NCBI RefSeq assembly: GCF_001997385.1
Contig: NZ_CP019633.1
Coordinates: forward strand, 300,001-332,000
DNA from: Sedimentisphaera cyanobacteriorum
GTDB taxonomy: Bacteria > Planctomycetota > Phycisphaerae > Sedimentisphaerales > Sedimentisphaeraceae
Direction: 5' to 3'
Length of the DNA stretch: 32,000 nt
Shown here: positions 1 to 32,000 of the stretch, piece by piece
Numbering within the stretch: position 1 is the first letter of the stretch
Layout of the letters: each line of letters starts with the position of its first letter
Notes under the pieces: generated by a model
What the model saw: the letters and a program-made list of their open reading frames with translations, nothing else
Databases searched by the model: none
Told to the model about the DNA's origin: nothing
Position numbers and translations under genes: made by a program

Positions 1-465
1 GAGCTGCCTGTCTTCCAAGCAGCCTGCAATAAGCAGAACTGCATCAGCGTTTGCTGCGGCAGATTCATAAATCTGATACTCTGTTACGATGAAATCCTTC
101 CGCAGAACCGGAAGGGTAGAAGCCTTCTTAACGCTGCGAAGGTCTTCCAGCGAGCCGTTGAAGTAGTCCGGCTCTGTAAGCACTGATATAGCGCATGCCC
201 CGCCTTCTTCATAAATTTTCGCAGTTTCAGCAGCATCTACGCTTTCTTTGATAATTCCCTTTGAAGGCGACCGGCGTTTTATCTCGGCGATTATATTTAT
301 TGCATCGAAATCCTGCTTCAGCGCTGTGAAGAATCGCCGCTTGGGTCTTTCGGAATCTATCTCCGCCTTTACCGCTTCAATCGGCTTGTTTTGAATGTCT
401 TGCGCAACGAGCTCAAGCCTTCTTTCCACAATCTCCGCTAATATGTTTCTCTGCTCTGTTTTCAT
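1..465 (-). CDS. trpC: Indole-3-glycerol phosphate synthase TrpC, N-terminal part; the gene runs off the left window edge
   Basis: Not in the ORF track because it is open at the edge. My minus-strand translation from the ATG at 465..463 reads MKTEQRNILAEIVERRLE...IIAEIKRRSPSKGII...CAISVLTEPDYFNGS...LPVLRKDFIVTEYQIYE. The EIKxxSPSKG, ISVLTE and KDFI motifs are TrpC signatures. The start overlaps the trpD stop by 1 nt (TAATG). Confidence 0.9.
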   Translation of the reverse strand, partial: MKTEQRNILAEIVERRLELVAQDIQNKPIEAVKAEIDSERPKRRFFTALKQDFDAINIIAEIKRRSPSKGIIKESVDAAETAKIYEEGGACAISVLTEPDYFNGSLEDLRSVKKASTLPVLRKDFIVTEYQIYESAAANADAVLLIAGCLEDRQL

Positions 466-1469
466 TATGCAAACTCCGCAAGTTCTTTCAGTTTATCCTT
501 GGCTCTGCCCTGATCGATAACCTCTTCAGCAATCTTTATCCCTTCCTCTATTCTCTCGGCCTCTCCGCCTGCGGTAATTGCGAATGCCGCATTTATCACC
601 ACAACATCCCTTGCAGGGCTTTTTCTGCCTGAGAATATATCGTCAATTATCTCAGCATTCTGCTGCACATCCCCGCCTTTCAGCGATTCGGGCTCTGCGT
701 AGCTGCCGAAATAGATATCCGGATAAAGCTCGTATGTCTTCACTGTACCGTTATTAAGCTCGCTTATGCGGGTTGATTCGCATACGGAGATCTCATCGAG
801 CCCGTCATTGCCGTGAACGATAAATGCCCTCTGAGAACCAAGCAAATTCAGAGCATTTGCGAACATCTCTGTAAGCTCCGGAGCAAACACGCCCAGAAGC
901 TGGCGTCTTGTGCCTGCGGGGTTGGTAAGCGGGCCTAGCATATTAAATATGCTTCTTATTCCCAGTTCTTTCCTCGGCCCTGCGGCGTGCTTCATCGCCG
1001 AGTGAAACTTTGGTGCAAAAAGAAAGCCTATTCCGATAGTGTCCACTGCATCTGCCACTATTTCCGGCTCCACATCCAGATTAACTCCGAAAGCCTCGAG
1101 CACATCTGCGCTGCCGCATTTGCTAGATACGCTCCTGTTCCCGTGTTTGGCCACGCTTACCCCAGCTCCCGCTGCCACGAATGCGGTGGCAGTGGATATA
1201 TTGAATGTTCCGAGGCTGTCTCCGCCTGTCCCGCATGTGTCGATATGGTTTGAGGTGGTAAGCTGCATCTTTTTCGCCTTAGAACGCATTGCAGATGCCG
1301 CACCAGCCAGCTCCTCAAACGATACGCCCTTGCAGGCAAGACCCATAATCAGAGCTCCTGTTTGAGAGCCGGTAAGTTCGCCTGAGAGCATCTGGTCGAA
1401 AAGCTCTGCTACCTGCCTGCGGGATAAATCTTTCTTCTCAATTAAATCATTCAGTACATCAGATATCAT
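465..1469 (-). CDS. trpD: Anthranilate phosphoribosyltransferase
   Basis: 334-aa ORF. It has the GTGGD motif (DTCGTGGDSLGTFNISTA) and KHGNRSVSSKCGSADVLEA, typical of TrpD. It sits in trpE-G-D-C order. Confidence 0.95.
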   Translation of the reverse strand: MISDVLNDLIEKKDLSRRQVAELFDQMLSGELTGSQTGALIMGLACKGVSFEELAGAASAMRSKAKKMQLTTSNHIDTCGTGGDSLGTFNISTATAFVAAGAGVSVAKHGNRSVSSKCGSADVLEAFGVNLDVEPEIVADAVDTIGIGFLFAPKFHSAMKHAAGPRKELGIRSIFNMLGPLTNPAGTRRQLLGVFAPELTEMFANALNLLGSQRAFIVHGNDGLDEISVCESTRISELNNGTVKTYELYPDIYFGSYAEPESLKGGDVQQNAEIIDDIFSGRKSPARDVVVINAAFAITAGGEAERIEEGIKIAEEVIDQGRAKDKLKELAEFA

Positions 1470-1482
1470 CTTGCAGTCTCCC

Positions 1483-2103
1483 TTAAATTAACGCCTCGGC
1501 GAATCTGCCTGTCCCGCCGTCTTTGTCGGTGAGCAGTTTGGCCTGATTTATAAAATTCCGCAGCATCCTTTTTCCGTGCGGACTCATTATCGATTCCGGA
1601 TGGAACTGTACACCCTCGGTGAAGTGGGTTTTGTGGCGAAGGCCCATAATCTCGCCGTCCTCGCTCTCAGCGGATATCTCCAGCTCTTCAGGAAGCGATT
1701 CCCTGTCCACAACAAGCGAATGGTATCTCATTGCCCTGAAGGGTTTTTTGAAGCCGGAGAAAATCCCCTTCGCATCGTTTGTTATCTCGGAGGTTTTTCC
1801 GTGCATAATTTTCCCCGCACGGATTATCTTGCCTCCGAATGCCTCAGCAATTGCCTGATGACCGAGACAAACCCCGAGAATTGGAATCTTCCCGCTGAAA
1901 TTCTTTACCGCTTCAACGGATATACCCGCCTGAGAAGGCCTCCCTGGCCCGGGAGAGATCACTATCGCCTCGGGGTTCATTTTCTCTATCTCAGAGCAGC
2001 TGACCGCATCGTTTCTGTAAACAGCAGTTTCGGCCTCAAGCTCCCTGAGGTACTGCTCTAAGTTGTAGGTGAAGGAGTCGTAATTATCAATTAAAAGTAT
2101 CAT
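1483..2103 (-). CDS. trpG: Anthranilate synthase component II (glutamine amidotransferase, TrpG/PabA type)
   Basis: 206-aa ORF: MILLIDNYDSFTYNL..., catalytic GVCLGHQAI, and the HPES histidine/glutamate of class I GATases. It lies 24 nt downstream of trpE. Confidence 0.93.
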   Translation of the reverse strand: MILLIDNYDSFTYNLEQYLRELEAETAVYRNDAVSCSEIEKMNPEAIVISPGPGRPSQAGISVEAVKNFSGKIPILGVCLGHQAIAEAFGGKIIRAGKIMHGKTSEITNDAKGIFSGFKKPFRAMRYHSLVVDRESLPEELEISAESEDGEIMGLRHKTHFTEGVQFHPESIMSPHGKRMLRNFINQAKLLTDKDGGTGRFAEALI

Positions 2104-2127
2104 TGCTCAGCCTTTCGTTTCTATTGA

Positions 2128-3624
2128 TTAATGGCTTCCCGGGAGCATAACTTCCTCTATGAAAGTTAGAGCCCGCTGGATAGACATAGATTTATTAACA
2201 GTTTCAATGTATTCGCTTTCGGGGTCGGAATCTGCAACTATCCCAGCCCCCGCCTGTACTGTAACCTTATTCTTCTCCACAACCGCAGTTCGTATTGTAA
2301 TGGCCATATCCATATCGCCGTTGAATGAGATGTAGCCTGCGCAGCCGCCGTAGGGGCCTCTGGGCTGTTCTTCCATCTCGCCTATAATCTCCATTGCACG
2401 CACCTTCGGAGCGCCTGACAGCGTGCCTGCGGGGAAGGCGGCCTGGATGAGGTCGAAGCAGTCTTTCTGCTGCCTGATATTGCATTCTACATTAGATACA
2501 AGATGCATAACATGCGAATAACGCTCCACTATCATAAGGTCTGTTACCTGAACAGTGCCTGTCTGAGCGATTCGGCCGAGGTCGTTGCGCCCGAGGTCAA
2601 CGAGCATCAAATGCTCTGCCCGTTCCTTCTCATCTTTGAGCAGTTCATCGGCGAGTTTGCGGTCTTCCTGCTGGCTGGCTCCTCTCTTTCGCGTGCCTGC
2701 TATCGGCTTCAAAAAAGCCTTGTCGCTTTCAAGCCGAACCATAGTTTCAGGCGAAGAGCCCACAAGCGTTCTATCGTCTATATCAATGAAAAACATATAT
2801 GGCGAGGGGTTTATATAACGCTGAGCCCTGTAAAGCGACAGCGGGCTTACTCGGTGGTCGCATATAAACGGGTGCGAGATTACCGCCTGAATTATATCGC
2901 CCTCTGCGATATGCTCCTTAACATTTTCAACCTTTTCCATAAATTCTTCTTTCCCGCATGTAGGCTTTACGGAGAAATCCCCGTGGTCTTTGGCTATAGT
3001 TGAAACTGCAGGTGTTTGAAGCATCTGCCTTACCGAGAACACCTTCTCCGAGGCCTGCTGATAGGCCTTCTGCGGATCAGAAACTTCTTCCTTGAAGGCC
3101 AGTGCCGCACATACCGAGGTATGTTTGGAATTATCGAAAGATATAATCACCTCCGGAATAACAAAGCATGCAATCGATTCATCTTTCCCGAGCTTGTTTG
3201 GGATTTTCTCAAAGAAACTCACCATCTCGTAGTTCATATACCCCACAAGGCCGGCAGGCATCCTTTCGATCCTGCTTATGCGGGCAAGGTTATACTCCGA
3301 TGAAATCCTGCGAAGAACATCAAAAGGCCGGCCTTCATGATTAATCTTCTGCCTGCCCTGCGAGCCGGTTATTACTACATCCTCGGCAAACACCTCAACC
3401 TTCTTGTGAACGCCCACTCCAATGAAGCTGTATTTGCCCCAGCGGTCTCCGCCTTCAACGCTCTCAAGCAGGAAAATCCGGCCTTCGTAGGCGTCGTAGA
3501 GTTTGGCAAAGAGCGATACAGGCGTTTCCATATCAGCAAGAAACTCCGAGCATACCACCCCAACGCTGTTTTCTGCAAACTGCTTCTTAAACTCTTCAAA
3601 ATTAGGGAACTTGTCTAAATTCAT
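2128..3624 (-). CDS. trpE: Anthranilate synthase component I
   Basis: 498-aa ORF. It has the LLESVEGG tryptophan-feedback motif near the N-terminus and a chorismate-binding C-terminus (GTLSGAPKVRAMEII, PRGPYGG..GY). Confidence 0.95.
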   Translation of the reverse strand: MNLDKFPNFEEFKKQFAENSVGVVCSEFLADMETPVSLFAKLYDAYEGRIFLLESVEGGDRWGKYSFIGVGVHKKVEVFAEDVVITGSQGRQKINHEGRPFDVLRRISSEYNLARISRIERMPAGLVGYMNYEMVSFFEKIPNKLGKDESIACFVIPEVIISFDNSKHTSVCAALAFKEEVSDPQKAYQQASEKVFSVRQMLQTPAVSTIAKDHGDFSVKPTCGKEEFMEKVENVKEHIAEGDIIQAVISHPFICDHRVSPLSLYRAQRYINPSPYMFFIDIDDRTLVGSSPETMVRLESDKAFLKPIAGTRKRGASQQEDRKLADELLKDEKERAEHLMLVDLGRNDLGRIAQTGTVQVTDLMIVERYSHVMHLVSNVECNIRQQKDCFDLIQAAFPAGTLSGAPKVRAMEIIGEMEEQPRGPYGGCAGYISFNGDMDMAITIRTAVVEKNKVTVQAGAGIVADSDPESEYIETVNKSMSIQRALTFIEEVMLPGSH

Positions 3625-3654
3625 TTTAATATAACCTTCAAATTTTTCTCATAT

Positions 3655-3692
3655 AATAAAAATGGCCGTAAACTCTGAGAGAGCTTACGGCC
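3655..3692 (-). terminator. Intrinsic-terminator-like hairpin plus T-tract, 30-40 nt upstream of the trpE start (candidate attenuator terminator)
   Basis: Minus strand reads GGCCGTAAGCTCTCTCAGAGTTTACGGCC followed by ATTTTTATTATAT. The stem is 3664-3671/3685-3692 (8 bp), extended by 4 bp (3673-3676/3680-3683) after one mismatch, with a 3-nt loop. It lies between the leader ORF and trpE. Confidence 0.6.
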
Positions 3693-3734
3693 TGCGTACC
3701 CGATTTCAGCGCACAACTTTTCCGGAAGCTTCCC

Positions 3735-3788
3735 TCATTTCTCAGGAAGCCAGCACCAGTAAAAGCTGTTATATGCACTTGAAATCAT
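3735..3788 (-). CDS. Candidate trp leader peptide, 17 aa: MISSAYNSFYWCWLPEK
   Basis: My translation of the minus strand: ATG ATT TCA AGT GCA TAT AAC AGC TTT TAC TGG TGC TGG CTT CCT GAG AAA TGA. Two Trp codons fall within three codons (plus-strand CCAGCACCA, 3750-3758). AAGGGA lies 7 nt upstream of the ATG. The ORF ends about 42 nt before the terminator hairpin. Confidence 0.55.
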   Translation of the reverse strand: MISSAYNSFYWCWLPEK

Positions 3789-3829
3789 AGATTTTCCCTT
3801 TCGTTACTATCTACAGAAACATCGTATCA

Positions 3830-3881
3830 AAATAAAAACGGCAATCAAGTTTAAAAACTGTTATTTTTAAATTTTTTGCCG
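3830..3881 (-). terminator. Possible terminator after the 735-aa gene
   Basis: Minus strand: CGGCAA (3844..3839) pairs with TTGCCG, with an inner TTTAAAAA/TTTTTAAA pairing, followed by TTTTTATTTT. The hairpin is long, imperfect and A/T-rich, so this call is weak. Confidence 0.35.
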
Positions 3882-3897
3882 CTTTTTTTTAATTTAT

Positions 3898-6105
3898 TTA
3901 TTTCTGCTTTTCTTTCGTCTCAGCAGGCTTTTCAGCGGCCTTGCTTTCGTTTTTCGGCTGCTTTTCCTGCTTTTTCTTCTCCGGCTCAGGAGCAAGCGAA
4001 TCGAGGAATTTCTTCCATTCCGGCTTTCCTGTGGCAGGGATGCTGGTAATTTTTTTGAGGAATCCTGCCTTGTCTTCCTTGCTGATTTCTTTGTCGTTCA
4101 AGAGAGATAGAGTGAGCTTGTGAGCCTGTGAGTCTTTAGTGAAATCTTTTCTGCTTATCACCATCTTCAGCACATCGCTGAAGCCTGAATAATCTTTTAC
4201 TGCAGCAAACACATTCAGCGCTCTGTTCTGCTGCTGAGGGGATAGGGAGTCCCCGCCCATAATTTTTCTGTAGCAGGAGGCAGCCTGCTGATGCATATCT
4301 CTTGAGTAGAAGGCGTTGGCAGCTGTCTTAAATGATTCAATCGAAAGGTTGTTTTTCTGCATTGCAGCCTCGAGCAGTTCCACCTTCTTTTTCTCAGGCA
4401 TATCATAGCTCTGAAGATGAGATACCACAGTGTCAGAAACATTCCCGTCTGTCCGCTTCATTATGCTTTTAAGCGTATCTGCTGCCTGTTCGGGCATTTG
4501 ATTAATCTTGCTTTCGATCCATTTAATGTCTTTTTCGTTGCCTGCCTGAGAGGCTGTCTGAAGAGATTTTGCCAGTATCTGCTCTGATCTGTTATAAAGC
4601 TCAGAGCTGCGGATTTTCTGGAGCAGGTCTGATTTGCTTATAACTTCAAGACAGGATACCGCTGCACCGAGCAGTTTGCCGTTTTTGCTTGAGAGCGTCT
4701 GGCTTAAAGCAGGTTCAAACAGTTTAACAGCGATAGAGCGGTAATGAGCGTTCTGGGCAAAAAGGCCTGCTGAACGTTTGAGAATCTCAGACGCAAAATC
4801 CTGATCTTCTGTAACCGCAGACTGATATTTTTTCAGAATCGCTGTGAAGTATTCCCGCGTCTGATCTTCGCTGATGCCGTTTCTGTCGAGCAGTTTCCTT
4901 ATAGATTCTACTGCTGAGAGAACCTCTGTGCGATTGCCGTTTTGAATCATTTTTTTTGCTGTATTGAGAGCAAAAACCCGCACCTCCGGCTCAACTTTAA
5001 CTTCGGATGACTGCAGGAGCCCGAAGTAACAGCTCTCGGTAAGAGCCTCGAACTGAGCCAGCTTGGCCTCGGGGTTTGTTTCCCGCTGAAGCTGTGTGTA
5101 AAGCTCCTGGGAAGGATTGCTCTCAGCGAGATATACCATAAGCTCTGCTGTGGCTTTTCTCACCTGTGTTTTTTCGTCCGAGATGAGTGTTTTTAGTTTT
5201 TCTTTTATCTTATTAGGTACTTCTGCATTGCTGCGCCACTGCTCAGCTTTGCCTACAGCCCACAGCCTTACATTGAAGTTCGGGCTTTCAAGCTTTTCGA
5301 TGATCAAACTTACCCTCTGCTCGGTCTTTTCTGTGGTGTCGTAGAGCCTGTTGAGCGTGTCGAGCAGCTCGTTCTTGAGCCTGTCGCTGTAGCTCTGGAG
5401 CTCTTTTATAGTTTTGTTCTGAGCTGTAAGCTTGTTTTCAATTATCTGTTCAGGGCTCTTTTCTTTGAGCTCTTTTATGTAGTCTTCCCAAACCTTGCTG
5501 TTGTCTTCCTCAGGTGCCCAGCCCTGAAGTATCTCCGCTGCTTTTTTGGCAATTTCTCTGTCTTTTAAATCCAGCGCAGCAATCATAGCCTCTACAGCTT
5601 TTTTCTTTGTGAGGTTAAGAGATATTGTGTGCAGAATGTTCAGCTTGCCCTTTTTTCCGGTCTTTTCAGAGAGCAGCTTTTCTTTGAGCTGTTCGCTGTA
5701 CTGTGAGTAGTCAAAGCCTGAAAGGCTTTCAGCCCCGCGCTGCGCCATAGCCGCATCGCTTGAGCACAGGAAATCTATCAGAATGTTTATATATTCCTGC
5801 TGACGGGGAAGTTTTTTCTCCCATGAATTGCGGTTCTCTATTGCTTTAAGCACGGCTTGCTGTGATTCAGCGCTGCCTGAGCTGAAAACATCCTTAATAA
5901 TTTCTAATGCTTCATTCTGCTGGTTGCTGAGAAGTATCTGCTTGGCAGCGGAAACCCTCATTTGAGGCTCTTTATCTGAGCTCAGAGTGGATTTGTATAT
6001 TTCCAGCTTTTCATTTTCATCATCAGCAAATGCAAAACGCCTCTCTCCGCTTGCAGTAAGCAGTAGAAGCAGAACAAATATTTGCAGAGTTGTCTTAATG
6101 TTCAT
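3898..6105 (-). CDS. Secreted alpha-helical (HEAT-like) repeat protein, function unknown
   Basis: 735-aa ORF. The N-terminal signal-like segment is MNIKTTLQIFVLLLLLTASG. The body is long, helical and Leu/Lys/Glu-rich, and the tail is Lys/Glu-rich low complexity (PEPEKKKQEKQPKNESKAAEKPAETKEKQK). I recognise no catalytic motif. Confidence 0.6.
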   Translation of the reverse strand: MNIKTTLQIFVLLLLLTASGERRFAFADDENEKLEIYKSTLSSDKEPQMRVSAAKQILLSNQQNEALEIIKDVFSSGSAESQQAVLKAIENRNSWEKKLPRQQEYINILIDFLCSSDAAMAQRGAESLSGFDYSQYSEQLKEKLLSEKTGKKGKLNILHTISLNLTKKKAVEAMIAALDLKDREIAKKAAEILQGWAPEEDNSKVWEDYIKELKEKSPEQIIENKLTAQNKTIKELQSYSDRLKNELLDTLNRLYDTTEKTEQRVSLIIEKLESPNFNVRLWAVGKAEQWRSNAEVPNKIKEKLKTLISDEKTQVRKATAELMVYLAESNPSQELYTQLQRETNPEAKLAQFEALTESCYFGLLQSSEVKVEPEVRVFALNTAKKMIQNGNRTEVLSAVESIRKLLDRNGISEDQTREYFTAILKKYQSAVTEDQDFASEILKRSAGLFAQNAHYRSIAVKLFEPALSQTLSSKNGKLLGAAVSCLEVISKSDLLQKIRSSELYNRSEQILAKSLQTASQAGNEKDIKWIESKINQMPEQAADTLKSIMKRTDGNVSDTVVSHLQSYDMPEKKKVELLEAAMQKNNLSIESFKTAANAFYSRDMHQQAASCYRKIMGGDSLSPQQQNRALNVFAAVKDYSGFSDVLKMVISRKDFTKDSQAHKLTLSLLNDKEISKEDKAGFLKKITSIPATGKPEWKKFLDSLAPEPEKKKQEKQPKNESKAAEKPAETKEKQK

Positions 6106-6422
6106 TTTATTTTTTAATGGGGTTATATGGTAAAAAGTTAAGATTTATCCGCACGGGTAAACGTATTTTTCCCCGTGCGCTGCATCATATAGTAAAGTAT
6201 AATCAAAACACCTGTGTTTAGTCAATTCTTTATTCTTGCAAATACATAGTTTATATCAAAAAAGCAAAGTTGAAAAAAAATGCCATAATGCTAAAATCTC
6301 TATTCTGTAATACATATTTTCCAAGGTTTTGTTCTTAAGGAAAGGGTATTAAAGCGAATCGTTTTAAGAAAAACAGAATACCGGGAAGCGTAGGCTTAGT
6401 AGAAACCAAGAAGCTCAGCATC

Positions 6423-8135
6423 TTGGAAGAAGAGGAAATTTTTGAGCTTGAATCTGGCGGGGTTCTCAAAGAGGTCGAAGTGGCCTATGAGACCTACGGC
6501 GAGCTCAACGAAGACGGCTCGAATGCTGTTTACATCTGCCATGCGCTTACAGGCGATGCTCATGTTGCCGGCTACAGCTCCAGCGAAGACAGCAAACCCG
6601 GCTGGTGGGACGATATGATCGGACCAGGGAAGTATATCGACACAGAAAAATACTTCGTTATCTGCTCGAATTTTCTCGGCGGCTGCTCGGGCACAACAGG
6701 CCCGTCCTCAATAAATCCCGATACAGGGCTCAAATACGGCCTTGATTTTCCTCTTTTTACTATAAAAGATATGGCACGGGTTCATAAGATGTTTGTCGAT
6801 AAGCTCGGAATTGAAACGCTGCTGTGCGTTATAGGCGGGTCTATGGGCGGAATGCATGCAATGAGAATAGCCATAGATTATCCTGAAAAGGTCAAAAGCG
6901 TTGTCCTTATTGCCACTACCTCCCATCTGGGTGCCCAGGCGATTGCCTTTGATGCAGTTGGGCGTAATGCGATTCTGGCAGATAGACAGTTCAACAGCGG
7001 GCATTATCCGGAGGATAAAGGTCCGGACAGGGGGCTTGGGATTGCCCGAATGATAGGCCATATCACCTATCTTTCTGAAGAAGGGATGAGGCGGAAATTC
7101 GGCCGCGCGCTTCGAAACTCAGACGACTACAGCTACGATTTCGACCCTGAATTCTCTGTAGAGACATACCTTGACCATCAGGGAAGAAGGTTTGTTGAGC
7201 GTTTTGATGCGAACTCCTATCTCTACATTACAAGAGCTATGGATTATTTCGACCTCGAAAAGGAGTTTGGCTCTCTGGAAAAGGCATTCGCCTCGGTTAA
7301 GGCAAGGTTTTTTGTGGTAAGCTATTCGAGCGACTGGCTCTTCCCGCCGGCACACTCGCAGGAGATCGTTGATGCCCTTGTATCTAATGCAAAGGATGTT
7401 TCATACAGCAATATCAACTCGCATCACGGACATGATGCCTTCTTGATTGAAACTGATGTTATCGGCCCGTACATAGAAAATTTCGTTTGGGCTACATCCC
7501 ATAAGATTACAGATTCATTTGCATACACAAGAAACAGTGAGCCGGGCAGGTCTGATTATGAAATCATTCAAAACCAGTTTGTTGTAAGCGGGGATGTTTT
7601 AGACCTCGGCTGCGGGGAAGGCGAACTGCTTGCAAGGCTCAGAGATGTAAACAAATGCGATGTTTTGGGTATTGATATTGATACCGAATCTATAGGTTCG
7701 TGCCTGAAGAAGGGTGTCCCCGCTGTTTGGGCGGACATAGAGGATTCGCTTGAGTCTTTCGCAGACGGGCAGTTTGATTATGTTGTGCTCTCGAAAACAC
7801 TGCAGACAACCAAACGTCCCAAAGAACTGCTCAAGGAGATTGTGCGAATCGGGAGAAAGGCCGTGATTACATTTCCGAATTTCGCCCATATCAGCTGCAG
7901 GGCTCAGCTCTTTTTTACAGGCAGAGCGCCTACTACAAGCTCTCTGCCCTACAGCTGGTACGACAGCCCAAATGTCCATTTCTTCTCGATGAAGGATTTT
8001 GAAAAACTCTGCCGCAGTGTTAATATCCGTATTGAGCAGAGAATAGTCCCAAGAACCGCAGGGACGGGCATTGTCAATTTTCTGCCTAATCTTTTCGGAA
8101 GAGAGGCGATTTATCTTATCAGCAGGGAATCTTGA
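6423..8135 (+). CDS. metX: Fused homoserine O-acetyltransferase (MetX) and MetW-like methyltransferase-fold domain
   Basis: The N-terminal ~365 aa match the MetX alpha/beta hydrolase: AYETYGELN, NAVYICHALTGDAHVAGY, GWWDDMIGPGK, nucleophile elbow GGSMGGM. The C-terminal ~195 aa (from about nt 7545) match MetW: DLGCGEGELL, FDYVVLSKTLQ, PNFAH. The track start (TTG 6423) is probably too far downstream; see the finding on the start codon. Confidence 0.9.
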   Translation: MEEEEIFELESGGVLKEVEVAYETYGELNEDGSNAVYICHALTGDAHVAGYSSSEDSKPGWWDDMIGPGKYIDTEKYFVICSNFLGGCSGTTGPSSINPDTGLKYGLDFPLFTIKDMARVHKMFVDKLGIETLLCVIGGSMGGMHAMRIAIDYPEKVKSVVLIATTSHLGAQAIAFDAVGRNAILADRQFNSGHYPEDKGPDRGLGIARMIGHITYLSEEGMRRKFGRALRNSDDYSYDFDPEFSVETYLDHQGRRFVERFDANSYLYITRAMDYFDLEKEFGSLEKAFASVKARFFVVSYSSDWLFPPAHSQEIVDALVSNAKDVSYSNINSHHGHDAFLIETDVIGPYIENFVWATSHKITDSFAYTRNSEPGRSDYEIIQNQFVVSGDVLDLGCGEGELLARLRDVNKCDVLGIDIDTESIGSCLKKGVPAVWADIEDSLESFADGQFDYVVLSKTLQTTKRPKELLKEIVRIGRKAVITFPNFAHISCRAQLFFTGRAPTTSSLPYSWYDSPNVHFFSMKDFEKLCRSVNIRIEQRIVPRTAGTGIVNFLPNLFGREAIYLISRES

Positions 8136-8275
8136 TTGAGATGGAAGAAATTTTAATTTTTTATTTATTTTTTCGTTTCAAAAGCTGAAATTTAAAACTT
8201 TTGTTTTATAATCACGGTATGATTAGAAATACAATTTTAATACTTGGTTTTCAGTAATACTTTAAGGACAGCAAA

Positions 8276-10630
8276 ATGAACCAGAGAGTGAGGAAATTAA
8301 GGCAGGAGAGTATAAACACTAAGCCTTTCATCTGTCCCGAGCGTGCAGAGCTTGTAACAGACTTCTACATCAAGGAGCTTGACGAAAAGCTTTCTGCACC
8401 ACTGGCACGAGCAAGGATGTTTGAATATATCCTCGCAAACAAAAGCATACACATCTGCGATGGTGAGCTGATAGTAGGGGAAAGAGGGTCCGGCCCGAAA
8501 GCCGTTTCTACCTACCCTGAAATATGCTGTCACGGTCTTGAAGACCTCGAGATTATGAGCACACGGGAAAAGACCCAGTATGCAGTGTCTGATAAGGTTA
8601 AGAAGGTTTACAAAGAGCGAATCATCCCCTTCTGGCATGGCAGAACAATGCGTGAGGAGGTTTTCGAGCGTGCAAATGAAGACTGGATAAAGGCCTTTGA
8701 TGCGGGCGTTTTTACTGAGTTTATGGAGCAGAGAAGCCCCGGCCATGCCATCCTTGACGGCAAAATATATTCCCGCGGTCTCAATGATTTCAAGGAAGAG
8801 ATCAGAGATAGCATTTACGAGATTGAGTCTGACAGCGAGGCGAAAGAAAAGCATCAGGAACTCGAGGCTATGGCAGTAGCGGCAGATGCCCTGATTATGT
8901 TTGCAGGAAGATATGCAGACTGCGCAGCAGAGCTTGCAAAGAATGAAAGCAGCAGTGTAAGAAAAGAACAGCTGCTCGAGATTGAAAGAATTTGCAGGAA
9001 AGTGCCAGCTTCAAAGCCCGATACCTTCCGCGAAGCCCTGCAGATGTACTGGTTCATCCATCTGGGCGTAATCATCGAGACAAACCCGTGGGATTCATAC
9101 AACCCCGGCAGGATAGACCAGCACCTTATGCCATTCTATGAGAAAGAAATTCAAGCAGGCGAGCTTACAAAAGAACAGGCTGTTGAGCTTCTTGAATGCT
9201 TCTGGATAAAATTCAACAACCATCCCGCTCCGCCTAAAGTTGGCATTACGGAAGAACAGAGCGGCACATACACCGATTTTTCTCTGATTAATGTTGGCGG
9301 CGTCCTCCCCGAGGACGGTTCTGATGCTGTTAATGAGCTCTCGTATATAATTTTGGATGTAGTGGAAGAAATGAAGCTCACCCAGCCCAGCTCCTGCATT
9401 CAGCTCAGCGAGAAAAATCCCGACAAATTCCTCGAAAGAGCCTGCAAGGTGATTTGCGAGGGGTTCGGCCAGCCCAGCGTGTTCAATACCGACGTTATAA
9501 TAAAAGAAATGCTCAATGCAGGAAAATCTCTTGAAGACGCAAGAAACGGAGGCCCTAGCGGCTGTGTTACGGTAAGCGCTTTCGGGAAGGAAAGCTGCAT
9601 TCTCACCGGCTACTGCAATATGCCTAAAATCTTCGAGATTACCATAAATGCCGGCGTTGACCCGCGTACAGGAAATCAGGTGGGGCTGAAAACAAAACCT
9701 CCAGAACAGATCGAAAGCTTCGATGAATTTCTCGAGCAGTATAAGCGGCAGCTGAACTACTTTATAGATTTAAAGATAGAGCTTAACAGCGAGATAGAAA
9801 GGCTTTATGCAGAGCGTATGCCGGTTCCGTTTATGTCTCTGCTTGTTGATGACTGCATTAATCGAGGCCTCGACTACCATAACGGAGGCCCGAGATACAA
9901 CCCCACTTACATACAGGGCGTTGGTCTTGGCTCAGCGGCTGATGCGTTTGCAGGCCTGAAGTACAACGTGTTCGATAAGAAGAACGTATCTTTCAAAGAG
10001 CTTGCCGAAGCCTTAAAGAGCAACTTCAAGGATAATGAATATCTCCGTCAGCAGCTGCTGAACAAAACCCCTAAATACGGCAACGACGACGAATATGCCG
10101 ACCAGATCGCCAAGAATGTCTTCCAGATGTACTATGATGCATTAGACGGAAAGCCAAATACAAAGGGCGGGTTATACAAGGTAAACCTTCTGCCCACAAC
10201 ATCTCATATTTATTTCGGCTCCGTAACAGGGGCCTTGCCTTCAGGCAGGAAAGCAGGAGAGCCGCTCTCAGACGGTATTTCTCCCACGCAGGGAGCCGAT
10301 CATGTTGGGCCTACGGGAGTTATAAAAAGCGCAGCCTGTTTCGATCATTCGCTCACAGGCGGTACGCTTCTGAATATGAAGTTCAGTCCGGAGCTTATGA
10401 AGGACAAAGGAGTAAAGGCGCTTGCAGACCTTGTGCGGTCTTATTTTAAGCTGGGCGGACATCATATCCAGTTTAATGTTGTGGACAAAGAAACGCTTCT
10501 TGATGCCCAGCAGAATCCCGAAAAGCATAAAGACCTGATTGTCAGAGTAGCAGGATACAGCGATTATTTTGTTGTATTGGGACGCGATCTGCAAAACGAG
10601 ATTATAAAACGCACTGAACAGGCAGTTTGA
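8276..10630 (+). CDS. Glycyl-radical enzyme, PFL2/glycerol-dehydratase-like family, substrate unknown
   Basis: 784-aa ORF. The C-terminal glycyl-radical fingerprint is IVRVAGYSDYF (Gly760, nt 10553-10555). The putative thiyl-radical loop is GGPSGCVTV (Cys430, nt 9563-9565). The N-terminus RVRKLRQESINTKPFICPERAELVTDFY is typical of the PFL2 family. Confidence 0.88.
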   Translation: MNQRVRKLRQESINTKPFICPERAELVTDFYIKELDEKLSAPLARARMFEYILANKSIHICDGELIVGERGSGPKAVSTYPEICCHGLEDLEIMSTREKTQYAVSDKVKKVYKERIIPFWHGRTMREEVFERANEDWIKAFDAGVFTEFMEQRSPGHAILDGKIYSRGLNDFKEEIRDSIYEIESDSEAKEKHQELEAMAVAADALIMFAGRYADCAAELAKNESSSVRKEQLLEIERICRKVPASKPDTFREALQMYWFIHLGVIIETNPWDSYNPGRIDQHLMPFYEKEIQAGELTKEQAVELLECFWIKFNNHPAPPKVGITEEQSGTYTDFSLINVGGVLPEDGSDAVNELSYIILDVVEEMKLTQPSSCIQLSEKNPDKFLERACKVICEGFGQPSVFNTDVIIKEMLNAGKSLEDARNGGPSGCVTVSAFGKESCILTGYCNMPKIFEITINAGVDPRTGNQVGLKTKPPEQIESFDEFLEQYKRQLNYFIDLKIELNSEIERLYAERMPVPFMSLLVDDCINRGLDYHNGGPRYNPTYIQGVGLGSAADAFAGLKYNVFDKKNVSFKELAEALKSNFKDNEYLRQQLLNKTPKYGNDDEYADQIAKNVFQMYYDALDGKPNTKGGLYKVNLLPTTSHIYFGSVTGALPSGRKAGEPLSDGISPTQGADHVGPTGVIKSAACFDHSLTGGTLLNMKFSPELMKDKGVKALADLVRSYFKLGGHHIQFNVVDKETLLDAQQNPEKHKDLIVRVAGYSDYFVVLGRDLQNEIIKRTEQAV

Positions 10631-10767
10631 ATGTATTTTAAAGAAAGAAAAACTTTTGTTAGCAGCTTATTTTTTAGTAATAACTTGTGGTAAAAACTGT
10701 TTCTTATATAATATTTTTGTGCTAACGCGGTTAATCAGCATTAATGTTACGCTTATTGGAGATTAAA

Positions 10768-11685
10768 ATGAAACTGTTCCGTATTGTTTTTACAGCGTCG
10801 TTTGTTTGTGCTGCAGTCCTTCTTACAGGCTGCCAAACAGCAGAATTCACAATGAATTATCAGCCAGGTGAGGTTGATACATTCAAGGTGCTTCAGGAAA
10901 CCACAAAGGAGGTGAGCTTTGAACAGCCTTCAAAAGAAAAGAGCAAGCTCGACAGAAATGTAGGAAGAGTTGAGATGGTTTTCGACCAGAAGGTTGATTC
11001 AGTTAAGCCTGACGGCACGGCAATCCTTGATATTACTGTAAAAGAGCTTGTGTTCTTCTCGAAAAACAGCAAAGGGGTTAATGTAGATTTCAACAGCAAA
11101 GAGGACAAAGGCGGGACGCTCGCCTCTCTTATTGGTGAGTCTTACAAAATATCCATGTCCCCCGACGGTACTGTTGAAGTGGTGGACAAAGAAGACATTA
11201 TGAAAAAATGCCGCAGCAGAGAGGCCAAAACAATCTTCAAGGATGAATACATTATCAAAAGGCATACCATAAGAGGCATTCCAAAGCCCGGAACTGCTGT
11301 AAGCAAAGGGAAGTCTTGGGTTAGGTATTCTTCAAGCCCGAAGGGTGCTCTCGATGCAAAGGCGTTTAAGAAAACTTATAATGTTAAACAGATGAAAGAC
11401 GGCACCGCTCACGTAAAAATGACCGGCTCGCAGACTAATAAAGAAATAGAAGGTCTCGATGTTGGTTCAGGTTCTATGGGCTTTATGGCAAACATTTTCG
11501 ACACCAAAGACACCTTGGAAGGCAGTATGGTTTACGATACAGAAACCGGCGAGGTGGTTAAGTCTGAGGAGCATTTGGTAAGCGAGCACGTTGCAGCTGA
11601 GCAGCCCAAAGACGGCGATCCTGAAAAAGGCCCTGATGTTTTAACTATGAAATTTATTCATAAGTACTCATTTGAAAAGATTTGA
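10768..11685 (+). CDS. Lipoprotein, function unknown (paralog of the next gene)
   Basis: The ORF track starts at 10744. I prefer the ATG at 10768, which has GGAG 6 nt upstream. The signal and lipobox are MKLFRIVFTASFVCAAVLLTGC. The rest is beta-rich and Lys/Glu-rich, with no recognisable enzymatic motif. Confidence 0.7.
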   Translation: MKLFRIVFTASFVCAAVLLTGCQTAEFTMNYQPGEVDTFKVLQETTKEVSFEQPSKEKSKLDRNVGRVEMVFDQKVDSVKPDGTAILDITVKELVFFSKNSKGVNVDFNSKEDKGGTLASLIGESYKISMSPDGTVEVVDKEDIMKKCRSREAKTIFKDEYIIKRHTIRGIPKPGTAVSKGKSWVRYSSSPKGALDAKAFKKTYNVKQMKDGTAHVKMTGSQTNKEIEGLDVGSGSMGFMANIFDTKDTLEGSMVYDTETGEVVKSEEHLVSEHVAAEQPKDGDPEKGPDVLTMKFIHKYSFEKI

Positions 11686-11697
11686 CAAAAAACTCGA

Positions 11698-11735
11698 ATG
11701 CCCGCTGCAAAAAGCATAGCGGGCATTTTGTTTTT
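11698..11735 (+). terminator. Rho-independent terminator after lipoprotein gene 1
   Basis: ATGCCCGCT (11698-11706) pairs with AGCGGGCAT (11718-11726) in a 9-bp stem, followed by TTTGTTTTT. Confidence 0.7.
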
Positions 11736-11767
11736 AATAATAGCGATATAATTTGAGGAGAGCTAAC

Positions 11768-12751
11768 TTGAAAAGAGTCTTACTGTTTTCAATTGCTGCA
11801 GCGGCAGTTATTATTTCCGGATGCAGCAGTGAAAAGACCTATCTTTCCCTCGGCTTTGACAGGCAGGAAATGGTTTACAACTTTGTGTCCCAGCGGGATA
11901 TTACGCTCACTCTTGAAGGAAGCAAATCCGGCAAGAAGCAGAATGCCTCTGAAAAGCTAAATATGCAGATTGCATACAAACCAGTGGAAGTTGATGAGCT
12001 GGGCAGCACTGTTCTCGAGGCGGAATGCAGGAATGTAAGCGTTAGACGCAGCTCTTTTACCGGCAAAAAAAGCAGTTCTGACCCGCTTGAGGTGCTTGAA
12101 GGGCAGAAGTGGGAAATAAAGATTAACTCCGCAGGCGAGATTGAAGACTATTCAGGCCTTCAGAATGCCCTTGCAAAGGCCGGAAAGCAGGCTATTAAAG
12201 AAAGCGGGAAACGCCGCATTAAAGACCCCGATATGATTCTCGATTTCGCCGCAACGCAGTGGTCTATGTGGAATGCTGTGGCAAGTGCAAACAAGAAATC
12301 TTTCGGTATATCGCCCGGCCAGCAGTGGGAATCGCTGCTTATGGTTCCTTTCGCTGTGGGAATCCCCGCGGAGAGAATCGTTACCTACAGCCTGCCTGCT
12401 GATATGCAGCCTGAAGATGAAAACACAATGGTGATAAAAAGCAGCTATCAGCTCAGCACATACAAAGAGACAGAAGACGGGAAGCTGAAATTTAAACCGT
12501 CAATTGAGCCGCGCCCAAAGCCTTATGAAGGCTCCTTCCAAACTAAAGGTATGTTCGGGTTTCTGAGAAATTACAAGCCACTGAGCCTTGAAGGCGGGGG
12601 AAAAACCGTTTACGACCAGCTCCAAGGCGTTCTTGTTAGCGAAACGCAAGAGTATGATATGCTGATGGAGGCGGGATTTATGATTCCGCTTGGAGACAGC
12701 GTGCCGAAATTGGAAGTGCATCAGAAGATAACAGTTGAACTGGCAGAATGA
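11768..12751 (+). CDS. Lipoprotein, function unknown (paralog of the preceding gene)
   Basis: The track starts at TTG 11753. I prefer TTG 11768, preceded by GAGGAG. The signal and lipobox are (M)KRVLLFSIAAAAVIISGC. Block-wise similarity to the previous lipoprotein includes LASLIGESYKISMSPDGTVEVV vs LEVLEGQKWEIKINSAGEIEDY. The stop overlaps the HIT gene start (ATGA). Confidence 0.7.
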   Translation: MKRVLLFSIAAAAVIISGCSSEKTYLSLGFDRQEMVYNFVSQRDITLTLEGSKSGKKQNASEKLNMQIAYKPVEVDELGSTVLEAECRNVSVRRSSFTGKKSSSDPLEVLEGQKWEIKINSAGEIEDYSGLQNALAKAGKQAIKESGKRRIKDPDMILDFAATQWSMWNAVASANKKSFGISPGQQWESLLMVPFAVGIPAERIVTYSLPADMQPEDENTMVIKSSYQLSTYKETEDGKLKFKPSIEPRPKPYEGSFQTKGMFGFLRNYKPLSLEGGGKTVYDQLQGVLVSETQEYDMLMEAGFMIPLGDSVPKLEVHQKITVELAE

Positions 12752-13248
12752 GAAGCGAATTCGAAAAGAAAAACCTCTGGGCGCCCTGGAGGATGGAATA
12801 CATCCAGGGCCTTTCCGGCAGATCAGAAGGCTGCTTTCTATGCGGTTATGCAGGTGAGCCGGAAAAGGATGCGGAAAATTTTGTTCTTTTCAGAACAGAC
12901 CATTCAATGGCCGTATTCAATAAATTCCCCTACAACAACGGCCATATTATGATATGTCCGCTAACGCACACAGGCGATATCGAAGATTTGAGGGATGAAG
13001 AAATGCTCGATCTGTTTAAGGGGGTTAAGAAAACTCAATCCCTTTTGCGAAAGGAAATATTTCCGGATGGGTTTAATGTGGGGATAAATATTGCCCGCTG
13101 TGCAGGTGCCGGTTTGCCGGGACATATGCATATTCATATTGTACCCCGATGGGACGGCGATACGAATTTTATGGCAGTATGCGGCCAGACAGATGTTGTA
13201 AGCCAGGGGCTTCGAGATTTGTACGACAAACTGATAAAGCATTGTTAG
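12748..13248 (+). CDS. HIT-family nucleotide hydrolase/transferase (Ap4A-phosphorylase-like subgroup)
   Basis: 166-aa ORF. The histidine triad is GHMHIHIVPRW. The N-terminal LWAPWRMEYI and CFLC are typical of this HIT subgroup. Confidence 0.85.
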   Translation: MRSEFEKKNLWAPWRMEYIQGLSGRSEGCFLCGYAGEPEKDAENFVLFRTDHSMAVFNKFPYNNGHIMICPLTHTGDIEDLRDEEMLDLFKGVKKTQSLLRKEIFPDGFNVGINIARCAGAGLPGHMHIHIVPRWDGDTNFMAVCGQTDVVSQGLRDLYDKLIKHC

Positions 13249-13263
13249 TTTGAAAGATATTTG

Positions 13264-14376
13264 ATGAAACAGTATGCTGTAACTGAGGCAAATTCAAAGG
13301 GCAGGATCTACGAAAACACCCCTCATCTTTACAGAGACCCCTTTGAACGCGACAGAGACAGAGTAATTCACTGCAGCGCATTCAGAAGGCTGGAGGGAAA
13401 AACGCAGGTTTTCACGCCCGGCCAGGATGATCACTACCGCACCCGCCTTACTCACAGCATAGAGGTAGCCCAGATCGGGCGGACAATTGCAAAGTGTCTT
13501 GGAGTTAATGAAAGCCTTACTGAGGCAATCTGCCTCGCACACGACCTTGGGCACAGCCCGTTCGGCCATTCCGGCGAAGAGGCTCTCGATAAGATTATGG
13601 CCGGCTGGGGCGGATTCGAACATAACATCCAAACGCTGAGAGTGGTGGAGGTGCTGGAGCATCCGTATCCCGCATTTCCCGGTTTGGATTTGTGCTATGA
13701 AACAAGGCTCGGGCTCTCAAGGCATCTCAGCCCTTACGACCCGCCCCACAGCGATGATTGCGTTGAGAAAAACTGCTCTCTGGAAGGCCAGATTGCAAAT
13801 ATTGCCGACAGAATCGCTTACAACTGCCACGACCTCGAAGACGGGCTCAGAGCAAAGGCAAGGGTAATAGATGTGCCTGAGGTTTGGGAGCTTGAGATTG
13901 TTAAAAAGGCTGTAAATGAGTTTCGTGAGCAGGACATAAGCGATGGTTTTATTAGGAATGTGAGGGTTTCAAAGAAAATTCTCGACAGCTTGGTAAGCGA
14001 TGCTATAGAAACCAGTATAAGCAAGATTCAAAACGCAGGCATAGATTCGCTTAGCGATGTATATCAGCGAAGTGAGCCGCTGGTTGATATAACCAGTGAA
14101 GCTGATAGATGCCTTCGCGAGCTCGAGAGCTTCCTTTTGGAAAATTTGTATAAGTCTCAGAAGGTGCGCGCTACTACCGAAGAAGTGGCAGGCTGGCTTG
14201 AGAGGATCTTCGAATACTTCTATAAAAACACAGGCGAAATACCGGGCTACTACCGCTCATTTGAAGAAAAATATGGGCGTATGAGAATGGTTTGCGATTA
14301 TATCTCGGGTATGACAGACCGCTTCTGTATGCGTATGCTCGAACAGCTTGAGGCAACGCAGACCCAGACAGATTAG
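13264..14376 (+). CDS. dgt: dGTP triphosphohydrolase-like HD-domain protein
   Basis: Motifs FERDRDRVIHCSAFRRLEGKTQVF, YRTRLTHSIEVAQIGR and AHDLGHSPFGHSGE (HD motif). The track starts at TTG 13261 and the next codon is ATG 13264. Confidence 0.88.
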   Translation: MKQYAVTEANSKGRIYENTPHLYRDPFERDRDRVIHCSAFRRLEGKTQVFTPGQDDHYRTRLTHSIEVAQIGRTIAKCLGVNESLTEAICLAHDLGHSPFGHSGEEALDKIMAGWGGFEHNIQTLRVVEVLEHPYPAFPGLDLCYETRLGLSRHLSPYDPPHSDDCVEKNCSLEGQIANIADRIAYNCHDLEDGLRAKARVIDVPEVWELEIVKKAVNEFREQDISDGFIRNVRVSKKILDSLVSDAIETSISKIQNAGIDSLSDVYQRSEPLVDITSEADRCLRELESFLLENLYKSQKVRATTEEVAGWLERIFEYFYKNTGEIPGYYRSFEEKYGRMRMVCDYISGMTDRFCMRMLEQLEATQTQTD

Positions 14377-14467
14377 TGAGGCGGAAAAAGCGTGTTTTTA
14401 GATTTATAAGCCTTACAGCAGTTCTTTAATCAACCCCTTTTCTTTAAGCTGATTTTCCATCGTTCAA

Positions 14468-14495
14468 TTGCAATTTCGAAGTTTTTTCGTATAAT
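14468..14495 (+). promoter_or_regulatory. Sigma70-like promoter candidate for cysD
   Basis: TTGCAA (14468-14473), 16-nt spacer, TATAAT (14490-14495), about 34 nt upstream of the cysD ATG. This is a sequence match only. Confidence 0.4.
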
Positions 14496-14528
14496 TATTG
14501 CTGGAAAAATGAAACTTAAATTTTCTGG

Positions 14529-15350
14529 ATGGTAAAAATGGCCGGCAACTACACACAGCTCGATAAGCTCGAAAACCAAAGTATCTTCATAATCCGTGAG
14601 GCGTACAGTCAGTTCAGAAACATCGCTATGCTCTGGTCTATAGGCAAAGACAGCACAACACTTCTCTGGCTCGTCCGCAAGGCGTTTTTCGGCAAGATTC
14701 CATTTCCTGTTATGCACATTGACACGTCGTATAAATTTCAGGAGATCTATGATTTCCGCAATAAGTATGCTGAAAAGTGGAACCTTGACTTGAAAGTTGC
14801 AAGGAATGAGAAGGCTCTCGCCGACGGGATGGGGCCGGATAAAGGCAAGTTTGAATGCTGCAATCAGCTCAAAACCCTCGCCCTGAAGAATGCAATAGCA
14901 GATTATCAGTTTAAGGCGCTTCTGTTGGGAATCAGAAGGGATGAACACGGTATAAGGGCTAAAGAGAGGGTTTTCAGCCCGAGAGATGAAGACTTCGAAT
15001 GGGACTACAAAAACCAGCCGCCGGAACTTTGGGATCAGTATAAAACTAAGGCCGCTCAGGAAGAACATCTCAGAGTGCATCCTCTGCTTGGATGGCGTGA
15101 GGTGGATATCTGGGAATACATCAAACGGGAAAATATCCCGATACCAACCCTCTACCTTGCCAAAAACGGCAAGCGATACCGAAGCATAGGCTGCGAAACC
15201 TGCTGCGGGCCTGTAGATTCAAATGCCCAAAGCATTGATGATATAATCGCTGAGCTGAAGAGCACAAAGGTTTCCGAACGCAGCGGAAGAGCTCAGGACA
15301 AAGAAGATGATTATATGATGCAGAAACTCCGCTCTCTGGGGTATATGTAG
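14529..15350 (+). CDS. cysD: Sulfate adenylyltransferase subunit 2
   Basis: 273-aa ORF with the PAPS-reductase/ATP-PPase fold: LDKLENQSIFIIREAY, SIGKDSTTLLWL, HIDTSYKFQE. Confidence 0.93.
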   Translation: MVKMAGNYTQLDKLENQSIFIIREAYSQFRNIAMLWSIGKDSTTLLWLVRKAFFGKIPFPVMHIDTSYKFQEIYDFRNKYAEKWNLDLKVARNEKALADGMGPDKGKFECCNQLKTLALKNAIADYQFKALLLGIRRDEHGIRAKERVFSPRDEDFEWDYKNQPPELWDQYKTKAAQEEHLRVHPLLGWREVDIWEYIKRENIPIPTLYLAKNGKRYRSIGCETCCGPVDSNAQSIDDIIAELKSTKVSERSGRAQDKEDDYMMQKLRSLGYM

Positions 15351-15386
15351 TAAAAGGGCGTAGGCCCGAGCGAAGGAAAGCAGCTG

Positions 15387-16214
15387 TTGCAAAGCTTTGG
15401 ATTGATAATCATAGCGTTTTTCTGTGAGTTTGTAGATGCCACGCTCGGTATGGGCTATGGCACTACGCTCACGCCTGTGCTGATGCTGCTGTTCGGCTTT
15501 GAGCCTCTGGAGATTGTCCCGGCGGTGCTGCTGAGCGAGCTTGTCAGCGGGCTTCTTGCAGCGGTTCTGCACCACACCCACGGAAACGTGAACCTGAGGC
15601 CGGAAACGATGAATGCACGAAAGATTGCAGAGCAGCTCAGCAGTATTGGTTATATCGAGAGCTTCAAGCAGAATACCCCTCGGCATCTGAAAATAGCGAT
15701 TCTGCTCTCGCTATGCAGCGTTATTGGTACGGTCGCAGCGATTTACGTGGCAGTGAATATCCCGGATTTCTGGCTAAAGCTTTATATCGGCGTTCTGGTG
15801 TTCTCTATGGGGCTTTTGATAATGATATGCCTCAAGAAAACATTCCGCTTTTCGTGGCATAAGATGACTTTTCTCGGCATAATCGCCTCGTTCAACAAAG
15901 GAATCTCCGGCGGCGGATACGGCCCTGTGGTAACCAGCGGTCAGATCCTCTCTGGAGTAAACAGCAAAAGCGCTGTCGGCATTACCAGCCTCGCTGAAGG
16001 GCTTACCTGCCTCGTTGGCGTTGTGCTTTATGTGTACGTGCTCAAGCAGCCGTTCGATTTCCGCCTCGCACCTTGGCTCTGCACGGGGGCTGTGCTTTCT
16101 GTTCCGCTCTCTGCTCTTGCTGTTAAGAAGGTAAGCTCCGGGAATATGAAGATGCTCATAGCAGCGATAACTATGGCTCTCGGCCTATTCACACTGCTGA
16201 AGCTGTTCTTTTAA
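15387..16214 (+). CDS. TauE/SafE (TSUP) family anion/sulfite permease
   Basis: 275-aa polytopic membrane ORF. It has the two-halves architecture and Gly-rich motifs (FVDATLGMGYGT; FNKGISGGGYGP) typical of DUF81/TSUP. It uses a TTG start with GAAGGAAAG upstream. Confidence 0.8.
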   Translation: MQSFGLIIIAFFCEFVDATLGMGYGTTLTPVLMLLFGFEPLEIVPAVLLSELVSGLLAAVLHHTHGNVNLRPETMNARKIAEQLSSIGYIESFKQNTPRHLKIAILLSLCSVIGTVAAIYVAVNIPDFWLKLYIGVLVFSMGLLIMICLKKTFRFSWHKMTFLGIIASFNKGISGGGYGPVVTSGQILSGVNSKSAVGITSLAEGLTCLVGVVLYVYVLKQPFDFRLAPWLCTGAVLSVPLSALAVKKVSSGNMKMLIAAITMALGLFTLLKLFF

Positions 16215-16306
16215 CCCTGCTTTTTGCTTGAAATAATCTCATAAATGCCATACTCTTTTTAATATCATGGCAGCTGAAACTGCTTATAAAAGGTAGAAAG
16301 AATAAG

Positions 16307-17584
16307 ATGAAAATTGACAGAATATCATTAAGGAATTTCCGTCTTGCTTCTGAGGTCAATCTCGAGTTTGACAAGAGGCTCAATGTATTTGTCGGAGTGA
16401 ACGGCTCGGGCAAATCGACAATCCTTGATGCGCTCAGCCTTGCTCTTTCCTGGCTTGTAAGTAAAAGCAAAGCCGGCAAAAAAACAGGGCAGAAAATCGA
16501 CGAAACTGATATAAGATTTAATGAAAAAAGCTGTTCTATTTTGGCATACGCCCATCATGATAAAAAAACATTTAAGTGGCAGGTCAATAAGAGCAGAAAA
16601 GAAAATCTCAAAAACGAAATTTCTGAAATCAACCCATTGATTGACTGTTTCCAGAAGGAAGGTTCTTTCCCTGCTGTATGCTATTATCCCGTTGAGCGTT
16701 CTATAACCGAAAAGATTTCAGGTTCATTGAAGCCTGGTGTTTATCCGCCTGAGGTGATTAAATCCTCACTTTTAGGTAAGGTTGACTACAACCTTCTCTT
16801 CAACTGGATAAGAGAAAGGGAAGACTTGCTCAATCAGAAACTGGCAGAGGCATACCGCAAACACAGAAATAACCCCTCGCAAATGGAGATTGAGCCCGAT
16901 AGGCAATATGAGGCAGTAAAGAAAACCATAGAAACATTTGTGCCTGAGGTGTCTAATATAAAAGTTGATAGAGAAAGCTATTCTGCCGGCGGGGCTTCGC
17001 TGGTTATGGAAAAGGCGGGAGAAACGCTTTCTTTCGATCAGCTCTCCGGCGGTGAAAAGAATCTCATAGCCCTTGCTGGTGATATTGCAATGAGGCTTGT
17101 TAATTCAGCTCCTGAATGCAAAAATCCTCTCGAAAACGAGGGTATTATTCTTATAGATGAAATTGATTTACACTTGCATCCAAGCTGGCAGAGAACTGTT
17201 ATACCGAATCTGCTTGAAGCTTTCCCGAATTGCCAGTTTTTCATTTCAACACATTCCCCGCAGGTGATCAGCAACGTTAGAAAAACGAATCAGGTTTTCT
17301 GTTTGAGGCAGTTAGAGGACGGCCTTGAATCCAGCCACCCGGTTTCCGCAGGAAATGCTCCTTACGGAATGAGCATAGACAGGGTAGTTGAGCTCGTGAT
17401 GGATGATGAGGCGAGGCCGAAGGAGGTAAGCGAAAAACTAAGCAGTGTTTTCCGGCTTATCGAATGGAAAAAATTTGACCAAGCCAAAAGTATTCTCAAT
17501 GAACTGAAAAAAGATATGCCCTCCGAGGATCCGGAAATAATGAGAGCTGATACTCTTATTAGAATGGAGGAGATCAGGAATTGA
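16307..17584 (+). CDS. ABC/SMC-like AAA_15/AAA_21-type ATPase, Septu PtuA-like
   Basis: 425-aa ORF. Walker A is GVNGSGKST (aa 30-38). The ABC signature-like motif is LSGGEKNLIAL, Walker B/D-loop is ILIDEIDLHLHP, and the H-loop is ISTHSP. There is no TOPRIM or other nuclease domain. It is immediately followed by, and overlaps, an HNH gene. Confidence 0.75.
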   Translation: MKIDRISLRNFRLASEVNLEFDKRLNVFVGVNGSGKSTILDALSLALSWLVSKSKAGKKTGQKIDETDIRFNEKSCSILAYAHHDKKTFKWQVNKSRKENLKNEISEINPLIDCFQKEGSFPAVCYYPVERSITEKISGSLKPGVYPPEVIKSSLLGKVDYNLLFNWIREREDLLNQKLAEAYRKHRNNPSQMEIEPDRQYEAVKKTIETFVPEVSNIKVDRESYSAGGASLVMEKAGETLSFDQLSGGEKNLIALAGDIAMRLVNSAPECKNPLENEGIILIDEIDLHLHPSWQRTVIPNLLEAFPNCQFFISTHSPQVISNVRKTNQVFCLRQLEDGLESSHPVSAGNAPYGMSIDRVVELVMDDEARPKEVSEKLSSVFRLIEWKKFDQAKSILNELKKDMPSEDPEIMRADTLIRMEEIRN

Positions 17585-17601
17585 GGCATATCAGGAAAAA
17601 A

Positions 17602-18165
17602 ATGAGTCCTCAAGACTTCGAAAGATGGAAGCGGGGCAGCAGCAGCGCAAACTGGTCTGATTTTACGAAATTAGAGGAAATTTGCCGGAATTTAAAGAAT
17701 TCCCTTTCCCAAGAGCAGAAAGGGAATTGCTGCTATTGCGAGAAAAAAAACGATTGCCAAAACAGCAGGGATTCACATGTGGAGCATTTACTTCCCAGAA
17801 GTAAATACCCTCAAAAAACTTTCGCATACGATAATCTTCTGCTTTCCTGCAACTTTTCTGATTCGTGTGGATTCTCCAAAGGAAACACTTGTATTCCGGT
17901 AGCACCAACGGACCCTGACTGTGAAAAAAGGTTCACTTATACCGGCGACGGGCAGGTTATTCCGGCAGACCCTGAAGACAGCAATGCAGAAAAGACTATT
18001 AAAATACTCGGTCTGAACTCTAAGAGATTAATTGATAATAGAAGGAGTATAATCAGAGAATTGGCAAAAGCATGTCCTGATTATATTTCCAGTGCTGCGG
18101 AAAACTGCAATGAATGGTACAAAGGTTTTTATACAGTAATTAAATACGTTGAAAAGAAATTATAA
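17602..18165 (+). CDS. HNH-type endonuclease, TIGR02646/PtuB-like
   Basis: The track starts at TTG 17581, overlapping the ATPase stop (TTGA). ATG 17602, with AGGA 6 nt upstream, is the alternative I list. The Cys/His core is NCCYCEKK...[13 protein letters not shown]...[19 protein letters not shown]. Size, motif layout and pairing with an AAA_15/21 ATPase match Septu PtuB. Confidence 0.7.
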
Positions 18166-18185
18166 CAAACAGCAAAGGCGCATAT

Positions 18186-19418
18186 ATGGATAATGTACTG
18201 AATTTCGTAATAGTAGGACACGTTGACCACGGAAAATCAACCCTCATCGGCAGGCTGCTCTACGATACCGATTCTCTCCAGCCTGATAAGATTGCCGAGA
18301 TGGAGAAGATGAGCAAATCCCGCGGGCGTGATGAGAATGAATTTGCATACCTGCTCGACCACCTCGAGGAAGAACGCAAGCAGGGCGTTACAATAGACAC
18401 AACGCAGGTTTTCTTCAGCACAGACCAGCGGCATTACGTTATCATAGATGCCCCAGGGCACGTTGAGTTTGTGAAGAATATGATCACTGGCGCATCTCAG
18501 GCCGAGGCGGCTGTATTGATTGTTGATGCCGCCGAGGGCGTTATGGAGCAGACAAAACGCCATTCGTATATGCTGAATATGCTCGGCCTTGAGCAGATAA
18601 TCACCGTTATTAACAAGATGGACCTCGTAGAATACAGTCAAGAGCGGTTTGAGCAGGTTCGAAGCGATGTGCAGGAGTTTCTCGCATCCATCGGGGCGAG
18701 CTCAGATATAACGATTCCGATAGCCGCTGCAAAAGGCGATAATATTGCTAAGCCTTCGGATAATATGCCTTGGCATAAAGGCCTTACCTTCCTCGAAAGC
18801 CTCGACAGCCTTAAAGGCAGGATACCGGCTGAGGATAAGAGCCTCATCTTCCCTGTGCAGGATGTTTACAAGGTGGATGAAAAGCGGATTAATGCAGGAC
18901 GCGTGGAGGCGGGCTGCGTGGAGCAGGGCGAGGCTGTAAAGGTGATTCCTTCGGGGCAGAAAACAAAGGTTCAGTCTGTGGAGAAGTTTCTCGAAGAGAC
19001 GGATAGGGCGTGCGCAGGCGAATCTATCGGCCTGACAACTGAAGATGCCCTCTTCCTCGACAGAGGCGATATCGTATGCAGAGAGGGCGGCGAGCCGGCT
19101 CTTGCAGACTGCTTCCGTGCGAGAATCTTCTGGATGACCAAACGCCCGCTCGATACATCCGAAAGGCTGTTTATACGCTGCGCAACCCAGCAGACACGCT
19201 GCAGTATAGATACCATAGAAAAACGCATCGACTCCTCCACCCTCAAGGTGCTCGAGGAAAACGGCACTAGACTCGAAAATCTCGAAGTGGGCGAGGTGGT
19301 GATTAAAACCAAGAAGGAAATCGCCTTCGACGACTTCAACAATACCCAGGAGATGGGCAGATTCGTGCTTGTGAAAGACGAAAATATCGTTGCAGGCGGA
19401 ATTATCACCGGCCGGTAG
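18186..19418 (+). CDS. cysN: Sulfate adenylyltransferase subunit 1 (GTPase), short form without an APS-kinase domain
   Basis: 410-aa ORF with EF-Tu-like G motifs: [23 protein letters not shown]. The CysN-type N-terminus is [13 protein letters not shown]. Confidence 0.92.
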
Positions 19419-19607
19419 AAAGTAAAATGCGTTAGTATTTTAATATAGGTTTCTATTTTGTTTCCAGAGATGGCCACGGAAGAAAGCAGCGGCGGATTAC
19501 AAACTTACACAAGAGCGGAAGAAGGCTTTTTTGAGCAGTGGAGAATCAAACCCAAGGCCAAGGCACGTTTTGATATTCAAGAGAAGAATGCTTAAAGGAA
19601 CAGAAGC

Positions 19608-19913
19608 ATGACAATGAAAATTGACATACCGAAAGAAAAAATAGCGGAATTCTGCCGTCGAAACGGGATACGCCGGATGTCAGTGTTTGGCTCCGTGCTG
19701 CGTGATGATTTCTCAGGTGAAAGCGATGTCGATGTTTTGGTGGAGTTCGAGCCAGATGTGCATGTGGGGCTGGCGTTTTTCAGGATGGAAAAGGTGTTAT
19801 CGGATATATTTGAACGTAAGGTAGATTTGAATACGCCGGGTTTTTTGAGCAGAGATTTCCGTGAGGATGTAATCAGAGAAGCAGAGGTGTTATATGACGC
19901 AGTGCAAGGATAA
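19608..19913 (+). CDS. mntA: MntA-type minimal nucleotidyltransferase (antitoxin of a HEPN/MNT module)
   Basis: 101-aa ORF. GSVLRDDFSGESDVDVLVEF is the GSx(n)DxD Pol-beta-superfamily NTase motif. It overlaps the downstream HEPN gene by 20 nt. Confidence 0.85.
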   Translation: MTMKIDIPKEKIAEFCRRNGIRRMSVFGSVLRDDFSGESDVDVLVEFEPDVHVGLAFFRMEKVLSDIFERKVDLNTPGFLSRDFREDVIREAEVLYDAVQG

Positions 19914-20241
19914 TATTAAATTACGGCATATGCTCGAACATTCCAGAGAAGCGGTGAAACTGGCTGAAGGTAAAAGCAGGAAAGACCTTGACAGCGACCG
20001 GAAAATGGAACTGGCGTTGACGCGATTAGTGGAGATTATCGGCGAAGCTGCGGCAAGGGTATCAAATCAAACGCAGAATGGGTATTCTGAAATTCCGTGG
20101 TCAGAGATTATTGGTTTGCGTAACCGGCTTATACACGGCTACGATGCGGTTGACATGGATATCCTGTGGGAAATTATTCAAGTTGATTTGCCGGGGCTGA
20201 TCGCAGATTTAGATATAATCATCAAGGAGTTAAGGGAATAG
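19894..20241 (+). CDS. hepT: HepT-type HEPN (DUF86) RNase toxin
   Basis: 115-aa ORF. The Rx4H motif is GLRNRLIHGYDAVDMDILWEII, typical of DUF86/HepT. Confidence 0.85.
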   Translation: MTQCKDNIKLRHMLEHSREAVKLAEGKSRKDLDSDRKMELALTRLVEIIGEAAARVSNQTQNGYSEIPWSEIIGLRNRLIHGYDAVDMDILWEIIQVDLPGLIADLDIIIKELRE

Positions 20242-20497
20242 CCAAGAAAGGTGAAAATCAGTAAGTGAAGCTAATGAAAAGGGTTTCGCGCTGCCTTAAT
20301 CGTATTGCTTCGGCGCTTTCAGGTGGGCAACGAATTTATGCGCGGAGAGGCATATATTTTTTTGATTCCGGCTACATACTATAAATCTTAAAATAGCAGT
20401 TTTTTATTTAATTTGGCTATCTGCGAAGAAGCGGGGCGGTTTAAATCTCTTCGAGAGGCACAAGTACAGATTAAATCAAGTTCGTTTAAAAAAGAGT

Positions 20498-20530
20498 GGG
20501 CAGACCGTTGCGGTCTGCCCTCGCGTTTTT
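20498..20530. terminator. Bidirectional intrinsic terminator (downstream of tRNA-Leu on the minus strand; also faces hepT)
   Basis: GGGCAGACCG (20498-20507) pairs with CGGTCTGCCC (20511-20520), a 10-bp GC-rich stem. An A-run lies upstream (AAAAAAGAGT) and TCGCGTTTTT lies downstream, so a T-run follows the stem on both strands. Confidence 0.7.
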
Positions 20531-20576
20531 AAGGAGGCTTTGTGTTGGTTGTTGTTATGTGTTTTTTAAGGAGAAT

Positions 20577-20661
20577 TGCGGATGAGAGGACTCGAACCTC
20601 CACGGGCGTATTGCCCATTAGCACCTGAAGCTAACGCGTCTGCCAATTCCGCCACATCCGC
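20577..20661 (-). tRNA. tRNA-Leu (anticodon CAG), type II with a long variable arm
   Basis: Minus strand: GCGGATG TG GCGG AATTGGCAGA CGC G TTAGC TTCAGGT GCTAA TGGGCAATACGCCCGT GGAGG TTCGAGT CCTCT CATCCGC A. The acceptor stem (7 bp), anticodon stem (5 bp) and variable-arm stem GGGC/GCCC all pair, and the T-loop is TTCGAGT. CCA is not encoded. Confidence 0.93.
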
Positions 20662-20673
20662 GGGAAGACGCAG

Positions 20674-20701
20674 ATAATATTGAATCGGCAAAAAAAGTCA
20701 A
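20674..20701 (-). promoter_or_regulatory. Sigma70-like promoter candidate for tRNA-Leu
   Basis: Minus strand: TTGACT (20701..20696), 16-nt spacer, TATTAT (20679..20674), about 12 nt upstream of the mature tRNA 5' end. Confidence 0.45.
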
Positions 20702-20971
20702 GCCGTTTTCTTAAGAACAGCTTTGCGTTTAGCTCCCGCATCCACTGATTGTTTAACAGGAAAAAGTTTTGACGTACAAAAACCATTCCCTCTAAAACAA
20801 TTGTTATGATATTAAGTTTTTTAAAGAGGTCAAGAGAAAAAGCGAAAAATTTTGAAAATTTTTATTTAGCTTTAATTCTCATTAAACCGTTTTACTGCAA
20901 TACTTTACGGGCAAGTCTTTCTTAGGTTCTTAAGGTTTTTGAAAATATTGAAAAAAGTTTTCAAATAAACA

Positions 20972-21008
20972 CAAAAAAAGCGGCTCGGGAATTAGATCCT
21001 GAGCCGCT
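20972..21008 (-). terminator. Rho-independent terminator after the PPIase gene
   Basis: AGCGGCTCGGG (20979-20989) pairs with CCTGAGCCGCT (20998-21008), 11 bp including one G-U. On the minus strand it is followed by TTTTTTT (plus-strand A-run 20972-20978). Confidence 0.75.
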
Positions 21009-21034
21009 TTTGGTCTTTTAATTAATCTGAGCGT

Positions 21035-22066
21035 TTATTCTTCGATTTTCAGCTCAGTGCCTTCAGACTGTTTTTTCGCCTCTTTTTCTTCCGGCTTGAA
21101 TACATCTGAGTAGCGGATTGTGGCTGCCTGCATCATATTTTCACGGATTTTGTCAGCCGCCTTGCCCATCTTCTGATTGACAAGCTGCTCGCGTATTTTC
21201 TCTTTCTGGTCTTCAAATACAGCCTCTTTGGCTTCTTTTTTGTCCGTAACGAGGATGATATGGTATCCGAATTTAGTCTTTACCACATCAGACACTTCGC
21301 CTACTTCAAGATTGAAAGCTGCATCCTCAAACGCTCCTACCATTCTTCCGCGTGAGAAGAAGCCGAGGTCCCCGCCGCGCTCAGAACTGGGGCAGTCCGA
21401 GTTTTCTTTAGCTATAGCTGCAAAGTCGCCGCCGTCATTGATTTTCTTAAGAAGTTCCTCAGCCTTTTCCTTAGCTGCCTGCTGGTCTTCTTTACTCTCG
21501 GTTTTGATGAGTATGTGGCTTGCTTTAACCTGCTTAGGACTTGCGAGCTTTTCTTTGTTCGAGTCGAAATACTCTTTTACATCTTTATCTGATACCTTTA
21601 CATCATCCGAAGAGAGCTTATTGATGATCTTTTCGAATTCGAGGCTCCTGCGCACCTGATCGAGCAGTTCGCCGTAATCCTTGCCGGCGTCTTTAATCAT
21701 CTTTTTATACTGCTCAAGAGTGATGTCTTTAGAAGAAATCATATCTTTTACTTCCTTCTCGCATCTCTCATCGCTTACGGATATACCCATTTCTTCTGCC
21801 TTCTGAGAAACGAGCTCGCCGAAGATGATGGTATCAAGAACGCGCTTTTTGATTTTTGTCGCTTGAGATTCGCGCATCTGCTTGGGATATCTGCTCAGAG
21901 TCATCTCTGCAAGGCTGTCAACCTTTTCCATCCCGATCTTTTCACCGTTGACGATTGCCGCTACGCCGCTGAGGTCTTTTGTTTCTGATTGTTTGTCCGC
22001 CTCTTCCGCTGATGCGAAAGTTACAGTTAACAGGGTTACTATTAACAAAGATTTGATAAGTTTCAT
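21035..22066 (-). CDS. Parvulin-type peptidyl-prolyl cis-trans isomerase (SurA/PrsA-like), secreted
   Basis: The rotamase domain is ASHILIK...GGDLGFFSRGRMVGAFEDAAF...KTKFGYHIILV. I prefer the start at M21 of the track ORF (22066), which gives the signal peptide MKLIKSLLIVTLLTVTFASA and has AAGGA upstream. Confidence 0.85.
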   Translation of the reverse strand: MKLIKSLLIVTLLTVTFASAEEADKQSETKDLSGVAAIVNGEKIGMEKVDSLAEMTLSRYPKQMRESQATKIKKRVLDTIIFGELVSQKAEEMGISVSDERCEKEVKDMISSKDITLEQYKKMIKDAGKDYGELLDQVRRSLEFEKIINKLSSDDVKVSDKDVKEYFDSNKEKLASPKQVKASHILIKTESKEDQQAAKEKAEELLKKINDGGDFAAIAKENSDCPSSERGGDLGFFSRGRMVGAFEDAAFNLEVGEVSDVVKTKFGYHIILVTDKKEAKEAVFEDQKEKIREQLVNQKMGKAADKIRENMMQAATIRYSDVFKPEEKEAKKQSEGTELKIEE

Positions 22067-22163
22067 TTTTTTCCTTTCAAGATTTTTCCTAATTTTAAGA
22101 ACACTGCCTTCAATTGTGAACATCAACTTCTATAAATCAAGTGATTTTAAAATTTGATTCAAA

Positions 22164-22898
22164 CTATTTTACTGCTGCAATTGATATAAAATTAAAACAC
22201 TTAAACCACAGATAGATCTGAGAGTATCCAGCTTCAGACAGCCTGCTGAAATGTTTTTTTGTTGAGTCTGGTAATAGTACATTCTCAAGGGCTCTACGCT
22301 TCTGGCTTATCTCAAGTTCGCTGTAGCCGTTGAGACTTTTAAATTTATGGTGCATTTTTACCTGAAAGTCCTGCTCCTGCTTATCTTCATACCTGATCTT
22401 CTCGGATAGAAGCAGCATCCCTCCCGGGCGGGTGTTAGAAGCGATCCTCTTTACGATTTCATCCCGATTTTCGGGGCTGAGAAACTGCAAAGTGAAATTC
22501 ATTGCGCAGAGCGAACAGTTTTCGATTTCGGTATCGAGGATGTCTTCGCAGCGGACATCAATTTCCACATTGCTCGGGTCCTGCTCTACCATCTGCCTGC
22601 ACCGGGCAGCCATAGCCTCTGAATTATCCACAGCGATTATCCTGCATCCAGTTTTATGCTCTAATCCTCTTCGCATGGCAATAGCTGATGCCCCGAGCGA
22701 GCAGCCCAAATCGTAACACACGGCCCCGTCTTCTGCAACCTGCTCGGCAAAAACTTTCGTCATAGCGGCAACCGTTGCATATCCGGGCACGCTTCTGCGG
22801 ATCATATCGTCAAAAACGCTCACCACGTCCTTATCGAACACGAAATCCGCCACCTTCTCGCGGTACTCTGAGTATATTGAATCTTTCATTTGCCTCAT
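22164..22898 (-). CDS. cmoA: Carboxy-S-adenosyl-L-methionine synthase
   Basis: 244-aa ORF that aligns end to end, by eye, with my memory of E. coli CmoA: FDDMIRRSVPGY, YDLGCSLGA, NFTLQFL, GYSELEISQKR, and C-terminal WFKCFNF. Confidence 0.88.
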   Translation of the reverse strand: MRQMKDSIYSEYREKVADFVFDKDVVSVFDDMIRRSVPGYATVAAMTKVFAEQVAEDGAVCYDLGCSLGASAIAMRRGLEHKTGCRIIAVDNSEAMAARCRQMVEQDPSNVEIDVRCEDILDTEIENCSLCAMNFTLQFLSPENRDEIVKRIASNTRPGGMLLLSEKIRYEDKQEQDFQVKMHHKFKSLNGYSELEISQKRRALENVLLPDSTKKHFSRLSEAGYSQIYLWFKCFNFISIAAVK

Positions 22899-22908
22899 TA
22901 GTTATATT

Positions 22909-24600
22909 TTAAGCGGAGCATTCCGGGCAGGTCTCGCCGTGGTCGGCGTGCTCTCTGCACTTAATCACCTCAGCAGAGATTTTCTTGTTAGCGAGGCGAA
23001 TGTCAAACAGTCCCTTGATTTTATCGCTGCCGTCTTCAATAACGCAAGCATACTCAAGGTTGTACGAACGGAAATACCGCATTGCTTCCTCAAGCTCCAT
23101 ATCGGGGCTTATATGGTCTTCTATCGGCTTCATAATATCGCATGCGAGAAGCCAGCTTGCGGTGTCTCGGTATTTTAGTGTTTCTTTTATGCCCTCAATA
23201 GACATAGAGCCTATAACCTTCCCGGAATCTTCAACTACCGGGTAGTAGGTGAAGTCGTTTTCTGAAAAGATCCTTAAAACCTCATCAAGAGTTTGGGAAG
23301 CGTGTATTGTTACAGGACTTTCAATCATAACATCCCGCACCTTGTACTTCTTTATCAAATCATCTTCAGTTACGTTGAGGCCTATCTCGCCGGCCTTCTT
23401 AACTGCATACTTCACAGAAACCGGCCCGAGAAGCTGAACGAAAAGGGTAGTAGCAGTTACCACAAGCACAATCATCTGTGCAATTTCCGGCTGGTCGGCG
23501 AATTTGTGGCTCGCCATAATACTCAAACCTACAGCAACGCCGCCCTGAGCAAAGAGGCAGCAGCCCAGATACTTCTTTACCACAGCCCTTGCGCCTGAAA
23601 TCTTGGCTCCAATAAAGGCCCCGCCCATCTTTCCGAGGCTCCTGAAAACCACGTATCCAGCAGCTATAGCGAGTGCTGCGCCTTTTAGCCCCTGTATTTC
23701 GATTCCCGCTCCAACGAATACAAAGAAAAGTATGTATATAGGCGGGCTGAATTTCTGGATCATTGAAAATGTCTGTGAGCTGAGCCTTGGGGCGATGTTC
23801 ACAATCGTGAGCCCGAGGCACATTGAGGAGAGTATTACATCGAAATGAAGGGCTATGCTCAGCCCGATTGTAAGCAGTACAGAGCCTACGGCAAATGTGA
23901 GCATACTGTCTGTGTCGTTTGTTCGCTTCAGGATCCACTGCAAAATGAATCCGCCTGCAACGCCCAGCACAATCGCTCCGCCCAGCTCATAAACAGCGCT
24001 CAGCAGCGAAGTGATTACCCCGCCTTCAGCCCCGCCTGCGATAATCCCAGCTACGCTTGTCCCGATCCCGTAGAGCGTCAGCGCTAAGGCATCGTCCAGA
24101 GCCACTATCGCTGTAGCGGCGGTTGTGAGAACGCCTCGGGTTTTGTATTCCCACAGCACCTGTATCGTAGAGGCTGGATCTGTGGCAGAGGAAATCGCTC
24201 CAAGTACAAGGCCTAAAGCAGAGGCCATCTGGAGATCTTTTGTGAACAGGTAGTATATCCCGCCGCTCGCAGCTCCTACCAGCAGAAAGGCAGTTATGCC
24301 TTCTCCCAATAGGATGCTCATAAACTGCTTGCCGTACTTCTTGAAAATCTCGCTCTTGAGCTCGCCGCCTATCATAAAACCGATTATCCCAAGGGCGAAA
24401 AAATTAAGCGGCTCAAGGGTTTTTATCGTTTCTGCGGAGATTATCTTAAGCCCGCTCTCTCCGATTATAGCGCCAATCACAATGTACCCTATTACCTGAG
24501 GTACGTTAAGACGCTGAAAGAGCTTGGCTCCGAGTATTCCGCCGAATACTACGACTCCCATCATTAATACAACGTTTAGGTGTTGAATATCTATAGGCAT
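22909..24600 (-). CDS. CPA2-type cation/proton antiporter with a C-terminal CBS pair
   Basis: 563-aa ORF. About 400 aa are a polytopic Na+/H+-exchanger-like membrane domain. These are followed by two CBS-like repeats (VRDVMIESPVTIHASQTLDEV...; ACDIMKPIEDHISPDMELEEA...). The tail is Cys/His-rich (KCREHADHGETCPECSA). The stop lies 10 nt from the cmoA start. Confidence 0.8.
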   Translation of the reverse strand: MPIDIQHLNVVLMMGVVVFGGILGAKLFQRLNVPQVIGYIVIGAIIGESGLKIISAETIKTLEPLNFFALGIIGFMIGGELKSEIFKKYGKQFMSILLGEGITAFLLVGAASGGIYYLFTKDLQMASALGLVLGAISSATDPASTIQVLWEYKTRGVLTTAATAIVALDDALALTLYGIGTSVAGIIAGGAEGGVITSLLSAVYELGGAIVLGVAGGFILQWILKRTNDTDSMLTFAVGSVLLTIGLSIALHFDVILSSMCLGLTIVNIAPRLSSQTFSMIQKFSPPIYILFFVFVGAGIEIQGLKGAALAIAAGYVVFRSLGKMGGAFIGAKISGARAVVKKYLGCCLFAQGGVAVGLSIMASHKFADQPEIAQMIVLVVTATTLFVQLLGPVSVKYAVKKAGEIGLNVTEDDLIKKYKVRDVMIESPVTIHASQTLDEVLRIFSENDFTYYPVVEDSGKVIGSMSIEGIKETLKYRDTASWLLACDIMKPIEDHISPDMELEEAMRYFRSYNLEYACVIEDGSDKIKGLFDIRLANKKISAEVIKCREHADHGETCPECSA

Positions 24601-24655
24601 TTTATTCCCTGCATTGCGGGTTTGTTTTAACTGTTAATTGTGAGTATAATTAAAT

Positions 24656-24685
24656 CTGGCCGGCACATTTTTATGCACCGGCCAG
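24656..24685 (-). terminator. GC-rich hairpin between the coiled-coil lipoprotein gene and the antiporter gene (possible terminator or attenuator)
   Basis: CTGGCCGG (24656-24663) pairs with CCGGCCAG (24678-24685). An inner CAT/ATG pairing surrounds a TTTT loop. On the minus strand it is followed by ATTTAATTAT, which is only moderately T-rich. Confidence 0.4.
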
Positions 24686-24722
24686 CTGATATGTTTAAGT
24701 ATTTATTTTCGGGTTCAGAGGA

Positions 24723-26573
24723 TTAAGGCATATTCGGTTCGCCGCCTGCAATACCTTCTTCTGCTTCAGCTTCTCCTGCGCCTTCTTCGACCTGCGTTTC
24801 AGCGGCAGGCTGAACTTCCTGGGCAAGCAGATCAGAAAACGGATCAAGCGCTTCGGAGTTTGCGGGGTCTTCGCTAAGCTCTATCCAGTCTTCTTTATGA
24901 AGCTCGAAGATTGATTTTACAATATCCTGATACGCCTGCTGGTCTTCAGGTTTTTCCAGCTTGTTGAATTCTGTGATTAGGTATATCAGCCTGTCGAGCC
25001 TGTCCTGCTCCTGCATACCCGAAACCTGCGAAAATGCCACCTTGGCGTTTTCGTATTTTTCCATAAGTTTCTGCTGGGCGGTTTTGAAGTCTATCCCGTA
25101 TTCTTTGAAAAGCCCTGCAAGGTAGCTTGTACCGAATTGAGGGTCGTGCTTGATTGAATAGTCCTTTATTGAATCGAGCTTTTTGAGAAGCTCATCTTTA
25201 AGCTGCTCATTTCCACCTTTTTCCTCAGCAAGCTTGAGCCTGCTGTAGATTTGAGCCATATATCCTCTGGCGGCCGCATCTTTGCCTGAGCTGGTATCTG
25301 CTGCTTCTACAGCATTCTGATAGAGCTCGAAGCTTTTCTCGAACGCCTCATTTATCTTGTCTTCTGCTTCACTCAGCTTTTCTTCGCATTTCTCTATCAA
25401 ACTTTCAGGCAAAACTGCCGCTTCCTGCTGCTGGAGAGACTGAAGGTTATTCAAAGATTTTGAAGCTGTTTCAAAGAAATCTGCCTGAGTTTTTCTCAGT
25501 GAAACCAGTGAACTTTGAACCTGCGCTTTCTGGACAGCTGCATCGGAGGTGAGATTGCCCTTTACTTGAGAATAAGCCTGCATTGCCTGTGAATAGGTGT
25601 TTTCAATCTCTGATGTCCTTGCAGAAAAGCTTTCTATGACAGAATCGAGGCTGCCTGTCTTGTCCTTAACATAAGCCCTTCCCTTTTCAATCAGATCGCC
25701 CAGATACGAGAGCTGCTCGGAAAAGCCAAGCTCAGAATCCATATTTTTGAGAAAATCTATTCTGTTCTTTACTTCCTGAGCATCGCTTTTGAGCATAGAA
25801 AGAAGGTTTTCAATGCTTTCCTTTTCATCTTCGAGAGGCTCGAGCTTATCCATAAATTTCTGGAGCTCAGATTCCAGTGAAAACTGCGAATCGCCGTTTG
25901 CCTTGCCTCTTAATATACTGAAAGCCTTATCTTCAAGCTTTGCCCTTGTTTCCCCGCTCTTAAGTTCAGCTTTGTTGAAAAGGCTCACTGTTTCAGATTT
26001 TATATTAATCAATGAAGACTTAACATCTTCAATCTTTGATTTGTATTCACTGACCTTGGCCTCAATGGTGCTGAGCTGGGCTTTCTTTTCGGATATCTTT
26101 GCCTCTATCCCTGATTTCTCGGCAAGCAGCTCCTGAAGCTTTTGTTTCTCAGAAGTCCCTGTTTCTGAAAGCATCTTCACCATTTCCATATCAGAGGCAT
26201 ATTCTGATACCCTTGAGAGCTTTTCGCCCGCATCTTCAATCATATTGCCAGCTTCAAGCGAGATGGTGTTGAGCTTATCAGAAAGCTTTTCCGCTTTGGC
26301 TTTGTAGAGCCTGCCTGCAAGCAGATTAACCTGCTCAGCCTTTCCGCCCGCCTTCTCAGCGTAGTCTCTTGCCTTTTCCACCTCTTCAATAGCGGCCTGA
26401 AAATCATGGCCTCCAGCTTCAGCTTTGTAGTCCTGCACAGTCCGCACAGCTTTTTCAATCTGTTTGCCCGCTTTTTCAGCCGCCTGATCTTCAGGGTTTT
26501 TCCCGCAGCCGCCTGCAGCAAATACTGAGGCGAGGAGAATAAGAAAAAATTTCTTCTTTAGTATGTACTTCAT
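24723..26573 (-). CDS. Coiled-coil lipoprotein, function unknown
   Basis: 616-aa ORF. The signal and lipobox are MKYILKKKFFLILLASVFAAGGC. The body is long, heptad-like and Glu/Lys/Ala/Ser-rich, and the C-terminus is acidic (AETQVEEGAGEAEAEEG). Confidence 0.65.
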   Translation of the reverse strand: MKYILKKKFFLILLASVFAAGGCGKNPEDQAAEKAGKQIEKAVRTVQDYKAEAGGHDFQAAIEEVEKARDYAEKAGGKAEQVNLLAGRLYKAKAEKLSDKLNTISLEAGNMIEDAGEKLSRVSEYASDMEMVKMLSETGTSEKQKLQELLAEKSGIEAKISEKKAQLSTIEAKVSEYKSKIEDVKSSLINIKSETVSLFNKAELKSGETRAKLEDKAFSILRGKANGDSQFSLESELQKFMDKLEPLEDEKESIENLLSMLKSDAQEVKNRIDFLKNMDSELGFSEQLSYLGDLIEKGRAYVKDKTGSLDSVIESFSARTSEIENTYSQAMQAYSQVKGNLTSDAAVQKAQVQSSLVSLRKTQADFFETASKSLNNLQSLQQQEAAVLPESLIEKCEEKLSEAEDKINEAFEKSFELYQNAVEAADTSSGKDAAARGYMAQIYSRLKLAEEKGGNEQLKDELLKKLDSIKDYSIKHDPQFGTSYLAGLFKEYGIDFKTAQQKLMEKYENAKVAFSQVSGMQEQDRLDRLIYLITEFNKLEKPEDQQAYQDIVKSIFELHKEDWIELSEDPANSEALDPFSDLLAQEVQPAAETQVEEGAGEAEAEEGIAGGEPNMP

Positions 26574-26697
26574 CTCTAAACGCTTATAAATAGTAAAATT
26601 ATAAAGATAGCACTTTCAAGATGGTGATTCTATATCCGGCAGAATGTTTTTCAAGAAAATATTTTTTTATTAAACGCTTTATAGTTTTTCCTAAAGG

Positions 26698-26725
26698 TTG
26701 AATAACGTCCCTGCCGGCGTATAAT
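26698..26725 (+). promoter_or_regulatory. Sigma70-like promoter candidate for metY
   Basis: TTGAAT (26698-26703), 16-nt spacer, TATAAT (26720-26725). AAAGGAG lies 6 nt before the metY ATG. This is a sequence match only. Confidence 0.45.
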
Positions 26726-26758
26726 GCAGAGCACTAATTTACCCCGAAAGGAGCAATT

Positions 26759-28042
26759 ATGGAAAACAAATATCATCTGGAAACGCTTGCAATTCATGCG
26801 GGCTACGAAAAAGACAAGCAGACTCGAAGCGTTAATGAACCTATCTACCAGACCACCGGCTACCATTATGACAGCACCGAGCAGGCGGCGAATTTATTCG
26901 AGCTTGAAGAAGAGGGCAATATATACTCGAGGCTCACTAATCCCACCGTTCGAATACTTGAAAAACGTATTGCGGCTCTGGAAGGGGGTCAGGAGGCGGT
27001 AGCCTTCAGCTCCGGTATGGCAGCGATTGCGGGTGTGGCGCTTGCGCTTTGCAGGGAAGGCGATAACATAGTATCCTCAAGCTCGCTTTACGGCGGAACA
27101 AGCACCCTTTTCACCCACACCCTGAAAAAATGGGGCATAGAAACTCGGTTTGCAGATTCAACCGACCCGGACACCTTCGCTGAACATATTGACAACCGCA
27201 CAAAGATGGTGTATTTCGAGACTATCGGCAATCCGAAGAACGATGTGCCCGAGATTGAGCAGATTGTTAAAATCGCGCACAAAAGTGAGGTAGCTGTGGT
27301 ATGCGATAACACCGTTACCTCAGCGATGCTGATAAGGCCGATTGATTTCGGCGTGGATGTAGTGGTTCAGAGCTGCACGAAGATAATAGACGGACGCGGC
27401 TCGAGCGTTGGCGGGATAGCAGTAGAAAGCGGAAACTTCAACTGGGCTCGAGGAAGGTATCCAGATATGGTAGAGCCGGACCCGAGCTATCACGGCCTGA
27501 AGCTCTGCGAAAAATTCGGCAGAGTAGCCCTTTCGGCAAGACTCCGAATACAGATGCTGCGTGATATCGGTGGGTGTATGGCTCCCTTTAATGCTTATAT
27601 GTTTCTCCACGGGCTCTCAACGCTCCATCTCAGGGTCACGAGGCACTGCCAAAACGCCCTCGAACTGGCAAGATTTCTCGAGGCAAACAAGTATGTGAGC
27701 TATGTAAACTATCCCGGCCTTGAAAGCGACCCGCATTTTATGAATGCTCAGAAGTATCTGCCAAAGGGGCAGGGGGCGATTCTGGGTTTCGGGATAAAAG
27801 GCGGCACCGAAGCCGGAAAGAAATTCATCAACAGCGTAAGGCTTGCATCCCACGTAACAAATCTGCTCGACAGCAGGACGATGGTGGTTCATCCCGCATC
27901 AACCACCCATCAGCAGCTCTCTGATCAGGAGAAGATTGATGCCGGCGTTCTGCCGGATTTCATCAGGGTGTCTGTGGGAACTGAACACATCGATGATATA
28001 CTTGCAGATTTTGAGCAGGCAATCAAGGCCTCTCAGAGATAA
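26759..28042 (+). CDS. metY: O-acetylhomoserine (thiol)-lyase / sulfhydrylase, PLP-dependent
   Basis: 427-aa ORF of the Cys/Met-metabolism PLP family: LETLAIHAG, IYQTTGY, NIYSRLTNPT, PLP-lysine context VVQSCTKIIDG, and HPASTTH. Confidence 0.9.
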   Translation: MENKYHLETLAIHAGYEKDKQTRSVNEPIYQTTGYHYDSTEQAANLFELEEEGNIYSRLTNPTVRILEKRIAALEGGQEAVAFSSGMAAIAGVALALCREGDNIVSSSSLYGGTSTLFTHTLKKWGIETRFADSTDPDTFAEHIDNRTKMVYFETIGNPKNDVPEIEQIVKIAHKSEVAVVCDNTVTSAMLIRPIDFGVDVVVQSCTKIIDGRGSSVGGIAVESGNFNWARGRYPDMVEPDPSYHGLKLCEKFGRVALSARLRIQMLRDIGGCMAPFNAYMFLHGLSTLHLRVTRHCQNALELARFLEANKYVSYVNYPGLESDPHFMNAQKYLPKGQGAILGFGIKGGTEAGKKFINSVRLASHVTNLLDSRTMVVHPASTTHQQLSDQEKIDAGVLPDFIRVSVGTEHIDDILADFEQAIKASQR

Positions 28043-28054
28043 AGCAATACGAAA

Positions 28055-28082
28055 AAAACGGGGCGGATGAACGCCCCGTTTG
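28055..28082. terminator. Bidirectional terminator between convergent metY and the PPC-repeat gene
   Basis: AAACGGGGCG (28056-28065) pairs with CGCCCCGTTT (28072-28081). The upstream A-run (28052-28058) gives a T-run on the minus strand. On the plus strand TTGAATCTTT follows. Confidence 0.75.
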
Positions 28083-28097
28083 AATCTTTCGATTTAA

Positions 28098-30068
28098 TCA
28101 CTCTGCAGGCCGATTATCTGTAAGCCAGCTCCCGGCCATTTCAGCAATATCCAGCATATCTACAACGCAGTCCTCATTAGCATCGCCAACTGGATGGGGG
28201 TGGTTCAAATCTCCGCATCGCGGCTCCGGCGATACAATGTATGTTTCGTATGGTCCGAGATCTCCGTAAACTTTCATATAATAATACTTACCTTCGATTA
28301 AGTTTAGAGAATCTTCTGCAGAATTTCCCCCCTTATAGTCGCTTGAACCGCGCATGTAATTGTACAGCCCTGCAGTCTCTTCTACGAAAAATTGCAAATA
28401 CACATAGCCTGCGGCGGATAAATTTTCCAATCCCAGGGTGTAAGTTCCCGTCATAGGAGCGATGAACTTGAGAAAATCAAAGTCTGTGTTTATATTTGCT
28501 GAGTAATTTATTTCGCCGCTCTGTCTCGTTCCGTCTAGCTGAGAAAAAAGAGTCGCATTTTCAAAAGTATTGCCGTGGTCCTCTTCCTGCAAACCCAAAT
28601 CTATTACGCTCAGATTGTAATATTCGCCAATCTTCGAATCATTTCCAAGTACATTAATCTTATAGAAACCGTCGTACAAGGATACCATTGTGGCGTAATT
28701 ATAATTTATGTTTTGAAGCAGGCTGCAATCATTATCGTATAATTTGAAATTAACGTTTGAGTAATCCGAAGCAGTAAGAACAATCTCGTATTTATGCAGA
28801 CGCTGCGTTTCAAATTTGAACCAGTCTGTGTCAATGGGGATGCTGTTTGCAGGGTCTGATCTGTTTATTGTTCCATCGATGGCCGGCTCGCCGACAATTA
28901 TTTCGCTTGCTGTGGAGCAGTCGTTGGAGTAGCTGTCTTCCGGGAAGGCCTCGAGAATCTTTGCTCCAACAGAATAGTCGCCTAAGTAGCCGCTGCCGTA
29001 AATTTTGTAATAAACTGGAGCGTCCTTTTCTATGAAAACATCAAAGGTTTCCGCCTTGTTCCAAGTTGCTGTTAAGAAGTAAGAAATTAACTCCCCATAA
29101 TCGTTTTCCTGAAAAACCTGAATATACTTGTAGCCCCCGTTGTTGCGGCTTACTATTGTAATCCTGTAAAGTGTTTCCGCCTGCGGGGTGAATTTAAACC
29201 AATCAAAATCCGGATTCAGATCCTGATTGTATTCGATGGAGCCTTCTGTTAAATCTGCCCCGGGAGTGATTTCAACTGCCTGATCGCTGAAATTCGGATA
29301 GTCATCCTGCATTACTCCGAGGTCTGTAACCTGAAGGTTGTAGTATTCTCCTTTTTCATACTGCCCGCCGGCGACTTTGATTTTATAGTTCTCCCCATTG
29401 AGAGATACAATAGTTCTGGAAGTTCCGCTGAGGTTTACAGGCTCGCAGTCTTCATAATAAAGCCAAAAGTTCATATTTCTGTTGTCAGCATCGCCTAGCA
29501 GTATCTGATACCTGTGCATCTGCTCTGCCTCGAATTCAAACCAGTCTTCATCTGCAGGCAGCTGAAGGATAGGGTCGAAGTGCGTTATTGTGCCTTCTAT
29601 CAGCGTATCAAGGGCAATCATAGTAGGCGAGGAGCAGTCATCGGAGTATGAATCCTCGGGATAAGTTCCAAGAGCTGCTGCTTGCACAGAATAATTGCCT
29701 TCGCTGCCCCAAATCCTTATGCATACATCCTCTGCCGGCTCAATGAAGACATCCTTCGTCAGCGAACCTGAGTGAATAGCGTCTGAGGTCTGTCTTTCGC
29801 TTGTGCCGAGTGCATCAACGAAATAAATCTCCATATATTTATAGCCGTTTGCTGTGGAGTCGAGCGAGATTCTGTACAGAGTTACGCCCGGGCTTGAAAA
29901 CTTGAACCAGTCATTATCACCGCTTGGCGTGAGAGTGCCGTAAATCTCTCCAGAGCCGGGAACTATAACTTCAGCGGTCGAAATGTCACCACCATAGTCG
30001 GGGTCTTCCGCAAGGCACGGAAAAGATGCAAAAAAACAGGCTGCACCAATAATTAAACAAATCTTCAT
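28098..30068 (-). CDS. Secreted protein with five PPC-like (pre-peptidase C-terminal type) beta-sandwich domains in A-B-A-B-A order and a dockerin-like C-terminus
   Basis: I prefer the start at M26 of the track ORF (ATG 30068..30066, AAGGAG upstream), giving the signal MKICLIIGAACFFASFPCLA. DWF(K/E)F motifs recur: NDWFKFSS, EDWFEFEA, FDWFKFTP, TDWFKFET, FDFLKFIA. The two B modules share FPEDSYS(D/N)DCS and GEYYNL(Q/S)V(T/I)DLG. The tail GDANEDCVVDMLDIAEMAGSWL resembles a dockerin/EF-hand repeat. Confidence 0.75.
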   Translation of the reverse strand: MKICLIIGAACFFASFPCLAEDPDYGGDISTAEVIVPGSGEIYGTLTPSGDNDWFKFSSPGVTLYRISLDSTANGYKYMEIYFVDALGTSERQTSDAIHSGSLTKDVFIEPAEDVCIRIWGSEGNYSVQAAALGTYPEDSYSDDCSSPTMIALDTLIEGTITHFDPILQLPADEDWFEFEAEQMHRYQILLGDADNRNMNFWLYYEDCEPVNLSGTSRTIVSLNGENYKIKVAGGQYEKGEYYNLQVTDLGVMQDDYPNFSDQAVEITPGADLTEGSIEYNQDLNPDFDWFKFTPQAETLYRITIVSRNNGGYKYIQVFQENDYGELISYFLTATWNKAETFDVFIEKDAPVYYKIYGSGYLGDYSVGAKILEAFPEDSYSNDCSTASEIIVGEPAIDGTINRSDPANSIPIDTDWFKFETQRLHKYEIVLTASDYSNVNFKLYDNDCSLLQNINYNYATMVSLYDGFYKINVLGNDSKIGEYYNLSVIDLGLQEEDHGNTFENATLFSQLDGTRQSGEINYSANINTDFDFLKFIAPMTGTYTLGLENLSAAGYVYLQFFVEETAGLYNYMRGSSDYKGGNSAEDSLNLIEGKYYYMKVYGDLGPYETYIVSPEPRCGDLNHPHPVGDANEDCVVDMLDIAEMAGSWLTDNRPAE

Positions 30069-30257
30069 AAATGAACTCCTTAAAAAAAAGTGAACTGTTT
30101 TGTTTTTTTTATCATAGCAGACTTGAATCGTTTTCTGATACAAAATTTTCCCAAAACCTTCTTTTTTTTAACCAAACTGGTAAAAATTCCTTTTGGCGGG
30201 GCTTTTTATTGTTCTTTCCGCAATCAATTTCACATCTTGGAAGGCAGATTTTGCGTG

Positions 30258-30830
30258 TGCGACAATATTTTCCGGCAAAACGCAAATCTTCATGCTGAAT
30301 GCTTTGCAGAATTTATTATCTATTTACTGAGCCAGCGGTTCGCTGCTTAATAATGCAGCGTCGTACAGCGGTGTAATATGAAGAGTCTATTCGTTGTGTC
30401 GGCTTAGCGGGCGACTTGCGTCGCTCCGCTGTAGTACGGGGGATGTTTAACATTGAGCCTGTCCGCCGAAGGCGGAGAGGTATCGGAGAAATGCAGATAA
30501 ATGTTCGTTTCGTGAAATCGCAGCGAAGTTTATTATCCACAGATAGCACGGATGGCACAGATGTTTTTATGAGTGTAAAAGCTTGCGATAAAACAATTTA
30601 TATCAAAATCCTTCGTGCCCTTCGAGCCCTTCGCGGTTTAAACCAATTCCACGAGGATTAAAAAAATACCCGCCCAAAAATCTTTCTCCGCCTTTTCCTT
30701 ATCAAATATCTATCCTGTCAATCCTGTAAATCCCGTCTAAAAAACCTCCCCTCTGTTTACTCTCCGCCTCCGGCGGAGAGTAAGCGGATAGATACGGCTT
30801 TAAAAAGCTTTGCCGGAAAATATTGTCGCA
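30258..30830. repeat. 573-bp noncoding element bounded by a perfect 22-bp inverted repeat, containing hairpins and 9-bp-period heptamer triplets
   Basis: TGCGACAATATTTTCCGGCAAA (30258-30279) is the exact reverse complement of TTTGCCGGAAAATATTGTCGCA (30809-30830). Internal structure is detailed in the findings. Only short, Arg-rich or repeat-derived ORFs overlap it. Confidence 0.7.
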
Positions 30831-30923
30831 TAGTATTTTGCTGTATCAGCGATTATTTTTTGTGTTTGCAGTTGTTTCTGTTAGAATAGCGGGAAATTAT
30901 GAAATATAGACTAAGAGGTAGAA

Positions 30924-31889
30924 ATGGTAAAACAATTTTTTGATTCTGAAAGTAATTTCTCCAAGTATATCCTGCTTGGTATAGGTGCAGCGCTGATTAT
31001 AGGGATCATTAACGGGTCCTTCTATACAGTGAACACCGACGAACGTGCTGTAGTTACCAGATTCGGCAAGTTCAGCCGTACCGCCGAGCCCGGGCTTCAT
31101 TTCAAGCTCCCATTCGGTATTGAATCGGTATCAACCCCGAAAGTAACTACTGTATTCAAGGAAGAATTTGGCTTCAGGACGCTCAAGGCGGGCGTTGAAA
31201 GCCAGTACGACCGCCGCGATTATTCCAGTGAATCGCTTATGCTCTGCGGAGACTTGAGCGTTGCAGATGTCCAGTGGATTGTGCAGTACAGGATTATCGA
31301 TCCCCAGAAGTATCTGTTCAATATCAGAGACCATCGCAAAATGCTTCGTGATGTAGCAGAGTCGGTAGTTCGAAGAGAAGTGGGCGATTCATCGGTTGAT
31401 GAAGTGCTTACAGAGCGAAGGATGGAGATCAACGAGCTCGTTGAAGACGGTATGCAGAAGATCCTCGATGATTATGAATCAGGGCTCTTTGTGGTAACTG
31501 TTAAAATGCAGGATGTTAATCCGCCGGATCCGGTAAAGCATGCGTTTAATGAAGTTAATGCTGCCCAGCAGGAGAAGGAAAGGCTTATAAACAGCGCTAA
31601 GAAAGAGTACAACGAGATTATCCCCAAAAAGCGGGGCGAAGCGCAGAAGATGGTTCAGCAGGCCGAGGCTTACGCTGTTAAGAGGGTGAACGAGGCTGAA
31701 GGTGATGCCGGCCGATTCAGAGAGATATACAACAACTACAAAAACAGCAAAGAGGTTACAAGGACAAGAATGTATCTCGAGGCTATAAACGAAGCCTTCC
31801 CTGAGATTGGTCAGATTAATATTATGGACAAAGAGGTTGAATCTCTTCTGCCCCATATGAATATAAACAAGAAGGGGGAATCTAAATGA
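30924..31889 (+). CDS. hflK: FtsH protease modulator HflK (SPFH/band-7)
   Basis: 321-aa ORF with an N-terminal TM segment (ILLGIGAALIIGIINGSFY), then ERAVVTRFGKFSRTAEPGLHFKLPFGIE and a coiled C-terminal AEGDAGRF region. The stop overlaps the hflC start (ATGA). Confidence 0.9.
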   Translation: MVKQFFDSESNFSKYILLGIGAALIIGIINGSFYTVNTDERAVVTRFGKFSRTAEPGLHFKLPFGIESVSTPKVTTVFKEEFGFRTLKAGVESQYDRRDYSSESLMLCGDLSVADVQWIVQYRIIDPQKYLFNIRDHRKMLRDVAESVVRREVGDSSVDEVLTERRMEINELVEDGMQKILDDYESGLFVVTVKMQDVNPPDPVKHAFNEVNAAQQEKERLINSAKKEYNEIIPKKRGEAQKMVQQAEAYAVKRVNEAEGDAGRFREIYNNYKNSKEVTRTRMYLEAINEAFPEIGQINIMDKEVESLLPHMNINKKGESK

Positions 31890-32000
31890 ATCCTACTAAA
31901 ATAGCAAACTACATCCTATGGGGCTTTATCGCCCTTTTTGTGGCGTTCAATCTTTTCTGCTATACGGTCAAGGAAACCGAGCAGGCTGTAATCACTCAGT
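31886..32000 (+). CDS. hflC: FtsH protease modulator HflC, N-terminal fragment; runs off the right window edge
   Basis: My translation from the ATG at 31886 reads MNPTKIANYILWGFIALFVAFNLFCYTVKETEQAVITQ. This is a TM segment followed by the E-x-E-Q-A-V SPFH start, translationally coupled to hflK. Confidence 0.75.
   Translation, partial: MNPTKIANYILWGFIALFVAFNLFCYTVKETEQAVITQ

Follow-up and report, generated by a model that had tools for sequence, protein, structure and literature searches.

A predicted trans-4-hydroxy-L-proline dehydratase of Sedimentisphaera cyanobacteriorum carries threonine at the position of the Cys+2 glutamate, a site at which the two residues have been exchanged repeatedly among close orthologues

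The stretch of DNA analysed here (the window, 32,000 nucleotides) corresponds to genome positions 300001-332000 of Sedimentisphaera cyanobacteriorum and is part of one 2.95-Mb contig. It carries a gene for a glycyl radical enzyme, which is the subject of this work (Table 1). This gene is preceded by trpD, trpG, trpE, a gene for a HEAT-repeat protein and a metX-metW fusion, and it is followed by genes for two unassigned proteins, one of them with a weak match to DUF6263, a HIT protein and an HD phosphohydrolase. An earlier interpretation made from the letters of the window (the sequence-only reading) had named metX and metW on the 5' side and two proteins on the 3' side as flanking genes and had described the setting as one of housekeeping genes; the annotation of the neighbours agrees on both points. 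Neither a neighbouring proC nor peptidase or transporter genes were seen beside the enzyme gene in this genome, and an Rfam scan of its surroundings gave no RNA element.

Table 1. Features of the enzyme gene and its upstream region (positions refer to the window)
Feature	Position	Strand	Basis or remark
CDS, HypD-like glycyl radical enzyme P0001, 784 aa	8276..10630	+	ORF and translation, Pfam, NF043068, 6vxc, structural model, dN/dS
Cys430 codon, predicted thiyl-radical cysteine (C. difficile HypD Cys434)	9563..9565	+	6vxc alignment
Thr432 codon ACG, at the Cys+2 glutamate site (C. difficile HypD Glu436)	9569..9571	+	alignment, codon read
Pro427 codon (Cys-3), member of the Thr-permitting loop background	9554..9556	+	loop combinations P-T-S, P-E-S, [A/S/T]-E-G
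Ser434 codon (Cys+4; Gly in canonical HypD), same loop background	9575..9577	+	loop comparison
Gly760 codon, predicted glycyl-radical site in RVAGYS (C. difficile HypD Gly765)	10553..10555	+	alignment
Putative promoter-like site CTGAAA-16 nt-TATAAT, 10/12	8185..8212	+	consensus scan alone; 64 nt 5' of the start codon

The open reading frame is free of internal stops, and its product matches the Pfam families PFL-like (E = 3.7e-218) and Gly_radical (E = 8.5e-34). Translation, Pfam and alignment with the C. difficile HypD structure 6vxc thus confirm the 784-residue frame and the glycyl radical fingerprint RVAGYS with Gly760 that had been read from the sequence. The cysteine loop, GGPSGCVTVSAF, holds Cys430 and Thr432 in the motif GCVT; Cys430 is the sole cysteine of this loop, and there is no Cys-Cys pair as in PFL. 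Between this gene and its orthologue in the sister species, the products of which are 92% identical, dN/dS amounts to 0.049, and the gene is under purifying selection.

The protein was assigned to its family by several approaches. NCBIfam model NF043068, the equivalog for trans-4-hydroxy-L-proline dehydratase (HypD), scores 1176.2 bits (cut-off 1100) and covers positions 1-783 of the 784, while all remaining NCBIfam models for glycyl radical enzymes stay far below their own cut-offs, the PFL model TIGR01255 reaching 148.8 bits vs a cut-off of 994.2. Among solved structures, HypD from C. difficile (6vxc) is the best match with an E value of 1.9e-289 (glycerol dehydratase, 3.7e-162), and the two proteins are 52% identical over a full-length alignment. 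An AlphaFold model (pLDDT 92.6) likewise has 6vxc_A as its best match in the PDB, with a TM score of 0.98 and an rmsd of 1.2 A. On this basis the gene product is a predicted orthologue of HypD. The sequence-only reading had placed the enzyme outside known patterns and had itself named membership of a characterised clade as evidence to the contrary; with the placement in the HypD family, this claim falls. A library clustered at 50% identity collects the whole HypD family in one cluster and provides no resolution within it. Database names for the clade discussed below are inconsistent and include benzylsuccinate synthase, formate C-acetyltransferase and HypD.

The active site was compared residue by residue, with the list of positions taken from the HypD structure paper (PMC7077986). 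F149, R153, H157, D273, K321 and S329 of the enzyme correspond to F152, R156, H160, D278, K326 and S334 of HypD, and D334, F335, C430, Y446, T641 and G760 correspond to D339, F340, C434, Y450, T645 and G765. The single mapped residue that is replaced is Glu436, the counterpart of which is Thr432. The earlier assignment of Cys430 as the thiyl cysteine and of Thr (ACG) to the Cys+2 position therefore stood up to alignment, where the two residues pair with HypD Cys434 and Glu436; all other active-site residues of HypD are kept. In an alignment of 181 sequences of the HypD clade, twelve active-site residues other than Cys+2 are invariant in the 133 sequences with Thr (Thr-type) and in the 48 sequences with Glu (Glu-type). 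By its GCVT loop, the enzyme nevertheless departs from the Cys-x-Glu pattern of eliminases. According to a review from 2026, every eliminase and isomerase of the superfamily that has been characterised keeps this pattern (PMC13450708), and the description of the loop as non-canonical was thus correct.

It had also been claimed that the enzyme is an orphan, with no radical-SAM open reading frame in the 32 kb. The latter observation holds: in a six-frame scan of the window, the matches to CxxxCxxC are interrupted by stops, lie in frames of 18-42 codons or, in one case, run antisense inside the enzyme gene, and none of them belongs to a radical-SAM gene. Across the whole genome, however, there are genes for two PFL-like enzymes and for two activases. 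Besides P0001, the enzymes comprise a bona fide PflB (TIGR01255, 1153 bits), and one of the activases is PflA (TIGR02493, 287 bits). The other activase, P0272, is encoded on the forward strand at genome positions 336278-337231, beginning 25,648 bp past the stop codon of the enzyme gene and 4,278 bp past the end of the window. It matches TIGR02494 with 332 bits (cut-off 174); the best specific model is that for the HypD activase, NF043069, with 311 bits, which is under the cut-off of 425. P0272 possesses the cluster motif CPLRCRWC (CxxxCxxC) as well as ferredoxin-type motifs, and it is 47-48% identical to activases that adjoin HypD-like genes in relatives and 27% identical to the PflA type. Of 140 related loci, 121 have the activase gene directly upstream of the enzyme gene on the same strand. 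In the sister species the two genes keep the relative order found here at a distance of 31 kb, and in a third genome of the genus they reside on different contigs. Adjacency in most relatives combined with separation throughout the genus argues that P0272 is the likely ancestral partner, displaced within the genus, and that the orphan state is probably a secondary rearrangement rather than the absence of a partner. At the loci from Asgard archaea there is no activase within 2-3 kb upstream.

Threonine at Cys+2 is widespread. The 120 closest database homologues are 63-69% identical to the enzyme, Anaerohalosphaera lusitana providing the best named one, and 109 of them have GCVT and 11 have GCVE. 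Thr-type genes are furthermore present in metagenome-assembled genomes labelled Thorarchaeota (including the closed chromosome CP070761.1), Promethearchaeota, 'Hermod' archaeon, Theionarchaea and Aminicenantes; the archaeal Thr-type sequences form one clade in which all members have Thr. Within the larger clade as a whole, Thr is the majority state. Among 201 genomes of the same order, 76 contain one copy of the gene and just two contain two copies; genera in this sample carry either Thr or Glu, such that the two types behave as single-copy alternatives. The idea that an ordinary Cys-x-Glu gene only seems to have Thr, owing to a mistake in sequencing or assembly, is refuted by these data: Thr is encoded as ACG here, as ACA in the sister species and as ACC in the third genome of the genus, it recurs in more than 150 independent sequences, and its derivation from Glu takes two base changes.

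The distribution of the two residues was traced on trees of 184, 75 and 256 sequences from which the loop columns had been left out. Nine Thr/Glu changes are needed on these trees, and well-supported branches force at least eight. A single Thr clade is rejected by the AU test with a log-likelihood difference of 833 (p = 0.0005). With one exception, a sequence with Ala, Thr is limited to loops that have Pro at Cys-3 and Ser at Cys+4 (GGPSGCV[T/E][VI]S), whereas the canonical HypD loops sampled have the form GG[A/S/T]SGCVE[T/V/A/S]G. The Pro/Ser background constitutes one clade of 191 leaves with a support of 100. Parsimony at the single site suggests that Glu gave way to Thr once at the base of this clade, after which Glu was regained six times and Thr arose twice more. 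The Thr codons in use are ACG, ACA, ACC and ACT, the Glu codons GAA and GAG; a change between ACR and GAR takes two adjacent base substitutions, and Cys+2 never shows Ala or Lys, which would be one-step intermediates. Protein pairs of 81-88% identity differ at Cys+2, the rest of the loop being almost the same. Recombination tracts covering the cysteine loop were considered as the source of the scattered pattern and rejected, because in the close Thr/Glu pairs identity does not fall locally and the sequences flanking the loop are nearly identical. A search for a compensating residue strictly linked to Thr found none. Leu623, Val636 and Pro543 tend to go with Thr (p about 0.06), and Leu623 is the best candidate, as it accompanies Thr in about five of eight independent pairs and never shows the opposite association; the co-variation of these three residues is only suggestive.

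The gene context in relatives was rebuilt from 60 genome stretches of up to 20 kb by calling and clustering open reading frames. Genes for an M24 Xaa-Pro peptidase, an M2/M3-like peptidase, a PutP-like sodium:solute symporter and DPP-IV recur on the 3' side of the activase-enzyme pair. Such neighbours are present at nine of 25 Thr-type and four of 30 Glu-type loci, a basal Glu-type lineage included, the loci being related so that these counts are not independent. This context, common to both types, fits a predicted role in freeing proline or hydroxyproline from peptides and taking it up. In the genome studied here, DPP-IV, an M24 peptidase and ProC are encoded elsewhere.

Glutamate at Cys+2 has been studied in HypD from C. 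difficile, where the E436Q variant was activated yet inactive (PMC7077986). In the structure paper, Backman et al. assign to Glu436 the positioning of the leaving hydroxyl and not the role of a general base (PMC7077986), and this makes a HypD devoid of the glutamate mechanistically plausible. On the other hand, the loss of activity in E436Q speaks against a working Thr-type enzyme insofar as an enzyme lacking the carboxylate needs compensation (PMC7077986). The score of P0272 under the cut-off of NF043069, the lack of peptidase and transporter genes beside the enzyme gene in this genome and the description of cultured relatives as sugar fermenters (PMC11266412) also count against it. Weighing these points, we consider it probable, at roughly 0.65, that the protein is a working hydroxyproline dehydratase in which Thr432, acting together with His157 and Asp273, positions the leaving hydroxyl in place of the glutamate, as the Pro/Ser background would permit. 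In the reaction cycle envisaged, P0272 would place the radical on Gly760, from where it would pass to Cys430, and Cys430 would then abstract hydrogen at C5 of the hydroxyproline substrate. Held and protonated by Thr432 with the retained His157 and Asp273, the 4-hydroxyl would be lost as water, and the resulting pyrroline-5-carboxylate could be converted to proline by the ProC protein of the organism. Accordingly worded, the proposal means that the Cys+2 glutamate may be dispensable in the GGPSGCV[T/E][VI]S subfamily. We infer from comparison with the characterised enzyme what the substrate and the activity are and what Thr432 does.

The enzyme may have another substrate or mechanism, but this is less likely, since the gene context is common to both types and Thr and Glu have been swapped repeatedly between close orthologues. 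In its general form this alternative holds that the Thr-types have shifted to another hydroxyproline isomer, another 4-substituted proline or another outcome of the reaction, with a single residue switching specificity again and again. We regard it as unlikely. In its favour, the glutamate is in contact with the hydroxyl that leaves, and its exchange in E436Q inactivates HypD (PMC7077986); threonine takes away a charge and opens volume right at the leaving-group site. The restriction to Thr and Glu, with Ala and Lys never encountered, looks like selection between discrete states, and the existence of HplG, HpyG and HpzG, which act on other forms of hydroxyproline, demonstrates that the fold can be retuned (PMC13450708). 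These three enzymes, however, are only about 31-33% identical, differ at many positions of the pocket and have kept the glutamate (PMC13450708). Moreover, the residues that bind the carboxylate, the amine and the ring of hydroxyproline are invariant in both types, the two types have a common gene context, and a genome almost never has both of them, which is to be expected of equivalents and not of proteins with distinct jobs. A more pointed version, according to which Cys+2 would be a one-residue switch of substrate or chemistry, flipped at least eight times, with the Thr-types, which are numerous among sediment Planctomycetota and Asgard archaea, acting on another proline derivative or producing another outcome, appears rather improbable.

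Loss of function is a far more doubtful explanation. A protein that has lost an essential residue and its adjacent activase could be an inactive remnant or serve a non-catalytic role; the E436Q exchange kills activity in the model enzyme (PMC7077986), the gene for the activase does not adjoin the enzyme gene here and pathway genes are absent nearby. Against this stand the dN/dS of 0.049, the invariance of the other catalytic residues in about 150 bacterial and archaeal Thr-type sequences, an intact activase that has its CxxxCxxC and ferredoxin-type motifs and the presence of Thr in the majority of a large clade. We consider decay of the enzyme very improbable.

Cys-x-Glu counts as a general feature of all glycyl radical eliminases, and in the sole HypD studied the glutamate is essential, and yet a large natural clade under selection lacks it, with Thr and Glu exchanged repeatedly among close orthologues. 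This clade can reveal the true role of the glutamate in HypD and the loop background that makes it dispensable. Furthermore, anaerobic use of hydroxyproline would reach strictly fermentative Planctomycetota of sediments and Asgard archaea, groups for which our literature searches yielded no paper on HypD. The same searches found no paper on a Cys-x-Thr variant of HypD. This work newly adds a bacterial member, shows that the loop background is monophyletic and that Thr and Glu have been interchanged repeatedly, describes a peptidase/transporter context common to both types and resolves the orphan question.

Among known systems, HypD from C. difficile (PDB 6VXC/6VXE, NF043068) is closest. It has the same glycyl radical and thiyl cysteine sites and has in common with the enzyme studied here the carboxylate binders (S334, Y450 and T645 in C. 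difficile numbering), the amine binders (D278 and D339) and the ring residues F152 and F340, plus H160, K326 and R156. It differs by Glu436 in Cys-x-Glu, where the enzyme has Thr, and by its loop type, canonical HypD proteins sampled having Ala, Ser or Thr at Cys-3 and Gly at Cys+4 instead of Pro and Ser. Glu-type orthologues from the same order (for example those encoded in L072, L091 and P0077) are 81-88% identical to their nearest Thr-type neighbours; they exhibit the same GGPSGCVx[VI]S background, the activase-enzyme pair and, in several cases, the same peptidase/transporter neighbours, but have Glu at Cys+2 and tend to have Val or Ile, not Leu, at position 623. The eliminases and isomerases of the PFL2 group (glycerol and propanediol dehydratases, CutC, IslA, HpyG, HpzG, HplG, YbiW and PflD) adopt the same fold (TM 0.92-0.96) and have the same Gly and Cys loops, at only 30-37% identity. 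Their NCBIfam models score far under cut-off, their pocket residues differ and, unlike the enzyme described here, all of them retain Cys-x-Glu (PMC13450708). PflB belongs to the same superfamily, but PFL is set apart by its Cys-Cys pair.

The glycyl radical enzyme of the HypD type and the PflB enzyme of S. cyanobacteriorum each lie apart from their own activase gene, and both enzyme-activase pairs of the organism are thus split. The genes for PflB and its activase PflA are unlinked, being separated by about 1.3 Mb on the genome. The HypD-type activase is solitary and is accompanied on the same strand by genes for a secreted protein of 808 aa and for ribulokinase-like and L-ribulose-5-phosphate epimerase-like proteins. 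If this location has any meaning, a tie to arabinosylated hydroxyproline glycoproteins, to name one example, may be conceivable.

Features discussed in the text
Feature	Position	Strand	Remarks
MetX-MetW fusion ORF, 570 aa	window 6423-8135	+	joins a MetX (alpha/beta hydrolase) domain to a MetW domain
Two downstream proteins	window 10744-11685 and 11753-12751	+	no NCBIfam match; weak DUF6263 match in one
HypD-type activase region	genome 336278-342215	neighbours on same strand	just past window end (L003)
True PflB/PflA activase pair	genome 1455025-1456785 and 2792873-2793562	both -	outside window (L002, L011)

The MetX-MetW fusion ORF is located immediately 5' of the enzyme gene. Neither of the two downstream proteins matched any NCBIfam family, while one of them exhibited a weak DUF6263 match. 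Since they are missing from the set of neighbours conserved in the loci of relatives, they probably have no connection with the enzyme.

Members of the clade, among them the database homologue P0005, go by several names in public records: HypD, glycyl radical protein, benzylsuccinate synthase alpha subunit and formate C-acetyltransferase. Judged by the family scores of this analysis, the last two of these are incorrect.

The Thr-type HypD genes from Thor-, Prometh- and Hermodarchaeal MAGs (contigs L114, L115, L120, L122, L123, L125 and L143) form one all-Thr clade and lack an activase gene within 2-3 kb upstream. They differ in this respect from most bacterial loci, in which that upstream stretch does contain the activase.

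Follow-up and report, generated by a model that had tools for sequence, protein, structure and literature searches.

In the 32-kb stretch of Sedimentisphaera cyanobacteriorum DNA analysed here (the window), two overlapping genes, ptuA and ptuB, very probably make up a stand-alone type I Septu system, carried on a promoter-poor, terminator-less cassette of ~1.9 kb at the tauE/cysN junction of a native cysD–tauE–cysN operon. The cassette is an accessory allele segregating in Sedimentisphaera populations. The Septu system itself is ordinary and of a kind already known; its site is a small defence hotspot within a biosynthetic operon.

Occupied and empty alleles at the tauE/cysN junction

The operon begins with a native upstream anchor, cysD (14529..15350, + strand; sulfate adenylyltransferase small subunit), whose product scored 359.9 bits against NF003587 (cutoff 195), also matched PF01507 and is 73–86% identical across 80 related loci. 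The insertion site is flanked on the left by a gene for a TauE/SafE-family permease (tauE; 15387..16214, +; PF01925, E = 1e-28) and on the right by cysN (18186..19418, +; sulfate adenylyltransferase GTPase subunit; TIGR02034, 374.9 bits, cutoff 336.1). The initial annotation had started from the premise that cysD normally adjoins cysN, which does not hold in this lineage, as tauE is a native operon member: among the 80 related loci, tauE lies between cysD and cysN in 20 (for example, L001 and L006), a DUF2061 membrane protein does so in approximately 14 and an ABC transporter in one, and direct adjacency is rare. In the tauE-bearing related loci whose contig reaches cysN, the tauE–cysN spacer is short. 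Only the ptuAB part (~1.9 kb) of the 2.8-kb cysD–cysN gap is an insertion, and it alone is foreign to the operon.

This accessory segment (16238..18157, +; ~1.92 kb) comprises a 67–69-nt leader, ptuA and ptuB; its bounds in the window were inferred by alignment to two Sedimentisphaera salicampi loci, reached via their CysN proteins, and are approximate to a few nucleotides. One of these loci (L091, NHPQ01000015) has the order tauE–ptuA–ptuB–cysN, and its positions 6053–7972 (1,920 bp) stand where the other (L090, CP021023, strain ST-PulAB-D4) has positions 7930–7972 (43 bp), with flanks that are 99.1–99.3% identical between the two. The 20-nt spacer that holds the cysN ribosome-binding region (18166..18185, +) is native and also present in the empty allele, the sequence AATTATAACAAACAGCAAAGGC(A/G)... 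being common to L090, L091 and the window. All 80 cysD loci examined in related genomes lack both ptuA and ptuB. The proposal that a cassette had landed here without an integrase, a transposase or a scar is thus borne out by comparison with the closest genomes, in that one near-identical S. salicampi strain has the site empty and 80 relatives lack the genes; these are neither common to all relatives nor native in composition.

No donor single-nucleotide polymorphisms (SNPs) were detected beside the S. salicampi indel within 700 bp to the left or 190 bp to the right, so that crossovers of a homologous recombination would be confined to the close vicinity of the junction, unless near-identical strains took part in the exchange; the polymorphism could represent a gain in the NHPQ01000015 strain, or a loss or replacement in the CP021023 strain. 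Around the cassette, a repeat search recovered no target-site duplication, terminal inverted repeat or flanking direct repeat, and gave only short matches at chance level, one of which (a 15-mer, identical at 14 of 15 positions, inside tauE and before cysN) was near chance by a rough estimate. In the empty allele, the 43-bp spacer forms an imperfect hairpin that folds no better than shuffled sequence (z = −0.29), and no further copies of the spacer occur in the loci examined or in the window; it was not adopted as a REP or att site. Folds of the cassette leader and trailer were not significant. A plasmid and phage search returned no close relatives (≤38% identity), and therefore no vector was identified.

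Composition and synonymous divergence also set the cassette apart. Both genes had been judged by eye to be more A/T-rich than their flanks, and the computed values agree: ptuA (GC 0.425, GC3 0.44) and ptuB (GC 0.40, GC3 0.41) have the two lowest GC3 values among the 24 window genes, the highest being those of tauE (0.62) and cysN (0.60), and the composition of the pair is foreign. Between S. cyanobacteriorum and S. salicampi, dS was 0.207 for ptuA and 0.196 for ptuB, far below the 0.57–0.78 (approximately threefold higher) of six flanking genes, and therefore the cassette was exchanged after the species split, although low dS could in principle also arise from codon constraint instead of recent transfer. 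In the same comparison, the first 100 codons of cysN had an intermediate dS of 0.33, against 0.66 for the rest of the gene. The ratio dN/dS was 0.15–0.17 for ptuAB versus 0.02–0.08 for the flanks.

Recurrent cargo and origin of the cassette

A metagenomic relative (L081), with flanks 75–86% identical to those of the window, carries a different Septu pair at the same junction (PtuA 44% and PtuB 33% identical to the window proteins). The hotspot claim draws on four genomes. The tauE/cysN junction is occupied in three cases (one Septu in the window and L091, another in L081) and empty in L090; it is also empty in L001 and in every other tauE-bearing locus with cysN on its contig. Other junctions of the operon hold further cargo: a restriction–modification (R-M) pair in S. 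salicampi, a Phd/PIN toxin–antitoxin in L081 and, in the window, a second accessory segment delimited by alignment blocks (19429..20480, +), which carries MntA (19608–19913; PF01909, PF18765) and HepT (19894–20241; PF01934) and in place of which both S. salicampi strains have 85 bp. All of these junction cassettes are co-oriented with the operon, and ptuAB is one allele at a recurrent defence and toxin–antitoxin hotspot, not a one-off landing. A metagenome scan with TauE reached only five distant loci (37–48% identical), which gave no information on site occupancy.

The two Septu pairs at one junction might share an origin in a single ancient insertion at tauE/cysN, followed by vertical descent, fast divergence and many losses. 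Septu does occupy exactly that one junction in two lineages with flanks 75–86% identical; the protein P0003 is the top full-length match to the window PtuA outside Sedimentisphaera, and a neighbour-joining tree sets it beside the clade containing the window PtuA; and defence genes evolve fast, as the dN/dS values above illustrate. However, the L081 pair is closer to that of L087 (PtuA 51–53%, PtuB 52% identical), which lies on an unrelated contig next to a DNA methylase, than to that of the window, and the window pair is in turn closer to a ~610-aa class represented by L088 (PtuB 45–47% identical), whose Septu is located between clpX and aspS, than to the L081 pair. Indels common to the L081 and L087 PtuB proteins are missing from those of the window and L088, and the junctions themselves are unrelated (a 71-nt leader and 119-nt trailer in L081 versus 92 nt and 20 nt in the window). 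L001, which is as close to the window and to L081 as those two are to each other, is empty, and dS within Sedimentisphaera shows exchange after speciation. We therefore consider a single ancient insertion unlikely.

Homologous recombination is the most probable route by which the cassette passes from one lineage to another; with crossovers falling in the conserved cys genes on either side, it would explain why no integrase, transposase, target-site duplication or terminal repeat accompanies the cassette. In this respect the locus resembles the core defense hotspots of Pseudomonas aeruginosa (PMC10250203), in which conserved core flanks surround strain-variable defence cargo without mobility genes of its own; unlike those hotspots, the Sedimentisphaera sites are junctions within a single, probably co-transcribed biosynthetic operon, the cargo is 1–2 kb and always co-oriented, and two Septu lineages occupy one junction. 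The junctions of the cys operon may thus be sites that accept co-oriented, terminator-free insertions. In Escherichia coli K-12, the CRISPR-Cas I-E locus lies between cysH and the iap–cysDNC region, and is likewise an immune locus among sulfate-assimilation genes, although it is a different system, is situated between operons and shows no sign of a common cause with ptuAB.

Septu identity of ptuA and ptuB

The open reading frames, their motifs and the 20-nt gap between the ptuB stop and the cysN ATG are all present as first described. The ATPase gene ptuA (16307..17584, +; 425 aa) is followed on the same strand by the HNH nuclease gene ptuB (17581..18165, +; 194 aa from a TTG start; 187 aa from the alternative ATG at 17602). 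The initial annotation had left open whether the two genes overlap or are 17 nt apart; the overlap (4 nt, TTGA, shared by the ptuA stop and the ptuB TTG) is favoured, as an M-[RK]-[HR]-I-x-K N-terminus is kept in five PtuB homologues and the PADLOC PtuB profile aligns from residue 1 of the TTG-started protein. Homologous pairs in L081, L087 and L088 likewise overlap by 4 nt; the gene caller used for L091 chose the downstream ATG.

The call of an ATPase plus HNH pair of Septu type was upheld by PADLOC, by the NCBIfam model TIGR02646 and by solved PDB structures. PtuA matched PADLOC PDLC00271 with E = 1.2e-118 (residues 1–424 on profile positions 1–417 of 421), exceeded the cutoffs of AAA_15 and AAA_21 (PF13175, PF13304), matched PtuA chains 9n69, 9kjx and 8ee4 with E values of 1e-42 to 1e-35, and has intact Walker A (GVNGSGKST), signature (LSGGEK), Walker B (ILIDEID) and H-loop (STHSP) motifs. 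PtuB matched PADLOC PDLC00332 (E = 2.2e-46), TIGR02646 (88.7 bits, cutoff 52.15) and the E. coli PtuB chain 8ee7_C (E = 2.9e-13), with CCYCE, H66-x-E68-H69, N85, C90 and C96 invariant in an alignment of homologues. No Pfam HNH model matched PtuB at threshold, which is usual for this family (the L088 PtuB has no such match and that of L081 only a sub-threshold HNH_5). The HMM searches thus neither placed the ATPase in a housekeeping family nor left the small protein without an HNH match. Contrary to an earlier suspicion, this PtuA is not minimal: it aligns end to end with a 421-position profile, the solved E. coli PtuA has 465 aa, and 425 aa is typical of one Septu subclass.

On these sequence grounds, ptuAB appears to be a standard, functional-looking, stand-alone (retron-free) type I Septu. 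It shares with the type I reference from E. coli (PDB 8EE4/8EE7; Doron 2018 and Li et al. 2024, as cited in PMC12640716) a co-oriented, overlapping ATPase and HNH gene pair, the PtuA ABC motifs, the TIGR02646 HNH core of PtuB (CCYCE...HxEH...N...C) and matches to the solved proteins; it differs in that its proteins are distant (E values of 1e-35 for PtuA and 3e-13 for PtuB), that its host is a planctomycete (Phycisphaerae) and that it sits in a biosynthetic operon instead of a defence island or mobile element. By homology with systems described in PMC12640716, PMC12819146 and PMC13096335, PtuA would oligomerize and bind PtuB, and its ATP-bound state would hold the PtuB nuclease off; phage infection would then free the PtuAB nuclease for DNA nicking or tRNA-Tyr cleavage, with phage replication halted or infection aborted as the expected outcome.

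Domestication of the pair for a housekeeping or sulfur-related function (such as RecF/Rad50-like DNA repair or operon regulation) in place of immunity is very improbable. The embedding of the genes in a core operon that lacks mobility genes, the N-terminal matches of PtuA to RecF, Rad50 and SMC, and the GenBank name of the protein (AQQ08445.1, 'recombination protein F') would fit such a role, but those matches span only the ~50–110 N-terminal residues shared among ABC proteins and fall far below cutoffs (for RecF, TIGR00611 gave 52.9 bits against a cutoff of 172, over residues 3–109 only), whereas full-length matches point to PtuA and PtuB. Also against domestication are the absence of the genes from a conspecific S. 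salicampi strain and 80 relatives, their foreign composition and raised dN/dS, and the R-M and toxin–antitoxin modules at neighbouring junctions. Most improbable of all is that the two genes encode the effector module of a retron of type I-A (type II Septu, as in Retron-Eco7/Ec78 and Eco4/Ec83) whose reverse transcriptase (RT) and msr-msd RNA are elsewhere or lost: the C-terminal half of PtuA (~173–425) and PtuB do resemble such effectors, ATPase_I-A and HNH_I-A are among the second- and third-best PADLOC matches, the retron Ec78 PtuA and PtuB models rank top in NCBIfam and the best PDB matches are retron I-A PtuA chains, but both equivalogs stayed below cutoff (NF041760/NF041761; 315.2 bits against 500 and 105.9 against 150), the best PADLOC model is the stand-alone PtuA, the retron-specific PtuA insertion is missing (the match begins at residue 170–200, corresponding to chain position ~290), tauE and cysN directly adjoin the pair, and the 32-kb window holds neither an RT domain in its annotated open reading frames nor a retron RNA by Rfam, the sole Rfam match being a tRNA.

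Expression signals and implications

Promoter and terminator scans used the sigma-70 consensus, the validity of which is uncertain for Planctomycetota. No terminator-like site was detected at the tauE/ptuA or ptuB/cysN junction, and all terminator-like matches inside the operon were weak (those within ptuA have 3–4 GC pairs); the strongest such hairpin downstream of cysD lies at 20498..20520 (10-bp stem, 8 GC pairs, T-runs on both strands). The 92-nt tauE–ptuA spacer contained no sigma-70-like site, and a weak one inside ptuB (18032–18061; 9 of 12 matches) was not used as evidence because the total promoter count did not exceed that of shuffled sequences. Transcription of the operon probably runs through the inserted genes and, from the cassette, on into cysN; because junction terminators are lacking and every cassette is co-oriented, coupling of Septu expression to sulfur assimilation is plausible from the sequence.

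A more far-reaching proposal, possible but doubtful, is that the cysD–tauE–cysN operon of Sedimentisphaera-like planctomycetes serves as a dedicated landing pad for promoter- and terminator-less defence and toxin–antitoxin cassettes (Septu of two lineages, the R-M pair, PIN and MntA/HepT), driven by a sulfur-regulated operon promoter. If so, immune-gene dosage would follow sulfur and nutrient status, and defence genes would be retained by hitchhiking on the operon in an addiction-like manner, with cassette loss held in check by the damage that a polar or imprecise deletion would do to cysN expression.

Apart from that proposal, these results show that the protein listed in the database as 'recombination protein F' is PtuA, and they document Septu in a cultured planctomycete that has been little studied. 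With an occupied and an empty allele in 99% identical strains, and bounds known to a few nucleotides, the locus amounts to a clean natural experiment, which together with the interspecies dS shows that defence cassettes of small size can be transferred in the absence of mobility genes. With several immune and toxin–antitoxin modules at the junctions of an essential biosynthetic operon, all in operon orientation, this locus offers a compact model for the acquisition, expression and retention of defence genes outside classical defence islands.

Native and foreign genes between cysD and cysN

The six-frame ORF list reproduced the initially annotated gene map around cysD and cysN, with all genes on the forward strand: cysD (14529-15350), tauE (15387-16214), the ATPase gene ptuA (16307-17584; 425 aa), the HNH nuclease gene ptuB (17581-18165; 194 aa from a TTG start, or 187 aa from an alternative ATG at 17602) and cysN (18186-19418). 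CysD (NF003587, 359.9 bits, cutoff 195), TauE (PF01925) and CysN (TIGR02034, 374.9 bits, cutoff 336.1) are genuine members of their families by profile. As first mapped, the ptuA stop overlaps the ptuB TTG start by 4 nt (TTGA) and the cysN ATG begins 20 nt past the ptuB stop; exact sequence matching places the window in Sedimentisphaera cyanobacteriorum, where PtuA, PtuB and CysN carry consecutive GenBank accessions (AQQ08445-08447). The A/T-richness of the pair relative to its flanks, originally judged by eye, held up on computation, with ptuA (GC 0.425, GC3 0.44) and ptuB (GC 0.40, GC3 0.41) the two lowest of 24 window genes and tauE and cysN (GC3 0.62 and 0.60) the two highest. Sulfur/methionine metabolism genes are abundant nearby (for example, a MetX-like hydrolase with a fused MetW, and a Cys/Met PLP enzyme), alongside a gene for a pyruvate formate-lyase-like glycyl-radical enzyme (6423-8135, 26759-28042 and 8276-10630 for the whole set).

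Scanning GTDB species representatives with CysD yielded 80 loci, mostly from Phycisphaerae and Sedimentisphaerales MAGs, which were queried by tblastn with the window proteins. Neither ptuA nor ptuB was present at any of the 80 cysD loci, in line with an inserted cassette that relatives lack. The nearest relatives (L001, L006, L026, L031 and others) share the order cysD-tauE-cysN, with tauE-cysN spacers mostly of ~10-75 nt at loci with both genes on the contig. Because this order recurs in the nearest relatives and ptuAB occurs at none of the 80 loci, tauE is native here, and ptuAB is the only foreign part of the cysD-cysN gap. The premise of normally adjacent cysD and cysN is untrue of this lineage: besides tauE, the gap in many relatives holds a different gene, such as a DUF2061 membrane protein, in one case an ABC transporter (L042), or another TauE-like permease (L003). 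The DUF2061 protein (~104 aa) is conserved at L004 (10292-10616) and about 13 more related Planctomycetota MAG loci (L008, L013, L014, L016, L019, L022, L029, L040, L047, L050, L018, L056 and L054), and could act in sulfate activation or transport as a so far uncharacterised partner. The L042 insertion (10858-13426, a Phycisphaerae MAG) is a three-gene transporter (SsuA/TauA-like binding protein, ATPase and permease), and at L039 (~4650-4790) tandem ATGAAC(A/T)-like heptamer/octamer repeats fill part of the tauE-cysN spacer.

Identity of the ptuAB pair

The proposed assignment of the ATPase and HNH genes to Septu was upheld by profile and structure searches. PtuA matched PADLOC PDLC00271 over practically its whole length (E 1.2e-118; residues 1-424 on profile positions 1-417 of 421), as well as dozens of further PADLOC PtuA profiles, and contains the Pfam domains AAA_15, AAA_21 and SMC_N; its 425 aa are normal for its subclass, which removes the suggestion of a minimal variant. 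PtuB matched PDLC00332 (E 2.2e-46) and NCBIfam TIGR02646 (88.7 bits, cutoff 52.15). In an alignment of five PtuB proteins, CCYCE, H66-x-E68-H69, N85, C90 and C96 were invariant, and the N-terminus was conserved, which supports the overlapping TTG start.

Both proteins also matched solved structures named PtuA/PtuB, from E. coli Septu (8EE4/8EE7) and from retron I-A complexes (9KJX, 9VH1), the latter representing type II Septu, in which the pair accompanies a reverse transcriptase (RT) and an msDNA RNA. A retron association is ruled out: the pair scored under the cutoffs of the retron-specific NCBIfam equivalog models, no annotated ORF of the 32-kb window contained an RT domain, and an Rfam search of the window returned tRNA as its sole match and no retron RNA. 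From these matches, with retrons excluded, the pair is predicted to be a stand-alone type I Septu. A RecF identity was rejected, the match being limited to the shared N-terminal ABC segment and far under cutoff; the GenBank/UniProt name 'recombination protein F' (AQQ08445.1, 16307-17584) is a mis-annotation of PtuA. The C-terminal half of the window PtuA is ~57% identical to a ~610-aa PtuA class (homologues P0002, P0007 and others) and the N-terminal part only ~36%; that class has a ~190-aa insertion after residue ~178, and the uneven identity suggests domain-level mosaicism or insert loss.

A strain-variable cassette at a recurrent site

The closest PtuA to that of the window (93% identical) is from S. 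salicampi, two genomes of which were reached through their CysN proteins. The draft genome (L091, NHPQ01000015) reads cysD, MvaI/BcnI-family restriction endonuclease, DNA methyltransferase, tauE, ptuA, ptuB, cysN; the complete genome (L090, CP021023) is arranged likewise, except that cysN follows tauE after 95 nt, with no ptuAB. The flanks are 99.1-99.3% identical on either side, with no SNPs within 700 bp left or 190 bp right of the indel, where 1920 bp (L091 6053-7972) stand in place of 43 bp (L090 7930-7972). The left junction lies ~25 nt past the tauE stop and the right within the final ptuB codons; AATTATAA, containing the ptuB stop codon, is common to occupied and empty alleles. The cassette, at about 16238-18157 in the window, is accessory and strain-variable. 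It is flanked by neither direct nor inverted repeats and comes with no recombinase gene, and these results, with the empty allele, bear out the earlier description of an insertion free of integrase, transposase or scar. For gain or loss alike, the clean boundaries can be put down to allelic replacement between strains that are nearly identical.

Between the window and L091, Nei-Gojobori dS was 0.207 for ptuA and 0.196 for ptuB, far below that of the flanking genes (HIT, 0.649; tauE, 0.780; cysN, 0.569; methyltransferase, 0.637; Na/H exchanger, 0.622; Cys/Met PLP enzyme, 0.720), so the two Sedimentisphaera lineages appear to have come to share ptuAB only well after their split. Within cysN, dS was intermediate in codons 1-100 (0.33) and 0.66 in the remainder; the most likely route would be homologous recombination in which one crossover fell within cysN. 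Ratios of dN/dS (0.15-0.17 for ptuAB versus 0.02-0.08 for flanking genes) point to weaker or more diversifying constraint on ptuAB, as expected for an immune gene.

After the S. salicampi PtuA, the best full-length match is P0003 (44% identical), encoded on metagenomic contig L081, which is ordered cysD, Phd-like/PIN toxin-antitoxin, tauE, ptuA, ptuB, cysN. The cys genes of L081 (86%, about 76% and 75.5% identical to the window's) and those of the empty locus L001 are equally close to the window. A pair encoded next to a DNA methylase on contig L087 matches the L081 PtuA and PtuB at 51-53% and 52% identity, against just 44% and 33% for the window pair, which is nearer to the ~610-aa class (for example, the L088 contig pair; PtuB 45-47%). 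Indels common to L081 and L087 PtuB are missing from window and L088 PtuB, and the L081 and window junction sequences are unrelated; by these comparisons, the L081 Septu represents a different lineage. The L081 tauE is frameshift-split, a possible assembly error at 2.6x coverage. L088 carries another Septu set between housekeeping genes (6001-8453), with clpX and aspS on either side of same-strand genes for a 622-aa PtuA and a 195-aa PtuB, and no mobility genes.

Other modules occupy other junctions. Between cysD and tauE, where the window has a spacer of only 36 nt, both S. salicampi strains carry the restriction-modification pair (L090 5134-7070, L091 3257-5193), L081 a weakly matched Phd/YefM-like antitoxin and a short PIN toxin (633-1128 and 1303-2101), and L055, a WOR-3 MAG, a 23S rRNA-intervening-sequence (four-helix-bundle) protein gene (~11240-11590). 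Directly 3' of the window cysN, a 1052-bp segment (19429-20480; each S. salicampi strain has 85 bp in its place) forms a second accessory cassette, with the toxin-antitoxin pair mntA (nucleotidyltransferase, 19608-19913) and hepT (HEPN RNase, 19894-20241). All these insertions are co-oriented with the operon. Rather than the one-off landing initially envisaged, the cys operon site is a hotspot, recurrent and strain-variable.

Expression, mechanism and setting

Consensus scans, of a sigma-70 type doubtful in Planctomycetota, found no terminator-like sites at the tauE/ptuA and ptuB/cysN junctions, only weak terminator-like matches (3-4 GC pairs) inside the cassette, no promoter-like site in the 92-nt tauE-ptuA spacer and one weak promoter-like site inside ptuB, not above chance. 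Because the cassette junctions lack such sites, the simplest model is that ptuAB and cysN would be transcribed by read-through from the operon promoter. The sole strong hairpin (20498-20520), past hepT and of bidirectional terminator type, faces a minus-strand tRNA-Leu(CAG) gene (20577-20661); the two mark the point where the cys-ptu-mnt gene string stops.

A passage of PMC12640716 citing Li et al. 2024 describes stand-alone E. coli PtuA and PtuB as a 6:2 DNA-nicking complex with ATP as an inhibitor of its nuclease. Septu is reportedly sensitised by a phage tail fibre (PMC12819146). Since every ATPase and HNH motif is retained in the window proteins, our best guess is that they would follow the same general scheme.

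Overall, the Septu-cassette reading is supported once three points are corrected: tauE is a native gene of the operon, PtuA is no minimal variant, and occupation of the site recurs and varies between strains. No close relatives of the pair were found on plasmids or phages. As in core-gene-flanked defence hotspots (PMC10250203), the cassette sits between core genes; unlike those, this hotspot lies inside a single biosynthetic operon and its cargo units are very small. The window ptuAB is a further member of Septu type I, set apart by this operon-internal setting; the Septu system itself is ordinary, and the locus offers a neat natural example of recombinase-free defence-cassette turnover.

Follow-up and report, generated by a model that had tools for sequence, protein, structure and literature searches.

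A perfect inverted repeat around a repeat island upstream of hflK in Sedimentisphaera cyanobacteriorum: a candidate case of DNA inversion

What is the 573-bp element (30258–30830) in the spacer upstream of hflK in S. cyanobacteriorum, and how did it come to be bounded by a perfect inverted repeat? We addressed this question in a 32-kb stretch of DNA (hereafter, the window), which covers ~1% of the source genome. The left arm, TGCGACAATATTTTCCGGCAAA (30258–30279), and the right arm, TTTGCCGGAAAATATTGTCGCA (30809–30830), match at 22 of 22 positions, have sharp ends and enclose 529 bp. A base-by-base check agreed with the earlier note that had drawn attention to this repeat. Its presence is far beyond chance: no 22-bp inverted repeat arose in 100 shuffles, and in ~100 kb of Sedimentisphaera and related DNA every other perfect inverted repeat with arms within 3 kb was 14 bp or shorter. 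No further copy of the 22-mer was detected in the window at up to three mismatches. The left arm is itself enclosed by a 7-bp stem, TTTGCGT/ACGCAAA (30250–30286), which had been described before and can be read off the sequence. Its halves (30250–30256 and 30280–30286) would form a perfect 14-bp palindrome if the 23-nt insert between them were removed.

The interior is dense in short repeats and palindromes. Four GC-rich hairpins and a half palindrome, TCTCCGCC (30685–30692), had been described, and all five are present. The small hairpin CAGCG-gtt-CGCTG (30333–30345) also appears in predicted folds, as does the hairpin AGCGGGCGAC-ttgc-GTCGC(t)CCGCT (30406–30430). Hairpin A (30458–30480; 10 bp, one mismatch, loop GAA) belongs to a palindrome family with the pattern YCCGCC-N3-GGCGGR. 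Hairpin B, TTACTCTCCGCC-tcc-GGCGGAGAGTAA (30757–30783), has a perfect 12-bp stem that extends to 14 bp with one mismatch (30755–30785). Three triplets of short words were likewise located where the earlier note had placed them: CACAGAT/CACGGAT/CACAGAT (30538–30562), CCTTCG ×3 (30610–30633) and ATCCTGT ×3 (30712–30736). Tandem Repeats Finder (TRF) assigned each of them a period of 9 bp and 2.7–2.9 copies. The 573 bp hold three of the five period-9 loci of the whole window, versus 0.01 expected from shuffles. The last triplet and hairpin B form the best-conserved module of the element (30707–30794), in which a 9-bp inverted repeat, TATCTATCC/GGATAGATA, surrounds both of them; this module has a fold z-score of −5.9. 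A comparison of the two halves of the element showed nothing in common except the palindrome, and the idea that one half is a tandem or inverted copy of the other was rejected.

The element lies between two divergent genes. For the gene on the left, the ATG at 30068 is the most likely start; the 656-aa product from this start matches L21SP3_00232 at 100%. The spacer is therefore 855 bp long (30069–30923), not 780 bp as given earlier, and the distances then reported from the 22-mer to the flanking genes (~190 nt to the divergent PPC-repeat gene and ~94 nt to hflK) were correct. The divergent gene encodes a secreted, dockerin-tailed repeat protein with a signal peptide, whose S. salicampi counterpart is 83% identical. 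Two extended −10 motifs lie outside the element and face outward: TGTTAGAAT on the plus strand (30879–30887), with TGTTAAAAT at the same place in S. salicampi, and TGCTATGAT on the minus strand (30111–30119), with TGCTATAAT as its S. salicampi counterpart. Because they match the consensus and are conserved, we infer that they are the promoters of hflK and of the secreted-protein gene, respectively. The right arm would then lie ~74 nt upstream of the hflK transcription start (about −74) and the left arm at about −164 relative to the promoter of the secreted-protein gene. No outward-facing sigma-70-like or extended −10 match was found in 30280–30808, using a consensus that may not suit this phylum, in which promoter rules are poorly known. 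As both genes apparently have their own conserved promoters outside the segment, it does not look like a classical invertible promoter. No tyrosine or serine recombinase was found among the scanned ORFs of at least 120 aa in the window or among the called genes downstream of hflK in S. salicampi, and no transposase was found in the window.

We compared the spacer with its counterparts in two S. salicampi strains. The S. salicampi spacer occupies the same place, is larger (1.6–1.8 kb) and varies between strains; it has in common with the S. cyanobacteriorum spacer the YCCGCC-N3-GGCGGR palindromes and the module of ATCCTGT ×3 and hairpin. The palindrome occurs twice in the S. cyanobacteriorum spacer and five to six times in each S. 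salicampi spacer. Across the 11 distinct copies from the two species, the inner 6 bp are paired in every copy, with a TA-to-CG double change in two, and the core is invariant while loops and outer positions vary. Outside the spacer, the motif was absent from the other 31 kb of the window and from S. salicampi L003/L004 flanks, L005–L009 and L135 (~100 kb in total, a small sample that leaves room for a low-copy family). The arrays keep ~three copies and a period of 8–10 bp although their words differ between species; the CACAGAT triplet, for example, has its counterpart in CACAGAGG and CGGAGG arrays of S. salicampi. Flanks of the two S. salicampi strains are nearly identical, and their spacers differ by module swaps and indels of whole units. 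No inverted segments were found between these strains, both of which are without the 22-bp repeat. None of the island motifs occurs upstream of HflK relatives (60–69% identity) or of the secreted protein's only distant homologue, where the upstream regions are short and unremarkable. By sequence comparison, then, the element is the S. cyanobacteriorum allele of a hypervariable repeat island limited to the genus Sedimentisphaera.

The two arms differ in their history. The right arm is identical at 17 of 22 positions to the S. salicampi sequence CTCGCC(C/A)CAAAAAATTGTCGCA, which lies at the same distance from hflK, and the adjoining hflK promoter region has a mean column identity of 86% between the species. 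Neither S. salicampi locus has the left arm, and conservation of the left flank stops at GGCAGA..GATTTT, ~5 bp short of the arm. This conservation at the same hflK offset marks the right copy as ancestral and the left copy as a derived, young inverted duplicate, specific to S. cyanobacteriorum. An exact 22/22 copy where the species differ by ~10–25% points either to youth or to constraint on identity, and constraint of this kind is shown by recombination sites. Parts of the interior could also be aligned. The segment 30707–30804 aligns to S. salicampi L003 (3715–3826) in the same orientation with a score of 88, and 30284–30528 aligns to the reverse complement of L003 (4492–4763) with a score of 64; the maximum among 50 shuffles was 50. 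At least part of the interior is therefore opposite in orientation and spacer side relative to S. salicampi. The interior order is not a plain inversion of the S. salicampi order, and the best-conserved module keeps its orientation.

The element is non-coding and is neither an RNA gene nor a gene remnant. Its six-frame translation had no relative at E ≤ 10 among 5.8 billion proteins, and its two internal ORFs had no Pfam match. These blank results rule out a gene remnant or small protein and bear out the earlier view that the ORFs are not real proteins. A search with the Rfam 15 covariance models also returned nothing, either in the element (at gathering thresholds or at E ≤ 10) or in the S. 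salicampi loci, in line with the earlier failure to recognise a known non-coding RNA family. Several other identities were tried and rejected. For a replication origin, there is one DnaA box in the spacer (30533–30541) and no cluster, boxes with up to one mismatch are scattered through the window, GC skew follows gene orientation only, and the neighbouring gene carries locus tag number 00232. No parS site was found at up to three mismatches, which speaks against a centromere. A CsrB-like sponge RNA is not indicated either: GGA is mildly enriched on both strands, mainly from the palindromes, and ANGGA is not enriched. A short minus-strand RNA that would begin at a promoter-like TGCGACAAT within the right arm and end with hairpin B and six U is not supported (modest fold, z-score −2.6; U-run not kept in S. 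salicampi).

In DNA collections, the 22-mer or its 20-nt core had three exact matches, all of which were taken as chance. The genome scan with the 22-mer gave a single match, in a cyanobacterial metagenome-assembled genome, and this was attributed to chance because about one chance match per 20-mer is expected in 596 Gb. The single match in the metagenome scan lay in an ORF that by eye resembles a eukaryotic uridine kinase gene and was likewise taken as chance. Viral, plasmid and phage collections held nothing relevant to the element. The ATCCTGT-triplet pattern matches many viral contigs, presumably in coding repeats with a 9-bp period that are probably collagen-like.

An invertible or once-inverted DNA segment, which was not among the candidates of the earlier note, fits the perfect inverted repeat best. 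Our leading but tentative account, to which we give slightly less than an even chance, is that of a genus-specific, DNA-level repeat island whose inverted repeat is both the product of and the substrate for DNA inversion. We infer that inversion either created the repeat or uses it. In this account, the island sits between two fixed promoters facing outward, toward hflK on the right and the secreted repeat protein's gene on the left, and is written in a vocabulary of GC-rich YCCGCC-N3-GGCGGR palindromes and of arrays with ~three copies of 8–10-bp words. It changes rapidly as units are duplicated locally, gained or lost by slippage, and replaced like cassettes. The 22-bp repeat would have arisen when the ancestral sequence next to the hflK promoter, on its upstream side, was copied in inverted form to the opposite edge of the island; copying of this kind is the hallmark of an inversion or an inverted duplication. 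The 529-bp interior between the identical sites could then flip through a site-specific recombinase or, rarely, through homologous exchange, for which ~22 bp is the lower limit when RecA is required. A flip would leave both promoters in place and exchange which palindromes and word arrays, likely protein-binding sites, adjoin each of them. Within this account, a one-off rearrangement is the likelier branch, and an actively used programmed switch is distinctly the less likely one.

Known invertons, such as E. coli fimS, Salmonella hin and the Bacteroides fragilis polysaccharide promoters, offer the closest frame for this account. Segment length and a secreted-protein neighbour are the usual setting of invertible segments such as fimS, hin and Bacteroides invertons. 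As in these systems, an intergenic segment of a few hundred bp lies between identical short inverted repeats (here, arms of 22 bp and an interior of 529 bp, against typical repeats of ~10–35 bp flanking ~0.1–1 kb), the neighbouring gene encodes a secreted or surface protein, and the interior is rich in candidate protein-binding sites. Unlike in these systems, no recombinase gene was found nearby (scanned ORFs of at least 120 aa in the 32-kb window), no outward promoter is evident inside, the flanking genes seem to keep their promoters outside, and S. salicampi does not share the left arm.

A non-autonomous transposon (MITE), one of the candidates put forward before, is possible but unlikely. 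On this view, a transposase whose gene lies elsewhere would bind the 22-mers as its terminal inverted repeats and would have extra binding sites in the internal hairpins and subterminal word arrays. The perfect terminal repeats, starting TG...CA, on a structure-rich, non-coding unit of 573 bp suit such an element, and so does the mirrored order from both ends (arm, palindrome, word array), which resembles subterminal binding sites; related elements piled up at one place could also account for the S. salicampi island. The Correia elements of Neisseria are similarly small, non-coding, hairpin-rich and intergenic near promoters, with terminal inverted repeats. Several observations speak against it. 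No direct repeat of 2–10 bp abuts the arms, whose flanks read ...TTTGCGTG (ending ...GCGTG) and TAGTATTT... (starting TAGTA), so that a target-site duplication is lacking. An empty site is lacking as well: S. salicampi has a homologous island at this place, with 17 of the 22 positions of the right arm as ordinary hflK-upstream sequence, and one terminal repeat is thus mostly ancestral host sequence, unlike in Correia elements. The remaining 31 kb of the window and the L003/L004 sequence beyond the spacers contained no second 22-mer or module, and no related sequence was found in the genome, metagenome, viral, plasmid and phage collections, the exact matches being chance; the window also lacks a transposase.

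About as improbable is a locus-specific protein-binding platform, in which the palindromes, 9-bp arrays and 22-mers would be operators for regulators or nucleoid proteins that assemble into a higher-order complex, or a loop, between the two promoters, with no DNA rearrangement. The core of the palindrome, invariant in all 11 copies while loops and outer positions vary, its confinement to this spacer in the ~100 kb sampled and the retention of ~three copies at an 8–10-bp period despite the change of words between species all argue for binding sites, as does the conserved position of the right 22-mer upstream of the hflK promoter. However, exact 22/22 identity is unexpected for independently maintained operators, the arms lie at non-equivalent distances from their promoters (about −74 and −164), and site number and order vary between strains of one species, which is unusual for regulatory architecture; moreover, no regulator gene adjoins and more distant relatives express hflK without such a spacer. 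The earlier suggestion of a duplicated operator is only weakly supported: its right copy is ancestral and lies at about −74, but the left one is a species-specific exact copy at about −164 of the other promoter. An iteron-like array, also suggested, is possible for the internal palindromes and 9-bp words. Plasmid iteron- and centromere-like arrays (R1 parC, the pSM19035 heptads bound by omega, and MetJ metbox arrays) likewise consist of tandem short words with a period of 7–11 bp, ~three or more copies and both orientations, but here the adjacent genes include no rep, par or ribbon-helix-helix gene, the words vary from array to array, and the site is chromosomal with housekeeping neighbours.

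We regard as comparably improbable a neutral by-product, that is, junk in a spacer prone to slippage, where a template-switch replication error would have left an inverted repeat that was never reused. This explanation overlaps with the one-off branch of the inversion account. It would agree with a spacer that is hypervariable between strains, with an island that is absent from more distant relatives, and with Rfam and protein searches that gave no function-linked signal. Against it, the island persists at one site in two species, although the neighbouring secreted protein is only 83% identical, and the palindrome core is strictly conserved, which together imply some maintenance, selfish or functional; nor is there microhomology of the template-switch type at the outer junction. 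A large structured RNA of ~570 nt with a 22-bp closing helix formed by both arms, another earlier proposal, is very improbable: the fold is far more stable than shuffles on the plus (z = −7.9) and minus (z = −6.0) strands, and one S. salicampi palindrome copy has a T-G pair (pair 7/17) that is tolerated on the plus strand only, but both strands score alike, as DNA palindromes would in any case, a perfect Watson–Crick helix of 22 bp with no wobble pair would be unusual in a conserved RNA, S. salicampi lacks the closing helix, Rfam searches were blank even at E ≤ 10, neither a promoter nor a terminator for the transcript was detected, and covariation in the hairpin family is weak (13 of 500 shuffles reach the observed score).

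Apart from its inverted repeat, the island contains clustered short GC-rich imperfect palindromes in extragenic DNA, by which REP, BIME and NIME sequences are recognised. In E. coli BIME/REP arrays and Neisseria NIMEs (blocks split by dRS3 palindromes), short GC-rich palindrome clusters also separate variable blocks, copy number and block content vary between strains, and exported-protein genes are neighbours. Those sequences differ from the present case in occurring at tens to hundreds of loci, against a palindrome at a single locus in ~100 kb sampled, and in standing at gene 3′ ends, whereas the island stands between divergent promoters.

In its boldest form, which we consider improbable, the inversion account would make the segment a phase-variation switch of an unusual kind, in active use by an anaerobic, free-living planctomycete. 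A recombinase encoded elsewhere would flip a promoter-less 529-bp cassette of putative protein-binding arrays between fixed divergent promoters. Upstream control would thereby be re-wired reciprocally for the HflKC membrane-protease modulators and for the dockerin-tailed secreted protein. The island would then represent an undescribed, locus-specific class of fast-evolving cis-regulatory mosaic.

The consequences would be local to one small genus either way. If the segment does not flip, the locus would be a clean case of a perfect inverted repeat that arose from ordinary promoter-upstream sequence in a rapidly changing repeat island, and such cases would be a source of false positives for sequence-only finders of invertons and MITEs. 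If it does flip, it would be among the few DNA-inversion switches outside host-associated bacteria and, as we know of no DNA-inversion switch in Planctomycetota, the first in that phylum. It would also exemplify an invertible part that carries upstream sites and not the promoter itself.

The 573-bp noncoding element at 30258–30830 is real, statistically striking and outside any described family; its kind is familiar, namely a palindrome-rich intergenic repeat element bounded by an inverted repeat. Every coordinate in the earlier note agreed with a direct reading of the sequence. The 22-mer TGCGACAATATTTTCCGGCAAA lies at 30258–30279 and its exact reverse complement at 30809–30830, with 529 bp separating them, so the reported 22/22 match stands. 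Further copies with at most three mismatches were found neither in the 32-kb window nor in 100 dinucleotide-preserving shuffles. Perfect inverted repeats within 3 kb were listed down to 13 bp for the window and six related loci, which total about 100 kb; the longest other one measured at most 14 bp. The gap between the divergent genes in which the element had been placed exists, but its length is 855 bp rather than 780 bp, because the ATG at 30068 is the most probable start of the divergent gene; the resulting 656-aa protein equals L21SP3_00232.

Tandem Repeats Finder recovered the three 9-bp-period triplets proposed earlier (30538–30563, 30610–30633, and 30712–30737; 2.7–2.9 copies each). A simple triple-word scan counted three triple-word loci in the 573 bp versus 0.01 in 500 shuffles, and only five in the whole window. 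The hairpins matched their earlier description, and all pairs of the 12-bp stem of the last one are perfect. The module at 30707–30794, the best conserved with the sister species S. salicampi, is enclosed by its own 9-bp inverted repeat (TATCTATCC/GGATAGATA), inside which lie the ATCCTGT array and a 12–14-bp hairpin, giving a nested, element-within-element layout.

HflK of the window shares 100% identity with the HflK of Sedimentisphaera cyanobacteriorum (Phycisphaerae, Planctomycetota). The same gene pair was present in two S. salicampi genomes (HflK 96% and secreted repeat protein 83% identical), with gene-adjacent DNA conserved both on the left flank (alignment A1) and on the hflK side (alignment A2). 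Consensus and conservation pointed to a putative extended −10 motif for hflK at 30879–30887 (TGTTAGAAT; TGTTAAAAT in S. salicampi) and another for the secreted-protein gene at 30119–30111 on the minus strand (TGCTATGAT; TGCTATAAT in S. salicampi). Both motifs lie inside the conserved flanks at the right spacing from their respective genes, and we infer that they are the promoters of these genes. Between the flanks, S. salicampi carries approximately 1.3–1.5 kb of intensely repetitive DNA, compared to 573 bp in the window. The spacers of the two S. salicampi strains differ by module swaps, a 62-bp left-border insertion and one extra whole 198-bp unit, despite nearly identical flanks. Each strain has five to six copies of the palindrome YCCGCC-N3-GGCGGR. 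One module, in which CTCTCCGCC-tcc-GGCGGA and the tail GCGGAT..AGAT come after three ATCCTGT-like words, aligned with window 30707–30804 in the same orientation (score 88, shuffle maximum 50), and CACAGAGG or CGGAGG word arrays resembled the CACAGAT array of the window. A weaker match (score 64) linked window 30284–30528 to the reverse complement of an S. salicampi segment located near hflK.

The S. salicampi spacers also contain a central block of about 600 bp that is missing from the window (3830–4440 and 3695–4330 in L003 and L004, the loci of the two strains). It comprises 17-bp tandem CCGAAAACCnGACCGGTAGG repeats, iteron-like GTGTGGGAAAAACGTTCAC repeats at spacings of 23, 57, and 80 bp, and GTGGGAG-aaa-CTCCCAC hairpins, and it is flanked by 82–105-bp direct repeats. 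The block looks like what remains of a small replicon or element that once integrated; plasmid and viral collections yielded no match to it.

Beyond this spacer, the motifs of the element were absent from the window, the S. salicampi flanks and more distant relatives. HflK loci at 60–69% identity had short, ordinary upstream regions, as did the sole distant secreted-protein homologue. The element is therefore part of a repeat island that is restricted to the genus and evolves quickly between fixed borders.

The right arm matched S. salicampi DNA at an identical offset from hflK in 17 of 22 positions (TTTGCCGGAAAATATTGTCGCA versus CTCGCC(C/A)CAAAAAATTGTCGCA); most of it is ancestral hflK-upstream DNA. 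Neither S. salicampi strain has a counterpart of the left arm: conservation of the left flank stops a few bases short of the arm, which interrupts an otherwise perfect 14-bp palindrome, TTTGCGT/ACGCAAA, at its middle. As the right arm is shared with S. salicampi and the left is not, the left arm is an inverted duplicate of the right that is exact and peculiar to this species. Identity of 22/22 where the species diverge by 10–25% implies either a young copy or maintained identity. In each arm, the outermost 9 nt, TGCGACAAT (30258–30266, plus strand; 30830–30822, minus strand), are one mismatch from the extended −10 motif TGnTAnAAT. Both copies point inward into the element, the hflK-side copy is also kept in S. 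salicampi, and convergent inward transcription from them is possible.

An inversion or inverted duplication leaves just such a trace: a perfect, sharply bounded repeat of which one arm is ancestral and the other was newly copied, in inverted form, to the opposite border. DNA inversion also requires two identical inverted sites of this sort. Part of the interior agrees with inversion, having the opposite orientation and lying on the opposite side relative to S. salicampi; the fit is not clean, as the best-conserved module retains its orientation. No inversion was seen between the two S. salicampi strains. As for classical inverton features, there is no recombinase nearby (the window ORFs of at least 120 aa that were scanned included no integrase, invertase or transposase) and no evident outward promoter inside the segment, both putative promoters lying outside it. 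Since the arm pattern fits, but the orientations are mixed and these features are missing, we only tentatively regard the repeat as having been produced by inversion within a repeat island and as a possible substrate for it, at a little under an even chance. Given inversion, an actively used switch would have a likelihood of roughly one third.

Terminal inverted repeats on a small noncoding unit are the textbook picture of a MITE, which the earlier note had suggested. This origin is unlikely: there is no target-site duplication beside the element and no empty site in S. salicampi, and one of the terminal repeats consists largely of host DNA that this species shares. Quite improbable, too, is an operator or protein-binding platform of putative sites; the 11 distinct palindrome copies vary in their loops and share an invariant core, with one compensatory TA->CG change, and the array "grammar" (about three copies at 8–10 bp) is kept across species, but neither the exact 22/22 identity nor the strain-level site turnover is explained. 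A described RNA was rejected after Rfam, at gathering thresholds and even at E ≤ 10, gave no match in the element, as the earlier note had anticipated, or in the S. salicampi loci; a structured RNA is very improbable, the closing helix being missing in the sister species and the strongly negative fold z-scores on both strands being palindrome-driven. A coding sequence or gene remnant (consistent with the noncoding status first proposed), a replication origin or parS cluster, and a CsrB-type sponge were also rejected.

Nothing similar to the element was found in plasmid, phage and viral collections. In collections without the source genome, the only match to the 20-nt core of the 22-mer was a cyanobacterial MAG (genome scan), and the only match to the full 22-mer was an ORF on a eukaryote-like contig (metagenome scan); both were taken as chance. 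The pattern ATCCTGTnnATCYTGTnnATCC occurred in more than 120 viral contigs among the matches listed, often in long 9-bp-spaced runs. These are probably collagen-like Gly-X-Y coding repeats, mostly from giant-virus bins; they have no connection with the element but can mislead motif searches.

The secreted-protein gene (28098–30068, minus strand) encodes 656 aa with a signal peptide, internal repeats and a dockerin-like C-terminus, and has no Pfam match. Among 5.8 billion proteins, its relatives numbered three: itself, the S. salicampi protein (83%) and one metagenomic protein (37%); the gene is a near-orphan and fast-evolving. A Septu anti-phage pair (PtuA ATPase, 16307–17584, plus strand, PADLOC E = 1e-118; PtuB nuclease, 17581–18165, plus strand, E = 2e-46) sits between sulfate-assimilation genes (PAPS reductase, TauE) and a CysN-like GTPase. 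An overlapping MNT-HEPN toxin-antitoxin pair (nucleotidyltransferase, 19608–19913; HepT-like, 19894–20241; both plus strand; Pfam E = 2e-12 and 1e-24) adjoins tRNA-Leu(CAG) (20577–20661, minus strand), the sole other gene of that 1.6-kb stretch. The remaining window genes are housekeeping (trp genes, pyruvate formate-lyase, sulfate assimilation, SurA, MetY).

In the present orientation, the conserved ATCCTGT-hairpin module adjoins hflK, and the hairpins at 30333–30480 adjoin the secreted-protein gene. If inversion does occur, a recombinase acting on the two 22-mers would flip 30280–30808; both promoters would stay fixed, and the flip would swap which palindromes and word arrays directly adjoin each of them on the upstream side.
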